Positions 1-64,000 of a stretch of DNA of 64,000 nt are shown here, in pieces (positions within the stretch are counted from its first letter, which is position 1; every line of letters begins with the position of its first letter). The DNA is taken from NCBI GenBank assembly GCA_001780035.1, contig MFEY01000007.1, positions 331,146-395,145 of the forward strand, read 5' to 3'. The translations under genes were made by a program, and so were the position numbers. This stretch comes from Candidatus Doudnabacteria bacterium RIFCSPHIGHO2_12_FULL_48_16 (GTDB taxonomy: Bacteria; Patescibacteriota; Doudnabacteria; UBA920; O2-02-FULL-48-8). The notes below the pieces were generated by a model. It was given only the letters and a program-made list of their open reading frames with translations, was not told the DNA's origin and did not search any database.

Positions 1-56
1 GCTTGGGCCAGACGCTGGATCAGGGTTTGTAAAATATTATTCGACGGGTTATTCAT
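1..56 (-). CDS. N-terminal fragment of a gene that runs off the left edge (hypothetical)
   Basis: Reverse complement of 1-56 reads ATG AAT AAC CCG..., translating to MNNPSNNILQTLIQRLAQA with no stop before the window edge. Only 18 codons are visible. Confidence 0.25.
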   Translation of the reverse strand, partial: MNNPSNNILQTLIQRLAQ

Positions 57-121
57 ATTTGAAATAATCATAGTAATATAGTAGATTTTACTTCTTAAGT
101 CAACCTCGTTAAAATGACTCT

Positions 122-541
122 ATGGCCAGTTACAAAAACCTCGACCTAAAACAGCTCCACCGCCTGGCGGCCGCCCTGGCTCTAACGCTTAAGGGCCGTG
201 GCGCCACCATCGGCCTAACCGGAACCTTGGGCGCGGGCAAAACAACCTTTGTCCAAGGCTTTGCCAAAGCTCTGGGGATCAAAAAAATTTCCAGCCCGAC
301 ATTTGTGATTCGGCACGATCACCGGGCCAGACGATCCAATCTTTATCATCTGGATTTTTACCGGCTGACCAAAGCCAGCCAGCTTAAAAATTTGGGACTC
401 ATGGAACTGTTGGGCCGGAACAATTTGATTCTGATTGAGTGGGTGGAAAAATTTTCGAAAATTGAAAAGCTCTGCGACATTGTTGTTACGTTTAAGATTA
501 AACCCGGAAACGTCCGTGACATTACCATCAAAGCTAATTAA
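122..541 (+). CDS. tsaE: tRNA threonylcarbamoyladenosine biosynthesis protein TsaE (YjeE-type P-loop ATPase)
   Basis: 139-aa ORF with the Walker A motif GLTGTLGAGKTTFVQGFAKALG, which is typical of TsaE/YjeE. Confidence 0.85.
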   Translation: MASYKNLDLKQLHRLAAALALTLKGRGATIGLTGTLGAGKTTFVQGFAKALGIKKISSPTFVIRHDHRARRSNLYHLDFYRLTKASQLKNLGLMELLGRNNLILIEWVEKFSKIEKLCDIVVTFKIKPGNVRDITIKAN

Positions 542-578
542 AGCCTGTTTGATCGCCGCACCCCTGTTTTTGGCGCCG

Positions 579-1664
579 ATGTTTGCCCATGCCGCAACTT
601 TTGCCTTCAACAATCAAACCTGGGAGATTGCGGTCCAGGTCGACAACTACACGCCACAGCTTTTGACCCGCAATGACGGGGATCTGGCAATTTTGGCGCG
701 GGCCGTTTTGTTTGGGCAGACCAATTTGCCAACAGCCGGTCTATTTGCCCCCACCACCATTAAGGAAGTCATGAAACTCCCTGCCCAAATCAACCAGCAG
801 TCGGCCGGGGCCGAGCTGACGATTGAAAATAAACGGGCCACGCACTTTATCCCCGGACAAAACGGACAAGCGCTCGATCTCTATGCTCTGCGCCAGCAAC
901 TGCTCGCCGACGGGTCCCAGCCGCTGCCGGTCCTGATTTCGGAGCCAACTGTTAAGCTTGCCAGCACCAATATCCTTGGAATTAATGAACTCGTGGCGAT
1001 CGGCGAATCAAACTTCAGCGGCTCACCCAGAAACCGTATCCACAATATCGCCGTGGGCGCAGACAAATTTGACGGTTTGATTGTGGCGCCGGGGCAAGAA
1101 TTCTCATTCAATAAATATCTGGGCGACGTCGACGCGGAACACGGGTTCCTGCCGGAGCTGGTGATTAAACCGGGAGGGGTGACGCCGGAATTCGGCGGCG
1201 GGCTGTGCCAGGTCTCTTCCACCACCTTCCGCGCGGCCATGAATGCCGGCCTGCCGATCACCGCTAGGCGCAATCATTCATTCGCCGTCCAATACTATGC
1301 GCCCCAAGGCACCGATGCCACAATTTACCCCGGCTCGGCGGACTTAAAATTCATCAATGACCTGCCCACTAGCCTGCTGATCCACACCAAAATTGTAGGC
1401 CGCAAACTTTATTTTGAATTTTATGGTACCAAGGACAGCCGGACCATAACCTTTGACGGCCCCACACAATATGACAAAAAACCTGACGGCTCCATGAAAG
1501 CAACCTGGACCAAACATGTCACCAAAAACGGCCAGCTCGTCACCCAAGTCTTCAAAAGCACCTATCTGCCGCCTGCGCTGTTCCACCGTGACGCAGTCGA
1601 ACAACCCTCCACCCCCAACCCGGAAACGCCGACCACCCCTATCACCCCACCATTAACCCAATAA
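579..1664 (+). CDS. VanW-family protein
   Basis: Contains the conserved VanW core GQEFSFNKYLGDVDAEHGFLPELVIKPGGVTPEFGGGLCQVSSTTFRAAMNAGLPI. The start was moved to the in-frame ATG at 579 so that it does not overlap tsaE. Confidence 0.7.
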   Translation: MFAHAATFAFNNQTWEIAVQVDNYTPQLLTRNDGDLAILARAVLFGQTNLPTAGLFAPTTIKEVMKLPAQINQQSAGAELTIENKRATHFIPGQNGQALDLYALRQQLLADGSQPLPVLISEPTVKLASTNILGINELVAIGESNFSGSPRNRIHNIAVGADKFDGLIVAPGQEFSFNKYLGDVDAEHGFLPELVIKPGGVTPEFGGGLCQVSSTTFRAAMNAGLPITARRNHSFAVQYYAPQGTDATIYPGSADLKFINDLPTSLLIHTKIVGRKLYFEFYGTKDSRTITFDGPTQYDKKPDGSMKATWTKHVTKNGQLVTQVFKSTYLPPALFHRDAVEQPSTPNPETPTTPITPPLTQ

Positions 1665-1666
1665 CC

Positions 1667-2908
1667 ATGTTTACTTTTCACCCCGATCAAAAAATACTCA
1701 ACCGCTACGCGCAAGTTCTCGTCCGGTTTGCCCTCGGTGGCGGGAAGGGCATCAAACGCGGAGAAGTCGTCCGCGTCAGCGCCAACGAATCAGCCCGGCC
1801 GCTATTTTTGGCTGTGTGCAACGCTGTCGTCGACGCGGGTGGCCATGTCATCTCCCACTACGCGCCGGATGATGAACAAGGCGACAAGCGCCGCAATGAA
1901 AGCTATACCCGATATTTTTATGAACAAGCGGAACAGCATCAATTGGATTTTTTTCCGGACAAATATCTTAAAGGTTTGATGAACCAGATGGATCACTCAA
2001 TCTTCCTGCTCTCAACCAATGATCCCCATGCCCTCCGGGGAGTGGACCCGAAAAAAATTATGCGTCGTGGCGTCGCCCTCAAACCGTTTATGGATTGGCG
2101 AAATGAAAAAGAGTGGGCCGGGAAATTTACTTGGACCATTGCCTTGTATGGCACGGCCGCCATGGCCGCCGAAGCCGGGCTGTCAGAAAAAGCATATTGG
2201 AATCAAATCATCAAGGCGTGCTTCCTGGATCACCCCAATCCGGTCGCGAAATGGAAACAAATTTACCGCGAATTAGAAAAATATCGAACCAAGCTCAACA
2301 AGCTCGCACCCCAGACCGAATCGCTCCACGCGGTGGGGCCAGATATGGATTTATGGGTCAAGCTGGGCGAGAAACGCCAGTGGCTCGGCGGCAGCGGGCG
2401 CAATATTCCCAGTTTTGAGCTCTTTACTTCGCCGGATTGGCGCGGCACCGAGGGCTGGATTCGCTTCAACCAACCCCTCTATCGCTATAGCAATAAAATT
2501 ACCGGCATCCAACTGTGGTTTAAAAACGGCCGGGTGGTGAAAAGCTCCGCCAAGTCGAATGAAAAATTGTTAAAACAAATGATCGCGACTCCGGGCGCAG
2601 ACCGGATTGGTGAATACTCTTTGACTGACCGGCGGTTTTCCCGCATCACCAAATTTATGGCGGAAACCCTCTTCGATGAAAATATGGGCGGTCCTCAAGG
2701 CAACACCCACCTCGCTCTCGGCATGTCCTATCGGGACACCTATGCCGGCGACGCCGCGAAGCTGACCAAAAAACAAGCTCTGGCGCTGGGATTTAACGAC
2801 TCCTCGGTGCATACGGATATCATCTCCACCACCCCTCGTGTTGTCACCGCGCACCTCAAAAACGGCTCCCGCAAAATTATTTACGCCAATGGCCAATTTG
2901 TCTTGTAA
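1667..2908 (+). CDS. Aminopeptidase, M29 (AmpS/PepS) family
   Basis: 413-aa ORF whose N-terminus MFTFHPDQKILNRYAQVLVRFALGGGKGIKRGEVVRVSA matches thermophilic-metalloprotease (M29) aminopeptidases. Confidence 0.65.
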   Translation: MFTFHPDQKILNRYAQVLVRFALGGGKGIKRGEVVRVSANESARPLFLAVCNAVVDAGGHVISHYAPDDEQGDKRRNESYTRYFYEQAEQHQLDFFPDKYLKGLMNQMDHSIFLLSTNDPHALRGVDPKKIMRRGVALKPFMDWRNEKEWAGKFTWTIALYGTAAMAAEAGLSEKAYWNQIIKACFLDHPNPVAKWKQIYRELEKYRTKLNKLAPQTESLHAVGPDMDLWVKLGEKRQWLGGSGRNIPSFELFTSPDWRGTEGWIRFNQPLYRYSNKITGIQLWFKNGRVVKSSAKSNEKLLKQMIATPGADRIGEYSLTDRRFSRITKFMAETLFDENMGGPQGNTHLALGMSYRDTYAGDAAKLTKKQALALGFNDSSVHTDIISTTPRVVTAHLKNGSRKIIYANGQFVL

Positions 2909-2943
2909 TTACCAGGCACGAGGACTAGTGCTATACTTAAATC

Positions 2944-3981
2944 ATGATTGAAACCAACGAAATAGAAACTGATATTATAAATCCCGTCTCAATGCCTGAC
3001 GAGAGCTTGTTTGAGGCAACTCTACGGCCCCAGAAACTCGCCGAATATGTGGGCCAGGAAAAAATCAAGGAAAATCTAAAAATTTTGATTGACGCTGCCC
3101 GCGGTCGCAAAGAAACTCTAGAGCATATTTTATTCTACGGCCCCCCAGGCTTGGGCAAAACCACGCTGGCCCACATCATCGGCCGGGAAGTCGGCGTCAA
3201 TGTCAAAGTCACCTCCGGCCCGGCCATCGAAAAAGCCGGAGATCTGGCCTCAATCCTGACCAATTTGGCGGAAAATGATATTTTGTTCATCGACGAAATC
3301 CACCGCCTGAACAAAACCGTGGAAGAAATTTTGTATCCCGCCATGGAAGATTATTGCCTCGACATTGTCCTCGGTAAGGGCGCGGGGGCGAAAGCAGTTC
3401 GCCTCGACATGCCCAAATTTACCCTGATTGGGGCGACCACCCGGATCGGCCTGCTGACCGGCCCGTTCCGCGACCGGTTCGGCATGACTTACCGCCTGGA
3501 TTATTACGAGGAACCGGAGATCGAGAGAATTATCGGCCGGGCCGCCAAAATTTTAAATATCGGCATTGATGACCCCGGCAAAAAAGAAATCGCCAAGCGC
3601 TCCCGCCGCACGCCGCGCATCGCCAACCGGCTGCTGAAGCGCGTGCGGGATTTTGCCCAGGTCAAAGCCGCAGGCAAGATTACCGAAGACATCGCCCATC
3701 AAGCCCTGTCCATGATGGAAGTGGATGAATTGGGTCTGGATCAAAACGACCGGCGGATTTTGGAAGCCTTGATCGAAAAATTCGGCGGCGGCCCCACCGG
3801 CATCTCATCCATCGCCGCGGCCACGTCGGAAGACCAAGGCACGATCGAAGATATTTACGAACCCTACCTACTCCGCTTGGGCCTGATTGAGCGCACCCCC
3901 AAGGGCCGGGTCGCCACCCCTGCCGCTTACGATCATCTCAAAAAACCGGTCAAGAAACCGGCCGGGCAAACTCTTTTATAA
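2944..3981 (+). CDS. ruvB: Holliday junction branch-migration helicase RuvB
   Basis: 345 aa with the AAA+ Walker A motif [14 protein letters not shown], the sensor region and the RuvB C-terminal winged helix. Confidence 0.95.
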
Positions 3982-3988
3982 ATTTCTT

Positions 3989-4216
3989 ATGACTCCTGAC
4001 ATTTACCAACCCACCACTCTCGGCCATACGATTTTGGCTTTGGCGTTTTACGTTTTGATGGCTGGGTTTGTGATTTACAGCCTCGTGGCGCTTTATTCGC
4101 TGCTGCGGTTTGGTCGCTCCATGATTCTTGCCATTATCGTCGCGCTGCTCTACCTAATTATCTCGGCCAGCCTCTACGCGGCGGCCGTCGGCAATCTTAA
4201 CGGCATTAAGTTTTAG
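3989..4216 (+). CDS. Small hydrophobic membrane protein (hypothetical)
   Basis: In-frame ATG 8 nt after the ruvB stop. 75 aa with two predicted transmembrane helices (MTPDIYQPTTLGHTILALAFYVLMAGFVIYSLV...). Confidence 0.4.
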   Translation: MTPDIYQPTTLGHTILALAFYVLMAGFVIYSLVALYSLLRFGRSMILAIIVALLYLIISASLYAAAVGNLNGIKF

Positions 4217-4222
4217 AATCCT

Positions 4223-4792
4223 ATGTATTGGCCGAAGTTCAAACGAACCATTATGTTTCCGGGGCAGCAAGCCGACGAAGAAGTGCTGCTCGTGGTACGC
4301 GAGCACTGGCTGGTTTTTCTAACCAAGCTGCTGGCTTGGCTGATGTTCGCCGCTTTTTTAATGCTCGGTGATTGGGCGATCAATGTTTACGCCCCGGTCC
4401 TTAATACCGCCCCTTATCTTGGCTACGTCAATCTGCTTAAAAGCATCTACTTGATGTTTCTCGTACTCGGCCTGCTAATCCTCTGGGTCATGTATTATCT
4501 CAATATTCAGATTGTGACCAACCAGCGAATCGTGGATATTACCCAGCGCTCGCTCATCCACCATACGATTTCGGAATTGCATCTGAGCCGGATCGAGGAT
4601 GTGACGGCGGAAGTTTCCGGCATCTTTGGCACCTTCCTCGACTACGGCAACGTCTACATCCAGACCGCGGGCGAAACCGAACGGTTTACCTTTAACAAAG
4701 TCCCCAACCCGCAGCGGATCGAAAAAATGATCCTCGATCTTTACGAACAGCTGCCGGAAGACCTCAGGGGCCACCCCCACGAAAAAAAATAA
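4223..4792 (+). CDS. Membrane protein with bacterial PH (bPH_2 / YdbS-like, DUF304) domain
   Basis: N-terminal transmembrane hairpin followed by ...GTFLDYGNVYIQTAGETERFTFNKVPNPQRIEKMI, a typical bPH_2 fold signature. Confidence 0.55.
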   Translation: MYWPKFKRTIMFPGQQADEEVLLVVREHWLVFLTKLLAWLMFAAFLMLGDWAINVYAPVLNTAPYLGYVNLLKSIYLMFLVLGLLILWVMYYLNIQIVTNQRIVDITQRSLIHHTISELHLSRIEDVTAEVSGIFGTFLDYGNVYIQTAGETERFTFNKVPNPQRIEKMILDLYEQLPEDLRGHPHEKK

Positions 4793-4797
4793 AAAAC

Positions 4798-4826
4798 AAA
4801 CCGCCTCAACGGCGGTTTTATTTTAG
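4798..4826. terminator. Bidirectional intrinsic terminator between the bPH gene and recF
   Basis: AAACCGCC-tcaac-GGCGGTTT hairpin flanked by A-run and T-run. Confidence 0.6.
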
Positions 4827-5882
4827 CTGGTTATTTTCAACCTTAAAGATCTGCACATCCTTGGCGAGTTTTGGCAAATGATGTTCTTCCGTAGTTGTGA
4901 TAAAAATTTGATGGCCGGTTAACGTTTCCAGCAATTTCGTCCGGCGAATTTCATCGAGTTCGGAAAACACATCGTCCAGTAGGATGACCGGCTTACTCTC
5001 ACCATTCGTTAAATATTCGGCCTGCAGTAACTTGAGTGCCAAAATCTGGGCGCGCAATTCGCCGCGGGAGGAATTATAAATATTCAGTTCCCCATTTTTT
5101 TTGATCAAAAAATCATCCCGATGCGGGCCCAGCAAATTTTTACCAGCCCGGATTTCCGCCGGCTCCAACCGGCCCAGTTCCGCCAAAAATTCATTCTCGT
5201 TCGCGAACCGGTTAGCGCTTACAAATTCAATCTGATATATATGATCAAAGTTGGTGAGGTCACGGTTGACCTGATTAAAGCGGCGGTTCAAAAACCCGAT
5301 CAGTTCTGTGCGCTTGACCCAAATAGTTAGGGCTGTTTTGGCCAATTCCAGGTTCCAATAATCAAGCTCGCTCCTTTGACCCTCCCCGCGCCCCAGCAGC
5401 TGCAGGAGCGCTCCACGCTGCTTCAAGACATGCTCTAGCGAAGACAGACTCAGCACATACAGGGAGTCCCGCTGGCCGAGCACCTCGTCCAGATATTTGC
5501 GGCGGAAGACGGGACCCAAAATGAACAAATTCAAATCATTGGGGACGAACAGCACGGTAGCGAAAGTTTGCCACAAGCTCCGTTTCGTTTTTTGGCCATC
5601 GAGTTTAAATGAGCGCTTAACCAAACCGGACTTTTGGACCACGGTTTCCATCTGCCGGTTGCCCGCTCGGCCCTGGAGAGCAAAATAATCTTCCCGGTGG
5701 TTGATCAGCAGCTCATCCGGAGCGCGGAATGACCTGAGGCGCGACAAAAAATAAATGCTTTCGAGCAGGTTGGTCTTGCCGGACGCATTGGCTCCCAATA
5801 TCAAAACGAGGTCAGAGTTGAAACTGACCTCAAGGTTTTGATAGTTACGGAAATTTTTTAAAACCAGATTGGTTAATCTCAT
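4818..5882 (-). CDS. recF: DNA replication and repair protein RecF
   Basis: N-terminus MRLTNLVLKNFRNYQNLEVSF...ILGANASGKTNLLESIYFLS (Walker A). It sits in the classic dnaA-dnaN-recF arrangement. Confidence 0.9.
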   Translation of the reverse strand: MRLTNLVLKNFRNYQNLEVSFNSDLVLILGANASGKTNLLESIYFLSRLRSFRAPDELLINHREDYFALQGRAGNRQMETVVQKSGLVKRSFKLDGQKTKRSLWQTFATVLFVPNDLNLFILGPVFRRKYLDEVLGQRDSLYVLSLSSLEHVLKQRGALLQLLGRGEGQRSELDYWNLELAKTALTIWVKRTELIGFLNRRFNQVNRDLTNFDHIYQIEFVSANRFANENEFLAELGRLEPAEIRAGKNLLGPHRDDFLIKKNGELNIYNSSRGELRAQILALKLLQAEYLTNGESKPVILLDDVFSELDEIRRTKLLETLTGHQIFITTTEEHHLPKLAKDVQIFKVENNQLK

Positions 5883-6983
5883 TTACAGTTTAATCGGCAT
5901 CACGATATACAAATAATTATCGCGCTTAATCGGCACAATCGCCGCCGGCGAGGAATCATTAATCATTTTGAAAATCACACCTTCCTCGGACAGGTTATTA
6001 AGACAATCCAGCAGATAGCGGAAATTAAAAACAGCGGAGTTGTCGCCCCCGGTAACTTTGGCCTTAACCTGCGTGGTATTTTCGCCGGCGGCCATGGAGG
6101 AGGCGGTGACGGTCAGACCGCTGTCCGGCCGAACTTCGATCGTGATGTTGTTCGAGTCCGGAGCAAACAAGGCTGTGGCTTTTAACGCATGTAGCAGGTC
6201 TTCGCGGGGGACTTCCACCATGGTTTTAAATTCTTTGGGAATAATCTGCCGGTAATCCGGGTATTGGCCGTCGATCAGGCGCGAGATTAGTTCAGTATCA
6301 TCAAATTTGAATAGGACTTGGGATTCGGAAAAATAAATTTCCACCACGCCTTTGCCTAGCCCCAAAATCTTATATAGCTCGCCAACCGTGCGGGCCGGGA
6401 TGATAACCTCTTTCTGGCTGCGGGCCGGCTCCAGGAGAGTTGCGGTACGCTCAGCCAACCGATACCGGTCAGTGGTCGCAATCCGGACGCGATCATTCTC
6501 AAAAGCCATGAATACGCCGGAAATTTCCGGTTGGGTTTCGTTGGCGGCAGCAGCCCAGGCGGTTTCGGACAAGGCGTTTTTGAGCTCCTGACTGTCGATT
6601 TTGGCCAACGGCTCTTCGGTCACCTGCGGGATCAGCGGAAAATCTTCAGATGAAAGGCCTTTGATACTGGTGTGGTAGTTCTCCGATTCCAGCTTCAGGG
6701 TATTGTTTTCTGTCGTTTCGATCTCAACTTTCTCGGTCGGCAGGTTATTAATATATTCATTAATAATCCGGGCTGGCACGGTGATCGCGCCCTCTTCTTC
6801 AATTTTGCCGCCGACCCAAGTGTTAACCCCAATTTCCAGATTGGTCGAAGACAGTTTAACCCGGCCCTCATCTGTTTTTATTAAAATATTATTCAAAACC
6901 TGAAGCGGATTACCAGATCCGACAATCCGGCTAACCGCAAATAAACCTTTCTTTAAATTATCCCGCGTGCAAGTTATTTTCAT
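5883..6983 (-). CDS. dnaN: DNA polymerase III beta sliding clamp DnaN
   Basis: MKITCTRDNLKKGLFAVSRIV... has the three-domain clamp architecture. The start was moved to the ATG at 6983, because the annotated ORF carries a 42-aa AT-rich N-terminal extension that is unlikely to be translated. Confidence 0.85.
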   Translation of the reverse strand: MKITCTRDNLKKGLFAVSRIVGSGNPLQVLNNILIKTDEGRVKLSSTNLEIGVNTWVGGKIEEEGAITVPARIINEYINNLPTEKVEIETTENNTLKLESENYHTSIKGLSSEDFPLIPQVTEEPLAKIDSQELKNALSETAWAAAANETQPEISGVFMAFENDRVRIATTDRYRLAERTATLLEPARSQKEVIIPARTVGELYKILGLGKGVVEIYFSESQVLFKFDDTELISRLIDGQYPDYRQIIPKEFKTMVEVPREDLLHALKATALFAPDSNNITIEVRPDSGLTVTASSMAAGENTTQVKAKVTGGDNSAVFNFRYLLDCLNNLSEEGVIFKMINDSSPAAIVPIKRDNYLYIVMPIKL

Positions 6984-7199
6984 AAAGAGTTTATAAAAAC
7001 AATAATGATAATAGAAGTTGTGGTTTTGTGTAAAAGATTTATTTATCCGATTTTTGTTCGAGGTATTTGGTTTAAAAAATTTAACGAACTGTCTGTAAGC
7101 TGTGAACAAGATTCTGACAAGTTTTGTTTTTGGAAACTAAATATTTTTTTATTCAATTTCCTCCACAGCTTATTTGTTCTTACCCACAACATTTGAACA

Positions 7200-8537
7200 T
7201 CATATCAGATACAACCGGTCGCGGATTAAATCAATTTCCTGTTTGGTTGAACTTTTTTCTTTAATGATCCTCTCAATTTTATCAATCGCATGGATAACCG
7301 TGGTGTGGTCGCGCCCGCCAAACAAATCGCCGATCGACGGCAGGGAGGTTTCCAGTTCCTTGCGGATAATATACATGGCAATCTGGCGCGGGTTGACGTA
7401 TTCTTTCTTGCGGGATTGTTTGACCATATCATCGGTGGTGACGTTGTAAAAATCCGCCACCGCCTCAATGATTTTTTTGGCGGAAACCCCGCGTTTTTTG
7501 GGCGGGGTGATGACATTGACCAAAACACCCTTGACTTGATCGAGCGTTGGTTTGGTGTTGTTGAGCTGGCAATAAACCATCAGGCGGTTAAGCGCCCCTT
7601 CCAGTTCGCGGATATTGCTTTGGATGTTTTCGGCAATGTAATTGAGCACATCCGGATCGATATTGTAGTTTTTCTCCCGGGCTTTGGTTTTCAAAATCGC
7701 CAACCGGGTTTCCAGATCCGGTGATTGGATATCTGCAATCATCCCCCACTCAAACCGCGAGACCAGCCGCTCTTCGATGGCTGGAATTTCCTTGGGCAGC
7801 CGGTCGGAAGTCATGACCACCTGCTTGTTGTTCTGGTGCAGGGCATTGAAGGTATGAAAAAACTCTTCCTGGGTCCCTTCCCGGCCGGCCAGAAACTGAA
7901 TATCGTCCACCAGCAAGACGTCCACGTTGCGATAAGTGGACTTGAACTGGTCGGCGCGCCCTTGGGACAGGGCGGTCACAAAGTCGTTAGTGAATCGCTC
8001 AGAGGTAACATATAAGATTTTGGCTTCCGGCTCGCGCTTTAACACTTCTGCCCCAACCGCTTGCATCAAATGGGTTTTGCCCAGGCCGACGCCGCCGTAA
8101 ATGAAAAGCGGATTATAGACTGAGCCCGGTTTTTTGCTGACGGCCAGGCTGGCCGCGTGCGCGAGTTGGTTGTGGGACCCAACGATAAAGGTATTAAAGA
8201 CGTATTTGGGGTTGAGAGTTTGATTTTCGGCCCGTCGGGGAGCCACACGCGATGCTTCCCGGGACATGGATGGAGTAGTGGGGGCCGGGAAATTGTTGGC
8301 GATCTGGTATTTAATTTCTTTGATTTCCGGCAGGAGGGTTTTGGCGGCCCTGAGGATTTCGGGATTATATTTGTTCTGCAGCCATTCCTTGGTGAAGGCA
8401 TTGGGAACGCCAACAATCAGGCTGGAGTCTGCTTTTTCGGTGATGGTGGTGTTCTTGAACCAGGTGGTGAAGTTGGCTTTTGAAAGGGTTAATTCGAGAT
8501 TTCCGAGAATGGCTTGCCAGAGCTGTTGATTAGTCAT
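7200..8537 (-). CDS. dnaA: Chromosomal replication initiator DnaA
   Basis: 445 aa with N-terminal MTNQQLWQAILGNLELTL, the AAA+ motif GGVGLGKTHL and the C-terminal DnaA-box-binding domain. Confidence 0.95.
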   Translation of the reverse strand: MTNQQLWQAILGNLELTLSKANFTTWFKNTTITEKADSSLIVGVPNAFTKEWLQNKYNPEILRAAKTLLPEIKEIKYQIANNFPAPTTPSMSREASRVAPRRAENQTLNPKYVFNTFIVGSHNQLAHAASLAVSKKPGSVYNPLFIYGGVGLGKTHLMQAVGAEVLKREPEAKILYVTSERFTNDFVTALSQGRADQFKSTYRNVDVLLVDDIQFLAGREGTQEEFFHTFNALHQNNKQVVMTSDRLPKEIPAIEERLVSRFEWGMIADIQSPDLETRLAILKTKAREKNYNIDPDVLNYIAENIQSNIRELEGALNRLMVYCQLNNTKPTLDQVKGVLVNVITPPKKRGVSAKKIIEAVADFYNVTTDDMVKQSRKKEYVNPRQIAMYIIRKELETSLPSIGDLFGGRDHTTVIHAIDKIERIIKEKSSTKQEIDLIRDRLYLI

Positions 8538-8749
8538 AAAGGGGATTCTGAATAGGGGCTAAAAGTAAATCTTTACCCATTTTAACAGATAAGTTATCCC
8601 CACGTCCATTGAAATTTTTTGGCTAACTTAAGCTAAAAATATAAGCCATTGTTTATAATATGTGGATTACCGGTGTATTAGTCTCACCTACTCGTCCATT
8701 CGTGACAAAAATTGGAAATTATATTATAATCATGGGGTCATTTTAATGT
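8538..8749. promoter_or_regulatory. Candidate oriC region: the AT-rich dnaA/rpmH divergent intergenic region
   Basis: Position between divergent dnaA and rpmH. DnaA-box-like 9-mers with one mismatch: TTATCCCCA at 8593 and TGTGGATTA at 8660. Further near-matches lie in the dnaA-dnaN spacer (TTACCCACA near 7170). Confidence 0.4.
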
Positions 8750-8884
8750 ATGCAACCAACTTATAACCCCAAAAAGCTCCATCGCAAACGGGTCCATGGC
8801 TTCCGCAAACGGATGCGCACCGGCAACGGCCGGGCTGTGCTGTCCCGCCGCCGGGCCAAGGGCCGCAAACGCCTGACGGTTTAA
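8750..8884 (+). CDS. rpmH: 50S ribosomal protein L34
   Basis: [44 protein letters not shown]. It is 44 aa, so it falls below the ORF-track length cutoff. Confidence 0.85.
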
Positions 8885-9222
8885 TGCCGAAGTTAACTCT
8901 TCTTAAAACTGAAAAAGATTTTTCAGCTTTTCGCAAAAGCCAATCCTATCACTCAAAGCTCCTAACGCTTCGTGTTCACTTTGCGGCAAACCAAAACTTT
9001 CCACGTTTTGGTTTTATTGTCCCCAAAAAGGTTCTGGCCAAAGCCACGGCGCGCAATTTGGTCAAACGCCGGATCAAAAACCTGCTGGTTAAGGTCCAGC
9101 CCCGGCTCAAACCGGCCGACCTGCTGTTCTTCCCGAAAGCCGGCCTGGTCAAGATCAAATTCGGAGAGCTGGAAGAGATCGTGAATAAATTATTTACCGA
9201 CGCGCGATTATGGAAATCCTAA
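8884..9222 (+). CDS. rnpA: RNase P protein component RnpA
   Basis: Start overlaps the rpmH stop (TAATG). Conserved RnpA core FGFIVPKKVLAKATARNLVKRRIK. Confidence 0.85.
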   Translation: MPKLTLLKTEKDFSAFRKSQSYHSKLLTLRVHFAANQNFPRFGFIVPKKVLAKATARNLVKRRIKNLLVKVQPRLKPADLLFFPKAGLVKIKFGELEEIVNKLFTDARLWKS

Positions 9223-9437
9223 AATCTGTCAGCAAATTTTTGGCCCTGCCGCTGGTCGGCCTGGTCGTGGTTTATCAGAAAACACTTTCACCCGACCATG
9301 GACCGCAGCAAATTTTGTATCCGTATGGCTACTGTCAGTTTTATCCGTCCTGTTCGGAGTTTGCCCGGTTAAGTTTATTAAACGACGGCTTGCTGTCCCT
9401 GCCGCAAATAATTAACCGGCTCATTCGCTGCCGCTAA
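9210..9437 (+). CDS. yidD: Membrane protein insertion efficiency factor YidD
   Basis: 75 aa with the YidD signature ...YQKTLSPDHGPQ...CQFYPSCSEFA. Confidence 0.8.
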   Translation: MEILKSVSKFLALPLVGLVVVYQKTLSPDHGPQQILYPYGYCQFYPSCSEFARLSLLNDGLLSLPQIINRLIRCR

Positions 9438-9441
9438 ATTT

Positions 9442-10140
9442 ATGTCATATTGGTTTAATTTAATTTTAGTTTATCCCCTGCTCAATCTGTTGGTCTTTTT
9501 TTATCACTATATTCCGGACATCGGGGTGGTGATTATTATTTTGACGGTGCTGACGCGGCTGTTGCTCCTGCCATCGTTTCACAAGCAGCTCAAAAGCCAG
9601 AAAGTCATGAATGAGCTGCAGCCAAGAATGACTGCTCTCAAAGAAAAACATAAGGACGACAAAGAAGCGCACGCTAAGGCCATGATGGAGCTTTACAAGG
9701 AACATAAAGTAAACCCCCTAAGCGCCTGCCTGCCGTTGCTTATTCAGCTGCCGATTTTAATTGCCCTCTACCAGGTCTTTATCCAGAGCCTCAATGGCAC
9801 CCAACTGCACGGTCTGTATTCCTTCATTGCCGATCCGGGCCAAATTAATCCCATGTTTTTGCACTGGATTAACCTCGGGGGCCGCAATGTCGCCATGGCG
9901 ATCGTTGCCGGTTTGCTCCAGTATTTTCAAAGCCGGCTGATGCTGCCCAAGCAGCAGAGCGCCGATACCACGACCAAGATGATGCAATACCAGACGCTCT
10001 ATTTCCTGCCAGCCGTGACGGTTTTTATCGGCATGCGGTTTCCGGCCGGTTTGACCCTCTACTGGATTGTTACCACCCTGTTTGGCATTGCCCAGCAATA
10101 TTATATTTTAAGAAGAGAAGTGCAACCGGTTAAGGTATGA
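9442..10140 (+). CDS. yidC: Membrane protein insertase YidC/Oxa1 family (short form)
   Basis: 232 aa, polytopic, with the conserved 60-kDa inner-membrane insertase C-terminal region. Canonical position after rnpA-yidD. Confidence 0.85.
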   Translation: MSYWFNLILVYPLLNLLVFFYHYIPDIGVVIIILTVLTRLLLLPSFHKQLKSQKVMNELQPRMTALKEKHKDDKEAHAKAMMELYKEHKVNPLSACLPLLIQLPILIALYQVFIQSLNGTQLHGLYSFIADPGQINPMFLHWINLGGRNVAMAIVAGLLQYFQSRLMLPKQQSADTTTKMMQYQTLYFLPAVTVFIGMRFPAGLTLYWIVTTLFGIAQQYYILRREVQPVKV

Positions 10141-10244
10141 ATCCCGTTATAAATTTTGCGTGGTTAACTACTGGCAAAAGCTATATTTTACGGGTTGATA
10201 ATAAAAATTATATATTATATTAACTAATCACTATTTCTAACGGG

Positions 10245-10763
10245 ATGAACGAGATACTTAAAAAAATTATTTTAGACTTACTGCGGCAGATGGGTTTTGA
10301 GGCCGAAGTTTATGAGCGGATGGAAGAAGACCGCACGGTTTTTAATGTCAAAACTAGAGACGCTCAGCTGTTGATCGGCAAGCAGGGTGCGAATCTGCAG
10401 GCTCTGCAGCATCTGATCCGAATTTTGTTTCGCAAGCAAACCAATGATGACCCGTCTCGCCCGGCGCGAGCCGAGGCGGACCGGTTTCCGTTTGCCGTCG
10501 ATATCGATGACTACAAAGACCAGCGCAGTTTGTATCTGAAGGAGTTGGCGCGCAAGGCCGCCCACCACGTGCGCCAAACCCGTAAGCCGGTGTCACTCGA
10601 ACCTATGCCGGCGCATGAGCGCCGGGTGGTCCATTCTTATCTTTCACTTTATAATGATATCGGTTCCGAAAGTGTGGGGGTGGAACCGAATCGCAAATTG
10701 ATTATCAAGCCCAAACAAAAACCCAAGGACAAGGATGGGTTTAATTTCGTCGAAAATAGTTAA
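10245..10763 (+). CDS. jag: RNA-binding protein Jag/KhpB (KH + R3H domains)
   Basis: Canonical position after yidC. The R3H-like C-terminus ends ...IIKPKQKPKDKDGFNFVENS. Confidence 0.75.
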   Translation: MNEILKKIILDLLRQMGFEAEVYERMEEDRTVFNVKTRDAQLLIGKQGANLQALQHLIRILFRKQTNDDPSRPARAEADRFPFAVDIDDYKDQRSLYLKELARKAAHHVRQTRKPVSLEPMPAHERRVVHSYLSLYNDIGSESVGVEPNRKLIIKPKQKPKDKDGFNFVENS

Positions 10764-11545
10764 GCCCGGATCTTTAGTGGTTTAGAAATTTGCCAGATCA
10801 ATTCAAATTGGCCCTTTAGCATTTCAGCCAATTCTTCACTTTCAATCAAAAACCCGAAATTTTCCCGTGAGGATGAGATAAACCTCACGGTATTTTTGTA
10901 TATGGCGTACCCCAGGGAAAAATTAATGTTTGTTTGCGCGATTCGGACTTCCCTTTTGAATTCTGGGCCGAAAGCTAAGAATTTATGAACTTTGATAGAC
11001 GGGATTTGGTTTTGTGGCCAAATCACCTTGATTTTGATGTTGTTGGCTAATCTTTTTTTGTTGAATTCTTCTATAAAGTCAGGACCCAAAGTCTCCAACA
11101 CGTTCAGTATCGGCCAATAAGCCAAGAGGGTTATGTTTTCGTAGAGCAATAAATCCTTCATCATTTGCCGAAGTTCTTCCTGAGTTTCGAATAGCTGCAC
11201 CCGGGGCTGAAACAATTTACCATTCTTAGTATGTATACTTTTTAATTCATTCAAGGCTTGGCGGGCTTCAATAAGTTTATTCTCTTTTTCTTGGATTAAG
11301 AGATTGATTTTTTCGTATGGTGAAATAGCGAATAGTTTAATTCCATTTTTGAGAGTCTCAAAGACCAGACCCAGTTTAGTCATCTGGTCTAAAGAATTAT
11401 ATACTGTCGTCCGATTGGACTTTATTTGCTTAGCCAGAGAACTGGCTTTTTGAGGGCCGGTTAGAAGCAGGACCTCAAAAATTTGTATCTGAGAAGGATC
11501 CAAAGCAAATACTGAATAGATTGATTTTAAGTTCATTGTTGTCAA
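10760..11545 (-). CDS. TrmB-like HTH transcriptional regulator (paralog 1 of 5)
   Basis: N-terminal winged HTH (IQIFEVLLLTGPQKASSLAKQIKSNRTTVYNSLDQMTKLGLV) plus a ~170-aa C-terminal domain shared with 13630, 21130, 42443 and 55485. Confidence 0.6.
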   Translation of the reverse strand: MTTMNLKSIYSVFALDPSQIQIFEVLLLTGPQKASSLAKQIKSNRTTVYNSLDQMTKLGLVFETLKNGIKLFAISPYEKINLLIQEKENKLIEARQALNELKSIHTKNGKLFQPRVQLFETQEELRQMMKDLLLYENITLLAYWPILNVLETLGPDFIEEFNKKRLANNIKIKVIWPQNQIPSIKVHKFLAFGPEFKREVRIAQTNINFSLGYAIYKNTVRFISSSRENFGFLIESEELAEMLKGQFELIWQISKPLKIRA

Positions 11546-11600
11546 ATTGTCTCAACAGTCTTTACAATATATTATATTATTTGCATAATGTCAAATCAAC

Positions 11601-12263
11601 TTGATGGAGGACAACATGAAAAAACGATTGTTGGTAGTCGATCTGGGTTACACGCAGGGCCAATCGGTTATCGGCCAATTCCCCGAGTCTACGGAATTGA
11701 AGGTCGTGTATACATTGGAAGAGGCACATGAGGAAGTTCGGCCCAAATATGGTCATACGTGGGAAGAACTGTGGGCGCAGTATAGGCCGAACCATGCAGG
11801 AGGCAATACTCAATGGTGGCATCATTTCAAAATAAGACGTGAGAAGTTACTCCAATCGCGCCTGCCATACTGGGACGCAGTGTTGACTGACTTGTGGGAG
11901 AACGACACAGATCAGATTCCCGTAGGGTTTGGAATAGCCACGATCGCTGTATTCTCCGGGGCCAAATACGTAGGGATTATGCAAAGGCGTAGTCGCAAAG
12001 ACTCCATCTTTCATTGGCTGCCAGGTTTAGGTTTTGATAACCCATCATGGTTGCAGATCGAAGAAAGAAAAGTTATCGTGTCTAACGACCAACCATATGG
12101 GAAGGGGTGGTGTGAGCAGTGGAACGATCTTTTGAGAACATCGGTGGTCTCCAATGAATTCCCCACGGATAGTTACACGAACCAGCGGGTAAAGATGGAG
12201 GAAATGGGCGGCTATGAGGCAGCTGTAAACCACTACTGGCCAGATCTCATCAAACCTAAATAA
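11601..12263 (+). CDS. Hypothetical Trp/His-rich protein (ORFan)
   Basis: 220-aa ORF with good coding periodicity, divergent from TrmB paralog 1 and followed by an intrinsic terminator. I recognise no domain. Confidence 0.45.
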   Translation: MMEDNMKKRLLVVDLGYTQGQSVIGQFPESTELKVVYTLEEAHEEVRPKYGHTWEELWAQYRPNHAGGNTQWWHHFKIRREKLLQSRLPYWDAVLTDLWENDTDQIPVGFGIATIAVFSGAKYVGIMQRRSRKDSIFHWLPGLGFDNPSWLQIEERKVIVSNDQPYGKGWCEQWNDLLRTSVVSNEFPTDSYTNQRVKMEEMGGYEAAVNHYWPDLIKPK

Positions 12264-12278
12264 AGCCTAAATAAAAGC

Positions 12279-12316
12279 ATGGCTCAGTCGCTGACTGAGC
12301 CATGCTAGTTTTTATA
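12279..12316 (+). terminator. Intrinsic terminator (21-bp perfect palindrome GGCTCAGTCGCTGACTGAGCC followed by a T-run)
   Basis: GCATGGCTCAGTCGCTGACTGAGCCATGC followed by TAGTTTTTA. The same palindrome recurs at 13173. Confidence 0.6.
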
Positions 12317-12392
12317 TAGCGTTGGCGATAAAGATTTAATCTTGGATATAGAACAGACTGATCATGAACCAAAATAAGATCGCCAGATCGTT

Positions 12393-12431
12393 TTTGAAGT
12401 AAGGGACATCGACCAAGTCGTGCAGAATCAG
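12393..12431. pseudogene. Remnant of the 3' end of the O-antigen-ligase-like gene (copy of 14436-14474)
   Basis: TTTGAAGTAAGGGACATCGACCAAGTCGTGCAGAATCAG versus CTTGAAATAAGGGACATCGACCAAGCCGTGCAAAATCAC at 14436, about 34/39 identical. There is no intact reading frame. Confidence 0.45.
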
Positions 12432-12450
12432 TTGGTCATGAACCCGCCCG

Positions 12451-12520
12451 CAAATTGGTGATCCGGCCCAAACAAAAACCCAAAGATAAAGATGGGTTTA
12501 ACTTTGTGGAAAACAGCTAG
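12451..12520 (+). pseudogene. Remnant of the jag 3' end (copy of 10694-10763)
   Basis: Encodes PKQKPKDKDGFNFVENS* in frame, identical in protein to the Jag C-terminus, at about 85% nucleotide identity. It has no start or upstream ORF. Confidence 0.5.
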
Positions 12521-12527
12521 AAATTAA

Positions 12528-12556
12528 ATCGTCCCGATTAATCGGGACGATTTTAC
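12528..12556. terminator. Hairpin terminator (24-bp perfect palindrome ATCGTCCCGATTAATCGGGACGAT followed by a T-run)
   Basis: Lies immediately after the jag remnant and immediately 3' of brnA on the other strand. Confidence 0.5.
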
Positions 12557-12832
12557 TTAATCGCGCTTTGGCTGACCGTTTGAATATTGGTGGATCAGCG
12601 AAGCCATCAGAGTTTGATACGGAATACCTTTTTGTAGAGCCATCGCTTTTATCTTCAACAAGTCGCTTTCCGATAGGCGAATGTTAACATTTCTTGTTTT
12701 ATCTAAAGCAGCCTTCGCGTATGCTTGGTAACGCAATTTCTCAATTTTTTGATTAGAGACAGGCTTAACTTTACCCTTTTCATAGGATTTTATTATCTCT
12801 TTTTCGTAATCATCGAGTTCTAAATATTGCAT
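12557..12832 (-). CDS. brnA: BrnA-like (CopG/RHH-type) antitoxin
   Basis: 91 aa. ...NVNIRLSESDLLKIKAMALQKGIPYQTLMASLIHQY matches the BrnA antitoxin signature (xRLxxxxLxxxKxxAxxxGxxYQTxIxxxLxxY). It follows the brnT-like gene with a 3-nt gap. Confidence 0.65.
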   Translation of the reverse strand: MQYLELDDYEKEIIKSYEKGKVKPVSNQKIEKLRYQAYAKAALDKTRNVNIRLSESDLLKIKAMALQKGIPYQTLMASLIHQYSNGQPKRD

Positions 12833-12835
12833 AGT

Positions 12836-13111
12836 TTATTTATTAATTAAGTATTTCTTAGTCGCCTTACGGCTCGGGATAATAGTTTTTAAAAAGATTT
12901 TTTTATCATCTTCCACAAAAGGAACCAAGTAAGCGTAATGATTGATTTCAACCACAAAGATTTTTTGGTTGAGGTATTTTTTTGAGTTCGGGTGTTCTAG
13001 GATGTCGAGTAACCGACCCTCATTTAAGGCTATAATGATATACTCAAATCCTATACCGCGGCTATCTATTAGCTGAATATTTTTATCAACACTCCAGTCA
13101 AAATACTTCAT
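12836..13111 (-). CDS. brnT: BrnT-like toxin (DUF497 ribonuclease)
   Basis: 91 aa: MKYFDWSVDKNIQ...ILEHPNSKKYLNQKIFVVEINHYAYLVPFVEDDKKIFLKTIIPSRKATKKY. The pattern FxWDxxKNxxNxxKHGIxF ... ISARKATKKE is the BrnT hallmark. Toxin-first gene order is typical of BrnTA. Confidence 0.65.
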   Translation of the reverse strand: MKYFDWSVDKNIQLIDSRGIGFEYIIIALNEGRLLDILEHPNSKKYLNQKIFVVEINHYAYLVPFVEDDKKIFLKTIIPSRKATKKYLINK

Positions 13112-13171
13112 AAATATAGTTTATGACAAAGCATACTATTTGTCAATATATAGGTTCAAATAAAAAGGAAC

Positions 13172-13206
13172 GGCTCAGTCGCTGACTGAGCCGTGCCGCC
13201 GACTTT
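13172..13206 (-). terminator. Terminator for the 13207-13563 gene (second copy of the GGCTCAGTCGCTGACTGAGCC palindrome plus a GCCGCC hairpin)
   Basis: ACGGCTCAGTCGCTGACTGAGCCGT followed on the minus strand by TTCCTTTTTATTTG. Confidence 0.55.
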
Positions 13207-13563
13207 TTAAGTTGGCGGCATTCGGAACGAATCCAAGAGCGCGGCAAGAAGCTTCGATTTACCCAATTTCTTGATAGGCCCACTTGCTGTAAAGCGTGTT
13301 CCTGTCCAACGCACTATTTTGTGTGCGATCCGGCCGATTACGATGCCCATTGGCAGAGATATCGCGAAGGACACGTACCACGCATGTAGCCATCTCGCAA
13401 CAAAATCGTCAACGAAACCCAAGTTCCGCCAGGTCGCCACGCCGGTCACGAGTAGGCTCATGAACAGCATCCGGAGCACTTGCTCTGCGTACCAGACCAT
13501 TATTCCTCCTTTGTGTTGCCAGAGTGCAACGATATAGATTATCAGTTCTAGGAATATATACAA
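13207..13563 (-). CDS. Hypothetical small membrane protein
   Basis: 118 aa with 2-3 predicted transmembrane helices. The true start may be the internal Met (MVWYAEQVL...). Confidence 0.4.
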   Translation of the reverse strand: MYIFLELIIYIVALWQHKGGIMVWYAEQVLRMLFMSLLVTGVATWRNLGFVDDFVARWLHAWYVSFAISLPMGIVIGRIAHKIVRWTGTRFTASGPIKKLGKSKLLAALLDSFRMPPT

Positions 13564-13629
13564 TAATTTGGGCAGTTATTTCGAGATATTGACAAAAAGC
13601 CAATAAATAAGGCATTATATAGGCAATTA

Positions 13630-14388
13630 ATGCCGCCAGTTTTTATGGCAGAATCCCAATTAGAGCGCATTCTTATCGAATATGGGCTTAGACAAAAACA
13701 AGCCAAGGTTTACTTGGCGTGTTTGGAAGTGGGTTCAGGCACCGTGCTGAAGATCGCCCAAGCCGCTGGCATGCCCCGTTCCACTACGGAACTGGAACTG
13801 AACCACTTGTTGGACAGCGGTCTGGTCTCCATGTATAAAAAGAAAAGCGTGAAGTATTTTAGTGCCGATGACCCTCATTCGCTTTTGAATTTACTGGAAG
13901 AAAAATCCGAACTAATCCAAAGAGCGCTGCCAAAATTTGTTTCTTTATATGGCAGCAATAAAACCAGGCCCTCAGTGCGATTTTACGAAGGCCGTCAGGG
14001 GTTGAAGCTAGTCTTAGGTGAAATACTTGTGGAAGCCAAGGAATTAATTTCACTTGGTTCAGCAGAGGATTTATTTAAAGTTTTGGAAGACTTTCCGGAA
14101 TTCGTAATGAAAAGAGTGGAACGTAAAATTCCTGTTAAAGTTATTCTTATAGATTCTCCGAAGGCCAGAGAGAGAAAGCTTCTGGGACCACAACAGCTTC
14201 GGCAGGTAAGACTGATACCGGAAACTTACAGTTATCACGGTCAATACAATGTTTGGAACAACAAGATCGCGATGTTTTCCTTTGGCCGTAATTTGTCAGC
14301 TGTGGTAATAGAAAGCCTAGAACTGGCGCAAATGCAAAAGGCTGCCTTTAATTTTATGTGGGACAGCCTGGAGGTCAAGAGAAATTAA
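13630..14388 (+). CDS. TrmB-like HTH transcriptional regulator (paralog 2 of 5)
   Basis: N-terminal HTH ILIEYGLRQKQAKVYLACLEVGSGTVLKIAQAAGMPRSTTELELNHLLDSGLV and the conserved C-terminal domain. Confidence 0.6.
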   Translation: MPPVFMAESQLERILIEYGLRQKQAKVYLACLEVGSGTVLKIAQAAGMPRSTTELELNHLLDSGLVSMYKKKSVKYFSADDPHSLLNLLEEKSELIQRALPKFVSLYGSNKTRPSVRFYEGRQGLKLVLGEILVEAKELISLGSAEDLFKVLEDFPEFVMKRVERKIPVKVILIDSPKARERKLLGPQQLRQVRLIPETYSYHGQYNVWNNKIAMFSFGRNLSAVVIESLELAQMQKAAFNFMWDSLEVKRN

Positions 14389-15587
14389 TTGTCTAAGTAA
14401 AATAGTGAAATCGCAAACCAAAACAGCACGGCTAAATCATTCTTGAAATAAGGGACATCGACCAAGCCGTGCAAAATCACAATCAGCAGGAATGCCGCGG
14501 CCGCCAGGCCCCACACCGTGGGGTGTTTTTTTTGCCGCTCGCCGACGGCACCTATGATCAGACCAAATGCCAGCAGCCCAAGCAAGCCGGTTTCGAGCCA
14601 GAAGTTCAGAAAAATATTGTGCGGATAATTGAGAATCTCTCCTTGAAAGTCGGCCGCGCTCAGAGTCGTGCGAAAACCGTGCAGTCCGTTGCCCAAAAAT
14701 GGTTCGTCTTGGATTTTTTGGATGCCAAGCCGCATGAGCTCCAGCCGGGCGTCACTGGAAGCATCGGAGACGGCGGAGACGAGCCGTTGCCGGATCGGAG
14801 CCACTCCCACTCCCAATGATCCGAGCAATACCAGGGTGACGATGGTCAGTACAGCCCGGCCGCTGTGGTTTTTGATCAGGAACAGAGTCAGGGTAATTGC
14901 AACCGCGAGCCAGGCGCCCCGGGAAAAGGTGAGAATCAAGGCCGCGGCCATGAGCAGGAGCCCCAGAATTTCCAGCCATTCGCGTTCAAATAACCGATAT
15001 TTTTTGTAAATTAAAATCGCAAACAGACCAAACAACGGCGCCAGGAACAAGGCCAGGGCATTCGGATAATCGAAAACCGAAGTTATGCGCTCCGGTTCTA
15101 TCCCCGTGCCCCAAAATCGGATTGGCAAGCCGGACAGGGTAAAATATTGGACGACGCCGAACAGCGAGATTAATCCGGAGCTCACAAACAATCCCTGCAG
15201 CGCCAATCTGATATTTGATTTTTCTTCCCATAGCAACACTAGCGCGTAAAATACCAAGACTGGTTCGATAAAGAAAGCCTTCAGTTCTCCCAGGGCCTTA
15301 AGTTTTTCCGGCGAGAGATAGGCGGCCACAGACGCGGCCAGTAAAAATAACCCGATGATCCAATTGAGCCGGCCGAGTTTGCGAAGCGGCCGGAAGTCCG
15401 GCTGTTGGGCCAGCAATCCGACAAGAAAAGCCAGGATTAAAACTTCAAGCAGAGTGGTTGGCAATCCCAGCAGCGTGAATCGGACTTGATAAGCCGGCAG
15501 CAAAAACAGCAGGACGGCCAAAGCCCAGCCAGGTTTTTTGAAAGCCAGATATAAGAAACAGACACTGATGACAAAAATGATCGTCAT
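14385..15587 (-). CDS. O-antigen ligase / Wzy-like polytopic membrane protein
   Basis: 400 aa with about 10 transmembrane helices and the Wzy_C-like motif ...LTFSRGAWLAVAITLTLFLI. Confidence 0.55.
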   Translation of the reverse strand: MTIIFVISVCFLYLAFKKPGWALAVLLFLLPAYQVRFTLLGLPTTLLEVLILAFLVGLLAQQPDFRPLRKLGRLNWIIGLFLLAASVAAYLSPEKLKALGELKAFFIEPVLVFYALVLLWEEKSNIRLALQGLFVSSGLISLFGVVQYFTLSGLPIRFWGTGIEPERITSVFDYPNALALFLAPLFGLFAILIYKKYRLFEREWLEILGLLLMAAALILTFSRGAWLAVAITLTLFLIKNHSGRAVLTIVTLVLLGSLGVGVAPIRQRLVSAVSDASSDARLELMRLGIQKIQDEPFLGNGLHGFRTTLSAADFQGEILNYPHNIFLNFWLETGLLGLLAFGLIIGAVGERQKKHPTVWGLAAAAFLLIVILHGLVDVPYFKNDLAVLFWFAISLFYLDN

Positions 15588-15590
15588 TTA

Positions 15591-18170
15591 TTATTTGGCG
15601 ACATTGATTGATATGCTGTTTTGAATTGTCCCCTGGCCGGGCACATGGGCAAATGCCGAGAGCCGGTGGGCACCGTTATCAATATGCGGAATGGTGAAAC
15701 TAAAGGGCGAATTATTTTTGGTTCCAATCTGCTGATCATCCAGATAAAGTTCGACTGACGTCGGTACGAACCCCGTAACGTCAACCTGCACGGTCAGCGG
15801 CAGCTTATTGATGATCTGATTATTGACCGGCGCGACAAAGCTCACCAGCTTGTCATTGCTGCCCGGCGTTCCATCCAAGCCGCCGCTCCCGGCTGACCCA
15901 TCATCCTCTTCAGTCGGCGGGTAGGCAAAGCCGGCGGCCAGGGCCCAAGCCCGAACCGGGTTTTCCCAGTTGGGATTATTGGGCATTTCCGAATGCAGCA
16001 CGGTGTAGACCCGGTTTTCCAGCGCATCCGGCGGGGTCAGGCTGGAGGCTTTTAAGCCGTTGTATTTGTTGATGGCCACGGAGATGTGGACGTCGTCGAA
16101 ATCTTTGGGCAGGGCGAAGCTGGCAAAAACTTCGCTCTTGGTCGACGGGGTCAATTCGGTCGGCAATTTACCGGAAATAGCATCCACCACCACGCGCTGG
16201 ATGCCCGGCGGCTCAGCAAAGGTTTCCGCCGGCGTTCCTTTGAGCGCATTGAGCATAAACTGACGCCAGATCGGAGCGGCCACGATGACGCCGTCCGCAC
16301 CGCGGCGCATGACGGAAGAATCGTTGTTGCCCACCCAGACGCCGGCTACCAGCGAGGGAGTAAAGCCCAGGGCCCAGCCGTCCTTCCATTCTTGGGTCGT
16401 GCCGGTTTTGGCGGCCACCACCCGACCGGGCAAAGTTAACGGCGAGTTGGGCCCGAAGACAAATGCGCGCGCGTCGTTGTCAGTCATGACGCTGTCAACT
16501 TCGTAGGCGACTTGGGGGTCAATCACTTCGCGGCCCTCGCCCGGCTTGTATTCTTCCAAGACGTTGCCCTGGCCGTCCTCCACTTTCAGAATCGGTGTTG
16601 CCTCGTGCCGGATTCCCATATTGGCAAAGACCCCCATGGCTGAGACGTGGTCCAACAGTTTAAGTTCACAGCCGCCCAAAACCAGGGCCAAGCCACAGCG
16701 ATCGGCGCTGATGTCCGAGGTAATGCCCATGTCTTTGGCCGTATCAATGGCATTTTGGACGCCGACCAGGGCCAGGGTTTTAACCGCCGGGATGTTTAAC
16801 GATCCGGCAAACCCTTTGCGGATATTCACGATCCCGTGGTTGGCGCCGTCATAATTGCCCGGGGCGTATTCCTTGCCGCCGTAGGTGCCAAACACGGTTC
16901 GCACATCCACCAGCATCGTAGCCGGGCTCAATCCCTGTTTGAAGGCGGTGGCGTAAATGTAAGGTTTGATTGAGGATCCGGGCTGGCGTTCGCGCAGGGC
17001 GACATTGACCTGGCCGTCGTGTTCATCGTCAAAATAATTGCGTGAGCCGACCATGGCCAGAATCTCGCCGGTCTTTGGATCAATTGCAACCAGCGAGGCA
17101 TTGGAGGCGTTGTTTCGTTTTTCATTGATGGTCACACCATCGGTAACCGCTTTTTCCGCTATTTGCTGCAGGTTCCAGTCCAGCGAGGTCGTAACTTTGA
17201 GGCCGCCCACTTCCAAAGTTTGTTCGCCGTATTTTTCCGCCAGCAAGCTTTCCACGTAGAGCACGAAGTGCGGGGCCAGGATCGCGTCGCGGACTTTGTT
17301 GAAGGTCACTTTTTCCGCCTTGGCGGTCTCTGCCTGATCATGAGTGATGTATCCTTGCTCGGCCATTTGATCGAGCACGTAATTTTTTCGGCCATCGAGC
17401 CGGTCGCGGTTCGGCCCGCTCGGGTTATAAAAACTTGGCGCCTGGGGCAGGGCCGCGACATAAGCGGATTCGGCCAGGGTCAGATCGTGGGCGTGTTTGT
17501 CGAAGTAAGTCTGTGCGGCCGCTTCGATCCCGTAGGCATTCTGGCCGTAAGGAATTTCGTTTAAATAAAAACCGAGAATCTGGTCTTTGGAATAGCGCTG
17601 ATCCAGTTCGACGGCCAATACAATCTCTTTGATTTTCCTGACCCAGGTTTTTTCCCGCGTCAGAATGGCGTTGCGCACAAATTGCTGGGTGATGGTGGAG
17701 CCGCCCTGGCTGAGACTGCCGGAGGTTAAATCCACCCAAATCGAACGAAGAATTCCGGTCCAGCTGACCCCGGAGTTTTTATAAAAATTTTTATCCTCGA
17801 TTGCGATCGCGGCCTGCTTGGCATAATCGGGAATCTCGCTTAAGTCAATCAAAGTCCGCTTGGCCTCGCCATGAACTTCATACAACAGCGTCGTGCCGTC
17901 GCGGGCGTAAATTTTGGTCGATTGGGGAATCAGCCGCGTATCCAGTTTGGCCGGGTCAGGCAGGGTCAGGGCGATGACGGTAAACGAGACGCTGACAAAG
18001 AGCAGGCAGAACCCGCCGAAGTAAAGGACGAACCGGGTGATTTTTTGGCGATAAGCCTTGTCGCTGCGGAATCGTTCCACGAACCGGCGCGGCCAGGCGG
18101 TGGCCAAACCCCAGATTTTTTTGATCGAAAATTTGCGGTGTTTGTTCCAATTGGATTGGATGTAAGCCAT
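15591..18170 (-). CDS. mrcA: Bifunctional class A penicillin-binding protein (PBP1A: transglycosylase + transpeptidase) with C-terminal Ig-like extension
   Basis: 859 aa with an N-terminal transmembrane segment, GT51 motifs (EDKNFYKNSGVS...GGSTITQQ) and transpeptidase motifs SIKP and KTGT. Confidence 0.9.
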   Translation of the reverse strand: MAYIQSNWNKHRKFSIKKIWGLATAWPRRFVERFRSDKAYRQKITRFVLYFGGFCLLFVSVSFTVIALTLPDPAKLDTRLIPQSTKIYARDGTTLLYEVHGEAKRTLIDLSEIPDYAKQAAIAIEDKNFYKNSGVSWTGILRSIWVDLTSGSLSQGGSTITQQFVRNAILTREKTWVRKIKEIVLAVELDQRYSKDQILGFYLNEIPYGQNAYGIEAAAQTYFDKHAHDLTLAESAYVAALPQAPSFYNPSGPNRDRLDGRKNYVLDQMAEQGYITHDQAETAKAEKVTFNKVRDAILAPHFVLYVESLLAEKYGEQTLEVGGLKVTTSLDWNLQQIAEKAVTDGVTINEKRNNASNASLVAIDPKTGEILAMVGSRNYFDDEHDGQVNVALRERQPGSSIKPYIYATAFKQGLSPATMLVDVRTVFGTYGGKEYAPGNYDGANHGIVNIRKGFAGSLNIPAVKTLALVGVQNAIDTAKDMGITSDISADRCGLALVLGGCELKLLDHVSAMGVFANMGIRHEATPILKVEDGQGNVLEEYKPGEGREVIDPQVAYEVDSVMTDNDARAFVFGPNSPLTLPGRVVAAKTGTTQEWKDGWALGFTPSLVAGVWVGNNDSSVMRRGADGVIVAAPIWRQFMLNALKGTPAETFAEPPGIQRVVVDAISGKLPTELTPSTKSEVFASFALPKDFDDVHISVAINKYNGLKASSLTPPDALENRVYTVLHSEMPNNPNWENPVRAWALAAGFAYPPTEEDDGSAGSGGLDGTPGSNDKLVSFVAPVNNQIINKLPLTVQVDVTGFVPTSVELYLDDQQIGTKNNSPFSFTIPHIDNGAHRLSAFAHVPGQGTIQNSISINVAK

Positions 18171-18210
18171 GTTTTTAATTGTATCAAAAAATTGCTATAA
18201 TGTCTTTACT

Positions 18211-19362
18211 ATGAATGAATTACTCACCCGCTCGATTTCCGAAATTATTGACCGGAAGCATTTGGAAGATAATTTGAATTCCGGCCAAAAACTCCGGGTA
18301 AAATTGGGCATTGATCCCACGGCCGCCAAGCTTCATTTGGGTCACGCCGTCGTGCTGCGGATTTTGCGGCGTTTTCAAGACGAAGGACACACGGCGGTCT
18401 TAATCATTGGCGACACCACCGCGTCCATCGGTGACCCCTCGGGGAAAAACGAAACGCGGCCGGCGCTTACTGCCGAACAAATTGCCAAAAATTTTGCTAC
18501 GTATGAAAAACAAGCCTTGAGGATTTTGGACAAGTCTCGGCTGGAAGTCCGCTGGCAATCCGAGTGGTTCAAAAATTTCAATCTTAGCGATGTGATCAGG
18601 GAAGCAGCCCAACTTTCCGCCGGTTGGATTCTTTCCCACGAAACTTTCCGCAATCGTTTGCAGCACGGTCAGCCCTTGGCTTTTCATGAATTATTGTATC
18701 CGTTGGTCCAGGCCTATGACTCGGTGGCGGTGCAGGCGAATGTCGAACTGGGCGGGCCGGATCAAAAATTTAATTTGTTAACCGGTCGGGAGCTGATGCG
18801 GTCACACAAAATGGAGCCCCAAGACATTGTCTTGGGGAAATATTTGATCGGTACCGATGGTCAGAAGATGGGGAAAACCACCGGTAATTTTATCGCTCTG
18901 GAAGAAGAGCCATTTGAAATGTTTGGTAAAGTTATGGCCTTGGTGGACGAGGTTGTGATTGATTATTTTGAGAACGCGACCACTGTGCCGGTGGATGAAA
19001 TTAAAACAATTGAAAAAGAACTGAAAAAAGGGACCAATCCCCGTGACATTAAAAAACGGCTGGCGGCGGAGATTGTTACTTTGTATCATGGCGAGCAGGC
19101 CGCCAGTGTAGCCTCGGATGAATGGCAGAAAGTTTTTAGCAACAAAGAAAAACCCACGGAGATTGAAGAGGTCAAGGTGAAATCAGAAAATATAGTTGAT
19201 GTTCTTGTTGAAACAAAACTAGCCTCAAGCAAAAGCGAGGCCAAGAGATTGATTGAGCAGGATGGTGTAAGGATTGATGATCAGATTGCTTCCGAGGAAT
19301 CAGACACAAGTTCTGGTAATTTAATTCAAGTTGGAAAAAGAAGGTTTATAAAAATTAAGTAA
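18211..19362 (+). CDS. tyrS: Tyrosine--tRNA ligase
   Basis: HIGH-type motif LHLGHAVVL, KMSKS-type motif KMGKT and a C-terminal S4 domain. The start was moved to MNELLTRS (ATG 18211). Confidence 0.9.
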   Translation: MNELLTRSISEIIDRKHLEDNLNSGQKLRVKLGIDPTAAKLHLGHAVVLRILRRFQDEGHTAVLIIGDTTASIGDPSGKNETRPALTAEQIAKNFATYEKQALRILDKSRLEVRWQSEWFKNFNLSDVIREAAQLSAGWILSHETFRNRLQHGQPLAFHELLYPLVQAYDSVAVQANVELGGPDQKFNLLTGRELMRSHKMEPQDIVLGKYLIGTDGQKMGKTTGNFIALEEEPFEMFGKVMALVDEVVIDYFENATTVPVDEIKTIEKELKKGTNPRDIKKRLAAEIVTLYHGEQAASVASDEWQKVFSNKEKPTEIEEVKVKSENIVDVLVETKLASSKSEAKRLIEQDGVRIDDQIASEESDTSSGNLIQVGKRRFIKIK

Positions 19363-19392
19363 TTACTCCCCCGTTGACTCTCTTCTGACGCA

Positions 19393-19420
19393 CCCCCTCT
19401 TATATTAAGAGGGGGTTTTA
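19393..19420 (+). terminator. tyrS intrinsic terminator (CCCCCTCTTA-tat-TAAGAGGGGG + TTTTA), followed by a second similar hairpin at 19437-19457
   Basis: 10-bp GC-rich stem with a T-run, 31 nt after the tyrS stop. Confidence 0.6.
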
Positions 19421-19471
19421 GATTGCTTATTTACTCCTCCCCTTAGAATAAGGGGAGGGTGGGAGGGGTTA

Positions 19472-19500
19472 TTGACCTTGGGTCTTAAAACTGCTATCTT
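19472..19500 (+). promoter_or_regulatory. Sigma-70-like promoter candidate (TTGACC-17-TATCTT) driving the GC-rich island
   Basis: TTGACC at 19472, a 17-nt spacer, then TATCTT at 19495. Confidence 0.4.
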
Positions 19501-19561
19501 AATGAGCTTACTTGACCGGGCGAATCCGGTCCGTATGGCGACGAAAGGCAGCAGGGGGAAA

Positions 19562-19826
19562 AATGAAGAACGCAGGAGCAAAGCGACAGACCGGTGGCGA
19601 GAGCGGAACCGATCGGCCATCGCGTCGCCGCACGCCGACCGAGCGCATGCCGACGCGGGAGCCGGGCACGGGCGGCGACGCGGATGACCAGGGCGGTCAG
19701 TCCGATCGCCCGGCGTGGGACACGCCGACCGACCGCTTGCCCACGAGCGACCCGCCGCCGGCCGATGAAGCGGATACGGCCGACGCGGCGCCCGATCGCG
19801 GACAGGCCACCACGGCGATCGCGTAG
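19562..19826 (+). CDS. Hypothetical intrinsically disordered, Pro/Asp/Arg/Thr-rich small protein inside a ~70% GC island
   Basis: 87-aa ORF MKNAGAKRQTGGESGTDRPSRRRTPTERMPTREPG...PTDRLPTSDPPPADEADTADAAPDRGQATTAIA. It has a GGGGG Shine-Dalgarno 5 nt upstream, its own promoter and its own terminator. Coding status is uncertain, because all three forward frames are open. Confidence 0.3.
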
Positions 19827-19917
19827 AACGCGACGCGGACAACCAGATGGACCGGGTGTGCAGTGACAGTGCACATCCCGGTCTTTTTTTATTCCGACCT
19901 CGACAAAGTCGAGCGTC

Positions 19918-19950
19918 GGAACTCCGACCGAAGCGTCGGAGTTTTCTTAT
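19918..19950 (+). terminator. Intrinsic terminator closing the GC-rich island (AACTCCGAC-cgaagc-GTCGGAGTT + TTTCTT)
   Basis: 9-bp stem with a T-rich tail on the plus strand only. It overlaps the ruvC stop. Confidence 0.45.
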
Positions 19951-20411
19951 CGTCCGATTCCAGACCAGGCGATCGCGCACGCATCTGCGGCATCATCGGG
20001 TTTGGGAATTTTTTTCAGTTTCAAAAGTTTGACGATCATGGTCTGCACTTGTTTTTTGTCCGCCTTGCCATAGCCGGTCGTGGACATTTTGACTTGCAAC
20101 GGCGTGACTTCAATCATTTTGAGTCCGGCTTCAGCCAAAGTTACCATGACCATGCCCCGCGCCTGCCCGACGGTCATCGCGGTTTTGACATTGGTTTCGA
20201 AAAACAACGATTCGATGCAGGCGCTGTCCGGTTTTAATTTTTTGATTAAGGTGGTTAAATCTTTTTTGATTTCCAAAAGCCGGGCCGGCTCGGCCGTCCC
20301 CGCCTTGGTCGTGATACAGCCGCATTCCAGCAAAGAAGTTTCCTTGCCAGTATGTTTGAGGAATGCATAGCCGGTGCGCGCTATCCCTGGATCAATTCCT
20401 AGTATGATCAT
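19947..20411 (-). CDS. ruvC: Crossover junction endodeoxyribonuclease RuvC
   Basis: MIILGIDPGIARTGYAFL... with the RNase H-like catalytic acidic residues. Confidence 0.9.
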   Translation of the reverse strand: MIILGIDPGIARTGYAFLKHTGKETSLLECGCITTKAGTAEPARLLEIKKDLTTLIKKLKPDSACIESLFFETNVKTAMTVGQARGMVMVTLAEAGLKMIEVTPLQVKMSTTGYGKADKKQVQTMIVKLLKLKKIPKPDDAADACAIAWSGIGR

Positions 20412-21124
20412 AAATTTACGTTACTATGAACCGCCACGACATCATCGTCTTCATTCAGCGCATCGAGTAGAGTTTGAATTTTGATAGCATCATCCAGAGC
20501 GACTTCCACTGATTGCTGCGGGCGCATAATAAGCTCGCTCGAAAGCGTTTTTATCCCCTTGGCCTCGATAAACTTTTTGGTTTTTTCCAGGTCCATCGGC
20601 AGAGTGTAAATTTCCAATCCTTCTGGCGTTTCTTTCACGTCTTCGACTCCTTGGTCAATCAATTCCAGAGGTAAATCCTCGGCGCCCTTCTGCTTCTCCA
20701 CCAGGATCTGGCCTTTGGACTCAAACATCCAAGCGACGCTGCCCTGCTCCCCCAGGCGGCCGTTATTTTTCGTAAAGATGTTGCGAACGCTTTGGAGTGT
20801 GCGATTGGTGTTATCAGTCACGGTTTCTACAATCAGGGCCGAGCCGGCGGGTCCATATCCTTCATAGGTAGCTTGCTGGATGCTTTCTTTGCCTTCGCCT
20901 TTGCCGCGCGCAATCGCGCGTTCCACATTTTCCTTGGGCATGCCGACTTCCTTGGCTTTATCCATGGCCATACGCAACTGAAAATTAAACGTCGGGTCAG
21001 CCCCGCCTCCGGTGCGCACCGCCACCGTGATGTTTTTGGCAATTTTAGTAAAAGCCTTGCCCTTGCGAGCATCCGTGATTGTCTTGGCCCGTTTGATTGT
21101 ATTCCATTTACTGTGTCCACTCAT
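20408..21124 (-). CDS. yebC: YebC/PmpR family DNA-binding transcriptional regulator
   Basis: MSGHSKWNTIKRAKTITDARKGKAFTKIAKNITVAVRTGG is the canonical YebC N-terminus. Confidence 0.9.
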   Translation of the reverse strand: MSGHSKWNTIKRAKTITDARKGKAFTKIAKNITVAVRTGGGADPTFNFQLRMAMDKAKEVGMPKENVERAIARGKGEGKESIQQATYEGYGPAGSALIVETVTDNTNRTLQSVRNIFTKNNGRLGEQGSVAWMFESKGQILVEKQKGAEDLPLELIDQGVEDVKETPEGLEIYTLPMDLEKTKKFIEAKGIKTLSSELIMRPQQSVEVALDDAIKIQTLLDALNEDDDVVAVHSNVNL

Positions 21125-21129
21125 AAAAA

Positions 21130-21876
21130 TTATTTTATAATCTTATCATACGGCTCCGCTTGTTTCCAAGCAAACTCAAATAATGTCCGAAGCGACTGAT
21201 GAATGGTTTTGCTTTGAATTAATACAGCAAAAATATGCGGTTGATAGGAAAAAAACACCACGTTGCCATCGAATAAGCAATTATCTGTGAGAAATTCTTC
21301 TCCGGGTTTGGTAAATCGTTGTTGGTAATATTCAGTATGAGTTACATTTTCCGCGAATTTGAGGTCCGCGGGATTTTGAGTCAAAATCTCCAAGACTTTA
21401 GTTTTTTTGGCCAGTGTGTTGGCAACTAACTTTTTTTCATAATCCGGATAGATGGTGACAAAATCTCGGATAGTGCCGAAAAAAATAACCTCTTTGGCAT
21501 TTAAAATTTTATCATATAAATCTTTTATCGCTTCTTTGCCTTCAAACAATAAAACCTGTGGTTTATTTTTTGGTTCATTATAGACGGCCAGTAGGTTAGG
21601 CATGAACCTTTTGACTAGCTCTTGTTTGCGATTCAGATCCGAGAGGATTTTGTCCGGCGACTCTGGCATGTATAAAATCTTCTTCGCTCGCGGTACTAGA
21701 GCGGCCAATCCCTTCTTCTGTAGCTCGTCGAGGATCAGATAAGTCGTGGGGCGCTTAGTCCCCGCTTTCTTGGCGATCCCTTCAACTGAAGAGGTACCCA
21801 ATTCCAATAAAGCCATATAGACCATGGCTTCTTTTTGGTTTAATCCGATTTTCTCCAGTATTTCTGCGATTTCCAT
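21130..21876 (-). CDS. TrmB-like HTH transcriptional regulator (paralog 3 of 5)
   Basis: EAMVYMALLELGTSSVEGIAKKAGTKRPTTYLILDELQKKGL HTH plus the conserved C-terminal domain. Confidence 0.6.
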   Translation of the reverse strand: MEIAEILEKIGLNQKEAMVYMALLELGTSSVEGIAKKAGTKRPTTYLILDELQKKGLAALVPRAKKILYMPESPDKILSDLNRKQELVKRFMPNLLAVYNEPKNKPQVLLFEGKEAIKDLYDKILNAKEVIFFGTIRDFVTIYPDYEKKLVANTLAKKTKVLEILTQNPADLKFAENVTHTEYYQQRFTKPGEEFLTDNCLFDGNVVFFSYQPHIFAVLIQSKTIHQSLRTLFEFAWKQAEPYDKIIK

Positions 21877-21899
21877 TTGGTTCTCTTCAGATTAGATCT

Positions 21900-21940
21900 C
21901 CCCTCTCCTGACTAGGAGAGGGGCCGGGGGTGAGGTTAGC
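21900..21940. repeat. Copy A of a ~40-nt palindromic repeat (CCCCTCTCCT-gact-AGGAGAGGGG + CCGGGGGTGAGGT)
   Basis: Inverted-orientation copy of the element at 56381-56416: the 10-bp stem sequence is identical and the flank is about 90% identical. Confidence 0.45.
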
Positions 21941-22113
21941 CCAGTCAACTTATCAGCATTTTGCTCTTTTGTCAATAATTCTGACAACATAACAACTAAA
22001 GATAAAAAAAGCTTTATATAAGCTATTATTTGACTATTATATAAGTCAGAATTATTGACCTAAGGATTAATAAATGGTATTATTACCCGTTAAAACAGTA
22101 TTAATCATTATTT

Positions 22114-23097
22114 ATGAAAAAACTATATGCGGGGTTTGGGGTTGTGGTATTGCTTGTTGTTTTAATCATGGGATTGAAAGGTTTAAACCATTCTCAGGAC
22201 AGTAAGTCAGCCACTCTAAAGATCGGACTTAATCCGTGGATCGGCAATGGGCTGTATTTTATCGCTCAGGAAAAAGGATTCTTCGAGGCAAATAATATCA
22301 ACGTTAAGCTCGAGAGCTTTGACGATGGCGCAATCGGCAAGCAATTGTTAAATAGTGGGAAAGTGGATGTGCTTCCTATTACGCCTGAAACCGTAGTGAT
22401 AATTAAAGATTCGGGTCTGGGCATTAAAATTATTGGAATGACGGTTGCCAGTAAAGGCGCTGATGGCATAATTGCGACTAGAGATGTTCAGAATCTTACC
22501 GATCTTCGCGGTAAAAAAGTTGCATTCGAAGTTGGCTCCCCTTCTCATTTCCTGCTGTCTTATTTTTTAGATCAGCAGAATTTAGATACCAGTATTTTGG
22601 ATGTGGTTAATACCACAGCCCCTGATGCCGGAGCTGCTTTCGTGGCGGGTCAGGTGGACGCCGCTGTAACTTGGGAGCCGTGGCTGTCCAAAGCAAGCGA
22701 ACGACCAGGTGGGCATGTCTTGCTGAGTTCTAAAACCATGGAATTATTTCCTGACATGATGATTATCAGGAACGATGTACTCGAAAGCAACCCAGAAGCA
22801 GCCGCGGCTCTATTGCGCTCTTTGTTTGCTGCGATTGATTGGATAAATGCCAACAATGACGAAGCGGCTGAAATTATCGGGAAAAATTTTCAAATCTCCC
22901 CGGAAGAAGTTAAGGCACAGCTTGCGACCATCCAGTGGTTAACTTATGACGATAACATTGTCAGCTTCAAATCTGGCCAGCCTCAGGACTTGCTGCAAAA
23001 AGCCGGGGATCTCTGGCTTAGACTGGATTTGATCCGGAATCCTATTAGTGGCACTAATTTGGTTGATGACTCTATATTAATTAATCTCTATAAATGA
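22114..23097 (+). CDS. ABC transporter substrate-binding protein, NMT1/SsuA/TauA-like (NitT/TauT family)
   Basis: 327 aa with an N-terminal signal/anchor and a type-2 periplasmic-binding fold of the sulfonate/nitrate/taurine family. Confidence 0.7.
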   Translation: MKKLYAGFGVVVLLVVLIMGLKGLNHSQDSKSATLKIGLNPWIGNGLYFIAQEKGFFEANNINVKLESFDDGAIGKQLLNSGKVDVLPITPETVVIIKDSGLGIKIIGMTVASKGADGIIATRDVQNLTDLRGKKVAFEVGSPSHFLLSYFLDQQNLDTSILDVVNTTAPDAGAAFVAGQVDAAVTWEPWLSKASERPGGHVLLSSKTMELFPDMMIIRNDVLESNPEAAAALLRSLFAAIDWINANNDEAAEIIGKNFQISPEEVKAQLATIQWLTYDDNIVSFKSGQPQDLLQKAGDLWLRLDLIRNPISGTNLVDDSILINLYK

Positions 23098-23876
23098 AAT
23101 TAGAAAGGAAAATCAGCAGGAATAAATATATACTCTTCGGATCCGCAGGATTGCTGGTTTTCCTTTCTGTTTGGTCGTTACTGACGTATACAGGATTAGT
23201 GCCAGCGTTCTTTCTACCGCCACCGAGCAAGGTATTATCGGCTATTGCAGATTTGCTAATCAAAGGGAATTTGTTGGGCGATATCTTCGCCAGCTCTTCC
23301 AGGATTTTTTTTGGTTTCCTTTTGTCTCTAGTGGTAGCTTTGCCTATTGGAATTGCCCTCGGTATATCACGGAAGTTTGAGGCGTTCATAGAACCCATTA
23401 TCGCCTTTATTCGATATATTCCGCCCTCTGCATTTATACCATTAGCAATCATTTGGTTTGGGATTGGGGAGCTTGAAAAAGTCACGATATTGTTTATGGG
23501 GATAGCGCCTTACTTGACATTATTGATCGCTGACGTTGTCATAAACAGCCGTAGGGATTTGGTTGAGGCTGCCTTAACTCTCGGAGCTGATCATCAAAGC
23601 GTGATCCTTAAAGTCATACTGCCAAACTGTTTTCCTGGGATTTGGGACTCGTTACGGATCATGATGGGGGCAGCTTGGACTTTTGTGATTATCGCAGAAA
23701 TTGTCGGAGCAAGTGCCGGCTTGGGACATTTGATGATTGAATCGCAGAGATTTTTAAGAACTGACAATATTTTTGGCGGGATTGTTGTGATTGGGTTTTT
23801 GGGACTGACTACGGATTATTTTTTTAAAGTAACTTACAAGTCGTTATTTAAGTGGACCGAGAAATCCAATGCTTGA
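23094..23876 (+). CDS. ABC transporter permease (SsuC/TauC-like)
   Basis: Six transmembrane helices and the EAA-like loop LTLGADHQSVILKVILP. Translationally coupled by a 4-nt overlap. Confidence 0.75.
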   Translation: MKLERKISRNKYILFGSAGLLVFLSVWSLLTYTGLVPAFFLPPPSKVLSAIADLLIKGNLLGDIFASSSRIFFGFLLSLVVALPIGIALGISRKFEAFIEPIIAFIRYIPPSAFIPLAIIWFGIGELEKVTILFMGIAPYLTLLIADVVINSRRDLVEAALTLGADHQSVILKVILPNCFPGIWDSLRIMMGAAWTFVIIAEIVGASAGLGHLMIESQRFLRTDNIFGGIVVIGFLGLTTDYFFKVTYKSLFKWTEKSNA

Positions 23877-24615
23877 AATATCAAATATTTCTAAATTATA
23901 TAAACATAACGACCAGTGGTCGGAAGTTATCAAAGATGTCACCTTGCCGATTGCAGACCGGGAGTTCATTGCGATTGTAGGACCGAGCGGTTGCGGTAAA
24001 ACAACACTACTCAAGATTCTTGCGGGGTTGCTGGAACCTTCAAGCGGCAAAATTTTACTGGACGGCAAAGAGATCACCGCACCGGGAAAGGACTTGGGGT
24101 TGGTGTTCCAGGGCTTCACGCTTTTCCCCTGGTTGAACGTCTGGGAAAACATTGCCTTCGGATTAAATATAAGAAACTTGAAGCAAGAAGAAGTGGTAAA
24201 GACCGTGAATCATTATTTAACCGTAACTGGCCTAAAAGACTTTGCTGAATATTTTCCCAAGGATTTGTCCGGAGGCATGCAGCAAAGGGTTGCCATTGCG
24301 CGTACTTTGGCCAATAATCCCAAGATATTGTTGATGGATGAGCCGTTTGGCGCTCTCGACTCCCAGACCCGTTCGCAGATGCAGGAGTTCTTGACCCGTC
24401 TATGGGAAGCAGAACATAAAACAGTTGTTTTTGTTACTCACGATGTAAATGAAGCGGTTTTTTTGGCTGATAAGGTCTATGTTTTTAGCCCCCAACCCAC
24501 TGAGATAAAAAAAGTTTTTAACGTGCCTTTCCCCCGCCCACGTACTCACGCGCTTAAACGTACTAAGGAATTTTTTGACTTCAGTAATCAAGTCGCACAC
24601 GAGTTCGAGCAATAG
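23869..24615 (+). CDS. ABC transporter ATP-binding protein (SsuB/TauB-like)
   Basis: Walker A GPSGCGKTT, signature LSGGMQQRVAIARTL and Walker B ILLMDEPF. Confidence 0.85.
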   Translation: MLEISNISKLYKHNDQWSEVIKDVTLPIADREFIAIVGPSGCGKTTLLKILAGLLEPSSGKILLDGKEITAPGKDLGLVFQGFTLFPWLNVWENIAFGLNIRNLKQEEVVKTVNHYLTVTGLKDFAEYFPKDLSGGMQQRVAIARTLANNPKILLMDEPFGALDSQTRSQMQEFLTRLWEAEHKTVVFVTHDVNEAVFLADKVYVFSPQPTEIKKVFNVPFPRPRTHALKRTKEFFDFSNQVAHEFEQ

Positions 24616-24626
24616 AAATTAATTTG

Positions 24627-24655
24627 TTGAACAGAGTTAAATTAAGGTATAAATA
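24627..24655 (+). promoter_or_regulatory. Promoter candidate P1 (TTGAAC-17-TAAATA), near-duplicate of the one at 25584
   Basis: GTTGAACAGAGTTAAATTAAGGTATAAATAATA versus GTTGAAAAGAATTAAATTAGGTATATAATAAGG at 25583-25614 (about 27 of 32-33 aligned positions, one 1-nt indel). Confidence 0.45.
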
Positions 24656-24688
24656 ATACAAGTATTAATACACCGAAAGGAAGATTAT

Positions 24689-25420
24689 ATGGGCAGAGGA
24701 GATACTACTAACAGGCCATCCGATCCAAGCAATCCAGAGGCGCAATCAAGTTCGCTGGAAATCTTACAAAGGAGAATGGCACAATTACAAGAACAGACAG
24801 CTTCTGCGCAGAGAGAGAAAGAGGCAGCCGTAGGCAGAAAACAGGCAGATTTGGCTAGGACTCTAACTGCACACCAAGGTGCCCAATTGGAAAAGCAAAG
24901 AGTGGCTGCTGGGATAGAACAGACTAAAGCAGAATTAATACAGTTTGAGGCGGTAAAGCAACAAGCCAAAGCCGCAGGGATTGCAGTAGAGGACGACGAA
25001 GGATTTACGGCTGCTTTTCAGGCAGAAAAGAATAGGTTGGCAGAATTAGAACAAAGTCAAAGGGAATTAACAATAAGGATCAATGTTCTGGCAAGTGATC
25101 CTGAAGCTGTGGCAGGAATAAAGACTGAAATCGAGGCAAATAACAAGAAAGAATTGGAAGAAACAGAAACAGATATGCGCATGGCTTTACTTGAATTCGC
25201 ACTTAATTTACGGAATAGATTTATTGATTCTGATCATAGACCAGGCGACGTAGCAGAAGAAATGAGGCAAGCACTCGAATCCTCTGAAACACTCGACTCC
25301 CTTACTGCTCAGGGTGAAGTTTTTAGGCAGCATGAATATAATATCGGGCAAGATCGAGTTGCAATAAGATATCTTGAACTTAAGGCAAAAGCACAAAGTC
25401 TTAGGGAATCAGGGAAGTAA
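24689..25420 (+). CDS. Hypothetical acidic coiled-coil protein (ORFan A)
   Basis: 243 aa with no signal peptide, long heptad-like Gln/Glu/Ala-rich helices, its own promoter and a terminator at 25444-25468. Confidence 0.5.
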   Translation: MGRGDTTNRPSDPSNPEAQSSSLEILQRRMAQLQEQTASAQREKEAAVGRKQADLARTLTAHQGAQLEKQRVAAGIEQTKAELIQFEAVKQQAKAAGIAVEDDEGFTAAFQAEKNRLAELEQSQRELTIRINVLASDPEAVAGIKTEIEANNKKELEETETDMRMALLEFALNLRNRFIDSDHRPGDVAEEMRQALESSETLDSLTAQGEVFRQHEYNIGQDRVAIRYLELKAKAQSLRESGK

Positions 25421-25443
25421 AAGAATTTACCGGTTAAAGAAAA

Positions 25444-25468
25444 CTGCCTCGAATTGAGGCGGTTTTGA
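25444..25468 (+). terminator. Intrinsic terminator (CTGCCTC-gaatt-GAGGCGG + TTTT)
   Basis: Hairpin with a T-run 24 nt after ORFan A. Confidence 0.6.
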
Positions 25469-25583
25469 AATTTATTTATACAAATTGCTGTGCGTGTGGG
25501 TTAAAATTAACTCCCCCGCAACCCCTCCCTGTCGGGTTAGAATAGACAGGAGTTTTTTCCAGCAGATTTAATAAGTTAGTCTG

Positions 25584-25611
25584 TTGAAAAGAATTAAATT
25601 AGGTATATAAT
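25584..25611 (+). promoter_or_regulatory. Promoter candidate P2 (TTGAAA-16-TATAAT)
   Basis: See P1. Consensus-like -35 and -10 elements. Confidence 0.5.
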
Positions 25612-25658
25612 AAGGTTAGAAAAAGTAACTAGCTTTGTTGTAAAAAGAAAGGAAAAAT

Positions 25659-26312
25659 ATGGGGACAGAAACTGAAGATGATGAGCAGGCAAAAGCAAAT
25701 TTTAAATTTCCTGAAAATCGTGTAGAAGATCCTAGCCCAGTAGCCGTTGAATCCAGAGACAGTCAAGCCGAAAAAGCAGAAGCAAAAATAGAGCAGAGTC
25801 TGACCGAGTGCCTGAATTTGGCACAAAACGATACTGACAGAGAAGATGTAAAGTATCTTTTCAGACAATTTTTAACAGGGTCTAGTTCGGTAGATAAGAC
25901 AGAAAGGTTACGAGGACTAACCCCTGACAACATACAGATTCTGGAAGCGAGAATAAACCGGGTTAGTGAATACGCAAAACTTCACATGGCGGTTTCGCAT
26001 ACAGGTGAAGCTTGGCAAGAAGCGAAAGGTAAATTTACTGAAGATTCAAAAGAATATCAAGCCGCACAAAAAGCTTATAAAGATACCCTTGAATCATACA
26101 ATGTTGCCAGAGCAATGGTCGCCGCTTCCGATGTTGAAGTTATTAAATACAATGATCCGAATCTTGAAGACGACGAAAACTTGCGAAGAACAGCATTTGA
26201 ACTTGATACCGCCACAAAGTATACGGATTCAGTGGATAGCCTGCCTTATTCCCAGCAGGAAATTAGGGCTATCCGGGCCAGAAGTGAAGCCAAGAATAAA
26301 TTAAGTTCTTAA
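25659..26312 (+). CDS. Hypothetical acidic coiled-coil protein (ORFan B)
   Basis: 217 aa with a Glu/Asp-rich N-terminus, helical, followed by a terminator at 26332. The promoter is paralogous to that of ORFan A. Confidence 0.5.
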   Translation: MGTETEDDEQAKANFKFPENRVEDPSPVAVESRDSQAEKAEAKIEQSLTECLNLAQNDTDREDVKYLFRQFLTGSSSVDKTERLRGLTPDNIQILEARINRVSEYAKLHMAVSHTGEAWQEAKGKFTEDSKEYQAAQKAYKDTLESYNVARAMVAASDVEVIKYNDPNLEDDENLRRTAFELDTATKYTDSVDSLPYSQQEIRAIRARSEAKNKLSS

Positions 26313-26331
26313 ATCTAAATCGAGATAACTA

Positions 26332-26362
26332 AAACCCGCCAGGCTTGGGCGGGTTTTTTATT
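26332..26362. terminator. Bidirectional terminator between ORFan B and gyrA (CCCGCC-aggcttg-GGCGGG + T-run)
   Basis: AAAACCCGCCAGGCTTGGGCGGGTTTTTTATTTT. Confidence 0.65.
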
Positions 26363-28822
26363 TTATATCAATGCGGTGGAGGCAACTTTGTCGCCGGCAT
26401 CCAGAGTCATAATTTTGACGCCCTGGGTGGCGCGGCCGAGGGTGGAGATCTTACCCACCGGCGTGCGCAGCGCCTGGCCGAGTTTGGACAGCACCACCAG
26501 GTCATGCTCTTCGGATTTGTCGATCACATGCAGGCTGACAATTTTGCCGGTCTTAGGGGTGACTTTCAGCGTCTTGATGCCGGAGCCGCCGCGGTGTTGT
26601 TTTTTGTAGAATTTCAAGTCGGTTTTTTTGCCCAGGCCGTTTTCCGTCACAATCAGCAGCTGGATGTTGTCGAGGCTTTCTTTCTTGCTGACTAGGTCCA
26701 TGCTGATCACGACGTCGTCCTTTTTAAGGCGCATGCCTTTGACCCCGGAGGCGGTGCGGCCCATGGGCCGGGCATCTTTTTCGTCGAAGCGGATGGCCTG
26801 GCCGTTGGCCGTGGTGAAAATCACGTCATCTGTGCCGGCGGAAGATTTGACCCAGCGCAGCTCGTCGCCGGGTTTGATTTTGATGGCAATCAGGCCGCTG
26901 CGGCGGACTTTGACGAACTCCTCAATTGGCGTTTTTTTGATCAAGCCTTTTTTCGTGGCCAGGACCAGGAATTTGGCCGCGGTTTTTTTGGAAATCGTCA
27001 GTACGGCCGAGACCAGCTCGTCGCTGGGCAGATCGAGGAAATTGACCAAAGCCTGGCCGCGCGCGGTGCGCGAGGCTTCTGGCAGCTCATATACTTTGGT
27101 GGCAAAAACTCGGCCCTTGGTTGTAAAGAACAGGATGTCGTCGTGGGTGTTGGTGGTCTTGAGCCATTCAACCACGTCCTCTTCTTTGGTCGCCATGCCG
27201 ATCACGCCCTTGCCGCCGCGGCCCTGGGATTTGTAAGTATCCGTCGGCAGGCGCTTGACATAGCCGGATTTAGTGATAATCACAATCGCCTGCTCTTCCG
27301 GAATCAGGTCTTCCGCCTTGAATTCGCCGATCGGCTGTTTGACCAAGACGGTCTTGCGCGGGTTGCCATATTTGTCCTTCAGTTCCAGCAGTTCGGTTTT
27401 GACCACGCCGCGGATCTTTTTCTCGCTTTTGAGCAGCGTTTCCAGCTCTTCGATCAGCTTCATTTTTTCTTTCAGTTCGTCATCAACTTTTTTGCGCTCC
27501 AGACCCGCTAACGCGCGCAGCTGCATTTGTAAAATTGCCGTCGCCTGTTTGTCCGACAGCTTGAATTTGCTCATCAGGCTGGCGTGGGCCTCTTCGGTCG
27601 TGTCGGATTTGCGGATGGTGGCAATGACGGCGTCGATATGGTCGAGGGCTTTTTTCAACCCCTCCAGAATATGCGCCCGGTCTTTGGCCTTGTTCAGATC
27701 GAACACGGTCCGGCGCGTAATAATCTGGATCCGATGTTTAATGTAATATTCCAAAGTGTTCTTCAGATTCAAAACCTGGGGCTCAATGCCATCCACCAGG
27801 GCCAGCATGTTGACGTGGAATGTTTCCTGCAGCTGGGAGAATTTAAACAGTTGGTTGAGAATTTTGTTCGGCAGGGCTTCTTTTTTCATTTCGACCACGA
27901 TCCGGACGCCGTCCTTGTCGGATTCGTCGCGCAGGTCCCGGATACCTTCGATTTTTTTGTCCTTGACCAGTTCGGCGAATTTTTCCAGCAGCGTGGCTTT
28001 GTTGACCTGGTAAGGAATTTCAGTAATTAAAATTTTGTGCATCCCCTTTTCTTCCACGATTTCGGTTTTGGCCCGCATGACGATCGGCCCCTTGCCCGTG
28101 GCATAGACTTGCTTGATCGTATTCCAGTCATAGATAAAGCCGCCGGTTGGGAAATCCGGGCCCTTTACAAATTCCAGCAATTCTTCGGTGGTGGTCGCCG
28201 GCTCTTCGATCAGTTTGACGGTGGCATCCACGATTTCACCTAAATTGTGCGGCGGGATATTGGTGGCCATGCCGACCGCGATCCCCAGGGTGCCGTTAAG
28301 CAGCAAGTTTGGGGCTTTGGCCGGCAGCACGCGCGGCTCCTGCCTGGTAGCGTCATAGTTTTCCATCCAGTCCACGGTGTCTTTGTCGAGGTCGGAGAGC
28401 ATCTCTTCGGCCAGGGCCATCATCCGCGCTTCGGTGTAACGCATGGCTGCGGGCGCGTCGCCATCCATGGAGCCGAAGTTGCCTTGGCCGTCGATCAGCG
28501 GATAGCGCATGGCAAACTCTTGGGCGAGGCGCACCAAAGAATCATATACGGCCACGTCGCCGTGCGGATGGTATTTGGCCAGCACTTCGCCAACAACTGC
28601 CGCGGATTTGCGGAATTTGGCGTTGTTGCGCAGGCCTAGCTCGTTCATGGCATAGAGAATCCGCCGGTGCACCGGCTTTAACCCATCCCGGACATCGGGC
28701 AGGGCGCGGGAAACGATCACGCTCATCGCGTAATCGAGATAAGATTCTTCCATTTCGCGTTCGATAGAGCGCGAGTTGACAGAGCCGATATTGGTGTTGG
28801 CCGCGGTTTTAATTTCGGACAT
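26363..28822 (-). CDS. gyrA: DNA gyrase subunit A
   Basis: [59 protein letters not shown], including the active-site Tyr region and the C-terminal beta-pinwheel repeats. The ATG at 28822 is preferred over the TTG at 28846. Confidence 0.95.
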
Positions 28823-29357
28823 TGGGGGATTGGTTAAGTTTGTCAAAATCCAAATCTAATTCCTGCCTGAAAATTTTATCAGGATTTTTTTCCAAAAATA
28901 GATTGTCAAAACTGAGCACCCCGGTTTTGTCGTTGGTGGCTTTGAAATTCATGATCCCGAAAATCTGGGTGTGGGACAGGACTTTTTGGGCCAGAGGCTG
29001 GCCTTGCCGGTCCAGCAAGCTGCCGGGATGCAGGCTGCCTTCGTCAACCGTCAAAGAGATGTCATCTGTTTTGGAAACGTTCAGGATATCATTGGTCTCA
29101 TTTTTGAGGGTAAAGTAGATTTTTAAGCTGCCCGCGATGCGCTCGACCCGCTCCACTCCCAAAAACTGATTGGTCAGTTCGCTGCTCGCCGGCTCCTGGG
29201 GCGGTGCGCTTTGGCCGTCGCTGTTTTTAATCGTTGATTTGAGGTTTACTGTCCAGATGATGAGCAGGCCTATGGCGATGACCACGGTGGTTATCCAGAG
29301 AATTTTAACCCGGGTCTCGTATGGTTGGTTTTGGAGGCGTTCAAGCAAGCGGCGCAT
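28809..29357 (-). CDS. Hypothetical membrane-anchored protein
   Basis: 182 aa with one N-terminal transmembrane segment ([21 protein letters not shown]) and an extracytoplasmic domain. It overlaps the gyrA start by 14 nt. Confidence 0.45.
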
Positions 29358-29360
29358 AAT

Positions 29361-29990
29361 TTACCTTTGCGGAGTTAGGACGACCAGGGATGTCGCCTCG
29401 CCGACCAAATCTTTTTTCTTAAGGCTGAGCTTTTCCTCTTCGGTGTGTTTGCCGCCCATTTCCTGTAAAAACTTATCCAGCTTATCCAGGTTAAGAGCCA
29501 GGCCGGAGGTTTTGTAGCTATGCGGCACGATAATGAAGGGTTCCAGCTGCGTGGCGATTTTGGCGCCGACCTCAAAGTCCAAAATTTGCCGGCCGCCGAC
29601 CGGCACCAAGGCGATGTCGGATCCTTCCAGCACTTCCTTCTGTTCATCGGTTAGCTGCGCTTGTTTGATTGGGCCCAAAAAAGCAATCCGGATCCCTTCT
29701 AGCTCAATGCTGTAAATCGTGGTGGCGCCCAGCTCCTTGTTTTCGGCGCCCGTTCCGATGATAAAGGCTTCTTTGATGTCGTATTCGCCTGGGCCCGTGA
29801 TTATAAACGGCGCGCCAGAGATGGACGAAAAATTATTGCACCAATCCAAGGCGGGATTGGAACAAACAACGACGTCAGCGCCGCCCCGCACCGCGGTTAA
29901 TCCGCTGCTGGAGCCAAACGGGTCGGTAATGATGGTGATGTCTTTGCCGGTAATTTTAAAGCTGCTGAGTCCGAACCAGGAAATAGTCAT
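29361..29990 (-). CDS. MBL-fold metal-dependent hydrolase (UPF0173-like)
   Basis: 209 aa, MTISWFGLSSFKITGKDITIITDPFG...ADVVVCSN, characteristic of the small beta-lactamase-fold hydrolases. Confidence 0.55.
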   Translation of the reverse strand: MTISWFGLSSFKITGKDITIITDPFGSSSGLTAVRGGADVVVCSNPALDWCNNFSSISGAPFIITGPGEYDIKEAFIIGTGAENKELGATTIYSIELEGIRIAFLGPIKQAQLTDEQKEVLEGSDIALVPVGGRQILDFEVGAKIATQLEPFIIVPHSYKTSGLALNLDKLDKFLQEMGGKHTEEEKLSLKKKDLVGEATSLVVLTPQR

Positions 29991-30063
29991 TTGGGGATAA
30001 GATTATGAAATTCTGCCTTTGTATTTTAGCAAATTTCGGGCAATTTTGGAAGTCCAGCAGCCC

Positions 30064-30092
30064 TTGATTTTTCTGCCCCAAAAGCGTATAAT
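30064..30092 (+). promoter_or_regulatory. rpsA promoter candidate (TTGATT-17-TATAAT)
   Basis: Consensus spacing and a perfect -10 element, 65 nt upstream of the rpsA ATG. Confidence 0.5.
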
Positions 30093-30156
30093 TCTCACAG
30101 TTATAGAAGGGGTTTGGATCATCGCAGCGTCGAATGGCCAGACCCAAATTTAAGCA

Positions 30157-31278
30157 ATGAGCAACACAGCAACCATGGACGCCAAAACCATGCAAGAGCT
30201 TTTGGCAGCCGACGGCGGGGAAATCAAAGTCCCCAAAGCCGGCGATGTGATTGAAGGCACGGTTTTAACCGTCGCCAAGAATGAAGTTTATGTCGACATC
30301 GAAGGCATCGGCCTGGGTGTGGTGCGGGGCCGCGAACTTTATGACGAATCCGTGCGTCTCGGGCAACTGAAAGCCGGCGATACGGTTTTGGCCCAGGTCC
30401 TTGAGCCGGAAAACAAGGACGGCAACATCGAATTGTCGTTCCGGGCCGCCGGCCAGGAACGCGTTTGGCAAACTCTGGCCGAACGGCTCAAAGCCAAGGA
30501 AATTATCCAGACCAAAATCATCGAAGCCAATAAGGGCGGGCTCATGGTCGAACTCAACGGCGTGGTTGGATTTTTACCGGTGTCGCAGTTAGCGACTGAG
30601 CATTATCCACGCGTGGAAGAGGGTGACAAAAACAAGATTTTGGAAATTCTCAAAAGCTATGTCGGCCAAACTTTTGACGTACAGATCATTACCGCCGATC
30701 CCCAGGAAGAAAAATTGATCGTCTCCGAAAAAGCTGTCGGCGAGGGCGCCCTCCGCGAAAAGATGGGCAAGCTGCATATCGGTGACGTGGTCGAAGGTGA
30801 AGTTTCTGGCATTGTTGACTTTGGTATCTTCATGAAATTTGGCGAAGGCCTGGAAGGTCTGGTCCATATTTCAGAATTGGCCTGGTCGCGGATTGAACAC
30901 CCCAAAGACCTCTATAAGGTCAGCCAAAAAGTCCAGGCCCAGATTATTTCGATTGACCGGGACCGCATTTCGCTGTCAATCAAGCGCTTGCTGGCTGACC
31001 CGTGGCTCGAATCAATCAAGAAATACCAGGTTGGGCAGATCGTGACCGGCAAAATCACAAAAGTCACGCCTTACGGCGCTTTTGTGGAACTGGATCCGGA
31101 AATTTCCGGGTTGGTACACTCCGTGGAATTATCAGCCGAAGAAGGCAAAGAGCCCGGCGAAATTGTCGCCGTGGGTGATGAGAAACAATTCAAAATCATT
31201 TCCATCGATCCAGCCGATCACCGCTTGGGATTATCTCTTCGAGCCGTGATCGCATCAGCTCCAGCCGAAGCCAAATAA
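30157..31278 (+). CDS. rpsA: 30S ribosomal protein S1 (four S1 domains)
   Basis: Repeated S1 OB-fold modules (GDVIEGTV..., GDTVLAQV..., GDVVEGEVSGIVDFGIFMKF..., GQIVTGKITKVTPYGAFVEL). Confidence 0.75.
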   Translation: MSNTATMDAKTMQELLAADGGEIKVPKAGDVIEGTVLTVAKNEVYVDIEGIGLGVVRGRELYDESVRLGQLKAGDTVLAQVLEPENKDGNIELSFRAAGQERVWQTLAERLKAKEIIQTKIIEANKGGLMVELNGVVGFLPVSQLATEHYPRVEEGDKNKILEILKSYVGQTFDVQIITADPQEEKLIVSEKAVGEGALREKMGKLHIGDVVEGEVSGIVDFGIFMKFGEGLEGLVHISELAWSRIEHPKDLYKVSQKVQAQIISIDRDRISLSIKRLLADPWLESIKKYQVGQIVTGKITKVTPYGAFVELDPEISGLVHSVELSAEEGKEPGEIVAVGDEKQFKIISIDPADHRLGLSLRAVIASAPAEAK

Positions 31279-31287
31279 TTCTCAATA

Positions 31288-31322
31288 AAAAAACTCTCCC
31301 GGTATGCCGGGAGAGTTTTTTG
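31288..31322. terminator. Bidirectional terminator (CTCTCCCGG-tatg-CCGGGAGAG flanked by A-run and T-run)
   Basis: AAAAAAACTCTCCCGGTATGCCGGGAGAGTTTTTTG. Confidence 0.7.
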
Positions 31323-32006
31323 TTATTCAATGCTACTTTCGATGGCGACCAGATCGTTGTAAACGGATTTGTTATTGTTAACCCAATGATCACCCGGCGG
31401 TTGCTTGTAGAGCCCATTCATGCGTTCAAAACTCATTTGGGAATATTTGACCGTAGACCGCAGTGGATATTTGTTTAAGAACCGATTCATGGCGATGACG
31501 CCTTCGCCCAAGTTGTCGCCCATGTCCCAGAGGTCTGAGCCCCCCACCCCCCAGCAATTGGCTTTGTCCAAAGGGTAGCGCCGACAGAGCGTGCTTTCGG
31601 CATTGGCCAGAGCGGTGATTTTTTTCCAGTTGCGCAGGCTGACCAAAGTCGAAGCATAAGGCGCGAGTGGCGAGCGCTGGGAGGCCAGGTAAGCGCCGAC
31701 TGCCGTAGCGAGCTTCTGCTGCCGGATCGCCTGCTGCACCGCCTGCCGCTGATAATACTCGTCGGTTAAGTCTTGGTTTAGCTGGGAGAGGTAATCTTCA
31801 TAGTCGGAAATCCCGGATTCAAAAACCAGGGCCGGACCCAATTCGGGCGCTAGCAACGGCGGCTGGGCATAAGTGACATGCGGCACCAGCGTTGCCAAAA
31901 GCCCCAGCAAAAAGAGGGTAAGTGAAAACTTATGGCGCAGGGCCAGTGTGTTAAAGCTGGCTTTCAGCGGATAATTTTTTATTTTACGAACAATGTCTAT
32001 GTCCAT
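31323..32006 (-). CDS. Hypothetical secreted protein
   Basis: 227 aa with an N-terminal hydrophobic signal-like segment (FSLTLFLLGLLATLVPHVTYAQPP). I recognise no domain. Confidence 0.45.
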   Translation of the reverse strand: MDIDIVRKIKNYPLKASFNTLALRHKFSLTLFLLGLLATLVPHVTYAQPPLLAPELGPALVFESGISDYEDYLSQLNQDLTDEYYQRQAVQQAIRQQKLATAVGAYLASQRSPLAPYASTLVSLRNWKKITALANAESTLCRRYPLDKANCWGVGGSDLWDMGDNLGEGVIAMNRFLNKYPLRSTVKYSQMSFERMNGLYKQPPGDHWVNNNKSVYNDLVAIESSIE

Positions 32007-32131
32007 TTAGGATTTGTGGGGGTAATCTCAGCAGAACCGTATCAAATTTAAACTGTCGGGTCAATGCTAACATGTGGATTGTCTGTGCAGAATAAGATAT
32101 AATATTTGGAGTTTGCGGTTCAATATGGGAT

Positions 32132-32161
32132 GGCGTCATGGCCGAGCGGTTAGGCAGAGGT
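32132..32161 (+). other. 5' half of a second tRNA-Cys-like gene (acceptor GGCGTCA + D-arm), separated from its 3' half
   Basis: GGCGTCATGGCCGAGCGGTTAGGCAGAGGT: the D-arm and anticodon-stem 5' strand are identical to tRNA-Cys at 32213. The acceptor strand pairs perfectly with TGACGCC at 32334. Confidence 0.4.
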
Positions 32162-32212
32162 TAAGTCTGCCCCGACGCTTCGGCCGGGGTTCCGACCCAA
32201 AATTTTGGACTT

Positions 32213-32286
32213 GGTCTGGTGGCCGAGCGGTTAGGCAGAGGTCTGCAAAACCTCGTACACCGGTTCAACTCCGGTCCAGACCTCCA
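32213..32286 (+). tRNA. tRNA-Cys (GCA), CCA-encoded
   Basis: Manual cloverleaf: acceptor GGTCTGG/CCAGACC, anticodon arm GAGGT-CTGCAAA-ACCTC, T-arm ACCGG-TTCAACT-CCGGT, discriminator U73 and CCA. Confidence 0.8.
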
Positions 32287-32307
32287 AAATTTTGGCGTCG
32301 GAACAAA

Positions 32308-32344
32308 ACCTCGTACACCGGTTCAACTCCGGTTGACGCCTCCA
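32308..32344 (+). other. 3' half of the second tRNA-Cys-like gene (anticodon-stem 3' strand, T-arm, acceptor TGACGCC, U73, CCA)
   Basis: ACCTCGTACACCGGTTCAACTCCGGTTGACGCCTCCA is identical to tRNA-Cys positions 39-65, followed by an acceptor strand complementary to 32132-32138. Confidence 0.4.
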
Positions 32345-32416
32345 GAATAATAAAATGTAGGTAAACGTAGGAGGATAGAGATTGTCTTTGTCTTTACCAT
32401 CAGATATACTTTTGTT

Positions 32417-32899
32417 ATGAGTAAAGACAGAAAAAAGAAGTGGACAGGAGACCAGTTAAAGAAAGCGGCACAGGAATCCTTTAGTATACGACAGGTAATC
32501 TTTAAGCTGGGTTTAATTCCTGCTGGAGGCAATTATGTTCAAATTCAAAATTATTTAAGGTCGCTTCATATTGATACATCTCATTTTAAAGGGAAGAGTT
32601 GGAATAAAGGGCTAACGGGATTAGTGCGAGCGAGTATGCCCATAGAGCAGATTCTTGTTAAAGAAAGTTATTATCAGAGTTATAAACTAAAAAAGCGTTT
32701 GTTTTCCCTCGGATTGAAGGCCAGGAAATGCGAAGAATGCGGTTGGGCAAAAACTACACCAGAAGGTCGGCTGCCACTAGAGCTAGATCATATTAATGGT
32801 AACCGTAACGACAATAGGTTAGAGAACCTAAGAGTTCTTTGTCCCAACTGCCATAGCTTGCAACCAACTCATAGAGCTAGGAACAAGAAGAAAAAATAG
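32417..32899 (+). CDS. HNH endonuclease (free-standing, homing-endonuclease-like)
   Basis: 160 aa. C-terminal zinc-ribbon HNH motif CEECGW...ELDHINGNRNDNRLENLRVLCPNCHS. Located between the tRNA-Cys locus and tRNA-Leu. Confidence 0.75.
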   Translation: MSKDRKKKWTGDQLKKAAQESFSIRQVIFKLGLIPAGGNYVQIQNYLRSLHIDTSHFKGKSWNKGLTGLVRASMPIEQILVKESYYQSYKLKKRLFSLGLKARKCEECGWAKTTPEGRLPLELDHINGNRNDNRLENLRVLCPNCHSLQPTHRARNKKKK

Positions 32900-32907
32900 T
32901 TTTATTT

Positions 32908-32993
32908 GCCCGGGTGGTGGAATGGTATACACGCAGCACTTAAAATGCTGTGGGCGTAAGCTCTTGAGAGTTCGAATCTCTCCCCGGGCACCA
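32908..32993 (+). tRNA. tRNA-Leu (TAA), type II, CCA-encoded
   Basis: Acceptor GCCCGGG/CCCGGGC, anticodon loop CTTAAAA, long variable arm and T-loop TTCGAAT. The anticodon loop is intact, so there is no intron. Confidence 0.85.
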
Positions 32994-33071
32994 GAAAGGA
33001 AAAGTCAAAGAGTTTTGGGGGAAGAAATTTTTTTAATCACAAAGTCGAAAAAATAATTTACGAATAACCAT

Positions 33072-33695
33072 ATGAATCAAAAAGGATTTGCAAATATAGT
33101 TTTGATAGTAGTAATTATTGCCATTGTCGCTGTTGGTGGATATTTTGTTTTTTCCAAAAAATCAAATCAATTTAGTAAAAGTCCGATACCTACCTCGACT
33201 CAAAATTTCGGTCCAATCGCAGATTGGGAAACATACACCTTGCCGACTACGGACGAATTTTTAAGTCCAGCCCCAGCACTTGGTTTTAGTTTTCGCTACC
33301 CTAGTATTTTTCGGGCTCCAATACTTAGTTTTAATCGGGTTACGCCAGGGGATTCGCCGCGTCGTCAGATTAATATTTCTACGGGTAGCGGGTCATTTCT
33401 AGTAGATATTACCGTTAACGCTCGTAGTTACGGTGGAACAATAGTTCCTGAGTTAAAAAATACTTCGTCAGGTACTGTTGTATCCGGAGATAATCGTACA
33501 CTTACTTACCAGACTGGCCGATTCACTCCTCTAGGAGGTCCTGTGAGGATGTGGTATGTTGGCACTAGAGTTAATGAGGACGCTTACTTCATGATTAACG
33601 GAGATGTCTATTCCATTAGATTCTCGGCCAATGACGATAGTGATCAAACACAACTTGTCCGCCAGATCCTCTCTACAATCAAATTTACGAATTAG
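33072..33695 (+). CDS. Hypothetical membrane-anchored protein (pilin-like N-terminal TM)
   Basis: 207 aa. MNQKGFANIVLIVVIIAIVAVGGYF transmembrane anchor followed by a Ser/Thr-rich extracellular domain. Confidence 0.45.
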   Translation: MNQKGFANIVLIVVIIAIVAVGGYFVFSKKSNQFSKSPIPTSTQNFGPIADWETYTLPTTDEFLSPAPALGFSFRYPSIFRAPILSFNRVTPGDSPRRQINISTGSGSFLVDITVNARSYGGTIVPELKNTSSGTVVSGDNRTLTYQTGRFTPLGGPVRMWYVGTRVNEDAYFMINGDVYSIRFSANDDSDQTQLVRQILSTIKFTN

Positions 33696-33895
33696 TTTTC
33701 AAAGAATTTGCCGCTAAAGAAAAACTTGCCTGTCCGCCGAAACTTTAGTGCAGGCGAAAAATTGTCAGCGGTGCGGCTCCGCCGCCTTTCCGAATTTTCG
33801 CGGGGTGAATTCCCCGCCGCCGCAGGCGGCGAAATGCGTTCGGACTAATTCAAGAATACTGCACCATAATTTATAGAAGAGTTATTGGAAATAAA

Positions 33896-33921
33896 TAAGC
33901 GGGTAAAACCGCTTATTTTTC
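33896..33921 (+). terminator. Intrinsic terminator (TAAGCGG-gtaaaa-CCGCTTA + TTTTT) ending an ORF-free structured region
   Basis: Hairpin with a T-run, about 200 nt downstream of 33695 with no intervening ORF. Confidence 0.6.
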
Positions 33922-33992
33922 AATATGAGCCCTGTAACATTTAACCTGCTTGGGGCATTATATTACTGTGATCACATTATTAACTTCACGAT

Positions 33993-34511
33993 ATGAACTC
34001 GGCGGATGAGCGGTTGTTAGTGGTTAAAGCACAAGGAGGCGACCGCGAAGCCATAGGGCAGCTTTGGGATCTTTTGACCCCCAAGCTTTACGGATATTTG
34101 TTAAACACCCTACGCCACCGTCCCCTCGCTGAAGATATTTTACAGTCGACCTGGCTAAAAGCGATCGAGGCACTCCCCAAATTTCAGCAGAAACATATCC
34201 GTGTCGGCTCTTGGCTGTTTGCGATTGCCCGGAATGAATGCCGGCAACATTGGCGTAAATCAAACCGAGAGGTTGGGTTGAATGCGTCCCTAAACGAATT
34301 GCCAAGCAATACCTATATCGATTCAGAGAATCAAATTTTAGTTGAACAAATGCTGGCCCCTTTATCTGAAGATGATCGGGAATTGATTCGTCTTCGATAC
34401 ATTGCCGATTTGCCCTTGAATGAAATAGCCAAAATTTTGAATCTTAATTTTGTGGCCGTCCGAGTCCGCCTCCACCGAGCTCTCACTCGGGCCAAAAGTA
34501 GCCTTAACTAA
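33993..34511 (+). CDS. ECF-type RNA polymerase sigma factor (sigma-70 regions 2 and 4)
   Basis: 172 aa. Region 2 ...DILQSTWLKAIEALPKF... and the region 4 HTH LNEIAKILNLNFVAVRVRLHRALTRAK. Confidence 0.8.
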   Translation: MNSADERLLVVKAQGGDREAIGQLWDLLTPKLYGYLLNTLRHRPLAEDILQSTWLKAIEALPKFQQKHIRVGSWLFAIARNECRQHWRKSNREVGLNASLNELPSNTYIDSENQILVEQMLAPLSEDDRELIRLRYIADLPLNEIAKILNLNFVAVRVRLHRALTRAKSSLN

Positions 34512-34516
34512 TACGT

Positions 34517-35632
34517 ATGAATAACCAGCACGATATAGAAGATGTTTTAACTTCCTGGGGTAAAAATTCCCGGCAGGAGCCGGTCAATAATCAGATTTTA
34601 AAATCTGAAATTTTATCGAAAGAATTTGCGACCGCGAAAAAGATTGCTCCGACCAGGGCTTGGCCATTGTGGTTTTCTCTGAGCCTTACTGGTGTTGCCG
34701 TAATTCTATTTTTCGTTAATTTGTTTCCTACGGTTAATTTTTCCTCTCCTAAATTATGGGCACCGTCCGAGAGCAGTCCTACTGCCGGTGTGAGCGCTCC
34801 CCAAAATAGCATCATTGCTCCAGATTATTATCCCAGAGATGTCACGCCTGTTTCCGACAACCGCGAGTTCTTGAAAAAAGATTACAATGCCACTCTTCGC
34901 TCCCGTGACGTTTCAGAATTAGTAGATCGAATTCAAATTACGGTCCGTGGGTTCAATGGCCGCGTAGATGGTTCGAGTGGCTCTGTCAAAAATGGATATG
35001 TTAGCTTTGTAATACCGGCGAGTTCATTGGAGACTTTCCGAGCTCAGATTAAGACATTGGTTCCTGGCAAATTTTATGCAGAGCAAATTTATACGCAAAA
35101 TCTTCTGCCCCAAAAACAATCAATCGAACAAAGCCGAACGGAAGCCGAAAAAACTCTGGCCCAGCTTCAGGCCAGCCGCCAACAGTTAATCACTGCGCAT
35201 TCGTCAGCTGTTAATTCCCTGCAGCAGCGGCTGAATGCTGTGGCCAAAGAACAGACGGCTCTACAGTCGGAAGTAACGTTTGACCCAGCCCGGCAAGCTC
35301 AAATCAACGCTCGCCTGGACCAGCTGGCCAAGCAGAAAATAAGCCTGCAGAGTCAGCTGGTCAGCGAAAACAATTCATACAGCCAGAAACTTGGCTCTTG
35401 GGACAGCCAAATCTCCTATACTCAGACTAACCTGGAAAACATTCAGAAACAGGATCAGAGCCTGGTGGATAATGTTGCCACAGTTCAAGGCTACATTGCC
35501 ATCAATTGGATTAGTCTTTGGGAAGCGGCAGACCTATACATGTCTGGACCGTTAGTCGCTTGGTTATTTTTAGCTGCTGCGCTTGCCGTGTATTTATGGC
35601 AGCGTCGAACGCCAGAAATTTTACTGCCGTAA
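34517..35632 (+). CDS. Putative anti-sigma factor / DUF4349-like membrane protein
   Basis: Directly downstream of the ECF sigma gene. It has an N-terminal transmembrane segment, an extracytoplasmic coiled coil (QLQASRQQLITAHSSAVNSLQQRL...) and a C-terminal transmembrane segment (GPLVAWLFLAAALAVYLWQRR). Confidence 0.45.
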   Translation: MNNQHDIEDVLTSWGKNSRQEPVNNQILKSEILSKEFATAKKIAPTRAWPLWFSLSLTGVAVILFFVNLFPTVNFSSPKLWAPSESSPTAGVSAPQNSIIAPDYYPRDVTPVSDNREFLKKDYNATLRSRDVSELVDRIQITVRGFNGRVDGSSGSVKNGYVSFVIPASSLETFRAQIKTLVPGKFYAEQIYTQNLLPQKQSIEQSRTEAEKTLAQLQASRQQLITAHSSAVNSLQQRLNAVAKEQTALQSEVTFDPARQAQINARLDQLAKQKISLQSQLVSENNSYSQKLGSWDSQISYTQTNLENIQKQDQSLVDNVATVQGYIAINWISLWEAADLYMSGPLVAWLFLAAALAVYLWQRRTPEILLP

Positions 35633-35640
35633 GAATTTTA

Positions 35641-35671
35641 AAAGCCCCCGATATTCGGGGGCTTTATTTTT
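35641..35671. terminator. Bidirectional terminator (AAGCCCCCG-atatt-CGGGGGCTT + T-run)
   Basis: AAAAGCCCCCGATATTCGGGGGCTTTATTTTTT. Confidence 0.7.
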
Positions 35672-36399
35672 TATTCGATTGTTTTAGCCACTGGAGCCAC
35701 AGCCACGGGTTTCAAAAACTTTTTGTAAGTACCTTTGGTGTAAGCATACCAGGGTTGGAATCCGCGAGCCTTATATTTGAGCAAGGCAATGTCGAGGTTG
35801 AATTTGCAATCCCGCAATTGCTCAACGCTGTAAGGCGGGTGGTATTTGGGATTCCAGTTGATCTGAGCCAATCCGACGTCGAGCGAACCATTGCGGTTCA
35901 CGCCGCGGTTGTCGCGGGTACATTCATGGGTCCCATTTTCACCCTTTAGCACTGCGATAAAGATTTCACACTGGGCCAGACCCATCTTCGGACAGACATA
36001 AGCGCGGATTTCTGGCTCATGCATGTAAACTCGGTCATCGCCCAAAATCTTGGGCGGGAAGGAGTAAGAAGATTTGGTGACCGCAATTGTTTTCTTCGGT
36101 GCAATCACAACTGGAGCGGGCGCGGGATCAACGATCGGTTCCGGTTCAGCCACAGTTTCATCATTATCATTGTTATCAATGAAGTCAGAAATCTGTTGGA
36201 TGTTGGGAATTGTAATTGTTTGAAAGTTTTTTATTTCAAGGACTTGTCGTGTTTTGTTTTCCGCCTTCGCTAAAGCTATGGCGGACAAGTCAGTTGAGGC
36301 CATCGCTGCCTGGGGTAACAACAGGGTTGGCAGGATGGTTAGCAAACTGATCAAGATGATCCGGTTTGCTAAGGTCAACCGTTCAAAACGGCTAGTCAT
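35671..36399 (-). CDS. Lytic transglycosylase, SLT (GH23) domain, secreted
   Basis: N-terminal signal peptide. C-terminal ...GENGTHECTRDNRGVNRNGSLDVGLAQINW resembles the SLT catalytic region (E...S...GLMQIN). Confidence 0.55.
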   Translation of the reverse strand: MTSRFERLTLANRIILISLLTILPTLLLPQAAMASTDLSAIALAKAENKTRQVLEIKNFQTITIPNIQQISDFIDNNDNDETVAEPEPIVDPAPAPVVIAPKKTIAVTKSSYSFPPKILGDDRVYMHEPEIRAYVCPKMGLAQCEIFIAVLKGENGTHECTRDNRGVNRNGSLDVGLAQINWNPKYHPPYSVEQLRDCKFNLDIALLKYKARGFQPWYAYTKGTYKKFLKPVAVAPVAKTIE

Positions 36400-36664
36400 G
36401 AAATATGTCCTTGCCGATTATGAACCTGGAACCTGAGACCGCCGGCCGAGGTTGAAATTCGGCCAGACTCCATTCAAGGAAGATCAGGTAAGGACCATAA
36501 AACGGTTTGGTTGAGACCTTATAAAAGAGCTTTGATTGCGTGGTAACATAGGGGTTCCTATGTTGCCTGCCCCCGCCTGGCACAAGGCCAGGACGGGGTA
36601 CGCAACTATCAATATTAGCATAAAACCGGGGTTTTGTCAAGGGTTAAGTCAAAGTGTGCTAGAA

Positions 36665-36693
36665 TTGACCTAGAGGCGATTTTGGCCTATAAT
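36665..36693 (+). promoter_or_regulatory. Consensus sigma-70 promoter of the tRNA cluster (TTGACC-17-TATAAT)
   Basis: Perfect -10 element and a near-perfect -35 element, 18 nt upstream of tRNA-Leu(GAG). Confidence 0.6.
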
Positions 36694-36710
36694 TGATAGG
36701 ATTTTTGTTG

Positions 36711-36796
36711 GCGCGGGTGGCGAAATGGCAGACGCACTACCTTGAGGTGGTAGCGCCCGCAAGGGCATGGAGGTTCGACTCCTCTCCCGCGCACCA
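36711..36796 (+). tRNA. tRNA-Leu (GAG), type II, CCA-encoded
   Basis: Acceptor GCGCGGG/CCCGCGC, anticodon arm CTACC-TTGAGGT-GGTAG and a long variable arm. Confidence 0.85.
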
Positions 36797-36798
36797 GA

Positions 36799-36875
36799 GG
36801 ACGCTTAGCTCAGTTGGTTAGAGCGTCTCGTTTACACCGAGAAGGTCGAAGGTTCGAATCCTTCAGCGTCCACCA
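36799..36875 (+). tRNA. tRNA-Val (TAC), CCA-encoded
   Basis: Acceptor GGACGCT/AGCGTCC, anticodon arm TCTCG-TTTACAC-CGAGA and T-loop TTCGAAT. Confidence 0.85.
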
Positions 36876-36903
36876 GAAAAATTGCTATAATAAGAATCCG
36901 CGA

Positions 36904-36978
36904 GCCTCGGTAGCTCAGTGGTAGAGCGCAGCCCTGAAGAGGCTGGCGTCGTCAGTTCGATTCTGACCCGAGGCACCA
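36904..36978 (+). tRNA. tRNA-Phe (GAA), CCA-encoded
   Basis: Acceptor GCCTCGG/CCGAGGC and anticodon arm CAGCC-CTGAAGA-GGCTG. Extended -10 element TGcTATAAT upstream. Confidence 0.85.
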
Positions 36979-36987
36979 AAATAACGA

Positions 36988-37061
36988 GCAGGTATGGTTT
37001 AATGGTAGAACGCTTCCTTGCCAAGGAAGGGGTGGGGGTTCGATTCCCCCTACCTGCTCCA
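36988..37061 (+). tRNA. tRNA-Gly (GCC), CCA-encoded
   Basis: Acceptor GCAGGTA/TACCTGC and anticodon arm CTTCC-TTGCCAA-GGAAG. Confidence 0.85.
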
Positions 37062-37063
37062 AG

Positions 37064-37096
37064 AAAACACCCGATTATTCGGGTGTTTTCTTTTGA
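37064..37096 (+). terminator. Terminator of the tRNA operon (AACACCCG-attatt-CGGGTGTT + TTTCTTTT)
   Basis: Hairpin with a T-run directly after tRNA-Gly. Confidence 0.6.
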
Positions 37097-37159
37097 AAAG
37101 ATAAATTTAAGGTTACCGGAACGTGGAATAGAATTCTAAATGCAGCAAAAGCTTAAGCT

Positions 37160-37519
37160 CTAGTGTCTATAGTTGGAGTAAATAAGACTAACAATTTTGA
37201 CCAAGTTAATTGCAATTAACCCTGCAAGCAACCAGTAGTCTAAAGCGTGATTAAACAACTGCACCAACACGCCGATTGATAGAATAACGGTTCCAGCGAT
37301 TAATGCTAACCGGTTGGATGTATATCTGTGCTGCATATCTCTTTCATCTATGATCTTACCTTCACCAACCAAAGATATAGCGACCACATAAACCCCTAAT
37401 AATAATGAAACCGAAATTATTTGCTCCATGCTCATTGAATCAGGGGTTCCTTGCACCAAAAATCCTGTAAGTAAAGCTATTAAAATTAACAGTACCAGGT
37501 AATATATAATAATCTTCAT
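37160..37519 (-). CDS. Hypothetical membrane protein (partner of XRE regulator)
   Basis: 119 aa with three or four transmembrane helices. Co-directional, 4 nt downstream of the XRE gene. Confidence 0.45.
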   Translation of the reverse strand: MKIIIYYLVLLILIALLTGFLVQGTPDSMSMEQIISVSLLLGVYVVAISLVGEGKIIDERDMQHRYTSNRLALIAGTVILSIGVLVQLFNHALDYWLLAGLIAINLVKIVSLIYSNYRH

Positions 37520-37523
37520 ATAG

Positions 37524-37721
37524 TTATTTTACGCTAAAAAGTTTTTCTACGGAAACATCAAAAAAACTAGCAAGATTTATAGCCAGTAAAAGCGATGGGG
37601 TATAGTTGCCTTTTTCAATGGCGACTATCGTTTGTCTCGATACTCCCACGGCTTCTGACAATTGCTCTTGGGTCACGTTTTTTTTGATTCTTAATTCTTT
37701 AATATTGTTTTGAATTGTCAT
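37524..37721 (-). CDS. XRE-family (Cro/C1-type) HTH transcriptional regulator
   Basis: 65 aa: LRIKKNVTQEQLSEAVGVSRQTIVAIEKGNYTPSLLLAINLASFFDVSVEKLF. Confidence 0.75.
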   Translation of the reverse strand: MTIQNNIKELRIKKNVTQEQLSEAVGVSRQTIVAIEKGNYTPSLLLAINLASFFDVSVEKLFSVK

Positions 37722-37726
37722 TAATA

Positions 37727-38767
37727 TTATCCGAAGGTGAAGGTAAAGGCTTCAAAACCAGCCCCTTCAATTTGCAACTCTAAAATCCGCTGTTTGGAAT
37801 CCGTACCTTCAACAAGAGTATAAAGGCTGGAATCTTGAATCTTTGTTGTTTTAATTAGCTTGCCATCAATTAATACTTTAACGTTAATTTCACTATCGCC
37901 CTTGGCTACTATATGAACATCTTTGGAATAAAAATTAAGCCTGATTTTGCCCGAAGTGCCGACAAGTTTGACGCCTTCATCATTAAATGACCACTGGCCT
38001 TCCAGAGCAAAATTATTCAAAGGAAGCTCAGAAGGAAAATTATATTGTTGATTCGCTTCTGATGGTTTCTGGTTTTTTGAAAGCAGCTCCAGACGCTTTA
38101 ATCCAAAATATATTTCGGGAGTCTCAACCACTTTCTGGATATTTTCTTCCGCCATCTCATTTTCATCACCAAGTCCAATCAGCTGCTGAATGGCTTGTTC
38201 GGTTTCTTGATATTTTCCTTCGCCAAAATGGGTATAAACAATCTTTCCAGATTGATCTATCAAATAATGTGCTGGCCAGTAGCGATTGCTATAGGCTTGC
38301 CAAGTGCCATAGTCATTATCTTGGGCTACAGGATAATTTATCCCATGTCTTTTCAAAGCGGTTTGAACGTTTGATGTGTCTTTTTCAAACGCAAATTCCG
38401 GCGTATGGACGCCGACGACCACAAAACCTTTGTCTTTATATTTCTCATACCATCCTGTGACATAAGGCAGCGTCCTGATACAGTTGATGCATGAGTATGT
38501 CCAAAAATCGATCAACACAACTTTGCCGCGTAATTGCTGCATGGTTAATGGATCTGAACCTGCCTGACCGGCAGGCAGGTTAAGCCAATTTGCAATACCG
38601 GTAAATTCGGGCGCTACGCCATAATTTTCTAATTTAACATCATCCATGGAATCATTTTTAAATAAGGACAAGCTAGTATCAGACCCATCTTTGGTTCTAT
38701 CCAGATAAAATCCGCCAACAACTAGAAAAATTGCGACTATTAAAATGTAGAGATAAGTTTTTTTCAT
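37727..38767 (-). CDS. TlpA/ResA-like thiol:disulfide oxidoreductase (thioredoxin fold, CxxC) with extra C-terminal domain
   Basis: N-terminal transmembrane segment. KVVLIDFWTYSCINCIRTLPYVTGWYEKYKDKGFVVVGVHTPEF, plus about 150 extra aa at the C-terminus. Confidence 0.7.
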   Translation of the reverse strand: MKKTYLYILIVAIFLVVGGFYLDRTKDGSDTSLSLFKNDSMDDVKLENYGVAPEFTGIANWLNLPAGQAGSDPLTMQQLRGKVVLIDFWTYSCINCIRTLPYVTGWYEKYKDKGFVVVGVHTPEFAFEKDTSNVQTALKRHGINYPVAQDNDYGTWQAYSNRYWPAHYLIDQSGKIVYTHFGEGKYQETEQAIQQLIGLGDENEMAEENIQKVVETPEIYFGLKRLELLSKNQKPSEANQQYNFPSELPLNNFALEGQWSFNDEGVKLVGTSGKIRLNFYSKDVHIVAKGDSEINVKVLIDGKLIKTTKIQDSSLYTLVEGTDSKQRILELQIEGAGFEAFTFTFG

Positions 38768-38769
38768 GT

Positions 38770-39471
38770 CTAGAACTTTGGGTTTAATGCCGGGATAAAT
38801 TCCAAAAGTTTGGCTTGGAGCAAGGTATCATATTGAAAATATATGGCTACAGCCAGAAGTAAAATAATAATACCGAATACCTGCTGTAATCTGTGGGCAT
38901 AGGGTGCAATACCTTTGACTTTAGTAGTCAACGCTTGGCCGCCATAGGCAATGGCCAGCATTGGAAGCCCTGCCCCTACCGCATAGGCAATAAGTAATAT
39001 TCCGGCTCTGGTTATATCCTGCTGCTGTGCGACTAAAGTTAAAATTGAACCAAGAATTGGGCCAGCGCAAGGAGCCCAGACAATTCCAATCACCACTCCG
39101 ATTATGAACCCTCCCAAATTTCCCTTGCCCGCACTTCGGCCGGTTTGACTGGCTTTGTTAATCAACCCAGACAAGTGCATTGTCATCCTCTCAAATGGAG
39201 TCGGCCAGATCATGAACAAGGCAAAAATTGCCAGGACAATAGCCGCGCTATTTCTTAAGGCATTTGGGGACAACCCCAAATTTTGGATTATGAAGTTAAG
39301 GGTCAATCCTAGAACCGCAAAGGTCAGAACAAATCCTAATGTTATAAATATCGGTCGGGTTTTGCTTTGCTGGCCTACGGAACTGCCTAAAATAATCGGC
39401 AACGGCAAAAGAATACAAGGAGCGGCAATAGTTAAAATTCCAGCTAAAATTGCAAGTAATACTTCAATCAT
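38770..39471 (-). CDS. ccdA: Cytochrome c-type biogenesis / disulfide-reductant transporter CcdA (DsbD_2 family)
   Basis: Six transmembrane helices with conserved Cys pairs (IAAPCILLPL...WAPCAGPILGSILTL). Confidence 0.75.
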   Translation of the reverse strand: MIEVLLAILAGILTIAAPCILLPLPIILGSSVGQQSKTRPIFITLGFVLTFAVLGLTLNFIIQNLGLSPNALRNSAAIVLAIFALFMIWPTPFERMTMHLSGLINKASQTGRSAGKGNLGGFIIGVVIGIVWAPCAGPILGSILTLVAQQQDITRAGILLIAYAVGAGLPMLAIAYGGQALTTKVKGIAPYAHRLQQVFGIIILLLAVAIYFQYDTLLQAKLLEFIPALNPKF

Positions 39472-39472
39472 T

Positions 39473-39991
39473 TTATTTTAAATATTTCTTGAGATTATCT
39501 ATGTCGCCACCATTCCATTTGCTGACTTGATTTTCATTATTGTCGATCTGAACGAAAGTGTGCTGATAAGTAACTCCATATTTTTGTTTCAATTCTGTAT
39601 TGGAATCATAATTGGTTTTAAGTACAGTTACACCAGCTGGAATTTCATTGGCGCGGGATATAAATTCAGCATTAGCGGCTTTGCAGAAAGGACACCATGG
39701 AGCGTGGAAAAACAACACGACCTTGTTTCCAGCTTTCTGTTCAGCCTCAACCGTAGCAATAGAATAATCCTTATACGATCCAGCTTTTTGCATCATAGTA
39801 TCGGAATCATCCATCATTTTATCATCTTTCATGATACTCTCGTCAGATTTATCCTCCATCATTGCGTTTTCAGATTTATTATTATTTTGAACTAAAGCCC
39901 AAACTAGCCCAACGCCGATCAATAGAATCACAACAATTGATATTACCAAGGTTTGTGAAAATCCTTTTTGTTTATTCATAAAATTGGACAT
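39473..39991 (-). CDS. Membrane-anchored thioredoxin-like protein (CPFC active site)
   Basis: N-terminal transmembrane segment. ...KVVLFFHAPWCPFCKAANAEF.... Confidence 0.7.
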   Translation of the reverse strand: MSNFMNKQKGFSQTLVISIVVILLIGVGLVWALVQNNNKSENAMMEDKSDESIMKDDKMMDDSDTMMQKAGSYKDYSIATVEAEQKAGNKVVLFFHAPWCPFCKAANAEFISRANEIPAGVTVLKTNYDSNTELKQKYGVTYQHTFVQIDNNENQVSKWNGGDIDNLKKYLK

Positions 39992-40028
39992 TACTTATAT
40001 ATTTTTTAGTTTACGCTTATAACAAATT

Positions 40029-40050
40029 AATGTCAAGTTGACTTGACATT
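40029..40050. promoter_or_regulatory. 22-bp perfect palindrome AATGTCAAGT-tg-ACTTGACATT upstream of the trx-ccdA-tlpA operon (candidate operator)
   Basis: 10-bp inverted-repeat arms with a 2-nt spacer, about 40 nt upstream of the thioredoxin-like gene start. Confidence 0.3.
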
Positions 40051-40113
40051 AAGCAAAAATATTAGAGTCAATATTTATAATTGCGACACGGTCGGGTTTT
40101 TTCTTAGAAGTAT

Positions 40114-40959
40114 TTAGAATTTACGATCGCGACCGACAATGATTTTGAGCGCCTGGGGCAGGACGGAAATCTGCGCCGGGGTGCGGGCTACGATTTTGCC
40201 GTCCACCCGCAGGGGTAGGCCGGCCGGCGTCGTGATTTCCATTTGCCGCACATGGATCAGGGAGCTGCCGGGGATGGCTTCAAAACGGCCGGTGAGAATT
40301 TCGCGACGGTAGCGGAAGGTGCGAAATCGGTTTAGCTTTGGCAACAGCACGACATCGAGCACGCCGTCGGTCGGATTGAACATTTGGGACGATTCCGAGC
40401 CAGTGGCCCGGCTGTTGACCACAATCCCGCCCACGGCGCTGAGCGTGGCGCTAAAGTCATTGTTGTCCGCCGTGAATTTAATCTGAAACGTGGGCATGCC
40501 GAATAAATTTTTCAGGGTTTTGTAGCCCAATCCGCTCAACGGTCCGGCCGGTAGCGCGCCAAAGGTCAGGTTCGACAAAAAAAAGTTACTGTTCACTTGC
40601 GCCAGATCCAGTTCCGCCACGCGGCGCAGGCCGATGGTTTTGGCCGAGTGCTCGATATCGCCCAGCCCCAATATTTCCCCCAGCTCGGTGCGCAGGAGCG
40701 GGATAAAGCCGATAATCACCTCTCGGCCTTTGACCGCGTTGATAACTTCGTGCAAAGTTTCATCCGTGCCGACCGCGACCAGGGTTTTGACCCCGCGCGC
40801 AAGCGCCGTTTCGACCAGCTGGTTGATGGTGCGCAGGCCGGTGACCCGGGCGGTTTCGCCGCTGATCCGATACTCAGACACAGACGAGTACAAAATATTT
40901 TGTACTTGGTCGAAATGCCGTTGTGAAATTTTTTGGGGATCGACGATGTAGTAATACAT
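40114..40959 (-). CDS. Diacylglycerol kinase catalytic-domain lipid kinase (YegS/DgkA-like)
   Basis: 281 aa. DAGK_cat region ...TALARGVKTLVAVGTDETLHEVINAV.... Confidence 0.7.
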   Translation of the reverse strand: MYYYIVDPQKISQRHFDQVQNILYSSVSEYRISGETARVTGLRTINQLVETALARGVKTLVAVGTDETLHEVINAVKGREVIIGFIPLLRTELGEILGLGDIEHSAKTIGLRRVAELDLAQVNSNFFLSNLTFGALPAGPLSGLGYKTLKNLFGMPTFQIKFTADNNDFSATLSAVGGIVVNSRATGSESSQMFNPTDGVLDVVLLPKLNRFRTFRYRREILTGRFEAIPGSSLIHVRQMEITTPAGLPLRVDGKIVARTPAQISVLPQALKIIVGRDRKF

Positions 40960-41027
40960 GGGGAGGAAGAACGAATAATGAATTAGGAATTAGGGGAAAC
41001 GCGGCCGTAATTCATAATTCTTAATTC

Positions 41028-41393
41028 CTAATTCGACTCGGAAGCGTTTATCGGGCTCTTGGGTTCGGCCATCTTACAGGCGCCGGAAAAGTAAGCGCCT
41101 TCGCGTATGCCTAAGGAAGCGCAGCTGACATTGCCGACAATTTTGCCGGTTTCCAAAATTACCAGCGCGCCTTTGACCATGACGTTGCCTTTGACTGCGC
41201 CAGCCACGGTGGCATTGCCCGCAATCAAATCGGCATCAATCTGGGCGTTGGGGCCGATGATCAGATCCTGCGCGGTCTGGACTTTGCCGTTGACGATCCC
41301 GTCGATTTTGATATTGCCGGCGCTTTTGAGTTCCCCCTCGATCCGCATGGAGGAGGAAACAATGGTCTCGGCGAATTCTTGTATCTTGGCCAT
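41028..41393 (-). CDS. Bactofilin (polymer-forming cytoskeletal protein)
   Basis: 121 aa of beta-helical bactofilin repeats: IEGELKSAGNIKIDGIVNGKVQTAQDLIIGPNAQIDADLIAGNATVAGAVKGNV. Confidence 0.75.
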   Translation of the reverse strand: MAKIQEFAETIVSSSMRIEGELKSAGNIKIDGIVNGKVQTAQDLIIGPNAQIDADLIAGNATVAGAVKGNVMVKGALVILETGKIVGNVSCASLGIREGAYFSGACKMAEPKSPINASESN

Positions 41394-41428
41394 TTTAATT
41401 TATAATTTATAATCTAAAATTTATAATT

Positions 41429-41893
41429 CTATTTGGCGTCCTTTATTGCCTGCATTTCTTCTTCCGTCAGCTGGGTTTCGCTGCGGCCGGCCTTAACGGC
41501 CTTGGCATAAACGCGCGTCCCGTCCCGCCCATGGAGCGAGGACATGACAACGCCTTCATCCTTGGCATTCAGGAGCGCGAGCGTAAAACTGATATTGCCA
41601 CCGGCATCGTCAAACGGGTTGAATCGTACAAAGCCGACTTTCTGGATGTTATTCCGGTTACCGGTAAAAATTGTATCCAGGCTTTCGTCAATCTCTTTGA
41701 TTTGCTGGGTAATTTTGCTGATTGAGCGGTTCTGATCGATCAGGATTTGTTCCAGATCTTTTTTGAGGCCGGAAGAGAAAAATTCCCGCCGCATCCGATC
41801 CAGCCGGTGGAGCTTTAACGCCTGCCAAAAGACGATAATCAAAAGAGCTACGCTTAAAATAGTGCTGATTAAAGCTAAATATTGAGAATCCAT
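41429..41893 (-). CDS. DUF4446-like membrane-anchored protein
   Basis: N-terminal transmembrane segment. ...KVGFVRFNPFDDAGGNISFTLALLNAKDEGVVMSSLHGRDGTRVYAKAV... is typical of DUF4446. The start was moved to MDSQYL to clear the tRNA. Confidence 0.5.
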   Translation of the reverse strand: MDSQYLALISTILSVALLIIVFWQALKLHRLDRMRREFFSSGLKKDLEQILIDQNRSISKITQQIKEIDESLDTIFTGNRNNIQKVGFVRFNPFDDAGGNISFTLALLNAKDEGVVMSSLHGRDGTRVYAKAVKAGRSETQLTEEEMQAIKDAK

Positions 41894-41904
41894 AAAAATT
41901 TCCA

Positions 41905-41978
41905 TGGTGGACCCGGGGAGAATCGAACTCCCGCCTCAGCAATGCGAATGCCGCGTAATACCACTTTACTACGGGCCC
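41905..41978 (-). tRNA. tRNA-Ala (CGC), CCA-encoded
   Basis: The reverse complement folds as acceptor GGGCCCG/CGGGTCC (one G-U pair), anticodon arm CGGCA-TTCGCAT-TGCTG and T-arm GGGAG-TTCGATT-CTCCC. Confidence 0.75.
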
Positions 41979-41988
41979 ACGTCAACCT

Positions 41989-42171
41989 TTAAAATTTCAG
42001 TAGGTGAGCAAAGAAGGCATCAACCTGGCCCGTAGCGTGGTTGAAAAAATATAGTCCAATCAATGCGGCGAAAAAAACGACATTGAGTGTGACCACAAAA
42101 ATCAAATCTCGGCGGACTTGGGCGGTTTCTTCTTGCTCGTTGCGGATTAAAACAGGGTTATTTTTTATCAT
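41989..42171 (-). CDS. Hypothetical small membrane protein
   Basis: 60 aa with one transmembrane helix (LIFVVTLNVVFFAALIGLYFF). Confidence 0.3.
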   Translation of the reverse strand: MIKNNPVLIRNEQEETAQVRRDLIFVVTLNVVFFAALIGLYFFNHATGQVDAFFAHLLKF

Positions 42172-42204
42172 AAGTAGCTTGATTATAAAGATAAATTGGT
42201 TTTT

Positions 42205-42432
42205 TTACAAACCGTTGATGGTTTCGTCGATCCGGGTTTGCACGCGCCGCAGCTCGTCGCGGATAAAGCCGCGCTCTTCCCGTTCGTAAATGTTGTCGGC
42301 GGGCACCCGCTCATAGTAGCGGTTAATGATGGCTCTAATTTCGTTGTAGACATCCGAGCGCAGCGTTTCCAGCCGGCCCATGGTTTCATAATGTCGGTCT
42401 TTGGCTTGTTGCTGTTCTTGTTCATCGGCCAT
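42205..42432 (-). CDS. Hypothetical small helical protein
   Basis: 75 aa, charged and helical (MADEQEQQQAKDRHYETMGRLETLRSDVYNEIRAIINRYYERV...). Confidence 0.35.
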   Translation of the reverse strand: MADEQEQQQAKDRHYETMGRLETLRSDVYNEIRAIINRYYERVPADNIYEREERGFIRDELRRVQTRIDETINGL

Positions 42433-42442
42433 ATATTTTGGA

Positions 42443-43192
42443 TTAATTCACTCTTTTCCCTATTTTACCAACTTCCCAGGTAATCTCAAAGAAATTATTT
42501 AAAGTCTGAAACAAATCTTCGGATTCGATAATGATGCCGAAGTTTTCTTTTTTCGTGCCAATGATCGAAACCTTGCGATCATACAAATAAATGGTCATGG
42601 GGAAAATCATTTTTTGCGGCGCGTAGCGCAACTCGCGGAACTCTTTTTGGCTGCTCGGCCAGGTTTCTTCCACCTCTTTGATCTCGGAGCGGATGACCCG
42701 CAGCTTGATCTGGGCCGCAATCCGCTTGGCAACGTATTCGTCCATAAATTGTTTCCCGGGGGTTTTGTATAAGTCCTCCATGGATAGAATGCCGCGTAGC
42801 GTTTTGTTGTTCACGGTCAGAGTGTCTTTGAAAACTTCTTTCATACCCTCGACGCCCTCATAAAATTTAATCCGGGGCCGAAAACCGGCCGAATTAAACA
42901 ACAACTTTAGTTCGGGCAACGCCTCGTCGAGCTTGTGTTCCTGCTCTTTAAGCAACAATTTGAGCTGGATGGGGGGTTCGGCCTCGAAGATCAAGGTCCG
43001 GCCGCGTTGGATTTTCCGGATCAATCCCCGATGGGCCAAGTGTTCCAAGATTTCATTGGCCGTGGTGCGCGGAACCCCGGCTTTATCCGCAATGGTCCGA
43101 ACTTTGGCGCGGCCCAATTCCAAGGCCGCCAGATAAACCTCGGCTTTGGTTTTATGGATTCCTAATTCCCCCAGAACCAGTTTAATATCCAT
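42443..43192 (-). CDS. TrmB-like HTH transcriptional regulator (paralog 4 of 5)
   Basis: KAEVYLAALELGRAKVRTIADKAGVPRTTANEILEHLAHRGLI HTH plus the conserved C-terminal domain. Confidence 0.6.
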   Translation of the reverse strand: MDIKLVLGELGIHKTKAEVYLAALELGRAKVRTIADKAGVPRTTANEILEHLAHRGLIRKIQRGRTLIFEAEPPIQLKLLLKEQEHKLDEALPELKLLFNSAGFRPRIKFYEGVEGMKEVFKDTLTVNNKTLRGILSMEDLYKTPGKQFMDEYVAKRIAAQIKLRVIRSEIKEVEETWPSSQKEFRELRYAPQKMIFPMTIYLYDRKVSIIGTKKENFGIIIESEDLFQTLNNFFEITWEVGKIGKRVN

Positions 43193-43356
43193 TTTGTCGG
43201 AAAATTACGACGACAATAATTAGTTAATTTTGGCTTAGCAAAAGCAAAATTTAAATCTAGATCAATGTGTATATACAACTATTATAGACCAAATATCCAA
43301 ATTCGTCTAAGCTTACCGGTCAACCTTAATTTCGGGTTGATCAGCAGGAGGAAACA

Positions 43357-43551
43357 ATGAAAGCCAGATTTTTCTTCGTCAGATCCGCGACCAGGCCGGA
43401 TCGCCTCAACAAGTTCCTGGCCTCGGTCAAAGTCACCCAGGTTCTTCAGAGTTCGGCCGCGCATACCAATTTCAATTTGGCGTCCGCGGTAATTCCCAAC
43501 CCCTTGGACATGTTGACTCAGATCACGGTTCTTTACGAACCAAAGGAGTAG
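43357..43551 (+). CDS. Hypothetical small protein with S4-like RNA-binding motif (RPDRLNKFLA)
   Basis: 64 aa with an AGGAGG Shine-Dalgarno 7 nt upstream. It is the first gene of a compact three-ORF module. Confidence 0.4.
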   Translation: MKARFFFVRSATRPDRLNKFLASVKVTQVLQSSAAHTNFNLASAVIPNPLDMLTQITVLYEPKE

Positions 43552-43553
43552 TT

Positions 43554-43682
43554 GTGCAGAACAAGCAAATTGCGGCGAGAGTGCGGCGTGAACTGCGGAT
43601 CTGGTGGCTGCAGCAGTCCATTGAGGACTTGTTGTCCGGCCGCCGCCCGGTCAGCTTCCAGAAGTTCCTGGGAGGTGCGTAA
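43554..43682 (+). CDS. Hypothetical 42-aa protein (GTG start), translationally coupled
   Basis: AAGGAG Shine-Dalgarno 6 nt before the GTG. Its stop overlaps the next ATG (TAATG). Confidence 0.25.
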   Translation: MQNKQIAARVRRELRIWWLQQSIEDLLSGRRPVSFQKFLGGA

Positions 43683-44008
43683 TGGATCCCGGAATTACGC
43701 AGGCATTGCTCAGGCGGCATTTGCGCCTGAACGTTCCGCAGCAGCAGGTCAGCTATCACATCGAAGAGCAGATCCGAAATACTGCCGCTGACATTCCGGT
43801 GATGATTTTTACCGATGGCATCTTGATCCGTGTTGATAAGGCCGACCACCAGATCCGCGAAGCGAGGGTTTCGTTCCAGAGCCTGATTGAGGCCCTGGTG
43901 AAGGACGGCGCGGCGGTTAAGCAGCACGCCAAGTTTCACGGGATGGAGATCGACGAGATCTGCCACATCGTCATCGACGGCGAGGAGGTGCAGCTCTGGC
44001 TCACCTGA
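43682..44008 (+). CDS. Hypothetical 108-aa protein
   Basis: GGAGGTG Shine-Dalgarno. MDPGITQALLRRHLRLNVPQQQVSYHIEEQIRN.... It is followed by a strong terminator. Confidence 0.45.
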   Translation: MDPGITQALLRRHLRLNVPQQQVSYHIEEQIRNTAADIPVMIFTDGILIRVDKADHQIREARVSFQSLIEALVKDGAAVKQHAKFHGMEIDEICHIVIDGEEVQLWLT

Positions 44009-44020
44009 ACACAAAACTAA

Positions 44021-44075
44021 ACCGGCTGATAGCTTTGACGAACGTCATAGCAATCAGCCGGTCGTTTATTTTTGC
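44021..44075. terminator. Bidirectional terminator (ACCGGCTGAT ... ATCAGCCGGT with inner hairpin, + TTTATTTTTG)
   Basis: 10-bp outer stem enclosing TGACG-aa-CGTCA. Confidence 0.6.
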
Positions 44076-45385
44076 AAAATCTTTTTGAGTTCTTCTCTGG
44101 CCACAGTCCGGTCATCCCACGGGATATAACCGCCCCGGACTGCCATTTTTTGTTCCGCGCCTTTGCCGGTGATCAGAATTAAATCATTGGCTTGCGCCAG
44201 GGCGAAAGCTTTGGCCATGGCTGCGCGCCGGTCCGGAATTTTATATAAATTTTGATTGAGGAGTTTGCCCTGTGCCATGCTGCCTGCCGCCATCTCATCC
44301 ATAATTGTTTGCGGGTCGTCGTCATACGGATCGTCGGTCGTCAGAATCACCACGTTCGCATTTTCTGCCGCGAGTCTTCCCAGCACCGGCCGGCGCGCCT
44401 GATCGCGGCCCCCGCCGGTTGACCCGAGGATTTGAATAATATTTTTTTCGCTCCAATTTTTGATTGTGGCGTAAACTTGCTTCAGGGCTGCGGGTTCGTA
44501 GGCATAGTCAACCAGGACTTGGAATGCCTGGCCCTCATCAACGAGCTCCATCCGGCCCGGGACATTGGGAATTTTTTCCAAGGCGTGCCTGGCCAGGCTC
44601 AGATCAATCCCTAAGCGCGAGGTTATGGCAATCGCAGCTAGGGCATTGTAAAGATCAAAAATTCCTTTTAAATTCAGGCTAAAATCCACGTCGGCCACGC
44701 GGAACGCCACTCCCCGTTCGCTGGCTTTCAAATCCATGCCGCGGATGTTGGCGACTTCTGCTTGGCCGTAAGTTATTTTTTGATCCACGCTGAAGTTCAA
44801 AAATTCCGCGGCCGCACGATCGTCAATGTTAGCCGCAATTATTTTGGGCACGCGCTGCTTGGCGATCGTCTTGTGCGGCAGATTTTGCAAAGTTTCAAAA
44901 TACTTTAATTTTGATTGTTTGTAATTTTTAAATCCCCCGTGCGCTTCCAGATGCTCCGGCGTTAAGTTAGTAAAGACCAGGCAATCATAATGAAGGCCAA
45001 CCTGGCGGTGCTGCAGGATTCCTTCTGAGGACGATTCAATCACAGCAAAGCCGGCGCCGTTTCGCACTCCCTGCGCCAGCAGGCGCTGCAGGAAGAATCG
45101 TCCCGGCATGGTCATCTTTAGATTATTGAGCCATTCGTTTTTGCCGTCGCTGAAACTGACGGTCGACGAGACCACGACTTTGTGCCGGGCCTCGCGTAAA
45201 ATTTCCGCGATCAAATTAACGGTCGTAGATTTGCCGTTGGTGCCAGTCACTCCGATCACGATCAGATTTTCCGACGGCCGGCCATAAATAAAATTGGCTA
45301 AGTGAGCCAGCATTAAATGATACCAGCCAAGCAAGAATTTCGGAATAAATTTTTTAATAAAGTTTTTCAATTTATAATTTATCAT
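44066..45385 (-). CDS. Mur ligase family protein (MurE-like UDP-N-acetylmuramoyl-tripeptide synthetase)
   Basis: 439 aa with the Mur ligase P-loop IGVTGTNGKSTT and the central and C-terminal Mur ligase domains. Confidence 0.6.
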   Translation of the reverse strand: MINYKLKNFIKKFIPKFLLGWYHLMLAHLANFIYGRPSENLIVIGVTGTNGKSTTVNLIAEILREARHKVVVSSTVSFSDGKNEWLNNLKMTMPGRFFLQRLLAQGVRNGAGFAVIESSSEGILQHRQVGLHYDCLVFTNLTPEHLEAHGGFKNYKQSKLKYFETLQNLPHKTIAKQRVPKIIAANIDDRAAAEFLNFSVDQKITYGQAEVANIRGMDLKASERGVAFRVADVDFSLNLKGIFDLYNALAAIAITSRLGIDLSLARHALEKIPNVPGRMELVDEGQAFQVLVDYAYEPAALKQVYATIKNWSEKNIIQILGSTGGGRDQARRPVLGRLAAENANVVILTTDDPYDDDPQTIMDEMAAGSMAQGKLLNQNLYKIPDRRAAMAKAFALAQANDLILITGKGAEQKMAVRGGYIPWDDRTVAREELKKILQK

Positions 45386-46847
45386 TTAAAATTTCATGCT
45401 GTAGGTTTGGCAAAGCCGCGAGTAATCCCAGCACGACAAACAGCATGAGTCTCCCCTGCTGAATTGTAACAAAATAATGATCAAACTGTCCCAGGATCAA
45501 AAAAATCAATCCTAGAAAGATCAGGGAAAATTTAAGCGGCCCAACTGGGCCATGCCGCGCGCCGCGGAAAATTTGGATGATGATCAGGACAAAAATAGCC
45601 AAAGCTCCGACACCGGATTCCGCCGCAATGAAAATAAAAATATTATGGGCCGGTTGGTATTGCCAGGCCTTCAAAGCATACAGATCCCGCAGTGCCGGCA
45701 CGTAGTTCCCTACCCCTACCCCCAGCCAGGGATGTTGGGCCACCAAGTTTAACCCTAGGTCATTGAAGAATCCACGGTCTGTAATGGAGGTTTGATTCTG
45801 ATCCAAAACCCGGGTTTTGAGTAGCTCAAAATAAGTTCCATCCGCCTTCGTTAAAACTCCGGCGGACAGGCATGAAACAATGCCAATAATGGCTAAGATA
45901 AGCGATTTTTTCCATTGTTTGTGCCAGAGCCAATAGATGCCAAAGCCCAAATATCCGATGGCCGTGGCCAACCAGGCTAGCCGGGAAAAAGTCACAAAGA
46001 TTCCGAGCGTGATTAAGATCGTTCCACATGAAACCAAGAATAGCCTTAGTTTTGTTTCACGCCTGCCCGCCGAAGCCTCGGCGAAGGCGGATGAAACCAA
46101 AAAAAAGCCCATAAATAAGGCAAAAATCAGGAAAGACGCTAAAACATTGGGGTGTGGGAATGTTCCGTAAGCCCGAATAACCTTCCCTCCCAGAGTATCG
46201 ATCGTGGCTAATCCCGTCGTTCCCAGCGGCGGGATATATTCCCCAAGGAATTTCAGGCCAAGCATATGTTGCACGTGAAACTGCCAGAGAGCCAAAATCG
46301 CCTGGGTAACCCCTAATATAAATAGTATAGTGGCTGAAAGCCGGAACTGAATTGTTTCACGGAATGTTTCACGGAGGTAAATTAGCAGTAATAATAGCTC
46401 AAACCATTTAAAAACCCCGTAAATCCCCAGTTTTATTTGTTTCACGTGGAACACCGAGACTACAACCCAGAGAAATAACCCCAATAATAGCCAGAGTTTG
46501 CTGGTCAGGCTAATTCGAGGGCGCTCAAAAACCAGCCAGCTTAAGAAACACAAAATTAAGATTAAATCAGTCAGATAAACAAAGATGGCCAGGTGGTAAT
46601 TGAAATACCAGGAGATATATGATTGGGCCGGATTATAAAGCATCCGGGTTTGAATGGGCAGCAATAATAGGAATAAATAAAAGAAAACTTCATGAAACCG
46701 AAGTTTCATAAGCCAAGCTGATAAATGTTTCACGCCTGCCCGCCACGCCGCATTTTCTAGAAAATTTAAAAATTGTTTCACGTGAAACATAAATTTTTGG
46801 CTAATATTATTGATAAAAGGCAAGGCAGGCGGGTGAAACATTGACAT
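45372..46847 (-). CDS. O-antigen ligase / Wzy-like polytopic membrane protein (paralog of 14385-15587). 5' third is motif-laden.
   Basis: 491 aa with 10-12 transmembrane helices and the motif ...TFSRLAWLATAIGYLGFGIYWLW. The extent of the true coding 5' end is uncertain; see findings. Confidence 0.5.
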   Translation of the reverse strand: MSMFHPPALPFINNISQKFMFHVKQFLNFLENAAWRAGVKHLSAWLMKLRFHEVFFYLFLLLLPIQTRMLYNPAQSYISWYFNYHLAIFVYLTDLILILCFLSWLVFERPRISLTSKLWLLLGLFLWVVVSVFHVKQIKLGIYGVFKWFELLLLLIYLRETFRETIQFRLSATILFILGVTQAILALWQFHVQHMLGLKFLGEYIPPLGTTGLATIDTLGGKVIRAYGTFPHPNVLASFLIFALFMGFFLVSSAFAEASAGRRETKLRLFLVSCGTILITLGIFVTFSRLAWLATAIGYLGFGIYWLWHKQWKKSLILAIIGIVSCLSAGVLTKADGTYFELLKTRVLDQNQTSITDRGFFNDLGLNLVAQHPWLGVGVGNYVPALRDLYALKAWQYQPAHNIFIFIAAESGVGALAIFVLIIIQIFRGARHGPVGPLKFSLIFLGLIFLILGQFDHYFVTIQQGRLMLFVVLGLLAALPNLQHEILNDKL

Positions 46848-46938
46848 ATTGAATAATTTATTTTTTAATAAAAATATGAATTTACATTTTGAGTTTCTGC
46901 TTTTTCAAGATATCATGGAACGTAAGAGGAGGTAACCC

Positions 46939-47187
46939 ATGACGCCAAGAATCGTCGTGGCCAAGGGAGCGGGGTTGATCCGGCAATACGCGCAGCTGCG
47001 TTCCCGCTGGGATCGTGAAGCCTGGCTTGCCAAGGCTGAGCGGGCCGTCAGCTTGTGCACAAGAGATGAAGAAGAAAGGCTCCTGGCCATGATCCGTCTC
47101 ACGCAATATGCGCTGGGACAGGGGAGCCCTTACCCGGATAATAAAGAAGGAGGAGACCATGGGACGAAGGGAGGAGGTTCTCGCTGA
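46939..47187 (+). CDS. Hypothetical 82-aa protein in a GC-rich patch
   Basis: Strong AGGAGGT Shine-Dalgarno 6 nt upstream: MTPRIVVAKGAGLIRQYAQLRSRWDREAWLAKAER.... Confidence 0.4.
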   Translation: MTPRIVVAKGAGLIRQYAQLRSRWDREAWLAKAERAVSLCTRDEEERLLAMIRLTQYALGQGSPYPDNKEGGDHGTKGGGSR

Positions 47188-47413
47188 TGCAATTGCGGCG
47201 CTTAATCGAGCCGCCTGGGCTCTGAATGAGCCTTGGTCAGAGCAGAGTGCGCGCCGCAATCAGGACACTCTCGCCGCCATTTGTCGCGCCTTGCCGTATT
47301 GTCAAGGGCAGTGGTCGAGCCGCTTGCCTGGCCATTTCCAGGCCGCGGCCGAGGCTATGAAACAAAAGCTTCTGGCGCGCTTGGCCCAGCCGGGGACACT
47401 CAAGGAGCGTTGA
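47159..47413 (+). CDS. Hypothetical 84-aa protein, overlapping the previous ORF out of frame
   Basis: AAGGAGGAG Shine-Dalgarno immediately before the ATG: MGRREEVLADAIAALNRAAWALNEPWSEQSARRNQDTLAAICRALPYC.... Confidence 0.4.
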   Translation: MGRREEVLADAIAALNRAAWALNEPWSEQSARRNQDTLAAICRALPYCQGQWSSRLPGHFQAAAEAMKQKLLARLAQPGTLKER

Positions 47414-47560
47414 ATGGTCCACCCAATCGTCGATTGAACGCCAGGTAGTCGGGCCGATAGCCAGATAATAAGGCTATCATCCAACACTGGCGTTCGTTCC
47501 TGCTCTAGAAAACATACGGAGATAAATGTATAATATATGAACTTGAAAATTGTTGAAATA

Positions 47561-47612
47561 CGGGGTGTCGTATACCGGTAGTATGCACGCCACGCCCCCC
47601 ACACCAGTTTTA
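47561..47612 (+). pseudogene. Truncated, divergent copy of the 5' part of tRNA-Pro
   Basis: CGGGGTGTCGTATACCGGTAGTATGCACGC aligns to CGGGATGTAGTATACCGGTAGTACACGCGC of tRNA-Pro(CGG). There is no T-arm or 3' acceptor. Confidence 0.35.
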
Positions 47613-47613
47613 T

Positions 47614-47687
47614 CGGGATGTAGTATACCGGTAGTACACGCGCTTCGGGTGCGTGAAGACCGGGTTCGATTCCCGGCATCCCGACCA
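47614..47687 (+). tRNA. tRNA-Pro (CGG), CCA-encoded
   Basis: Acceptor CGGGATG/CATCCCG, anticodon arm CGCGC-TTCGGGT-GCGTG and T-arm CCGGG-TTCGATT-CCCGG. Confidence 0.8.
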
Positions 47688-47816
47688 AAAGACGCTCGGA
47701 CCTTGCAAAATTACCGGTTGTCGAAATTTAATTAAATTTCGCAACCTGCGTTCTCGACCCGCTTAAAGCGGGTCTGCGAAGGCTAATTTTGCAAGGTCCT
47801 CGCTGAAAGCAATTAT

Positions 47817-48416
47817 ATGAAACCTTTAATACTCGGCATTAACGGCTCGCCGAACCAAAACGGCCGCGTGGAACAATATTTAAAACTGGTTTTGAAAGAG
47901 ATCGGCATAGCGGGCGGGACAACCCGGCTTTTAAATTTGCGGAAATACAAGATCTTGCCGCACCGGGGTGCGTTGAATGCCAAAAGTTATTTGGAAAAGA
48001 GCCAAGACGACATGGCTGAACTGGTAAAACAGATTTTAAGGGCCGACGGCGTCATTTTTGCCACTCCCACACACTGGTTCCATGTTTCATCGCTCATGAA
48101 ATTATTTATTGATCGACTGACTAGCCTGGAGCATTACAATTTTTTGTTGGAAGGCAAAACAGCCGGCGTGATCACTTACGGTCCGCAGGGCGGGGCGCTC
48201 AATAGCGCTATGAATCTGCTGATGATCCTGAATCAATGGGGCATGAGTGTCCCGCCATACGGAACGTTGTTTGATGAGGGCCGGCAGGACAAATGGTTTG
48301 CTAGGGACTTGAAGCTCCTAGCTAAAAACATTTTGACCCAAATAAAAATATCCCGGCAGACGAATTGGGGATACAAGGGGGCCAAGTATAAATACCGGCC
48401 GACCGAGCTGATATGA
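47817..48416 (+). CDS. NAD(P)H-dependent FMN reductase / flavodoxin-like fold oxidoreductase
   Basis: 199 aa: MKPLILGINGSPNQNGRVEQYLKLV...FATPTHWFHVSSLMKLFIDRLT. Confidence 0.6.
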   Translation: MKPLILGINGSPNQNGRVEQYLKLVLKEIGIAGGTTRLLNLRKYKILPHRGALNAKSYLEKSQDDMAELVKQILRADGVIFATPTHWFHVSSLMKLFIDRLTSLEHYNFLLEGKTAGVITYGPQGGALNSAMNLLMILNQWGMSVPPYGTLFDEGRQDKWFARDLKLLAKNILTQIKISRQTNWGYKGAKYKYRPTELI

Positions 48417-48507
48417 GCAGAATTTTTTTCGTAGAGCCGTTATAAGTATTTACAAATCCGCCAAAAATCTATAAAATAAAGTGCAAGTTCACTCGGTGAG
48501 GATTGTA

Positions 48508-48582
48508 GCCCTCGTAGCTCAACGGATAGAGCCGGCGCGTCCTAAGCGCACGATGGGGGTTCAATTCCCTCCGGGGGCACCA
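48508..48582 (+). tRNA. tRNA-Arg (CCT), CCA-encoded
   Basis: Acceptor GCCCTCG/CGGGGGC (one G-U pair), anticodon loop GTCCTAA and T-arm GGGGG-TTCAATT-CCCTC. Confidence 0.7.
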
Positions 48583-48601
48583 CAAGGAAAATATTATTTT
48601 A

Positions 48602-48677
48602 GGGCCCATAGCTCATTTGGTAGAGCGCTTCCATGGCATGGAAGAGGTGACCGGTTCGAGCCCGGTTGGGTCCACCA
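48602..48677 (+). tRNA. tRNA-Ala (GGC), CCA-encoded
   Basis: Acceptor GGGCCCA/TGGGTCC (G3-U70), anticodon arm CTTCC-ATGGCAT-GGAAG and T-arm ACCGG-TTCGAGC-CCGGT. Confidence 0.8.
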
Positions 48678-48698
48678 AAATAATAAGTTAACAAACTT

Positions 48699-48869
48699 AT
48701 GAAGAAGTTATTTTACGGTTCGATGTTCTTGACGATTGCGTCACTGGTTATTGGCATGTTTAGTTTCGATAACTTTCGGGATCGAGTATATTTAGCTGCG
48801 ATGTTGTTGGGTTTTATATCAATTTTTGCCGGGCTGGAATATTTAATCAGAAATGCAAATAAGAAATAG
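48699..48869 (+). CDS. Hypothetical 56-aa membrane protein
   Basis: MKKLFYGSMFLTIASLVIGMFSF...AAMLLGFISIFAGLEYLIRNANKK with two transmembrane helices. It falls below the ORF-track cutoff. Confidence 0.3.
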   Translation: MKKLFYGSMFLTIASLVIGMFSFDNFRDRVYLAAMLLGFISIFAGLEYLIRNANKK

Positions 48870-48922
48870 TCAGAGAAAAACAACCCAATTACGGGCTGTT
48901 TTTTAAATGCTAAAATAGTCAT

Positions 48923-49564
48923 ATGAAATTCCCGACGTTCGTTTATGAAACCAAAAAATATAAAGAGGGGCTTTTCTTTGTTGCCGGGTGCGATGAAGTC
49001 GGGCGGGGGCCATTAGCTGGACCAGTCGTGGCCGCGACCGTGATCCTGGATCCGCTCTCGATCGGCAAGCAGCGGTCCAAAACCAAATGGTGGTATCGGG
49101 TGCGCGATTCCAAGACCGTGAATGAGCGGGAGCGCAGCGAACTGGAGCGGTTTATCAAAGATCATTGTCTGGATTTTGCCATTGCCGAAGTCTCGCATGA
49201 AACAATTGATGAAATCAACATTCACCAGGCTGGGATGCTGGCCATGCGCAAATCGGTTGATGGCCTGAAACCAAAACCGGATTTTTTATTTCTCGACGGC
49301 CGGCATACGATCAGGGGTTTGGATATGAAACAGGAAGCAGTGATTCAGGGCGATACAAAAATTTTGTCGATCGCGGCCGCCTCGATAATCGCCAAAGTCG
49401 CCCGGGACAAAATTCTTGGACAGCTTCATGCGATTTACCCACAGTATGGTTTTGGCAAGCACAAAGGCTACCCGACGCGGCAACACCGCGAGGCGATTCT
49501 AAAATTTGGCGTCCTGCCCGTGCATCGCCGCAGCTTTGCCTTCGTGAAACAATGTTTGCGATGA
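48923..49564 (+). CDS. rnhB: Ribonuclease HII
   Basis: MKFPTFVYETKKYKEGLFFVAGCDEVGRGPLAGPVVAATVIL is the canonical RNase HII active-site region. Confidence 0.9.
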   Translation: MKFPTFVYETKKYKEGLFFVAGCDEVGRGPLAGPVVAATVILDPLSIGKQRSKTKWWYRVRDSKTVNERERSELERFIKDHCLDFAIAEVSHETIDEINIHQAGMLAMRKSVDGLKPKPDFLFLDGRHTIRGLDMKQEAVIQGDTKILSIAAASIIAKVARDKILGQLHAIYPQYGFGKHKGYPTRQHREAILKFGVLPVHRRSFAFVKQCLR

Positions 49565-49577
49565 AACTTGCCAATCA

Positions 49578-49606
49578 TTGAAACAAGAGCAATTTTCGGC
49601 TATCAT
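49578..49606 (+). promoter_or_regulatory. Promoter candidate (TTGAAA-17-TATCAT) preceding a GC-rich structured leader
   Basis: Consensus-like elements that begin 14 nt after the rnhB stop. Confidence 0.35.
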
Positions 49607-49743
49607 TTATGGGCTTGGAGAGGTCGCAGATGCCGCCTCCGGCGGCACCCCGCCTTCATTAGAATTAATCGAGGTGGCGGTGGGTGGCCACCGCATTATG
49701 CGGGGTCCCGCCTACGTCTAATAAATAGTAATGGCGGGATCGA

Positions 49744-49989
49744 ATGAGATTTTACGCATATATTCTCAAAAGCCAGAAGCACGGCAGATATTATGTTGGA
49801 TCAACAAATGATCTTCAAGATCGATTGAAAAGACATAACGCCGGTTATAATAAATCAACCAAGGATGGCGTTCCTTGGGAACTAGTCTATAGTGAAACTT
49901 TTTTGACGAAGCAAGAAGCATACAAAAGAGAATTAAAAATAAAAAGTTATAAGGGCGGTGAAGCCTTTAAGCGCTTGATAAATTTATAA
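49744..49989 (+). CDS. GIY-YIG nuclease family protein (single-domain, UPF0213-like)
   Basis: 81 aa: MRFYAYILKSQKHGRYYVGSTNDLQDRLKRHNAG...EAYKRELKIKSYK. Confidence 0.8.
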   Translation: MRFYAYILKSQKHGRYYVGSTNDLQDRLKRHNAGYNKSTKDGVPWELVYSETFLTKQEAYKRELKIKSYKGGEAFKRLINL

Positions 49990-49993
49990 ATAC

Positions 49994-50083
49994 GGAAGCG
50001 TGGCCGAGTGGTTGAAGGCACGGCTCTCGAAAAGCCGCAGAGGTGAAAGCCTCTCGTGAGTTCGAATCTCACCGCTTCCGCCA
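49994..50083 (+). tRNA. tRNA-Ser (CGA), type II, CCA-encoded
   Basis: Acceptor GGAAGCG/CGCTTCC, anticodon arm CGGCT-CTCGAAA-AGCCG, a long variable arm and T-loop TTCGAAT. Confidence 0.85.
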
Positions 50084-50100
50084 AGAAATCAAGCTAGTTC

Positions 50101-50140
50101 GTCCGGTCGAATGACCGGACGCCCGATCGGATGATCGGGC
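50101..50140. repeat. Twin 20-nt hairpins (GTCCGGTC-gaat-GACCGGAC / GCCCGATC-ggat-GATCGGGC) between direct repeats of the tRNA-Ser 3' end
   Basis: Two adjacent hairpins, each an 8-bp stem with a 4-nt loop, bracketed by the 13-nt direct repeat TCCGCCAAGAAAT at 50077 and 50154. Confidence 0.4.
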
Positions 50141-50168
50141 GACTCCCACCCTCTCCGCCAAGAAATTT

Positions 50169-50510
50169 ATGATTATTACTTACGAAGATTTTCAGAAAGT
50201 GGATATCAGACTCGGCAAAATTATTGACGTCCAAGATTTTCCGGAAGCGAAAAAACCGGCATTTAAGCTTCGGATAGATTTCGGGACTGATGTGGGCATC
50301 AAAAATTCCAGCGTCCAAGCCGTCGGCGCCCATACTAAAGAAGAGTTGTTGGGGATGCCAGTGATGTGCGTAGTTAACTTTCCTGTTAGAAAAATTGGCC
50401 CGTTTGAATCCGAAGTTTTAACTCTCGGTTTCAAAAATAATTCAGGAACTGGTTGGATCCTGGCAACTCCAGCCAAAAATTCAGTAAACATTGGTGATCG
50501 ACTGCAATAA
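50169..50510 (+). CDS. csaA: tRNA-binding protein (CsaA/Trbp111, EMAP-like OB fold)
   Basis: 113 aa: YEDFQKVDIRLGKIIDVQDFPEAKKPAFKLRIDFGTDVG...VMCVVNFPVRKIGPFESEVLTLG. Confidence 0.75.
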   Translation: MIITYEDFQKVDIRLGKIIDVQDFPEAKKPAFKLRIDFGTDVGIKNSSVQAVGAHTKEELLGMPVMCVVNFPVRKIGPFESEVLTLGFKNNSGTGWILATPAKNSVNIGDRLQ

Positions 50511-50512
50511 GT

Positions 50513-50968
50513 ATGGACAACGTGCAAGAGAAATTTATGCGGGTCGCTTTGGCAGAAGCCAAGGCTGCCCAAGCCGCGGGCGACTTGCCGTTTGGCGCAG
50601 TCATAGTTTGTGACGACAAAGTTGTTGGCGCAGGCCGTGCGCAAAATAACACGGTCGGCGATGTCACCGACCACGCAGAATTATTGGCCATTCGACAGGC
50701 CTGTCAGACTTTGAGTAAGAACAATTTGTCCGATTGTGTCATTTATTGCAGCAATGAACCGTGTATTATGTGTGCGGCCGGAATCTTTCAAGCCAACATA
50801 CCCAAAGTCGTGATCGGTGTTTCACGGGATGATCTGCCTAATTTTTTACGCCCGCGCCGGATAAAGATTGAACATCTGGCTGAAGATTCCAGTTATAAAA
50901 TTGAAATTATACGGGGTGTTTTGAAAGATCAAATTTTGTCATTGTTTGAAAATATTAAAAATAATTAA
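50513..50968 (+). CDS. tadA: CMP/dCMP-type zinc deaminase, tRNA adenosine deaminase TadA-like
   Basis: HAELLAIRQA (H-A-E zinc ligand) and PCIMCAGAI (C-x-x-C). 151 aa. Confidence 0.75.
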   Translation: MDNVQEKFMRVALAEAKAAQAAGDLPFGAVIVCDDKVVGAGRAQNNTVGDVTDHAELLAIRQACQTLSKNNLSDCVIYCSNEPCIMCAAGIFQANIPKVVIGVSRDDLPNFLRPRRIKIEHLAEDSSYKIEIIRGVLKDQILSLFENIKNN

Positions 50969-50977
50969 GCAAAATTT

Positions 50978-51136
50978 ATGGACAACATCAAAGTCAAAGT
51001 TGTCGAGCATGGGGCCAAGGGCGGGGTTTGGTTCATCGGCTGGTTATTTACCATCGGTTTCGTGCATCTCTCATTTGGGCAGGGGGTGCTGGCCATTATT
51101 ATCTGGCCCTACTATCTGGGCAACGCGCTTAGCTAA
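50978..51136 (+). CDS. Hypothetical 52-aa membrane protein
   Basis: MDNIKVKVVEHGAKGGVWFIGWLFTIGFVHLSFGQGVLAIIIWPYYLGNALS, followed by a terminator at 51143. Confidence 0.3.
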   Translation: MDNIKVKVVEHGAKGGVWFIGWLFTIGFVHLSFGQGVLAIIIWPYYLGNALS

Positions 51137-51142
51137 GTTCTC

Positions 51143-51170
51143 AAAAAGTCGCCTCGTCAGCGACTTTTTG
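51143..51170 (+). terminator. Intrinsic terminator (AGTCGC-ctcgtca-GCGACT + TTTTG)
   Basis: Hairpin with a T-run. Confidence 0.55.
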
Positions 51171-51197
51171 ATATGATTAAGCTAGAGAATTAAAGAA

Positions 51198-51575
51198 ATG
51201 AATATGGGAAGTTTTATTGAGCTCAATGATACGCTACAAATAACGAGAGACCAGGGATTTCCGAAGGAACTGGATCTGACTAGGCATATGAGTAAGCCCT
51301 TTCAAGCGGCAGATTTTGCGGGTCAGGTTTTTGAATTTCGTGATAAGAAAGATCCGCGGGTTTACCATATGCCGCCGGTCAGAGTTTTTTTTGCCGAGAA
51401 CATTGACGGCAAATGGCTTTACTGGGGCCACGCAGAAATTTTGGAAATTAATATCGATACGGTTAAACGCATGACCAGCGGTAAGTATCGAATTACTAAA
51501 ATATTTACTTTCGAAGAAATGAAATCCGCATTTAACTTTCTTGATAATAGATCAGAGATAGACTACTTAAAATAA
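51198..51575 (+). CDS. Hypothetical protein
   Basis: 125-aa ORF with coding-like composition, immediately upstream of the cyclase gene with a 0-nt gap. Confidence 0.45.
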   Translation: MNMGSFIELNDTLQITRDQGFPKELDLTRHMSKPFQAADFAGQVFEFRDKKDPRVYHMPPVRVFFAENIDGKWLYWGHAEILEINIDTVKRMTSGKYRITKIFTFEEMKSAFNFLDNRSEIDYLK

Positions 51576-52178
51576 ATGTATATTGACCTGACACAAACTT
51601 TTGGTCCAGTAATGCCAGTATATCCCGGTGATCCGGCTCCGGAATTGAAACAAATTACCACCATTGAAAAAGACGGTTTTACCGATCATCAGCTCAACAC
51701 AGCGATGCATGTGGGGACGCATATGGATGCGCCGTGGCACATGATTGCTGGCGGCAAACGGATTTCGGAAATTAGCCCTGAGAAATTTTTTGGCCGCGGA
51801 ATCCTGATCGACGTCCGCGGCCGGGACCAAATCGGCCCGGAACTTCTGGCCGGAGCGCAAGCCGGGGATATGGTTTTGGTACTGACCGGTTTTGGTGCGA
51901 AGTTCCACAAGGCGGATTATTATGACACCTATCCGGAACTCACTGTCGAGTTTGCGCAAAAAGCCGCGGAGCTCCAAGTGAACCTGATTGGTCTGGATAC
52001 GCCGAGCCCGGATCGCACGCCGTTTGCGGTCCATAAGATTTTACTGGGCGCGGGTATTTTAATTGTTGAAAATTTAACTAATTTAGAACAATTGTTAAAT
52101 CAAAAGTTTGAAGTCGTCGCCCTGCCGGCTAAGCTGGAAACCGATGCCGCCCCTACCAGAGTGATCGCCATGCTTTAA
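51576..52178 (+). CDS. Cyclase-family protein (kynurenine formamidase-like)
   Basis: 200 aa: ...DLTQTFGPVMPVYPGDPAPEL...TAMHVGTHMDAPWHM.... Confidence 0.65.
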   Translation: MYIDLTQTFGPVMPVYPGDPAPELKQITTIEKDGFTDHQLNTAMHVGTHMDAPWHMIAGGKRISEISPEKFFGRGILIDVRGRDQIGPELLAGAQAGDMVLVLTGFGAKFHKADYYDTYPELTVEFAQKAAELQVNLIGLDTPSPDRTPFAVHKILLGAGILIVENLTNLEQLLNQKFEVVALPAKLETDAAPTRVIAML

Positions 52179-52191
52179 GCTATTTGGCATA

Positions 52192-52767
52192 TTGACATAT
52201 ACTACCATATTAGCTATGATGATAGTAATTTGTCGTATATATACATATATAAACGTGAAGACTGTAAAAAATCGATTAACCAAACAGCAGCAAGAAGGGC
52301 TCTTGATCAAGCTGGCGCGGGCCGTGGCTTCAGTTAATCGTGCCGAGGAAGGCGCCAAATTCCTTAGGGATTTATTGTCTGAGCCCGAGGTATTTATGTT
52401 AGCTCGTCGGCTGCAAATTGCTGAATTGTTGATGGACGGTTTAACTTATGAACAGATTCGAGAAGAATTAAACGTAGGCTATAATACCATTGCTAAGGTT
52501 CAAACTTGGCTGGAGCTTTATGGCGACGGATATAGGACGGTGATTAACCGGACAATTAAGAATAAAGTAGAAAAAAATATTAATGAACCATTTACAAAGT
52601 TGAAGCGAAAATACCCGATATCGTTTTGGCCGCAGTTGTTGCTCGAAGAGATGATTAGAAACGCCAATCAACGGGAGAAACAAAGATTACGGAATGTGGT
52701 GGAAGGGTTACGGAACAAAACGCAACTCTCGCGTGAGCTAACAAAATTATTAGCTAAAATAAATTAA
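52192..52767 (+). CDS. TrpR-like/YerC-family HTH protein with C-terminal extension
   Basis: ...FLRDLLSEPEVFMLARRLQIAELLMDGLTYEQIREELNVGYNTIAKV resembles the YerC/YecD (Trp-repressor-like) fold. Confidence 0.5.
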   Translation: MTYTTILAMMIVICRIYTYINVKTVKNRLTKQQQEGLLIKLARAVASVNRAEEGAKFLRDLLSEPEVFMLARRLQIAELLMDGLTYEQIREELNVGYNTIAKVQTWLELYGDGYRTVINRTIKNKVEKNINEPFTKLKRKYPISFWPQLLLEEMIRNANQREKQRLRNVVEGLRNKTQLSRELTKLLAKIN

Positions 52768-53885
52768 TGAAAACCAAAATTTTGGTTTTATGCACCTCGG
52801 TGGGCGGTGGGATCAAATCCACGGCTGACAATGTCGCCGAGCAGCTCAATTTGTCCGGCCGTTATGAGACGCGGGTCGAAGACGTGGAAAAAGTTGAACG
52901 CGGAGTCGTCACTTCCATCATCCGCTCCGGCACGGTTGGCATGTTAAATCACATGCCTTGGCTGTGGGGATTTTTGTATGACGCCCAAATTATTCTGAGC
53001 CTGAGTCTGCCGCTGCGCAAAGTATTGGCTTCGTTTAAATCCAAGCACGTATTGGAGCTGCTGCGCTCCTGGCAGCCGGCAATCGTGATCTCCACCGGCG
53101 TCAACCCGTCCGCCATTATGGCGTATTTGAAATCCAAGGGTCTATATCGCGGCAAATTCGTGACTGTGTTTTCGGATTACCATGTCCAGAGGTTTTGGCT
53201 GCATCGCGAAACGGATTTGTTTGTCTGCAACGTCCCAGAGCAGATTTCCGAGCTAAAACGCTTGGGATATGGCGAAGTGCCAGCCGTCCTAACCGGCACC
53301 CTGATTGCCCAAAAGTTCCACCGGCCGCTTAGCCGGGATCTCGCCCGCGATCAACTGGGCCTGCTCAAGAGTATGCCCCTGGTCCTGGTCGGCGGAGCGG
53401 GCAAAACCCGATCCAGCATGCGAGAAGTGTTCCATCAGCTGCTGCGGAGCTCTCAATCGTTCCAGGTCGTAGCGCTGTGCGGCAGTAATCAGACGTTGAA
53501 GGAGGAGTTGGCCCAAATTTCCGCGCCGGATCGGCACCCGGTAAAAATTTTGGGCTTCATCGGTAACATGGATGTCTGGATGGCGGCCAGTGAAGTTTTG
53601 GTTTACAAAACCGGCGGGCCGAGCATGGCCGAAGCTGTGGCCAAAAAGCTGCCGATTGTTTTCGTCGATGTCCGGCCCGGCCACGAACAGAAAAATTTGG
53701 AATATTTGACAGACCATGGCATTGGGGTTTATGCTCGCAGCCCGCGGGAAGCCCAGCATTGGGTCGAGGAAATTTTGGCTCATCGGCTGAAATTTAACCA
53801 TGAAAAAAGTTTCCAGACCATTGTGCGGCCGCCCGGCGCGATTGCCTTAATCGAGGCGATTGACAGGTTGCATCCGAAAGATTAG
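52767..53885 (+). CDS. Glycosyltransferase family 28 (MGDG-synthase / MurG-like fold)
   Basis: 372 aa: MKTKILVLCTSVGGGIKSTADNVAEQL... with a C-terminal UDP-sugar-binding Rossmann half. Confidence 0.55.
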   Translation: MKTKILVLCTSVGGGIKSTADNVAEQLNLSGRYETRVEDVEKVERGVVTSIIRSGTVGMLNHMPWLWGFLYDAQIILSLSLPLRKVLASFKSKHVLELLRSWQPAIVISTGVNPSAIMAYLKSKGLYRGKFVTVFSDYHVQRFWLHRETDLFVCNVPEQISELKRLGYGEVPAVLTGTLIAQKFHRPLSRDLARDQLGLLKSMPLVLVGGAGKTRSSMREVFHQLLRSSQSFQVVALCGSNQTLKEELAQISAPDRHPVKILGFIGNMDVWMAASEVLVYKTGGPSMAEAVAKKLPIVFVDVRPGHEQKNLEYLTDHGIGVYARSPREAQHWVEEILAHRLKFNHEKSFQTIVRPPGAIALIEAIDRLHPKD

Positions 53886-53912
53886 TATTTAGATACTTAA
53901 TGAGTAATCACT

Positions 53913-54386
53913 ATGGCTAAAGAAAAACTTATCAACAAACTTATGGGTTCTCAAACCACCACGGAGGATAGTGACGACGAAATTGCAACCCCGGAAGAAA
54001 CCGAAACCGCAGCTGCCGCTCCGGCCTCTCAGGAAGATTGGCTGTCGGAATACGAAGGCCAATTAACGATTGATATGTATCAGACCAAGGACAACGTGAT
54101 TATCAAATCGACCATTGCCGGCGTGCGGCCGGAAGACATCGACGTCACGATCGCTAATGACATGGTGACGATCCGCGGCGAACGCAAGCGCGATTTTGAA
54201 GCCTCAAGTGAAGATTATTTTTATCAGGAATGTTACTGGGGTTCATTCTCCCGTTCCGTGGTTCTGCCGGTCGATGTCGACATCGAACAGGTCAACGCCG
54301 ATTTGAAGGATGGCATCCTGACCGTGATTCTGCCGAAAGCCGCCAAAGCCAAGGCCAAAAAAGTCAAAGTCGGCGCCAGAGTGTAA
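53913..54386 (+). CDS. Hsp20/alpha-crystallin family small heat-shock protein
   Basis: Alpha-crystallin domain ...LTIDMYQTKDNVIIKSTIAGVRPEDIDVTIANDMVTIRGERK.... Confidence 0.85.
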   Translation: MAKEKLINKLMGSQTTTEDSDDEIATPEETETAAAAPASQEDWLSEYEGQLTIDMYQTKDNVIIKSTIAGVRPEDIDVTIANDMVTIRGERKRDFEASSEDYFYQECYWGSFSRSVVLPVDVDIEQVNADLKDGILTVILPKAAKAKAKKVKVGARV

Positions 54387-54423
54387 GGCAGGTATCAGAT
54401 AATACTAAACAGATAACAAAGAG

Positions 54424-54458
54424 AAGAAGCAGGCCTGTTGCAGGTCTGCTTCTTTAGT
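54424..54458. terminator. Bidirectional terminator (AGAAGCAGGCC-tgttg-CAGGTCTGCTTCT + TTT)
   Basis: Long hairpin after hsp20. Confidence 0.6.
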
Positions 54459-54523
54459 TACGTAATTGCCACGCCACGGCCGGCGCAAATTTGAGCGGCC
54501 CGATGAGCCGGCGGGCCGGAAGG

Positions 54524-54808
54524 TCATTGCGACTTGCTTTGATAGAAGTTATCCACTATTTCGGCGGCGCCAAAAAGATCACCAATTAGAGATCTCACCT
54601 TATAGTCGTTAAGTTGTTGTCCTTCGAGGTCCATCTTCCGTAGAATCAATTGAACGTAGTCCAGCAGTTTTTCTCTTGCTTCGGGGCTGAGATTCCTAAT
54701 TGCCCAGCTCGGAATATCCTCGTCCGTAAGTGTAATTATTCTTTTCAATTGAACCTCCAAAAAAGATAGGGCAAGCCTTGCGACTCGCCCTGGTCCCCAT
54801 TCAATCAC
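54524..54808 (-). CDS. Hypothetical protein
   Basis: 94-aa ORF co-directional with the secreted protein upstream. The start is uncertain. Confidence 0.35.
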   Translation of the reverse strand: MIEWGPGRVARLALSFLEVQLKRIITLTDEDIPSWAIRNLSPEAREKLLDYVQLILRKMDLEGQQLNDYKVRSLIGDLFGAAEIVDNFYQSKSQ

Positions 54809-55398
54809 TTGCCGGGCTTATACACGACATAGGTCCGGACCACGACGTTGCCATGGATATTCTTGAAGGCCGTCGTGGCAATGTTCGTGCCCTTAAGCTT
54901 GGGAACTTTGACGCTGGCGCGCAGGCCGACCCCTGTAGTGGTTTTGGCCGGCTTGCCGTGAGCCTTGTCCTCAAACACCACGACCTGCTCGTATTCAACT
55001 CCGACGCGCCAGCCCAGGGTGTCCGAGGTTACTGGGACCGTCACGAACCCGCTCATCAGCGCTAGATTGCTCCGTAGCTGAAACTCGGTGTAGAGATCGG
55101 TGCGCCGGCTTTTGGCGTAAGACCGGAAGTTGGCCACGGGTTTGACCACACCGTCAGTGCCGATCACGGAGCCGAACATGACTTCTTTCCAGCCCCGGTC
55201 GTCGCGGGTAAGGTACCCCGCGACCAAAAGCAGTTGCCGCGGCGTGCGCGTGGCGTCAGGCACAATGACCCAGCCGGCCAAGTGGCCCGCCTGCCAGTGG
55301 AGCAGGGGTCGGAACTGATAATCATTCGGCGGCGTCTGCGCGGTAACAAGAGAGGGGAGAACGAGCACGGCACATGCGGCCAGAATCAGGTGCTTCAT
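54805..55398 (-). CDS. Hypothetical secreted protein (signal peptide MKHLILAACAVLVLPSLVTAQ)
   Basis: GC-rich. Signal peptide followed by a beta-rich domain. The start was trimmed to MKHLIL. Confidence 0.45.
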   Translation of the reverse strand: MKHLILAACAVLVLPSLVTAQTPPNDYQFRPLLHWQAGHLAGWVIVPDATRTPRQLLLVAGYLTRDDRGWKEVMFGSVIGTDGVVKPVANFRSYAKSRRTDLYTEFQLRSNLALMSGFVTVPVTSDTLGWRVGVEYEQVVVFEDKAHGKPAKTTTGVGLRASVKVPKLKGTNIATTAFKNIHGNVVVRTYVVYKPGK

Positions 55399-55484
55399 GG
55401 TTTCCTCCATGGAAATCATTAGGGCCGCAATTGGCCGCTAGTTAACAGGTCTTGCCTGTTAACGTCAAAGCATATATTATATAG

Positions 55485-56330
55485 TTGGAGTGGCCAATAC
55501 CACCACGAGGTGATAATTATCACCACAAAAATATGTATCAAGAAACTCTACAATCCTTGGGATTAAGCCCAAATGAGGCGAAAATTTATGAAACCCTGGT
55601 CGGGACTGGGGAGACGACTATTGGGGACATTGCCGTGGCCGCCAAAGTTCACCGGCGGAATGTTTATGATTCCGTTCAACGCTTGATTGAAAAAGGCCTG
55701 TGTTTTGAGGTTTTTTCGAGCGGCGGGAATTTATATAGCGCAGTCGATCCAGGTAAACTTTCCGAATTGGTGGCGGAAAAACAACAAAAATTAGAATTGA
55801 TTTTACCAGAATTGCAAAAGAAATTTCGGAAAGGAACTGAGAAGGAAGAAGCTTACATTTATAGAGGCTTTGAAGGTCAGAAAAATGTTTGGCGTGATAT
55901 ATTGCGAGTTGGTAAAGACAGTTATTTTATTGGAGCCAAAGGAGGTTGGTTTGATCCGCGGATTGATAAAACTGCCCGTGATGTTTTTTTCCGCGAAGCT
56001 AATCGAAAAAAAATAAAATTTACTCAACTATTTGATTATGAAGTTAAGGAGCAAATGCCGGACTTTCCGCGTTATTTTCCAGGAGACTTAAAATATCGCT
56101 TTCTCCCAAAAAAATATTCCACTACTTCCGGGGTTGGGATATTTGGGGATTATGTGATTACTTACACCGGGTTAGGGGTTATTGGCCGAATGGAGGAGAA
56201 TACTGTATTTTTTATTTTACACAGCAAAGATTTGGCAGAATCCTACCGGACTTGGTTTTGGTATATGTGGGAGCAGTCGGAGGAAGATAAAAAGCCACGT
56301 AGCGCGAATCACGAAACACGTAACAAATAA
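55485..56330 (+). CDS. TrmB-like HTH transcriptional regulator (paralog 5 of 5)
   Basis: EAKIYETLVGTGETTIGDIAVAAKVHRRNVYDSVQRLIEKGL HTH plus the conserved C-terminal domain. Confidence 0.55.
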   Translation: MEWPIPPRGDNYHHKNMYQETLQSLGLSPNEAKIYETLVGTGETTIGDIAVAAKVHRRNVYDSVQRLIEKGLCFEVFSSGGNLYSAVDPGKLSELVAEKQQKLELILPELQKKFRKGTEKEEAYIYRGFEGQKNVWRDILRVGKDSYFIGAKGGWFDPRIDKTARDVFFREANRKKIKFTQLFDYEVKEQMPDFPRYFPGDLKYRFLPKKYSTTSGVGIFGDYVITYTGLGVIGRMEENTVFFILHSKDLAESYRTWFWYMWEQSEEDKKPRSANHETRNK

Positions 56331-56380
56331 GCTTGATTTTTATCTGAAATTTTGTCATAATAGTTTGATTCTAGTGACGA

Positions 56381-56416
56381 CCTCACCCCTGGCCCCTCTC
56401 CTCGCCAGGAGAGGGG
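56381..56416. repeat. Copy B of the ~40-nt palindromic repeat (ACCTCACCCCTGG + CCCCTCTCCT-cgcc-AGGAGAGGGG)
   Basis: See 21900-21940. It lies in the spacer upstream of infB. Confidence 0.45.
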
Positions 56417-56437
56417 AATCTAAATTGAAATAAGTAA

Positions 56438-58360
56438 ATGGATATCTCAACTTTATCGAAGCAACTGAATATGTCCTCGCAGCAGCTGCGCTACAAGATC
56501 CGCGAAGCGGGATTTTTCGTCTCGCCCAAGGCCAACAAAATCGACAACCAGCTGGCGAAACAGATTTTGAATTCCTTAAGCCAGAAGAAGCCCGAAACCG
56601 GCGTTCCCGCTGAACCCAAGGACGTGTCCCTCCCTAAGGTCCTGTCAGTCAAAGAGCTGGCCGCCAAATTGGGACTCGACATTACGGTCGTGATCAAAAA
56701 ATTGATCCAAAACGGCGTCATGGCCACGATTAACGAAGAAATCGACTATGATACGGCCGCCATCGTGGCCGGGGATTTGGGATTCAATGTTTCGGAAGTG
56801 CAGGAAGCCACGACGCGGTTGGGGCTGGGCTATATTGCCGATGAAATGAAAAAAGAGCAGGCCGTCAATCCGGAAACTTTTATTGTCCGGCCGCCGATTG
56901 TAGCCATCATGGGCCACGTCGACCACGGTAAAACGACATTACTCGATACGATGCGCAACACCAAGGTGGTCGACACAGAAGCCGGCCGGATTACCCAGCA
57001 TATCGGTGCCTATCAAGTGGCGCACAACGGCAAGTTTGTCACCTTTTTGGATACGCCGGGCCATGAGGCTTTTTCCGCCATGCGCGCCCGCGGCGCCAAT
57101 GTCACGGACATGATAGTTTTGGTTGTGGCTGCGGATGACGGCGTCAAGCCGCAGACGATCGAAGTCATCAACCGGGCCAAATTGACCGCGACGCCCTTGA
57201 TCGTGGCAATTAACAAGATCGACAAGCCGGATGCCAATCTCGAGCGCGTCAAAAAAGAACTGGCGGACTTTGGTGTCTTGATTGAAGAATGGGGCGGCAC
57301 CACTCCGGTGGCCAAAATTTCCGCCCTAACCGGCCAAGGCGTGGATGATCTGTTGGATTTGATTTTGCTCCAGGCCGAAGTCATGGATTTGAAAGCCAAT
57401 CCAACGGGCCAAACTATGGGCACCGTGATCGAGGCGCATTTGTCCCGAACTTTGGGGCCGGTGGCCACCGTGATTGTCCAGAACGGGACTCTGAGCCTGT
57501 CCGATATTGTGGCGGCCGGCAAGGCCTTTGGGAAAATCCGATCAATGATCGACGCGCGGGGCGCTAAGCTCAAAACCGCGCCGCCGTCGCGCGCGCTGCG
57601 AATCAGCGGAATTTCCGACGTACCGCAGGCCGGTGACATTTTGAAGACTTACGCGACTTTGGATGAAGCCAAAATCCAGGCCACGGCCGTGGCCCGGGGC
57701 GAGCGCGCGAAAAAATTTGCGACCACGAAGCAGCTGGCCTTTGCCGGCAAGGATCTGAATTTGATTATCAAAGTCGACGTGCTCGGCAGCCTCGAGGCAA
57801 TCAATGATGCCTTATCCAAACTTAAAAATACGGAAGTCAAAATCAATGTTTTGGATGAAGGCGCCGGCGAAGTCAACGAAAACGACGTGTTGCGGGCCGA
57901 TTCGGCCAGCGGCGTGATCATCGGTTTCCATACCAAAGTCAGCAGCCAAGCGGCGAAACTCGCCCAGGCCAAAGGCGTGACAATTCAGACTTACGATGTG
58001 ATTTACGAACTGATTGAAGACATCACCCGCCAGGTCGTGGACATGCTGACGCCGGAAGTGTTGCGCACGGATCTGGGTCGGGCCAAAATTTTGGCCATTT
58101 TCCGCACGGAAAAAGACAGCATGATTATCGGCGGCAATGTCGCGGAAGGCAAAATCAAGGACGGGGCGGAATTTGAAATCAAACGCGGGGACGAAATCGT
58201 CGGCAAGGGTCTCGTCACCCAGCTGCAGCAAAATAAGATCAAAACCAAAGAAGTCCTCCATGGCTCGGAATTTGGCGCCAACGTCAAAACCGCGACCAAA
58301 ATCGAGGCCGGGGACGTGCTGGTATTGTTTGAGGAAAGCGTCCGCAAGAAAACTTTATAG
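56438..58360 (+). CDS. infB: Translation initiation factor IF-2
   Basis: G-domain motifs GHVDHGKTTLLD, DTPGH and NKID, plus the C-terminal beta-barrel domains. Confidence 0.95.
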   Translation: MDISTLSKQLNMSSQQLRYKIREAGFFVSPKANKIDNQLAKQILNSLSQKKPETGVPAEPKDVSLPKVLSVKELAAKLGLDITVVIKKLIQNGVMATINEEIDYDTAAIVAGDLGFNVSEVQEATTRLGLGYIADEMKKEQAVNPETFIVRPPIVAIMGHVDHGKTTLLDTMRNTKVVDTEAGRITQHIGAYQVAHNGKFVTFLDTPGHEAFSAMRARGANVTDMIVLVVAADDGVKPQTIEVINRAKLTATPLIVAINKIDKPDANLERVKKELADFGVLIEEWGGTTPVAKISALTGQGVDDLLDLILLQAEVMDLKANPTGQTMGTVIEAHLSRTLGPVATVIVQNGTLSLSDIVAAGKAFGKIRSMIDARGAKLKTAPPSRALRISGISDVPQAGDILKTYATLDEAKIQATAVARGERAKKFATTKQLAFAGKDLNLIIKVDVLGSLEAINDALSKLKNTEVKINVLDEGAGEVNENDVLRADSASGVIIGFHTKVSSQAAKLAQAKGVTIQTYDVIYELIEDITRQVVDMLTPEVLRTDLGRAKILAIFRTEKDSMIIGGNVAEGKIKDGAEFEIKRGDEIVGKGLVTQLQQNKIKTKEVLHGSEFGANVKTATKIEAGDVLVLFEESVRKKTL

Positions 58361-58362
58361 CC

Positions 58363-58698
58363 ATGAGCCGAAGAACCGAAAAAGTTGCTTCGTTGCTGCA
58401 CCATGAAGTGGGAGAGTATTTGCTTCATTTCGAGCTGCCGGCAATTACCACGATCAGCAAAGTGGAAGTGACGCCGGATCTTAAATGGTGCAAAATTTGG
58501 GTCACAATCCTCGGCGATGCCAGTAAGCAGCAGGCCGTGCTCGCTCAGATCAAAGAGAATTTGCCGGAAATGCAGCGCTCAATCAATCATAAAATGAGCA
58601 TGAAGATCGTGCCGCGGATTTCGTTCGTGATCGACCACGGGGAAGAATATGCTTCCCATATCAACGAGCTCTTAAAGAAAACCCACGATGAGTATTAA
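58363..58698 (+). CDS. rbfA: Ribosome-binding factor A
   Basis: MSRRTEKVASLLHHEVGEYLL.... Canonical position after infB. Confidence 0.85.
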   Translation: MSRRTEKVASLLHHEVGEYLLHFELPAITTISKVEVTPDLKWCKIWVTILGDASKQQAVLAQIKENLPEMQRSINHKMSMKIVPRISFVIDHGEEYASHINELLKKTHDEY

Positions 58699-59638
58699 AC
58701 TCCAGTTCAAAAAAGCCCAGGAATTGATTGACCAGTCCACGGTAATCTTTTTGACCACGCATGAGGGCACGGACGGCGACGATTTGGGCAGCTGCCTTGC
58801 CATCTATCAGTATCTAAAAAAGTTGGGCAAAACTCCCCTGATTGGAATTAAAGGAGGCGTGCCGACTAACTTGCTGTTTTTGCCGTTTGTGTCCGAAGTT
58901 GCCGGACCGTTTGAAACGACCGAGGCGGATTTGTTAATTACCTTTGGTTGCTCGCGGATCGAGCGCACCGGCCAGCGGCTGCTGCAAAGTTTCAAGGGGC
59001 CGATTATCAATTTTGACCACCATCCGGACAACACTAACTTTGGCACGGTCAATGTCGTCGACGAGAAACTGGCGGCGGTGGCGCAACTGATCTATTATTT
59101 TTTGCAGTATAAGGAAGCGGCGATTGATCAAAAAACCGCCAACTGTCTGCTGACCGGGCTGTTTACGGATACCGGGGGGTTTAAGCACGTCAACACGTCG
59201 GCCGAAGTGCTTGAGGTCGCGGCGGAACTTTTAAAGCGCGGCGGCCGGATCGATAAGATCGCGTTTGAGACCATGGGCAAGAAGCGGCCGCAGGCGCTTC
59301 GGGCCTGGTCCAAGGGCTTGGAGAATGCGCGGTTTGACGGCGACAAGCGGATGGTGTTTTCGGTGTTAACGGAAGAGGATCTGCGCGAAATCGGCGCCAG
59401 CGACGAAGATCTGGACGGTTTCGTGGAGCTGTTAAACAATTTGCCGCAAGCGAAATTCGCCTTGTTGTTGCGCCAGGACGGCGACGTGGTCCGGGGCAGT
59501 TTGCGATCCGAACCCGACAAGAAAGTGGATGTCTCCAAAATCGCCAAATCGTTCGGCGGCGGCGGCCATAAACTGGCAGCCGGATTCAAAGTCAAGGGTC
59601 GGCTCAAGCGCGCCGGCAGCGCATGGCAGATTGAATAA
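58688..59638 (+). CDS. nrnA: DHH-family phosphoesterase (NrnA-like oligoribonuclease/pAp phosphatase)
   Basis: DHH motif (NFDHHPDN) and DHHA1 GGGGH motif. Confidence 0.8.
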   Translation: MSIKLQFKKAQELIDQSTVIFLTTHEGTDGDDLGSCLAIYQYLKKLGKTPLIGIKGGVPTNLLFLPFVSEVAGPFETTEADLLITFGCSRIERTGQRLLQSFKGPIINFDHHPDNTNFGTVNVVDEKLAAVAQLIYYFLQYKEAAIDQKTANCLLTGLFTDTGGFKHVNTSAEVLEVAAELLKRGGRIDKIAFETMGKKRPQALRAWSKGLENARFDGDKRMVFSVLTEEDLREIGASDEDLDGFVELLNNLPQAKFALLLRQDGDVVRGSLRSEPDKKVDVSKIAKSFGGGGHKLAAGFKVKGRLKRAGSAWQIE

Positions 59639-59662
59639 GCTTTATGTTAAAATAAACCCATT

Positions 59663-61879
59663 ATGGCCCGCAAACGAAACCAAGATTCAAACGACTTTCC
59701 CTCATTCAAAAGACCGCAGCTCAATTTAAAGCACGAAACCCGCAAGGGCGTGCTGATTGTGCTGTTTTTGGTCTTGGCGATTGTGTTTGTGCTCAGTTTA
59801 GTTGGCCTCGCCGGCCCGTTTGGCAGCATCACCAACCGGGTTTTGAAGCTGGCGTTTGGATGGGTCGCCTATCTGGTGCCGCTGATTTTTATGTTTGTGG
59901 CCTTTGCGCTGTTTCGGCAGAAGAGCGAAGATGATGCGTCTTCGGTTTCAACCCATGCTTATGTCGGTGCCGTGCTGATTACCTTGACCTTGACCGGTTT
60001 TTTGCATCTGCTAATGCTGCGGTCGAATATTAACCGCGCGTTTGATTTGGTCAAAGAGGGGGCCGGCGGCGGTTATTTGGGAGTACTGACCAGCTATCCC
60101 TTGATGCACTTTATGGGATTCGTCGCCTCGCTGGTGATTTTGCTCGCCGGTATCATTGTTTCATTTCTCGTGACCTTCAATGTTTCCTTCTCCGATTTGT
60201 TTGGCGGCCCGGCCGACGCGCCAGCGCCAAAACCTCTAAATGGCAAGCTGAAAATCAATAATGCCGCCAATGCCGGTTTTACCAAAGAGCCGGTGGGTGA
60301 GCCGAACAGAGTTGCGCTGCGCGAAAAAGTGGAGTTTACGGTCAACGGTCTGGATGATCTGGACAAAGGGATTGCGAAAAAATCCAAAGCCGTGCTAGCC
60401 GCGGATAAAAATTGGAAATTTCCGCCGCTGGATTTGCTGGAGGAATCCAAGACCAAAGTTGATTCCGGCAATATCGAAGCCAACGTCGCGATCATCCAAA
60501 AAACTTTGAATGATTTTGGCATTGACGTCGAGATGGGCGAAGTCAACGTCGGCCCCACCGTCACCCAATATACTTTCCGGCCGGCCGTCGGGGTCAAACT
60601 GTCTCAAATTGCCGGTTTGCAAAATGACCTGGCCTTGTCCTTGGCGGCTTCATCGTTGCGTATGGAGCTGCCGATTCCCGGCAAGGCTCTGGTCGGCGTC
60701 GAAATTCCCAATAAATCTGCGGCATTGGTGCGCGTTAAGGACATTATTGGCAATGCCGCGTTAAGTGAAAATCCGTCGAAGGTGGCATTTGCCCTGGGTC
60801 GCGATGTGGCGGGCCATCCAATGGTCGCTGATTTGGCCAAGATGCCGCATTTACTGATTGCGGGCGCGACCGGCACTGGGAAATCGGTGGCGATCAATTC
60901 AATCCTGATCAGTTTTCTGTATCGGGCGACGCCCTCGGAAGTGAAATTTATTGTCATTGATCCCAAGCGGGTGGAGCTCAATCTTTACAACGATCTGCCG
61001 CATCTTCTGACTGGCGTGATCACTGATCACCAAAAAGCGGTCAATTCTTTAAAGTGGGCCGTGGCGGAAATGGACCGTCGGTATAAGTTGCTGTCCGAAG
61101 TGCATAAGCGCAACATCGGGGAATTTAATAACTCATCTTTGATCAAACTGCCCTACATCATAGTGGTGGTGGATGAGTTGGCTGATTTGATGAGTGTGGC
61201 CCAAAATGAAGTGGAAGCGACCATTGTGCGTTTGGCCCAAATGGCGCGCGCCGTGGGGATTCATTTGGTTTTGGCCACGCAACGGCCGTCAGTTGATGTC
61301 ATCACGGGATTGATCAAAGCCAATGTTACGGCCCGCATGGCGTTTGCGGTGGCTTCTCAGGTGGACTCGCGAACAATTTTGGATATGGCCGGGGCGGAAA
61401 AACTGTTAGGCTCCGGGGATATGCTTTACGTGACTTCGGATTTGCCTAAACCAAAACGCGTGCAGGGTGCCTATGTGAGCGAGAGGGAAATCAAAAAAGT
61501 CGTAGAATTTATCAAAGAGCAAGCCGGCAGCATTATTTATGACGAGCAGATTACAGAGAAGCCGCAGCGGGGTGTGAGCATTCCCGGGTTCGAAGGCGGC
61601 AACGATGATGAAGATGAATTGTTGAACGAAGCGATGGAAATTGTAAAAGCCGCGGGTAAAGCATCGGCGTCATTGTTGCAACGAAGGTTGCGCGTCGGTT
61701 ATGCGCGCGCTGCCCGTCTTTTGGACATTTTGGAAGACAAGGGAATCATCGGCCCCGGCGAAGGCGCCAAGCCGCGGGAAGTCTATATGTCAAATGATTC
61801 ACCGCGCGAACAAGGTTTTGGTGAGTCTGACGAAGCGGCCGAATTTGAAAAGTCTCAAAAGAGCGAAGAGGAAGAATAA
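59663..61879 (+). CDS. ftsK: DNA translocase FtsK/SpoIIIE
   Basis: N-terminal transmembrane segments, Walker A GATGTGKSVAINSI and the C-terminal gamma winged-helix domain. Confidence 0.9.
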   Translation: MARKRNQDSNDFPSFKRPQLNLKHETRKGVLIVLFLVLAIVFVLSLVGLAGPFGSITNRVLKLAFGWVAYLVPLIFMFVAFALFRQKSEDDASSVSTHAYVGAVLITLTLTGFLHLLMLRSNINRAFDLVKEGAGGGYLGVLTSYPLMHFMGFVASLVILLAGIIVSFLVTFNVSFSDLFGGPADAPAPKPLNGKLKINNAANAGFTKEPVGEPNRVALREKVEFTVNGLDDLDKGIAKKSKAVLAADKNWKFPPLDLLEESKTKVDSGNIEANVAIIQKTLNDFGIDVEMGEVNVGPTVTQYTFRPAVGVKLSQIAGLQNDLALSLAASSLRMELPIPGKALVGVEIPNKSAALVRVKDIIGNAALSENPSKVAFALGRDVAGHPMVADLAKMPHLLIAGATGTGKSVAINSILISFLYRATPSEVKFIVIDPKRVELNLYNDLPHLLTGVITDHQKAVNSLKWAVAEMDRRYKLLSEVHKRNIGEFNNSSLIKLPYIIVVVDELADLMSVAQNEVEATIVRLAQMARAVGIHLVLATQRPSVDVITGLIKANVTARMAFAVASQVDSRTILDMAGAEKLLGSGDMLYVTSDLPKPKRVQGAYVSEREIKKVVEFIKEQAGSIIYDEQITEKPQRGVSIPGFEGGNDDEDELLNEAMEIVKAAGKASASLLQRRLRVGYARAARLLDILEDKGIIGPGEGAKPREVYMSNDSPREQGFGESDEAAEFEKSQKSEEEE

Positions 61880-61961
61880 TAATAGTTGTAATAGTAAGTT
61901 GAAACTCGCAAATTTGCGTGTCGGAATAAATTATTCTATAATAGTATAAATTACCTAAAAT

Positions 61962-62519
61962 ATGATCGAACTCAGAGATAAATCTAGGTTTGACGCTTCA
62001 AAATATGACTCTAGTGAAAAGGCTGACAAAGCCTTTGAAAGGTTGTCATTAGACGAAATTGAACGCCAAAAAGCCGAGCATAGATTTTTAGACGAGAGGC
62101 AGCATGAGCTATATAAGTTTCAGACTGGAATTGGTACAGACATTAGACTTATTAGCCACGAACTTCAATCCAATAGTCCACCAACAGAAATTTCTCGACA
62201 ACGATTGGATGAGTTACAACGTCAATTTAATGGGCTTAAGATAAAAGCTGAAAGATTTTTTCAAGACCAAAAGGAAAAATTTAGAGGAGGTGTGTATCCT
62301 CTGAAAACTGATTTTAGTGTAGTGACTAAAGGGACTGATGTAGGTCATCACTACGATACTGCTTTACATGCAGAACGAGCATCTTTAATAGAACAATACC
62401 AAATTTTAATAATGGCTATTGGTAATTATCAAATAGTTCTTGAGGATCTGGATATACCCAGTATTCAGAGGAGACTGAATGAACGAAAGCAAGCAGGAGC
62501 TGCTAAGGAAGCAAAATAA
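61962..62519 (+). CDS. Hypothetical coiled-coil protein
   Basis: 185-aa ORF, charged and helical. I recognise no domain. Confidence 0.45.
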   Translation: MIELRDKSRFDASKYDSSEKADKAFERLSLDEIERQKAEHRFLDERQHELYKFQTGIGTDIRLISHELQSNSPPTEISRQRLDELQRQFNGLKIKAERFFQDQKEKFRGGVYPLKTDFSVVTKGTDVGHHYDTALHAERASLIEQYQILIMAIGNYQIVLEDLDIPSIQRRLNERKQAGAAKEAK

Positions 62520-62575
62520 TTTAAGTGGGCTTAAGACAAGATTCAAAATGAAATTGCAGAACAAGATTAATTAGT

Positions 62576-62604
62576 TTGACAAAATAATTTAGCGGGAGCA
62601 TAAT
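62576..62604 (+). promoter_or_regulatory. Promoter candidate (TTGACA-17-CATAAT) for an ~100-nt structured transcript
   Basis: Perfect -35 element, 17-nt spacer and a near-consensus -10 element. Confidence 0.45.
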
Positions 62605-62610
62605 TTATTT

Positions 62611-62720
62611 ATTAGAGCGGCCATAGTCCGTCAGAAGTCCGATGCGTTCTCGCATCGGCAGTCGCCAAAAGGCGACTTACTTCTAACGGGCTGAAGAGCC
62701 GTTTTTGTTTTTTGTGATAT
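62611..62720 (+). ncRNA. Candidate small RNA (three consecutive hairpins ending in an intrinsic terminator)
   Basis: Hairpins CCGATGCG-ttct-CGCATCGG and GTCGCC-aaaa-GGCGAC, then GGCT-gaag-AGCC followed by TTTTTGTTTTTTG. It contains no ORF and has its own promoter. Confidence 0.3.
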
Positions 62721-62809
62721 CATTTAGGCATTAATTGAATTGTTGCATTTTTTGCAACAGCTGAACTTACCGGAATTTCCGGGCAGTTGGGCGGTTTAGG
62801 AGGTATTTT

Positions 62810-63799
62810 ATGGAAATTCAGGAAAATAAGGGCGAAATTATCATTTATAAGGCTGAATCAGGCCCAGAACTTCAAGTTAAACTTGAAGACGAAACTATTT
62901 GGCTTAATCAAGCCGAAATTGCCAGCCTTTTTGACACTGACCGTAGTTCTATAGCAAAACACATAAAAAATCTAATAAAATCAGGGGAATTAGAAGAAAA
63001 AAGCAATGTGCAAAATTTGCACATTGCAAATTCAGACAAACCGGTTAAGTTTTATAATCTAGATTTTATCTTATCCGTTGGTTATCGAGTAAATTCAAAG
63101 AGAGCTACCCAATTCCGTATTTGGGCCACTAAACACCTTCGGGATTATCTTTTGAAAGGCTATCTTGTCAATGAAAAGCGGCTAAAAGAGAATGAGGAAA
63201 TTAAGCTCAAGGAACTCCAGGCGGCTGTGGGACTCATGCAGCAGGCGCTGGAAGTCAAAAGACTTGAAGGTTATGAGAAAGAATTACTCAATATCATTAC
63301 GGATTATGCCAATACCTGGCTGACGTTTTATCAATTTGATGCCGGTCAGTTGCCGCTTCAGGGCAGCAAGAAGTCGGCAAAGTATTTGGAATACGATCAA
63401 ATCAAAAAAGCGATTATACGATTCAAACAACGGTTGCTGAAAAACGAAGAGGCCAGCGAATTGTTTGCTCAGGAAGTTTCGGAAAAATTGCTTTCACTGC
63501 TCGGTAATATCAAGCAGAGCTTGGGCGGGCAGGATGTTTATCCGACGCTGGAAGAAAAAGCCGCCCATCTGTTATACTTCGCGGTCAAAAATCATCCGTT
63601 CGTGGACGGCAACAAGCGGATCGGAGCGCTGCTGTTTATCTTGTTTCTGGTCGAGAATAATTATCTGCACAACAAAAAAGGCGAACGCAAGATCAATGAC
63701 GCGGCGCTGACTGCCGTTACTTTGTTGGTGGCGGAATCCAAACCGCAGCAGAAAGAGGTTATGATCAAGCTGATCGTTAACTTGATCAATAAAAAATAA
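62810..63799 (+). CDS. Fic-domain protein of the RhuM family
   Basis: RhuM-like N-terminus (...ATQFRIWATKHLRDYLLKGYLVNEKRLK...) and a C-terminal Fic motif HPFVDGNKRIGALLF. Confidence 0.8.
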   Translation: MEIQENKGEIIIYKAESGPELQVKLEDETIWLNQAEIASLFDTDRSSIAKHIKNLIKSGELEEKSNVQNLHIANSDKPVKFYNLDFILSVGYRVNSKRATQFRIWATKHLRDYLLKGYLVNEKRLKENEEIKLKELQAAVGLMQQALEVKRLEGYEKELLNIITDYANTWLTFYQFDAGQLPLQGSKKSAKYLEYDQIKKAIIRFKQRLLKNEEASELFAQEVSEKLLSLLGNIKQSLGGQDVYPTLEEKAAHLLYFAVKNHPFVDGNKRIGALLFILFLVENNYLHNKKGERKINDAALTAVTLLVAESKPQQKEVMIKLIVNLINKK

Positions 63800-64000
63800 T
63801 GCCGACCCCGTTATTTAAAACCAAGACAGTAAAGATCGATACGCTCGGAGAATATTTGGCTTCTGTTCGCAACCAGTTTAATTTCGATATTAAAACTGTC
63901 AGCACCCTAACTCAGATCAAGCCGGCATACCTGGAGCATTTGGAAGCCGGAAGGTTCGCCGCTCTGCCGGCCGATGTTTACGTCCGGGGGTTTTTGAAGA
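63799..64000 (+). CDS. RodZ-like HTH (HTH_25) protein, 5' part (runs off window)
   Basis: TLGEYLASVRNQFNFDIKTVSTLTQIKPAYLEHLEAGRFAALPADVYVRGFLK matches the RodZ N-terminal HTH consensus (...RYLEALE.G.F..LP...YVRGFLR). The ATG overlaps the fic stop. Confidence 0.55.
   Translation, partial: MPTPLFKTKTVKIDTLGEYLASVRNQFNFDIKTVSTLTQIKPAYLEHLEAGRFAALPADVYVRGFLK

What the first reader, a model, noticed from the sequence alone, without database searches (positions are those of the whole stretch)
12279..13206. BrnT/BrnA toxin-antitoxin cassette bracketed by two copies of one 21-bp palindrome and by duplicated gene-end relics (jag 3' end and ligase 3' end)
The BrnT-like toxin (12836-13111) and BrnA-like antitoxin (12557-12832) lie between two copies of the perfect palindrome GGCTCAGTCGCTGACTGAGCC, at 12283 and 13173. 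Each copy acts as a terminator stem.

Directly inside the left copy are two relics. The first (12393-12431) copies the last ~40 nt of the O-antigen-ligase-like gene, whose real copy is at 14436. The second (12451-12520) copies the last 18 codons of jag (real copy at 10713-10763) and still encodes PKQKPKDKDGFNFVENS*. Both keep the orientation of the real genes.

The relic order is ligase-end then jag-end. That is the junction expected from a tandem duplication of the jag-to-ligase interval, or from insertion of a cassette that carried copies of both ends. Each half of the interval contains one TrmB-like regulator (10760-11545 and 13630-14388). This suggests a segmental duplication that later diverged, with one copy acquiring the TA module.
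Basis: seen in the sequence. Interest (0 to 1): 0.55.

Follow-up and report, generated by a model that had tools for sequence, protein, structure and literature searches.

The report
Gene-end stubs in an insertion hotspot
The toxin-antitoxin pair sits in a patchwork island wedged between two core genes that normally touch, and the two "relics" are one back-to-back stub pair of foreign alleles carried on a transferable 1.8-kb module, not leftovers of a local duplication.

Summary
The sequence features are real, with small coordinate shifts. The proposed history is mostly wrong.

The genome is Ca. Doudnabacteria RIFCSPLOWO2_02_FULL_49_13. In relatives, jag/khpB and a Wzy_C ligase-like gene converge with overlapping stop codons. 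Here 3.6 kb of mosaic cargo separates them.

- **Relics.** They form a single junction: the last 96 nt of a ligase allele joined head-to-head to the last ~89 nt of a jag allele. Both are in frame and differ from the resident genes mostly at synonymous sites. Both resemble alleles in other strains more than the resident copies, so they are not decayed local duplicates.
- **Module M1.** The stub pair is the right end of a 1.76-kb module (TrmB-like regulator, orphan ORF220, hairpin, stubs) flanked by direct repeats of the jag end. The same module and junction occur in a lineage whose core genes are only ~70% identical. A close relative of that lineage has an empty site.
- **TrmB paralogs.** The two are not sister genes.
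- **BrnT/BrnA.** This is an ordinary, separate module with its own operator.
- **Hairpins.** They look like intrinsic terminators, probably descended from the terminator of an ORF6N gene that commonly occupies this site.

How the module moves is inferred; no recombinase was found in the island.

The parts
10245..10763 (+). jag/khpB (KH + R3H), the left core gene. Its last ~80 nt form the left direct repeat of module M1.
   Evidence: Pfam R3H and KH_KhpA-B. yidC-jag / ligase-PBP synteny is conserved in more than 30 relatives.
10760..11545 (-). TrmB-family regulator 1, the first gene of module M1. Its stop codon overlaps the jag stop in TTAA.
   Evidence: PF01978. It is 94% aa identical in lineage Y, where jag is only 69% identical. 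Identity jumps at the jag stop.
11604..12263 (+). ORF220, an orphan protein of module M1 with unknown function.
   Evidence: No Pfam or NCBIfam hit. Only 2 clusters among 5.8e9 proteins and 5 hits among 1.84e9 representatives. The AF2 model is unusable, pLDDT 38.
12276..12306 (.). Left hairpin, core 12281-12301. A terminator-like site on both strands, downstream of ORF220 and of the ligase stub.
   Evidence: 14-bp stem with T tracts on both strands; dG -28 kcal/mol, z about -6. Lineage Y carries a C-G to T-A compensatory difference.
12336..12431 (-). Ligase 3'-end stub: the last 31 codons plus stop of a foreign Wzy_C allele, with no start codon.
   Evidence: In frame, 13 synonymous and 7 non-synonymous codon differences from the resident copy. 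81% identical to the L017 allele against 71% to the resident. 96.9% identical to the stub in lineage Y.
12432..12520 (+). jag 3'-end stub: the last 26-29 codons plus stop of a foreign jag allele. It is the right direct repeat of M1. The clear homology starts at 12440.
   Evidence: 10 synonymous and 3 non-synonymous codon differences. 94% identical to the L007 jag end. 97.3% identical to the stub in lineage Y, with conservation ending 7 nt before the stop. The ESVGH motif is also present in the natural jag of lineage Y.
12521..12558 (.). Second, unrelated hairpin (AATCGTCCCGATTAATCGGGACGATT) between the jag stub and the BrnA stop.
   Evidence: Inverted repeat I9; dG -19 to -22 kcal/mol, z about -5. 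The scan did not list it as a terminator, and it is absent in lineage Y.
12557..12832 (-). BrnA-like antitoxin (CopG/RHH type).
   Evidence: PF12441 26.8 bits (cutoff 28); NCBIfam BrnA E = 0.033. It is always paired with the toxin in relatives.
12836..13111 (-). BrnT-like toxin, upstream of the antitoxin with a 3-nt gap.
   Evidence: 6926 homologs. 33 of 36 aligned members hit PF04365. pLDDT 92 with a RelE/YafQ-like fold, TM 0.65 to toxin 7vd7_A.
13112..13150 (-). TA promoter with a palindromic operator, TGACAAA-N8-TTTGTCA. This is the upstream edge of the TA module.
   Evidence: -35 TTGACA and -10 TAAACT. The motif is conserved in L021 and L022, whose upstream contexts differ.
13159..13196 (.). 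Right hairpin, core 13172-13192, with an AAATAAAAAG flank. A terminator-like site for the DUF2798 gene. It probably derives from the terminator of an ORF6N gene.
   Evidence: Terminator-like on the minus strand. The same hairpin directly follows the ORF6N stop in L126 and lies downstream of ORF6N in L007.
13207..13563 (-). DUF2798 membrane protein, part of the right-hand module.
   Evidence: PF11391 E = 4e-15.
13630..14388 (+). TrmB-family regulator 2. Its stop codon overlaps the ligase stop in TTAA.
   Evidence: PF01978. L126 has the same 'hairpin, minus-strand gene, TrmB2, ligase' layout with a 69% identical TrmB2.
14385..15587 (-). Wzy_C / O-antigen-ligase-like gene, the right core gene. 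It is allelic within the population.
   Evidence: PF04932. L017 and L020 are identical to the window up to 14373 and then carry a different ligase allele.

Best explanation
The flagged stretch is the centre of a 3.6-kb mosaic island. The island sits in an insertion and recombination hotspot between two convergent core genes near oriC: jag/khpB and a Wzy_C ligase-like gene.

**Shown**
1. In relatives the two genes abut with overlapping stop codons, or are separated by variable cargo. The most common cargo is a single ORF6N gene.
2. The two 'relics' are one back-to-back junction: a ligase allele cut 96 nt before its end, joined to a jag allele cut about 89 nt before its end.
3. The stubs are foreign alleles that diverged from the resident ones while still functional.
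4. The stub pair is the right end of a 1.76-kb module, M1, made of TrmB1, ORF220, the hairpin and the stubs. M1 is bounded by direct repeats of the jag 3' end.
5. M1 with the identical junction occurs in a second lineage, Y, whose core genes are about 70% identical. A close relative of Y has the empty site.
6. BrnT/BrnA is a separate, ordinary type II TA operon with its own promoter and operator.
7. The hairpins look like intrinsic terminators.

**Inferred**
- One illegitimate join created the stub pair. It happened when an island (jag, TrmB1, ORF220, hairpin, ligase) was cut out of, or recombined out of, a donor genome. The candidate routes are homology-facilitated illegitimate recombination or circularisation.
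- M1 then spread by recombination between its own jag stub and the host's jag terminus, pushing the earlier occupant (TA, hairpin, DUF2798, TrmB2) downstream.
- The two hairpin copies are homologous terminators carried by two juxtaposed modules. They are not the ends of a cassette.
For: **Ancestral or empty state.** L110/L111, L115, L121, L125, L127, L130, L136 and L151 have jag and ligase abutting.

**Variable cargo at the same site.**
- ORF6N alone in L113, L116, L129 and L131, and in L152/L153 (ligase seen only in part).
- An ORF6N pseudogene, the hairpin and TrmB2 in L126.
- TA next to the ligase in L021.

**Stubs.**
- Geometry and reading frame.
- Neutral decay rejected, P < 1e-5 each; joint P = 0.0014 even if only half the differences were neutral.
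- Closer to alleles in L007, L017 and L020 than to the resident copies.

**M1 transfer.**
- L132 and L146 overlap at 99.9% and together define lineage Y.
- In Y, yidC is 71% and jag 69% aa identical to the window. TrmB1 is 94% aa, ORF220 86% nt, and the stubs 97% nt identical.
- Identity rises at the jag stop and falls 7 nt before the stub's stop.
- Homology between empty-site L151 and occupied L132 ends at the same GGAAAA, 7 nt before the jag stop.

**TA module.**. Shared operator but different flanks in L021 and L022.

**Hairpins.**

**Composition.** GC is patchy: TA 0.34 and TrmB1 0.38, against 0.45-0.6 in the flanks.

**Precedent.** 3'-end displacement with homology-facilitated illegitimate recombination is described for T6SS, rhs and CDI arrays (PMC5361080).
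Against: - Only two M1-carrying lineages were found.
- The link between jag of lineage Y and M1 rests on a single metagenomic contig (L132), so a chimeric assembly cannot be excluded.
- The donor genome with intact 'B-type' jag and ligase flanking TrmB1-ORF220 was not found.
- No recombinase lies in the island. None turned up in the other window ORFs scanned, but that scan was not exhaustive.
- No M1-less variant was seen among the contigs that carry the identical BrnT, so there is no sign of ongoing excision.
- The stubs are more conserved between the two lineages (5 differences in 170 nt) than the rest of M1 (12%; Fisher P = 1e-4). A purely passive scar does not predict this.
- An old 185-bp tandem duplication of the abutting junction, followed by cargo insertion and allele replacement, would give the same geometry.
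Confidence: 0.62

Rival explanations
1. In-situ tandem duplication of the whole jag-to-ligase interval. The two copies then diverged, and one acquired the TA module.
For: The ligase-end | jag-end order is the junction a tandem duplication makes. Each half has a hairpin copy and a TrmB-family gene. Both hairpins carry an AAATAAAAG flank reminiscent of an ORF6N tail, so an ancestral jag-ORF6N-hairpin-ligase unit could have been duplicated.
Against: - TrmB1 and TrmB2 are not sister paralogs and are oppositely oriented.
- The halves share no other homology.
- The stubs differ from the resident ends mostly at synonymous sites, and neutral decay is rejected.
- The stubs are closer to other strains' alleles than to the resident ones.
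- The stub pair occurs in lineage Y next to an unrelated jag end.
Confidence: 0.1
2. M1 is an integrase-less 'homing' cassette. It loops out as a 1757-bp circle by recombination between its flanking jag-end repeats. It re-integrates at the jag terminus of new hosts, and the stub pair serves as its attachment or homology site and is kept by selection.
For: - Direct repeats of the jag end lie 1757 nt apart.
- The junctions in the window and in lineage Y look like circular permutations of one another, offset by 7 nt.
- Empty and occupied sites are seen in close relatives.
- The stubs are the best-conserved part of M1.
Against: - There are only two lineages.
- No circular junction and no excision polymorphism were observed.
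- No recombinase was found. ORF220 is uninformative.
- Homology between the jag end of lineage Y and the stub is limited to about 10 nt.
- The conservation could reflect a younger recombination tract rather than selection.
Confidence: 0.18
3. The two hairpins are recombination sites (attC-, REP- or IS200/IS605-like) that delimit a mobile 891-bp unit carrying the TA genes.
For: There are two identical 21-nt cores in direct orientation, 891 nt apart. The hairpin recurs at module boundaries in L007, L126 and L146.
Against: - Each copy has its own self-complementary flanks, which argues against a crossover inside the core.
- Both have T tracts and lie at gene ends, as terminators do.
- In relatives the TA module moves without the hairpin.
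- The 891-bp unit contains chromosomal stubs.
- There are only two copies in 64 kb, and none in the viral or metagenome collections searched.
- No Y1 transposase or integron integrase was seen in the ORFs scanned.
Confidence: 0.05
4. The arrangement is a metagenome assembly artefact that joins two strain variants of the island in tandem.
For: Assemblies do break at jag and at the ligase end where strains differ: L007 against L015, and the ends of L004 and L027.
Against: The full arrangement is 100% identical in many independent assemblies from ENA, JGI, NCBI and Logan, on contigs up to 231 kb here and 431 kb. The stubs are 20-29% diverged from the resident ends, so they could not mislead an assembler.
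Confidence: 0.02

Closest known systems
3'-end (C-terminal) displacement arrays in rhs, CDI and T6SS effector-immunity loci, attributed to homology-facilitated illegitimate recombination (PMC5361080 and the references it cites)
   Same: An incoming module, anchored by homology in a conserved gene, brings a new 3' end and shifts the old 3' end downstream as an in-frame, start-less stub. Composite arrays are then passed around by ordinary homologous recombination.
   Different: The genes here are housekeeping or envelope genes (jag/khpB and Wzy_C), not polymorphic toxins. Stubs of both flanking genes are fused head-to-head. The pair travels with the module into another lineage. No immunity logic explains why it is retained.
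Integration hotspots between conserved core genes in bacterial chromosomes (own knowledge: Oliveira, Touchon and Rocha 2017; not checked here)
   Same: One interval between syntenic core genes holds different accessory modules in different strains. Empty and occupied states coexist.
   Different: This case is in an ultra-small CPR genome, next to the dnaA-rpmH-rnpA-yidD-yidC-jag origin cluster. The modules are very small, one or two genes each, and no integrase or prophage is present.
Genomic islands integrated at gene or tRNA 3' ends by tyrosine integrases (att direct repeats)
   Same: A module is flanked by direct repeats of the target gene's 3' end, and the element supplies a replacement end.
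   Different: No integrase is present. The repeats are 20% diverged over about 80 nt rather than forming a short identical core. The element also carries a stub of the gene on the far side.
BrnT/BrnA type II toxin-antitoxin system (own knowledge: Heaton et al. 2012, Brucella abortus)
   Same: A toxin of about 90 aa (PF04365-family, RelE-like fold) is encoded upstream of an RHH/CopG-type antitoxin. The two genes are tightly spaced and share a palindromic operator in the promoter.
   Different: This is a divergent Patescibacteria subfamily. Both proteins score just under the curated Pfam thresholds on their own. Activity was not tested.

Membership tests
BrnT/BrnA type II toxin-antitoxin | Toxin belongs to the BrnT (PF04365/DUF497) family | tested here: met
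   The query alone scores 19.2 bits, E = 1.6e-3, below the cutoff of 34.5. However, 33 of 36 homologs at 63-87% identity hit PF04365, best E = 3e-9.
BrnT/BrnA type II toxin-antitoxin | Toxin has a RelE-like ribonuclease fold | tested here: met
   The AF2 model has pLDDT 91.9. The top Foldseek hits are YafQ, HP0894 and a TA toxin, 7vd7_A, at TM 0.65. A profile of the family hits 7vd7_A at E = 0.019.
BrnT/BrnA type II toxin-antitoxin | Antitoxin is an RHH/CopG-type BrnA | tested here: inconclusive
   PF12441 scores 26.8 bits against a cutoff of 28. NCBIfam BrnA gives E = 0.033. PDB CopG gives E = 0.67.
BrnT/BrnA type II toxin-antitoxin | Toxin gene upstream of antitoxin in one operon, with an autoregulatory operator | tested here: met
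   The two genes are 3 nt apart. A sigma-70-like promoter overlaps TGACAAA-N8-TTTGTCA, which is conserved in L021 and L022.
BrnT/BrnA type II toxin-antitoxin | RNase toxicity neutralised by the antitoxin | not testable with these tools
   This needs expression assays.
Tandem segmental duplication of the jag-ligase interval | Junction where the end of the unit is followed by the start of the unit | tested here: met
   The ligase stub at 12336-12431 abuts the jag stub at 12432-12520.
Tandem segmental duplication of the jag-ligase interval | The two copies have homologous, collinear interiors | tested here: not met
   TrmB1 and TrmB2 share 28% identity, are oppositely oriented, and each is closer to TrmB4. 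Only the hairpin is shared.
Tandem segmental duplication of the jag-ligase interval | Duplicated ends are each other's closest relatives and decay neutrally | tested here: not met
   The stubs are closer to the L007, L017 and L020 alleles. Neutral decay is rejected.
Intrinsic (Rho-independent) terminator | G+C-rich stem-loop followed by a T tract, downstream of a gene | tested here: met
   The left copy qualifies on both strands and the right copy on the minus strand. z-scores range from -3.6 to -8. The stem is kept by a C-G to T-A change in lineage Y relative to the window, and by a G-U wobble in L126.
Intrinsic (Rho-independent) terminator | Termination of transcription in vivo | not testable with these tools
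   This needs Term-seq or RNA-seq.
Integrase-mediated island at a gene 3' end | Direct repeats of the target gene's 3' end flank the element | tested here: met
   10683-10762 and 12440-12519 are 80% identical and 1757 nt apart.
Integrase-mediated island at a gene 3' end | A tyrosine or serine recombinase is encoded in or next to the element | tested here: not met
   None of the island ORFs matches a recombinase. ORF220 is an orphan with no informative relatives. None was found among 20 other window ORFs, in a scan that was not exhaustive.
Integron cassette / attC | IntI integrase nearby, and imperfect attC hairpins with extrahelical bases | tested here: not met
   No integrase was found. The hairpins have perfect 11-14-bp stems, a 3-nt loop and T tracts.
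3'-end displacement / homology-facilitated illegitimate recombination arrays | An old 3' end is displaced downstream of an inserted module as an in-frame, start-less stub | tested here: met
   The jag stub lies 1757 nt downstream of the functional end. It is in frame, keeps its stop codon and has no usable start.
3'-end displacement / homology-facilitated illegitimate recombination arrays | The locus encodes polymorphic toxins with immunity genes | tested here: not met
   The flanking genes are jag/khpB and Wzy_C. The locus works like such an array but is not a member of the class.

The most novel reading that the evidence does not exclude
M1 would be a previously undescribed kind of minimal, recombinase-less mobile cassette. 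It would carry fused stubs of both core genes that flank its home site. It would use them, especially the jag stub, as portable homology or an attachment site. It would leave as a circle through its flanking jag-end repeats and home to the jag terminus in distantly related Doudnabacteria. The unusually high conservation of the stubs would reflect selection for transferability.
Probability: 0.18. Interest if true: 0.65.

Novelty: new variant of a known kind. Interest (0 to 1): 0.4.

Why it matters
Candidate-phyla-radiation (CPR) bacteria have tiny genomes and few recognisable mobile elements, and how they exchange genes is poorly known. This locus shows a well-defined hotspot next to the replication-origin gene cluster. 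One- and two-gene modules (regulators, a TA pair, an ORF6N gene) are swapped there between strains and even between lineages about 30% diverged. The swaps leave datable scars, namely gene-end stubs. If the stub-bearing module really homes by its own stubs, that would be a simple, integrase-free route of horizontal transfer, testable with existing Rifle aquifer metagenomes. If it does not, the locus is an ordinary, though clean, example of 3'-end displacement at a recombination hotspot.

Tried and rejected
- **Exact hairpin scan of metagenome contigs:** 0 hits, although JGI samples known to hold the genome exist. The collection evidently lacks them, so the result is uninformative.
- **Viral-contig scans** for the hairpin with any loop, a 21-mer from the ligase stub, TrmB1 and ORF220: nothing.
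- **Plasmid BLAST of 10757-13206:** only a 150-nt TA-like match.
- **Genome-contig scan with jag:** mostly distant Firmicutes and Chloroflexi. Only L030 was useful.
- **Rfam on the window and on key loci:** nothing in the 10-15 kb region.
- **Folding the stub pair as RNA:** z = -1.35 and -1.9, so no sign of a structured RNA.
- **Single-sequence PDB searches for BrnT and BrnA:** only noise.
- **ORF220 as a hidden recombinase:** there is no evidence either way. It has no families, a remote homolog lies beside envelope genes, and the model has pLDDT 38.
- **Campbell integration of a TA circle at the hairpin:** rejected, because each hairpin copy keeps its own self-complementary flanks and because the stubs travel with TrmB1-ORF220 rather than with the TA.
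- **An apparent recombination breakpoint at ligase -95 in L017/L020:** this was a BLAST extension effect. The real switch is at 14374.
Full report
**1. What is in the sequence**

The window comes from Ca. Doudnabacteria bacterium RIFCSPLOWO2_02_FULL_49_13 (GCA_001777855.1).

Gene order around the finding:
- dnaA, rpmH, rnpA, yidD and yidC lie upstream.
- jag/khpB, 10245-10763, plus strand.
- TrmB-family regulator 1, 10760-11545, minus strand.
- ORF220, 11604-12263, plus strand.
- Hairpin L.
- The two relics.
- A second, unrelated hairpin, 12521-12558.
- BrnA-like gene, 12557-12832, minus strand.
- BrnT-like gene, 12836-13111, minus strand.
- Hairpin R.
- DUF2798 gene, 13207-13563, minus strand.
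- TrmB-family regulator 2, 13630-14388, plus strand.
- Wzy_C/O-antigen-ligase-like gene, 14385-15587, minus strand.
- A class A PBP gene lies downstream.

The 21-mer GGCTCAGTCGCTGACTGAGCC occurs exactly at 12281-12301 and 13172-13192 and nowhere else in the window. Chance expectation is 0.00.

The relics are the two longest direct repeats in the window:
- 12336-12430 matches 14385-14479 at 72% identity.
- 12440-12519 matches 10683-10762 at 80% identity.

The whole arrangement is 100% identical in many independent assemblies from four sources, on contigs up to 231 kb here (431 kb). It is therefore not an assembly artefact.

**2. The relics are in-frame stubs of foreign alleles**

Translated, the jag stub reads EPARKLVIRPKQKPKDKDGFNFVENS*. 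The resident copy reads EPNRKLIIKPKQKPKDKDGFNFVENS*. The ligase stub reads LILHDLVDVPYFKNDLAILFWFMISLFYIQD*. The resident copy reads VILHGLVDVPYFKNDLAVLFWFAISLFYLDN*.

The jag pair has 16 nt differences and 3 amino-acid changes. The ligase pair has 28 nt differences and 7 amino-acid changes. Neither has an indel or an internal stop.

I simulated the same number of random substitutions on the resident sequences. That gives on average 10.8 and 16.8 amino-acid changes. The probability of the observed pattern is below 1e-5 for each stub. If only half of the differences were neutral, the joint probability is still 0.0014. Most of the divergence therefore arose while both copies were functional gene ends.

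Matching alleles circulate in the same aquifer community:
- Strain L007 has a core identical to the window. Its jag has the window's sequence up to 37 nt before the stop and the stub-type sequence after that. It is 94% identical to the stub over 65 nt.
- Strains L017 and L020 are identical to the window up to 14373. They then carry another ligase allele whose C-terminus...FMISLFYIQD*, is stub-type. It is 78-82% identical to the stub, against 71% for the resident copy.

**3. The interval is an insertion hotspot**

In more than 30 Doudnabacteria loci the synteny yidC-jag facing ligase-PBP is conserved.

| State between jag and ligase | Loci |
|---|---|
| Genes abut; stop codons overlap in TTAA where read (L110) | L110/L111, L115, L121, L125, L127, L130, L136, L151 |
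| 75-430 nt of non-coding DNA | L118/L119, L137, L030/L134, L135, L140 |
| Single ORF6N (PF10543) gene | L113, L116, L129, L131; also L152/L153 (ligase seen only in part) and several partial contigs |
| Degraded ORF6N, the hairpin with one mismatch directly after its stop, a minus-strand gene, then a 69% identical TrmB2 overlapping the ligase | L126 |
| BrnT-BrnA directly downstream of the ligase | L021 (BrnT 87% identical) |

The L126 layout is the same as the right half of the window's island.

**4. The stub pair belongs to a transferable module**

Contigs L132 and L146 overlap at 99.9% and together define lineage Y.

| Feature | Identity of lineage Y to the window |
|---|---|
| yidC | 71% aa |
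| jag | 69% aa, about 70-75% nt |
| TrmB1 | 94% aa, 92% nt |
| ORF220 | 86% nt |
| Hairpin region | 88% nt |
| Ligase stub | 96.9% nt |
| jag stub | 97.3% nt |
| BrnA (diverged allele) | 68% nt |

- Identity rises to over 90% immediately after the jag stop. The same ligase-stub | jag-stub junction follows the hairpin.
- Conservation ends 7 nt before the stub's stop, and a diverged BrnA follows.
- The jag end of lineage Y itself...ESVGHEPNRKIVIKNKAREKKPGDAFDFLENS*, is unrelated to the stub. The stubs therefore came in with the module.
- L151 is 93% identical to L132 over yidC-jag and has the empty site. Its homology with L132 ends at the same GGAAAA, 7 nt before the jag stop.

Module M1, about 10761-12520, is thus a discrete unit. 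It is flanked by direct repeats of the jag end 1757 nt apart, and it is present at the same site in two lineages about 30% diverged.

The junctions in the two hosts are offset by 7 nt. That is what recombination of a circular or terminally repeated M1 with the host jag terminus would give. This step is inference.

**5. An unexplained point**

The stubs differ between the two lineages at 5 of 170 nt. The rest of M1 differs at 132 of 1083 nt (Fisher P = 1e-4). Either the stub segment shares a more recent recombination history, or it is under selection. The few differences include a Gly-to-Asp change at an otherwise invariant ligase position and a Pro-to-Ser change, which looks like drift. The stub region shows no RNA-structure signal and no Rfam match.

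**6. The segmental duplication model fails**

TrmB1 and TrmB2 are 28% identical (72 bits). Each is closer to the paralog at 42443-43192 (111-112 bits), and they point in opposite directions. The two halves share no other similarity. The junction geometry alone remains. One illegitimate join explains it equally well, between a ligase allele 96 nt before its end and a jag allele about 89 nt before its end.

**7. The TA module**

- The toxin has 6926 homologs.
- 33 of 36 aligned relatives hit PF04365.
- A family profile hits a solved TA toxin, 7vd7_A, at E = 0.019.
- The AF2 model has pLDDT 92 and a RelE/YafQ-like fold.
- The antitoxin scores 26.8 bits against a 28-bit cutoff for PF12441.
- The toxin gene is first and the gap between the genes is 3 nt.
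- The promoter carries TGACAAA-N8-TTTGTCA, which is conserved in L021 and L022. Their upstream DNA is otherwise different.

The TA pair is therefore an ordinary, self-contained module whose edge is its operator, not the hairpin. Its GC content (0.34) is the lowest in the region.

**8. The hairpins**

- Hairpin L has a 14-bp stem with T tracts on both sides. It would terminate ORF220 and, originally, the ligase whose stub lies 34 nt away.
- Hairpin R has an 11-bp stem and would terminate the DUF2798 gene.
- Each copy has its own complementary stem extension. Lineage Y differs from the window's left copy by a compensatory C-G to T-A change. L126 keeps pairing through a G-U wobble.
- In L126 the hairpin directly follows the ORF6N stop. 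In L007 it lies downstream of ORF6N with an inverted loop.
- Hairpin R is preceded by TTCAAATAAAAAG, which resembles the ORF6N tail TTTAAATAAAAG. This suggests, but does not prove, that both copies descend from the terminator of an ORF6N gene later replaced by other cargo.
- Nothing indicates that the hairpins act as recombination sites.

**9. Comparison with known systems**

The closest described process is 3'-end displacement by incoming modules, attributed to homology-facilitated illegitimate recombination. It leaves strings of orphan 3' regions in rhs, CDI and T6SS effector-immunity loci (PMC5361080).

Four things differ here:
- The genes involved are not polymorphic toxins.
- Stubs of both flanking genes are fused head-to-head.
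- The fused pair is carried between lineages.
- There is no integrase.

I could not find a recombinase in the island. ORF220 is an orphan.

**10. Verdict**

The TA and terminator calls hold. The segmental-duplication history is rejected in favour of a mosaic hotspot island that contains a transferable, stub-bearing module. The mechanism of transfer is inferred, not shown. Interest is moderate.

Noticed in passing
window 32213-32348 and 32417-32899: A tRNA at 32213-32283 is followed, 58 nt downstream, by an 89% identical copy of its 3' half (32304-32348). An HNH endonuclease gene lies next to it. This is another gene-end stub, typical of an integration or homing scar.
   Followed up: partly
window 10760-11545, 13630-14388, 21130-21876, 42443-43192, 55485-56330: Five full-length TrmB-family regulators lie in 64 kb. 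All are only 22-31% identical to one another. That is unusually dense for a tiny genome.
   Followed up: partly
L007 10535-11909 (JGI 3300025317, Ga0209541_10000796): A co-occurring strain has a core identical to the window but a different island after jag. It holds ORF6N, the hairpin with an inverted loop, and then GC-rich minus-strand genes (a 58-aa acidic protein and a 133-aa protein). The contig ends there.
   Followed up: partly
relatives L113, L116, L129, L131, L152/L153, L112, L117, L122-L124, L128: An ORF6N (KilA-N-like DNA-binding) gene is the commonest occupant of the jag|ligase gap across Doudnabacteria. In L126 it is a pseudogene. Its function at this site is unknown.
   Followed up: no
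window 14374-15587 compared with L017 and L020: The Wzy_C ligase gene is allelic within the population. Two strains are identical to the window up to 14373 and then carry a different ligase allele (about 66% nt identity over the one body segment that aligns in L020). This suggests surface-glycan allele switching by recombination.
   Followed up: partly
L030 663-1084 (also L134; similar gaps in L135, L140, L138): Some relatives have a 330-740 nt spacer between jag and ligase. In L030 it is GC-rich, has no convincing ORF and has no Rfam match.
   Followed up: no
window 13194-13220: A second strong hairpin, GCCGCCGACTTTTTAAGTTGGCGGC, directly abuts hairpin R and overlaps the DUF2798 stop codon. 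Gene callers disagree on the DUF2798 start, giving 68, 97 or 118 aa.
   Followed up: no
window 62810-63799: A RhuM-family plus Fic/DOC-domain protein lies near the window's end. It may be another mobile or defence-related gene.
   Followed up: no
window 19631-19775: Two GC-rich 55-nt copies, 75% identical and 90 nt apart, lie inside overlapping ORFs. This may be an internal protein repeat.
   Followed up: no

What the first reader, a model, noticed from the sequence alone, without database searches (positions are those of the whole stretch)
19460..19950. Compositionally foreign ~70% GC island with its own promoter, strong SD and terminator, encoding an 87-aa disordered Pro/Asp/Arg-rich ORFan (or a GC-rich ncRNA)
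The segment lies between the tyrS terminator and ruvC and is far more GC-rich than the rest of the window. It contains:
- a TTGACC-17-TATCTT promoter at 19472;
- a GGGGG Shine-Dalgarno 5 nt before the ATG at 19562;
- an 87-aa ORF of low complexity with internally repeated peptide and nucleotide units (CACGCCGACCGAGCGCATGCCGACGCGGGAGCC at 19630, and again with variation at 19713);
- two stable hairpins at 19894-19919 and 19918-19950, the latter followed by a plus-strand T-run.

All three forward frames and one reverse frame stay open across it, which is a hallmark of extreme GC content rather than proof of coding. Neighbouring genes mostly lack strong SD sequences. So this unit looks horizontally acquired, or could be a structured RNA.
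Basis: seen in the sequence. Interest (0 to 1): 0.6.

Follow-up and report, generated by a model that had tools for sequence, protein, structure and literature searches.

The report
GC-rich orphan micro-gene between tyrS and ruvC
The GC-rich patch is most likely a small, self-contained gene for an 87-residue disordered acidic protein with no relatives anywhere, sitting in a spot between two housekeeping genes where related bacteria carry other small fast-changing genes; it is an unusually clean orphan gene, not a new kind of system.

Summary
Window 19589-19838 is 76% GC against a 48% mean, the most extreme 250-nt stretch in 64 kb.

It is not an assembly artefact. More than 20 independently assembled contigs carry it, always between tyrS and ruvC.

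No RNA family matches it. The ORF has no homolog among about 15 billion proteins.

The genome is Candidatus Doudnabacteria (CPR). Five relatives have tyrS directly abutting ruvC, with gaps of 33-152 nt. Eight others fill the gap with different small, acidic, Pfam-less ORFs on the tyrS strand. All have GGAGG and nearly all a TTGnnn-17-TAnnnT promoter, whereas core genes almost never have an SD (4/55).

So this is an insertion hotspot that holds fast-evolving micro-genes.

About two thirds of the GC excess follows from the Ala/Thr/Asp/Pro/Gly/Arg-rich sequence, which was built by tandem duplication of a ~90-nt unit. The rest is a real GC3 excess.

Horizontal origin is possible but no donor was found. 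The structured-RNA reading is not supported. Function is unknown.

The parts
19392..19420 (+). tyrS intrinsic terminator: 11-bp hairpin plus TTTT
   Evidence: -18.4 kcal/mol, z = -5.0. T-run length varies by 1 between assemblies.
19436..19471 (+). Second hairpin (CCTCCCCTTA/TAAGGGGAGG) with a G-rich tail GTGGGAGGGGTTAT. It is a recurrent intergenic palindromic element, not part of the GC island.
   Evidence: -19.1 kcal/mol. Similar elements lie at 21900-21935 and 56380-56416 and after tyrS in L015 and L017.
19472..19500 (+). Sigma-70-type promoter-like site TTGACC-17-TATCTT with extended -10 TG
   Evidence: The same TTGnnn-17-TAnnnT(+TG) layout lies 20-62 nt before the ATG of slot ORFs in 7 of 8 relatives that have one. 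A 9-nt duplication of TGCTATCTT in one assembly (L003) leaves the first copy intact.
19514..19531 (+). Small hairpin in the inferred 5' UTR (GACCGG-GCGAAT-CCGGTC)
   Evidence: -11.2 kcal/mol, z = -1.9; weak
19553..19558 (+). Shine-Dalgarno-like AGGGGG, 4 nt before the ATG
   Evidence: SD motifs are rare in this genome (4/55) but present before every slot ORF in relatives.
19563..19826 (+). 87-aa ORF (stop codon included). The protein has a basic head (residues 1-33, net +5) and an acidic tail (34-87, net -9). pI is 4.65. 77% of residues are A/T/D/P/G/R. It is predicted disordered.
   Evidence: Called as a gene on 21 contigs. GC1/2/3 = 0.72/0.68/0.81.
19602..19694 (+). Repeat unit 1 (93 nt; encodes SGTDRPSRRRTPTERMPTREPG...)
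19695..19784 (+). Repeat unit 2 (90 nt; encodes GQSDRPAWDTPTDRLPTSDPP...). It differs from unit 1 by one in-frame codon and by E/D, M/L and synonymous Pro changes.
19785..19846 (+). Partial, rearranged third copy of the unit. It spans the last codons, the stop codon and the start of the 3' UTR.
   Evidence: (families D3, D4, D6)
19848..19892 (+). Intrinsic terminator of the ORF: 14-bp interrupted stem plus T7, 22 nt after the stop codon
   Evidence: -24.8 kcal/mol, z = -5.7
19893..19940 (.). Two adjacent hairpins that share the stem TCCGAC/GTCGGA, directly after the ruvC stop codon (19947-19949 on the minus strand). Probably the 3' end structure of ruvC.
   Evidence: 2 matches against 0.07 expected; -31.7 and -33.0 kcal/mol on the two strands

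Best explanation
The segment is a monocistronic micro-gene.

Inferred transcription and translation:
- An extended -10 sigma-70-type promoter (19472-19500) starts a transcript near 19507.
- A leader of about 55 nt carries an AGGGGG Shine-Dalgarno.
- The ATG at 19563 opens an 87-codon frame.
- A hairpin plus T7 at 19848-19892 ends the transcript.

The product is a 9-kDa cytoplasmic protein that is intrinsically disordered. It has a basic N-terminal third and an acidic Pro/Thr/Asp-rich tail that contains two ~30-residue repeats.

The unit occupies an insertion hotspot between the convergent tyrS and ruvC genes. That site is empty in the more distant Doudnabacteria. In the closer clade it holds a changing set of small, acidic, SD-led orphan genes on the same strand.

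The extreme GC is mainly a by-product of the low-complexity A/T/D/P/G/R sequence, amplified by tandem duplication of a ~90-nt unit. A smaller, real excess of G/C-ending (NCG) codons adds to it.

Shown: anatomy, uniqueness, insertion status, shared slot architecture.
Inferred: that it is transcribed and translated, and that it shares its origin with the other slot genes.
Not known: the cellular role. The best guess is an accessory, rapidly evolving binding or regulatory peptide.
For: Signals line up in the right order and at the right spacing.

The ORF frame is the one with GC3>GC1>GC2. It is the only long frame that is not Arg-dominated.

The repeat copies differ by a whole codon and by E/D, M/L and synonymous Pro changes.

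The island is identical in more than 20 contigs from separate assemblies, including two NCBI MAGs, always in the same context.

The slot is empty in L007, L019, L020, L109 and L110 (gaps 33-152 nt). It is filled in L008, L009, L015, L016, L017, L018, L022 and L023 with 74-183-aa Pfam-less ORFs. These ORFs are on the tyrS strand and GC-elevated; those checked are mostly acidic.

All of these ORFs have GGAGG, and 7 of 8 have the same promoter layout.

Some slot ORFs are homologous to each other, so the slot has a shared history. L016 and L018 share an N-terminus. L009, L023 and L018 share a '..IIDEACG..PP' motif.

Host codon usage alone would give 0.68 GC for this protein.
Against: There is no evidence of expression.

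There is no homolog, so there is no conservation test.

An 87-codon open frame is not significant at 74% GC, and two other frames on each strand are also largely open.

The repeat-based frame test only weakly favours this frame (BLOSUM 52 against 47 for frame +1).

The ORF is not detectably related to the other slot genes (hhalign probability 0.1%).

GC3 of 0.805 exceeds every host gene of at least 200 aa (maximum 0.765). It is 3.4 sd above the expectation from host codon usage. This fits foreign DNA at least as well as native DNA.
Confidence: 0.55

Rival explanations
1. The whole unit, or its GC-rich body, was recently captured by horizontal transfer from a high-GC, SD-using donor. The donor could be a host bacterium or its phage, and the DNA landed in a permissive convergent-terminator gap.
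For: The slot is empty in the nearest neighbour on the TyrS tree (L007) and in outgroups. GC3 of 0.805 is 3.4 sd above the host-codon expectation, and the NCG-codon preference differs from the host's. The gene is SD-led in a genome where 4/55 genes have an SD, and the other SD-led genes in the window are mostly orphans or mobile-type such as RhuM/Fic.
Against: No donor was found. Nothing turned up in about 15 billion proteins, in phage or plasmid DNA or in viral contigs. There is no integrase, tRNA, direct-repeat scar or second copy in the window. The UTRs are only 55-57% GC. Relatives have the same promoter, SD and orientation layout in the slot, which argues for shared descent.
Confidence: 0.22
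2. It is a decaying or frameshift-split descendant of the slot gene family seen in L009 and L023. On this reading the N-terminus is encoded upstream in frame 2 from TTG 19472 (…KGSRGK), and the C-terminus in the 87-aa frame (DEADTADAAP against DEACGAEAAP). The two would be joined at the G5A5 run at 19554-19563. The result is either a pseudogene or a gene read through by a +1 shift.
For: tblastn of L009_78 and P0128 against the gap gives two colinear weak matches, E 0.03-0.07 in a 584-nt database. GGAGG lies 5 nt before TTG 19472. The 9-nt polymorphism in L003 is a multiple of three.
Against: A family profile scores the frame-2 segment at E = 52, no better than background in the 64-kb six-frame set. 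Smith-Waterman ranks are only 22-50 of 2330. The GGAGG before the TTG belongs to the recurrent hairpin/G-tail element. The TTG coincides with the -35 box of a promoter layout shared with relatives.
Confidence: 0.1
3. It is a GC-rich structured non-coding RNA of about 380 nt, running from the promoter to the terminator.
For: It has its own promoter-like site and terminator. Several inverted repeats are present, including a 14-nt, 93%-complementary pair at 19621/19669 and a 13-nt pair near the two ends. The MFE z-score is -2.1 on the plus strand.
Against: There is no Rfam family, even at E<=10 or at gathering threshold on the whole window. The z-score is modest and is better on the wrong strand. 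The main hairpin of unit 1 is not reproduced in unit 2, whereas the peptide motif is. SD and ATG sit at canonical spacing. No homologs exist to test covariation.
Confidence: 0.05
4. It is an assembly chimera or contaminant joined into the contig.
For: Abrupt GC change.
Against: The sequence and junctions are identical in contigs from many independent assemblies (ENA, JGI, Logan, two NCBI MAGs). Some of these contigs span from PBP1A to yebC.
Confidence: 0.01

Closest known systems
Taxonomically restricted (orphan) small-protein genes in genomic hotspots between conserved convergent genes
   Same: It has no homologs. It is short, disordered and low-complexity. It lies at a site that differs between close relatives while the flanking core genes stay syntenic. 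It has its own expression signals.
   Different: The GC contrast is extreme (76% against 48%). Its translation signal (SD) is one the core genes of this genome almost never use. It was built from a ~90-nt tandem duplication.
The small slot proteins of related Doudnabacteria (L009_78/P0128, L023_82, L018_183, L016_79, L017_113; all unannotated hypothetical proteins)
   Same: Same position and same strand. Same promoter and SD layout. Similar size and acidity (pI 4.3-5.5 for most). GC is above the genome mean. L018_183 also has a long Pro/Asp-rich disordered tail.
   Different: No detectable sequence relationship (hhalign probability 0.1%). The window protein lacks the N-terminal helical segment and the 'IIDEACG' motif.
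Pro-Thr-Asp (PTD) repeat hypervariable gene of a Gracilibacterium (PMC6851277, abstract)
   Same: A CPR genome with a locally exceptional repeat-built coding region rich in Pro, Thr and Asp.
   Different: [quoted passage not shown] Here there are two and a half ~90-nt units in an 87-aa gene that is invariant across all sampled contigs.
Classical horizontally acquired genomic islets
   Same: Atypical composition, absence from relatives, and an insertion between conserved genes.
   Different: No mobility gene, no tRNA or repeat boundary, and no identifiable donor. Most of the compositional anomaly is explained by amino-acid content.

Membership tests
Any described structured RNA family (Rfam 15) | Covariance-model match at or near the gathering score | tested here: not met
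   The best hits are 15-19 bits against thresholds of 40-100, and all lie on terminator hairpins. The whole-window gathering scan finds only tRNAs.
Structured ncRNA in general | Folding energy well below shuffles, and structure conserved between copies or homologs | tested here: inconclusive
   z = -2.1 (+) and -2.9 (-). The hairpin of unit 1 is not conserved in unit 2 (direct reading). No homologs are available for a covariation test.
Protein-coding gene | Start codon with ribosome-binding site, open frame, terminator | tested here: met
Protein-coding gene | Codon-periodic conservation in homologs or purifying selection in populations | not testable with these tools
   No homolog exists. All sampled contigs are identical in the ORF. 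The internal-repeat comparison only weakly favours the frame.
Doudnabacteria tyrS/ruvC slot protein family (alignment A2) | Sequence or profile similarity to L009_78, L023_82, L018_183, L016_79 or L017_113 | tested here: not met
   hhalign probability 0.1%. blastp gives only compositional matches to the L018 tail. The profile search of 5.8 G proteins returns only the family's own members plus P0128.
Doudnabacteria tyrS/ruvC slot protein family (alignment A2) | Same locus, strand and promoter/SD architecture | tested here: met
Horizontally transferred island | Absent from the orthologous site in relatives | tested here: met
   tyrS and ruvC are 33-152 nt apart in L007, L019, L020, L109 and L110.
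Horizontally transferred island | Composition or codon usage not explainable by the encoded protein | tested here: inconclusive
   Expected GC with host codons is 0.679±0.018 against 0.739 observed. GC3 is 0.636±0.049 expected against 0.805 observed. Host genes themselves range up to GC3 0.765.
Horizontally transferred island | Identifiable donor homolog or mobility signature (integrase, tRNA target, flanking repeats, other copies) | tested here: not met
Diversity-generating retroelement template/variable repeat pair | Mismatches confined to adenines of one copy | tested here: not met
   Only 3 (copy 1) or 5 (copy 2) of 19 mismatches involve A. 10 of 19 are G<->C. The companion feature, a reverse transcriptase nearby, was not searched for.
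MITE/IS-type mobile element | Terminal inverted repeats and further copies in the genome | tested here: not met
   No second copy in the 64-kb window. Only weak 13-nt end complementarity (I7). The rest of the genome was not searched.

The most novel reading that the evidence does not exclude
The ORF is the extreme member of a distinct class. This CPR genome's core genes are SD-less and often leaderless-like, yet a scattered set of small orphan genes is GC-elevated, driven by an extended -10 promoter and led by a strong SD. Examples are this one and those at 43357-44008, 46939-47413 and 54805-55398. In this reading they form a separate translational and evolutionary compartment. That compartment would be either a nursery of newly born or repeat-expanded genes, or imports from the (unknown) higher-GC host. 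tyrS|ruvC would be a recurrent landing site across the clade.
Probability: 0.2. Interest if true: 0.6.

Novelty: new member of a known kind. Interest (0 to 1): 0.3.

Why it matters
It is a clean, well-bounded example of an orphan gene in a candidate-phyla-radiation bacterium. The empty ancestral site, the variable occupants in sister species and the internal duplication history are all visible. The contrast between SD-led accessory micro-genes and SD-less core genes could be used to flag recently gained genes in such genomes, and perhaps to trace their source. On its own it does not reveal a new mechanism.

Tried and rejected
1. Known RNA families: nothing found.

2. Homologs of the 87-aa protein:
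- word-indexed search of 5.8 G clusters
- full HMMER scan of 1.84 G representatives
- Pfam, PHROGs, PADLOC, NCBIfam
- viral contigs
The only hits were the protein itself and a compositional hit to a 4917-aa cadherin-like repeat protein.

3. DNA similarity to phages, plasmids and viral contigs: only chance 40-55-nt matches.

4. Closer relatives for a conservation test: none exist in the databases. TyrS identities jump from 100% to 79%. The metagenome scan added only 72-77% relatives.

5. Frameshifted-ortholog idea. Eye-catching KGSRGK and DEA..AAP matches appeared. They did not survive a profile test (E = 52) or a rank test. I kept this only as a low-probability rival.

6. Link between the ruvC-side hairpins and other loci (32172-32196, 28381-28396): chance or partial matches only.

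7. DGR, MITE and chimera readings: rejected.

8. Minus-strand ORFs of 126 and 191 aa: Arg-rich shadows of the GC-rich stretch. No Pfam match for the 126-aa one (the 191-aa one was not scanned), and both run through the terminators.

Full report
**What is there**

The window comes from Candidatus Doudnabacteria bacterium RIFCSPLOWO2_02_FULL_49_13, a member of the candidate phyla radiation (source names).

Gene layout around the finding:
- tyrS runs 18169/18211-19362 on the plus strand.
- ruvC (19947-20411) and yebC (20408-21124) run towards it on the minus strand.

The 584-nt gap between tyrS and ruvC contains the most GC-rich 250 nt of the whole 64-kb window. It is 0.76 GC at 19589-19838, z = 3.97 against a mean of 0.479, and the runner-up is 0.656.

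Reading the gap 5' to 3':
- The tyrS terminator hairpin with a T-run (19392-19420).
- A second hairpin with a G-rich tail (19436-19471).
- A promoter-like TTGACC-17-TATCTT with an extended -10 TG (19472-19500).
- A weak hairpin (19514-19531).
- AGGGGG four bases before an ATG at 19563.
- An 87-codon frame ending at 19826.
- A strong hairpin plus T7 at 19848-19892.
- Two hairpins with the same stem, TCCGAC/GTCGGA (19893-19940), abutting the ruvC stop codon.

**Is it real DNA of this organism?**

Yes.
- The exact RuvC protein is found on 22 contigs and the exact 87-aa protein on 21 contigs. These come from ENA, JGI, Logan and two NCBI MAGs.
- In every case the order is PBP1A, tyrS, ORF, ruvC, yebC.
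- Six gaps aligned to the window are identical through the whole GC-rich part.
- The only differences are a 1-nt change in the tyrS terminator T-run and a 9-nt duplication of TGCTATCTT at the -10 box in one contig.

A chimera is excluded as far as assemblies can show. The element is single-copy in the window.

**RNA or protein?**

Evidence on the RNA side:
- No Rfam family comes near threshold.
- The 396-nt transcript-sized stretch folds only 2.1 sd better than shuffles on the plus strand and 2.9 sd better on the minus strand.

The GC-rich body consists of two ~90-nt units and a rearranged partial third (19602-19694, 19695-19784, 19785-19846).
- The best internal hairpin of unit 1 (19621-19634 with 19669-19682) has no counterpart in unit 2.
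- In the ORF frame the units read SGTDRPSRRRTPTERMPTREP and GQSDRPAWDTPTDRLPTSDP.
- They differ by one whole codon, three E/D changes, one M/L change and a synonymous Pro.

This favours a coding history, but only weakly in numbers. The BLOSUM score is 52 in this frame against 47 in the +1 frame.

Other points for the ORF frame:
- It has GC3>GC1>GC2 (0.81/0.72/0.68).
- It is the only long frame that is not dominated by Arg.

An 87-codon open frame is not in itself significant at this GC. Two forward and two reverse frames are open across the core.

The AlphaFold single-sequence model has no secondary structure (pLDDT 61, pTM 0.12). That fits a disordered chain. The chain has a basic head (net +5 in residues 1-33) and an acidic tail (net -9), and its pI is 4.65.

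**Relatives of the protein**

None were found.
- The word-indexed search of 5.8 billion clusters returns only the protein itself.
- The exhaustive HMMER scan of 1.84 billion representatives returns the protein itself plus a compositional hit to a 4917-aa cadherin-like repeat protein.
- Pfam, PHROGs, PADLOC and NCBIfam give nothing.
- Phage and plasmid DNA and viral contigs give nothing meaningful.

**The locus in relatives**

This was the most informative step. No genome between 79% and 100% TyrS identity exists in the databases. About a dozen Doudnabacteria at 72-79% TyrS identity, and two at 55-57%, keep the order tyrS then ruvC-yebC facing it.

Empty sites:
- In the two distant genomes the gap is 33 and 54 nt (L109, L110).
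- In three of the closer genomes it is 87, 111 and 152 nt with no ORF (L007, L019, L020).

Filled sites, in eight other species:

| Locus | ORFs in the gap |
|---|---|
| L016 | 79 aa |
| L023 | 82/90 aa |
| L022 | 82 aa, membrane protein |
| L008 = L021 | 94 aa, plus a PspC-domain gene on the other strand |
| L015 | 74 + 93 aa, overlapping |
| L009 | 78/103 + 82 aa |
| L017 | 113 aa |
| L018 | 183 aa |

Shared properties of the filled sites:
- All the non-PspC ORFs are on the tyrS strand.
- All those scanned lack Pfam hits.
- All are more GC-rich than their locus (0.475-0.62 against 0.42-0.51).
- Most of those checked are acidic (pI 4.3-5.5).
- Each has GGAGG 4-8 nt before the ATG.
- Seven of eight have a TTGnnn-17-TAnnnT site, in most with a TG extension, 20-62 nt upstream.

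Some are related to one another:
- L016 and L018 share an N-terminus (36% over 44 aa).
- L009, P0128, L023 and L018 share '..IIDEACG..PP'.

A profile of these proteins finds nothing else among 5.8 billion proteins.

A TyrS tree is star-like, with empty and filled sites interspersed. The window's nearest neighbour on it (L007) is empty.

But the site is a hotspot with a history shared across the clade, not a one-off insertion. The window's protein itself is not detectably a member of the slot family (hhalign probability 0.1%).

**How foreign is the composition?**

- The 42 ORFs of at least 200 aa in the window have GC1/2/3 of 0.54/0.37/0.55. GC3 has an sd of 0.12 and a maximum of 0.765.
- Re-encoding the 87-aa protein with host codon frequencies gives 0.679±0.018 GC and 0.636±0.049 GC3.
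- The observed values are 0.739 and 0.805.

So roughly two thirds of the excess over the genome mean comes from the amino-acid content, which is 77% A/T/D/P/G/R. The remainder is a real preference for G/C-ending codons, especially NCG, about 3.4 sd above expectation. The inferred UTRs are 55-57% GC.

- Only 4 of 55 larger ORFs in the window have an SD-like motif.
- Only 1 of 41 core ORFs in relatives has one.
- Many tyrS genes have TATAAT about 8-10 nt before the ATG, which suggests leaderless or near-leaderless messages.
- A published survey found the anti-SD motif in only 48% of Parcubacteria 16S genes (PMC9297842).

The few SD-led ORFs in the window are mostly small, GC-elevated and Pfam-less:
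- 43357-44008
- 46939-47413, an overlapping pair with its own promoter-like site
- 54805-55398

One more is mobile-type, the RhuM/Fic gene at 62810-63799. Two of these coincide with other top-GC windows. The finding is therefore the extreme of a class of accessory genes.

**Best explanation and rivals**

I rate a real, self-contained orphan micro-gene in a clade-wide hotspot at 0.55. On this reading its GC is largely a consequence of a repeat-built low-complexity sequence.

Recent horizontal capture from a high-GC donor is the main rival (0.22).
- For it: the GC3 excess, the SD, and the empty site in the nearest relative.
- Against it: no donor, no mobility signature, and the slot architecture shared with relatives.

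A frameshift-split descendant of the L009/L023-type slot gene looked attractive by eye. KGSRGK lies upstream in another frame and DEADTADAAP lies in the ORF frame, with a G5A5 run at the junction. But a family profile scores the segment at E = 52, and Smith-Waterman ranks are only 22-50 of 2330 six-frame segments. I give it 0.10.

Structured RNA gets 0.05 and chimera 0.01.

The cellular role is unknown. The committed inference is an accessory, fast-evolving disordered binding or regulatory peptide. Nothing here tests that.

**Novelty**

This is a new member of a known kind, namely lineage-restricted orphan small genes at variable sites. The loosest literature parallel is the Pro-Thr-Asp repeat hypervariable gene of a Gracilibacterium (PMC6851277). 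It differs in scale and in being variable within a population.

The more interesting, unproven reading is that SD-led, GC-rich micro-genes form a separate compartment in SD-less CPR genomes.

Noticed in passing
whole window; L007-L023: Core genes almost never have a Shine-Dalgarno motif: 4/55 in the window and 1/41 in relatives. Several, for example tyrS in L008, L009, L015, L016 and L023, have TATAAT about 8-10 nt before the ATG, which suggests leaderless or near-leaderless mRNAs.
   Followed up: partly
window 46939-47187 and 47159-47413 (+): An overlapping pair of SD-led, Pfam-less small ORFs (82 and 84 aa, GC 0.59 and 0.62) with a TTGAGT-N-TATCAT promoter-like site upstream. It lies just before tRNA-Pro. 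The architecture matches the tyrS/ruvC slot genes, and it coincides with one of the top-GC windows.
   Followed up: partly
window 43357-44008 (+) and 54805-55398 (-): Further SD-led, GC-elevated ORFs. One group is a run of three small ORFs (64, 42 and 108 aa). The other is a 197-aa ORF whose N-terminus looks like a signal peptide. The 64-, 108- and 197-aa ORFs were scanned and have no Pfam match.
   Followed up: partly
window 21900-21935 and 56380-56416; also 19436-19471; L015 and L017 after tyrS: A recurrent intergenic palindromic element. It is a hairpin CCCCTCTCC-loop-GGAGAGGGG joined to a GGGGGTGAGG-type tail (or its complement), in either orientation. 4 matches to the core pattern against 0.65 expected.
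   Followed up: partly
window 32130-32200 (+): A tRNA-like stretch directly upstream of tRNA-Cys that repeats its 5' half (tggccgagcggttaggcagaggt). Neither ARAGORN nor Rfam calls it.
   Followed up: no
L003 (equivalent to window ~19492-19500); L002/L006 (window ~19417): These are the only population differences in the gap. One is a 9-nt tandem duplication of TGCTATCTT, which is the extended -10 box. The other is a 1-nt length change in the tyrS terminator T-run.
   Followed up: yes
L008 5633-5842 (-) = L021 4064-4273 (-): In one relative the slot also holds a 69-aa PspC-domain membrane protein on the ruvC strand (Pfam E = 4e-26). So the hotspot accepts unrelated cargo.
   Followed up: yes
window 19629-19688 vs 19719-19778: Ten of the 19 differences between the two repeat copies are G<->C transversions. 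This is an unusual spectrum that preserves GC content.
   Followed up: no
window 62810-63799 (+): An SD-led 329-aa ORF with RhuM and Fic/DOC domains (Pfam E = 3e-22 and 5e-13). It is typical of mobile or accessory DNA and lies at the low-GC end of the window.
   Followed up: no
L109 6920-7167 onward: The GyrA homolog of a more distant Doudnabacterium is 1202 aa and carries an intein-splicing domain.
   Followed up: no

What the first reader, a model, noticed from the sequence alone, without database searches (positions are those of the whole stretch)
24616..26362. Two tandem acidic coiled-coil ORFans (243 and 217 aa), each with its own near-identical promoter and its own terminator
Both genes follow the same plan: a promoter (TTGAAC-17-TAAATA at 24627 and TTGAAA-16-TATAAT at 25584), a purine-rich leader, an ATGGG start, and a rho-independent terminator (25444 and 26332). 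The roughly 33-nt promoter blocks match at about 27 aligned positions (GTTGAA.AGA.TTAAATTA.GGTATA.AATAA), which implies duplication of the regulatory module.

The two proteins show little obvious sequence similarity to each other, but share composition. They have no signal peptide, are Glu/Asp/Gln/Ala-rich, and are long predicted helices or coiled coils. I recognise no domain in either.

In a reduced genome, two independently and strongly expressed paralogous units of this kind could be abundant structural, storage or host-interaction proteins. They sit between an ABC importer and gyrA.
Basis: seen in the sequence. Interest (0 to 1): 0.5.

Follow-up and report, generated by a model that had tools for sequence, protein, structure and literature searches.

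The report
Two acquired helical-protein gene cassettes
Two small genes for acidic, all-helical proteins of unknown function, each with its own promoter and terminator, were inserted into a changeable spot next to gyrA in one groundwater Doudnabacteria species; they are real but look like ordinary lineage-specific accessory genes.

Summary
The sequence features are real. ORF1 (24689-25420, 243 aa) and ORF2 (25659-26312, 217 aa) each have a sigma-70-like promoter, a Shine-Dalgarno site, an ATGGG start and a hairpin/T-run terminator. The two promoter regions share a 42-column block (35 identical). No other copy was found in the 64-kb window or in about 1.4 Mb of related loci.

The organism is a Candidatus Doudnabacteria (CPR/Patescibacteria) from Rifle groundwater. 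In relatives, the backbone lactB-hyp182-gyrA-(rsmI)-yebC-ruvC is conserved. The gap after gyrA is variable and holds toxin-antitoxin genes, methyltransferases, TrmB regulators or ORFans. Here it holds trmB, an ABC importer, ORF1 and ORF2.

Both ORFs have GC3 of 0.32, against 0.54 for the window mean and 0.71 for gyrA. ORF2 is not a strict ORFan. It has three homologues, one of them a low-GC3 insert beside a RelE-type toxin-antitoxin pair inside a type IV pilus cluster of another lineage. ORF1 has no homologue in any search I could run.

The two proteins are not detectably paralogous. Neither matches PspA, phasin or any other family, and their models are generic helical bundles.

Best reading: moron-like, horizontally acquired accessory cassettes that encode soluble, non-enzymatic binding proteins. 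Function is unknown. Interest is low.

The parts
24616..24657 (+). Promoter block 1. It runs from an AT-rich stretch upstream of the -35 through TTGAAC (24627-24632), a 17-nt spacer and TAAATA (24650-24655).
   Evidence: 35 of 42 columns are identical to block 2.
24689..25420 (+). ORF1: 243 aa, acidic (pI 5.05), all-helical, no homologue found. The Shine-Dalgarno site AAAGGAAG lies at 24676-24683. NCBI annotates a shorter 214-aa form that starts at 24776.
   Evidence: Prodigal-type gene calls on ENA contigs give 243 aa.
25440..25477 (+). Intrinsic terminator of ORF1: a 12-bp stem, a 3-nt loop, then a T-rich tail.
25510..25561 (+). C-rich stretch followed by a second, weaker hairpin and a T6 run (CCTGTC..GACAGG AGTTTTTT) in the ORF1-ORF2 spacer. 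Unexplained. It may be a tandem terminator or a remnant.
25573..25614 (+). Promoter block 2: TTGAAA (25584-25589), a 16-nt spacer, then TATAAT (25606-25611).
25659..26312 (+). ORF2: 217 aa, acidic (pI 4.77), helical. It belongs to a tiny uncharacterised family with a variable acidic N-terminus and a conserved core of about 170 aa.
26331..26357 (.). Hairpin with an A-run on one side and a T-run on the other. It lies between the convergent ORF2 and gyrA and probably acts as a bidirectional terminator for both.
22114..24615 (+). Three-gene ABC importer: an NMT1/SsuA-type binding protein, a BPD_transp_1 permease and an ABC ATPase. It lies in the same inserted interval, has GC3 0.45-0.50, and has no terminator before the ORF1 promoter.
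21130..21876 (-). TrmB-family regulator, divergent from the ABC operon. It marks the inner boundary of the variable slot and is followed by yebC-ruvC.
26363..28846 (-). gyrA, the conserved backbone gene that forms the other boundary of the slot.

Best explanation
ORF1 and ORF2 are two real, separately transcribed accessory genes. Each is built like a phage 'moron': its own sigma-70-type promoter, one gene, its own intrinsic terminator. They lie in a variable insertion slot between gyrA and the trmB-yebC-ruvC genes of one Candidatus Doudnabacteria species.

They were probably acquired horizontally from an AT-richer source, possibly the same mobile element. That origin, or a later copying of the promoter, would explain why the two unrelated genes carry nearly the same 42-nt promoter block and would be switched on together.

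The products are soluble, cytoplasmic, acidic, all-helical proteins. They have a disordered N-terminus and no catalytic domain, so they most likely act by binding other macromolecules as inhibitors or adaptors. The company kept by the ORF2 family (toxin-antitoxin and restriction-modification genes) makes a role in conflict between mobile elements, phages and the host my best guess.

Shown: the gene anatomy, the shared private promoter block, the atypical composition, the variable slot, the patchy distribution, and the lack of any family match. Inferred: horizontal origin, co-regulation, cytoplasmic location, a binding role and the conflict function.
For: - Anatomy and promoter block.
- Composition: GC3 is 0.324 and 0.321, against a window mean of 0.541 (sd 0.119) and 0.714 for gyrA.
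- Conserved backbone: lactB-hyp182-gyrA is found in all of about 20 Doudnabacteria loci. gyrA is followed directly by yebC-ruvC in L008, L011, L012, L021, L022 and L023.
- Variable slot: here 5.2 kb is inserted. The closest syntenic relative, L027 (trmB 75% identical), carries three unrelated genes in the same place. In other relatives the slot holds a MazE antitoxin, a Gp49/HigB-like toxin, a 23S-IVS protein, a methyltransferase, a PaaX-like protein or TrmB.
- Absence from relatives: neither ORF is present in any of the 80 related loci.
- ORF2 homologues: P0003 has GC3 0.31 and lies next to a RelE/antitoxin pair (antitoxin GC3 0.26), between pilMNO and pilB (GC3 0.64-0.76), in a different Patescibacteria lineage. 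A methyltransferase and a 200-aa protein I read as an HNH nuclease lie nearby. P0005 sits in a third context, between an aminotransferase and ClpB.
- Protein properties: no transmembrane segment or signal peptide, acidic and hydrophilic; all-helical models.
- Conservation at 35-48% identity across the ORF2 family shows that ORF2 codes for a protein.
Against: - No mobility gene (integrase or transposase), flanking direct repeat or phage gene lies next to the cassettes.
- There are no hits in viral contigs, INPHARED phages or PHROGs above noise, and none in PADLOC. The conflict role therefore rests on guilt by association from a single context.
- Low GC3 also marks other non-mobile-looking genes in this genome.
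- ORF1 has no homologue, so its coding status rests on ORF length, the Shine-Dalgarno site, the promoter and terminator, and strand skew alone.
- Expression has not been measured.
- The ABC importer in the same slot could mean the whole insert is metabolic.
Confidence: 0.5

Rival explanations
1. They are abundant structural, storage or membrane-stress proteins such as phasin or PspA/Vipp1/ESCRT-III relatives, strongly and constitutively expressed as part of the cell's core physiology.
For: - Both promoters are close to consensus and both have good Shine-Dalgarno sites.
- ORF1 is about the size of PspA and has a long helical hairpin.
- The top Foldseek PDB hit is VIPP1 7o3w_A, and ESCRT-III chains also appear.
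Against: - The Foldseek hits are not significant (E 0.38-1.5, TM 0.3-0.44).
- Pfam shows no PspA_IM30, Snf7 or phasin hit even at E up to 10.
- hhalign of ORF1 against PspA plus Vipp1 scores 13.3 (P 0.37), inside the range of shuffled ORF1 (9.4-21.9).
- The ORF1 N-terminus is polar and disordered, not an amphipathic membrane-binding helix.
- The genes are absent from all close relatives, which does not fit a core structural role.
Confidence: 0.08
2. They are effectors or surface factors for the episymbiotic lifestyle, exported without a classical signal peptide and perhaps linked to type IV pili.
For: - An ORF2 homologue lies directly upstream of pilB inside a type IV pilus cluster.
- Rapidly evolving, lineage-specific genes are expected for host interaction.
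Against: - The pilus-cluster copy is a low-GC3 insert together with a toxin-antitoxin pair, so the adjacency looks accidental.
- Two other family members are not near pilus genes.
- There is no signal peptide, no transmembrane segment and no class III pilin signal.
Confidence: 0.12
3. They are tandem duplicates of one ancestral gene plus promoter. The coding regions have diverged beyond recognition while the promoter stayed conserved.
For: - The promoter block and the Shine-Dalgarno/start region are shared.
- The two have similar length, composition and layout: MG start, disordered acidic N-terminus, helical body.
- GC3 is identical.
Against: - There is no protein similarity by BLASTP or by profile comparison (probability 0.4%).
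- ORF2 homologues at 35-48% identity are still easily recognised, so ORF1 would have to have diverged far more while the non-coding promoter kept 83% identity. That order of decay is unusual.
- ORF2 homologues occur singly.
Confidence: 0.1
4. ORF1 alone is not a real protein-coding gene. It is a chance ORF or a recent de novo ORF in purine-rich acquired DNA.
For: - No homologue appears in any search.
- Its composition is low-complexity (A/E/Q/L/R-rich).
- The model confidence is only moderate (pLDDT 68).
Against: - A 243-codon ORF in 44%-GC DNA with a well-spaced Shine-Dalgarno site, a promoter and a terminator is unlikely by chance.
- Independent pipelines call it as a gene.
- An exhaustive search for ORF1 could not be run. 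The same word-seeded search missed the real ORF2 homologues, so homologues may exist.
Confidence: 0.05

Closest known systems
Phage 'morons' (autonomous promoter-gene-terminator cassettes; term from Juhala et al. 2000 on HK97/HK022, cited from my own knowledge)
   Same: Each is a single gene flanked by its own sigma-70 promoter and intrinsic terminator. Base composition differs from that of the neighbours. The cassettes are inserted between conserved genes and are present in one lineage but absent from close relatives.
   Different: They are not inside a recognisable prophage. No phage genes lie nearby, and nothing matches in phage or viral collections.
Variable chromosomal islets or hotspots that carry toxin-antitoxin, restriction-modification and other accessory genes
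   Same: The gyrA-yebC gap differs between related genomes. It carries a MazE antitoxin with a RelE-like partner (my reading), a Gp49/HigB-like toxin, methyltransferases and ORFans. The ORF2 homologue P0003 is co-inserted with a RelE-type pair, near a methyltransferase and a 200-aa protein I read as an HNH nuclease.
   Different: ORF1 and ORF2 match no known defence, toxin or antitoxin family. No integrase or repeat boundaries were found.
PspA / Vipp1 (IM30) / ESCRT-III superfamily
   Same: ORF1 has a similar size and an all-helical layout with a long hairpin. The top Foldseek hit, though not significant, is VIPP1.
Phasins (PhaP, PHA-granule proteins)

Membership tests
PspA/Vipp1 (Pfam PF04012, IM30) | Significant sequence or profile match to the PspA_IM30 family | tested here: not met
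   Pfam at E up to 10 shows no PspA_IM30 hit. hhalign against E. coli PspA plus Synechocystis Vipp1 scores 13.3 (P 0.37); 30 shuffles of ORF1 score 9.4-21.9. The test profile held only two sequences.
PspA/Vipp1 (Pfam PF04012, IM30) | N-terminal amphipathic helix alpha-0 for membrane binding | tested here: not met
   The ORF1 N-terminus, MGRGDTTNRPSDPSNPEAQSSS, is polar, is predicted non-helical up to residue 15, and has low pLDDT. The mean Kyte-Doolittle value of the first 30 residues is -1.31.
PspA/Vipp1 (Pfam PF04012, IM30) | ESCRT-III-type fold: an alpha1-alpha2/3 hairpin plus alpha4-5 | tested here: inconclusive
Phasin (PF05597 / PF09361) | Sequence match to a phasin family | tested here: not met
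   No Pfam, NCBIfam or PDB sequence hit for either protein.
Phage moron (operational definition) | Single gene with its own promoter and own terminator, and atypical composition | tested here: met
   The promoters and terminators are predicted, not measured.
Phage moron (operational definition) | Located within a phage or prophage genome | tested here: not met
   The neighbours are trmB, an ABC importer and gyrA. There are no relatives in viral contigs or phage records.
Known anti-phage defence or toxin-antitoxin components | Match to a PADLOC or Pfam defence or toxin-antitoxin model | tested here: not met
   PADLOC gives no hit for ORF1 or ORF2. P0003 hits PDC-S05 only at E 0.014.
ORF2 family (uncharacterised; alignment A1) | Conserved core of about 170 aa (ECL..AQ..D..F..L.G..LT..N..I.RV..AKL, NDPNLE, LPYS) | tested here: met
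   ORF2 matches P0003 at E 6e-48 (48% identity), P0004 at 5.5e-33 and P0005 at 6.6e-09. ORF1 is not a member.

The most novel reading that the evidence does not exclude
ORF1 and ORF2 are co-regulated parts of a previously undescribed CPR-specific system, either a phage/mobile-element conflict module or a host-interaction module. The private 42-nt promoter block would be the operator of a dedicated regulator, for example one of the several TrmB paralogues nearby. The ORF2 family would be a new mobile effector family that moves between Patescibacteria lineages.
Probability: 0.1. Interest if true: 0.55.

Novelty: new member of a known kind. Interest (0 to 1): 0.2.

Why it matters
If this reading is right, it matters only modestly. 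It is a clean example of how reduced CPR genomes gain lineage-specific genes. A fixed slot downstream of gyrA is refilled with different cargo in each species, and acquired genes arrive as self-sufficient promoter-gene-terminator units. It also defines a very rare protein family (ORF2 plus three relatives among about 15 billion proteins) that moves between Patescibacteria lineages beside toxin-antitoxin and restriction-modification genes. That family could be added to candidate lists for conflict systems. It opens no long-standing question.

Tried and rejected
1. Family assignment failed. Pfam, PHROGs, NCBIfam, PADLOC and PDB sequence searches gave only sub-threshold, inconsistent hits for both proteins, and for the ORF2 family scanned member by member or as a profile. 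Examples are E217_gp29 at E 0.03, PrgH at 0.015, Terminase_4 at 0.032 and phrog_3176 at 0.018. I treat these as noise.

3. I followed the PspA/Vipp1 lead and rejected it at sequence level.

4. Paralogy of ORF1 and ORF2 was rejected.

5. I looked for a regulon. A metagenome-wide scan for TGTTGAANAGANTTAAATTA gave 67 single hits from unrelated environments. None continues with GGTATA, and none lies near an ORF1 or ORF2 homologue. This organism's own locus was not among the matches, so that scan says nothing about the rest of its genome.

6. Population contigs carry no SNPs in either ORF, so no test of selection was possible.

7. No direct repeats of 10 nt or more flank the insert.

8. Rfam gave only chance, terminator-like hits.

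9. The 1530-aa repeat protein P0006 (E 1.9e-6, six stretches) is probably a spurious hit inflated by its repeats.

A planning error: I spent both structure-prediction jobs on single sequences before the ORF2 homologues were known.
Full report
**Observation**

The window holds two same-strand ORFs at the stated coordinates. ORF1 is 24689-25420 (243 aa) and ORF2 is 25659-26312 (217 aa).

- ORF1 is preceded by TTGAAC(24627)-17 nt-TAAATA and the Shine-Dalgarno site AAAGGAAG. It starts ATGGGC.
- ORF2 is preceded by TTGAAA(25584)-16 nt-TATAAT and AAAGGAAA. It starts ATGGGG. Its promoter matches 11 of 12 consensus positions, the best in the 8-kb scan.
- Hairpin/T-run terminators follow at 25440-25466 and 26331-26357. 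Both fold stably: -40.1 kcal/mol (z -2.45) for the 146-nt region containing the first, and -19 kcal/mol (z -2.75) for the second.
- The second hairpin has an A-run on one side and a T-run on the other. It sits 5 nt from the gyrA stop codon, so it probably terminates both convergent genes.

**The shared promoter block is real and specific**

- An ungapped 29-mer is 83% identical between the two sites.
- A gapped local alignment gives 35 identical of 42 columns, score 45. The 1431 pairs of upstream regions in this window average 15.6 (sd 3.4). The best of 1000 shuffles scores 36.
- The 20-nt core with up to 3 mismatches occurs only at these two sites in the window, against 0.07 expected.
- With up to 4 mismatches, no further copy turned up in 1.47 Mb of window plus related CPR loci. 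The nine 3-4-mismatch hits elsewhere look like chance: none continues with GGTATA, and the three I placed lie inside gyrA.
- It is therefore not a generic AT-rich promoter consensus.
- A metagenome-wide exact-pattern scan returned 67 single matches from unrelated habitats, and none extends into the rest of the block. This organism's own locus was not among the matches, so the rest of its genome remains unscanned.

**The proteins**

- Both are acidic and very hydrophilic: pI 5.05 and 4.77, GRAVY -0.77 and -0.92.
- Neither has a segment hydrophobic enough for a signal peptide or a membrane helix.
- Single-sequence AlphaFold2 models are all-helical with moderate confidence: pLDDT 68 and 65, pTM 0.40 and 0.53. 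Both have disordered N-termini.
- My crude heptad test finds only weak periodicity (ORF1 residues 99-161, z about 2-2.6). 'Elongated helical bundle' is a safer description than 'coiled coil'.
- The two proteins are not detectably related. BLASTP finds nothing. Comparing the ORF2-family profile with ORF1 gives probability 0.4%.

**Family searches**

- Pfam, PHROGs, NCBIfam, PADLOC and PDB sequence searches gave no significant or consistent hit.
- Foldseek against PDB gave no hit with E below 0.1.
- For ORF1 the top Foldseek hits were VIPP1 and ESCRT-III chains, so I tested that lead. hhalign against E. coli PspA plus Synechocystis Vipp1 scored 13.3 (P 0.37), inside the range of 30 shuffled ORF1 sequences (9.4-21.9).
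- ORF1 lacks the N-terminal amphipathic helix of PspA.
- Neither PspA nor phasin membership is supported.

**Who has these genes**

- The word-seeded search of 5.8 billion clusters found only self-hits. These identify the organism as Candidatus Doudnabacteria bacterium RIFCSPLOWO2_02_FULL (locus tags A3J07_00905 and A3J07_00910, annotated 'hypothetical').
- The same locus, essentially clonal, recurs on contigs from several groundwater samples.
- The single exhaustive HMMER job, spent on ORF2, found three true homologues: P0003 (238 aa, 48% identity, E 6e-48), P0004 (a 160-aa fragment) and P0005 (148 aa, probably frameshifted).
- A profile search added no more members.
- ORF2 therefore belongs to a very rare family. 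Its N-terminus is variable and acidic, and its core of about 170 aa is conserved.
- ORF1 has no homologue in any search I could run. The exhaustive search could not be repeated for it. Since the word-seeded search missed the ORF2 homologues, the ORFan status of ORF1 is provisional.

**Context**

A gyrA-anchored scan gave about 20 Doudnabacteria loci with 79-89% GyrA identity.

- All of them keep lactB-hyp182-gyrA.
- Downstream, the backbone is gyrA-(rsmI)-yebC-ruvC-tyrS(opposite strand)-PBP. In six loci, gyrA is followed directly by yebC.
- In this window, 5.2 kb lies between gyrA and yebC. It holds trmB, a three-gene NMT1/SsuA-type ABC importer, ORF1 and ORF2.
- The nearest syntenic relative, L027 (trmB 75% identical), has three unrelated genes in the same place, plus a MazE antitoxin and a RelE-like gene (my reading) beside trmB.
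- Other relatives carry a Gp49/HigB-like toxin, a 23S-IVS protein, a methyltransferase, a PaaX-like protein or a TrmB in the slot.
- Neither ORF1 nor ORF2 occurs in any of the 80 loci.

**Composition**

- ORF1 and ORF2 have GC3 of 0.324 and 0.321. The window mean is 0.541 (sd 0.119) and gyrA is 0.714.
- The ORF2 homologue P0003 shows the same signature in a different Patescibacteria lineage. Its GC3 is 0.31. It is co-inserted with a RelE/antitoxin pair (antitoxin GC3 0.26) between pilMNO and pilB (GC3 0.64-0.76). A methyltransferase and a 200-aa protein I read as an HNH nuclease lie nearby.
- P0005 lies in a third context, between an aminotransferase and ClpB.
- The pilus adjacency therefore looks accidental, and the family looks mobile.

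**Interpretation**

The best-supported reading is that these are moron-like, horizontally acquired accessory cassettes in a variable chromosomal slot.

- The shared promoter block most simply reflects a common origin (promoters of one class from one mobile element) or a local copying of the promoter.
- An ancient tandem gene duplication is less likely. The non-coding block is 83% identical while the proteins share nothing, and ORF2 relatives occur without an ORF1 partner.
- The products are soluble helical proteins with no catalytic signature. I infer that they act by binding other molecules. With low confidence, I infer a role in conflict between mobile elements, phages and the host, because of the toxin-antitoxin and restriction-modification company the family keeps.
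- There is no positive evidence for abundant structural or storage roles.
- No integrase, repeat boundary or phage relative was found, so the route of acquisition is unknown.

**Verdict**

This is an ordinary kind of feature for a CPR genome, namely lineage-specific hypothetical genes in a hotspot. Two details are mildly interesting: the private duplicated promoter, and a very rare mobile protein family. Interest is about 0.2.

Noticed in passing
window 21880-21930 (- strand) and 56386-56437 (+ strand); weaker look-alike at 25510-25560: A C-rich hairpin element, ACCTCACCCC[C/T]GGCCCCTCTCCT.G.CAGGAGAGGGGA..ATCTAA, lies just upstream of the trmB-like gene and of the 640-aa ORF at 56438. This is the most similar pair of upstream regions in the window (score 79). 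It could be a repeated leader, attenuator or REP-like element.
   Followed up: partly
window upstream of 11601-12263 (+) and of 39473-39991 (-): The two upstream regions share a 30-nt block, ATATT(A)TTTGC.TAATGTCAA.TCAACTTGA (score 45, equal to the ORF1/ORF2 pair). It may be a common operator. One copy lies in the divergent region next to a TrmB paralogue.
   Followed up: no
window 10760-11545 (-), 13630-14388 (+), 21130-21876 (-), 55485-56330 (+): Four proteins that I read by eye as TrmB-family regulators lie within 64 kb of a reduced genome; only 21130-21876 has a Pfam TrmB hit. All have lower-than-average GC3.
   Followed up: no
window 61962-62519 (+): Another very hydrophilic 185-aa ORF (GRAVY -0.84) has the lowest GC3 in the window (0.258). 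A TTGAAA hexamer and a TATAAT hexamer lie upstream, about 30 nt apart, too far for a standard promoter; a different block from ORF1/ORF2.
   Followed up: no
whole window: GC3 spans a wide range: conserved, core-looking genes lie at about 0.55-0.76, and lineage-specific or accessory-looking genes (HNH nuclease, TrmB paralogues, thioredoxin-like/CcdA-like cluster at 37727-39991, ORFans) at about 0.26-0.45. This suggests extensive mosaicism.
   Followed up: partly
L089 4554-5965 and 8153-9973 (same in L088, L090-L092): A type IV pilus cluster (pilM, pilN/O-like, pilB, pilT, pilC, pilin, prepilin peptidase) of another Patescibacteria lineage is interrupted by low-GC3 inserts. One holds an antitoxin, a RelE-like toxin and the ORF2 homologue. 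The other holds a 200-aa protein I read as an HNH nuclease and an N6/N4 DNA methyltransferase.
   Followed up: partly
L027 13974-14678 (- strand): A 234-aa ORF with GC3 0.75 and no Pfam hit sits among AT-rich cargo (GC3 0.29-0.34) in the gyrA-trmB slot of a relative. It looks like foreign DNA of a different origin.
   Followed up: no
protein P0006 (1530 aa): A eukaryote-like protein with about 14 tandem 48-aa repeats (VDNVQELSKALNKVSNGKVDVADVQPVLKGLKTHASEGE...) hits ORF2 residues 45-109 at E 1.9e-6 over six stretches. The score is probably inflated by the repeats. A shared helical motif is not excluded.
   Followed up: no
window 24776 vs 24689: NCBI annotates ORF1 as 214 aa starting at 24776, where AAGGAG lies only 1-2 nt from the ATG. 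The upstream ATG at 24689 has a properly spaced Shine-Dalgarno site and mirrors the ORF2 start region. The 243-aa form is more likely.
   Followed up: yes
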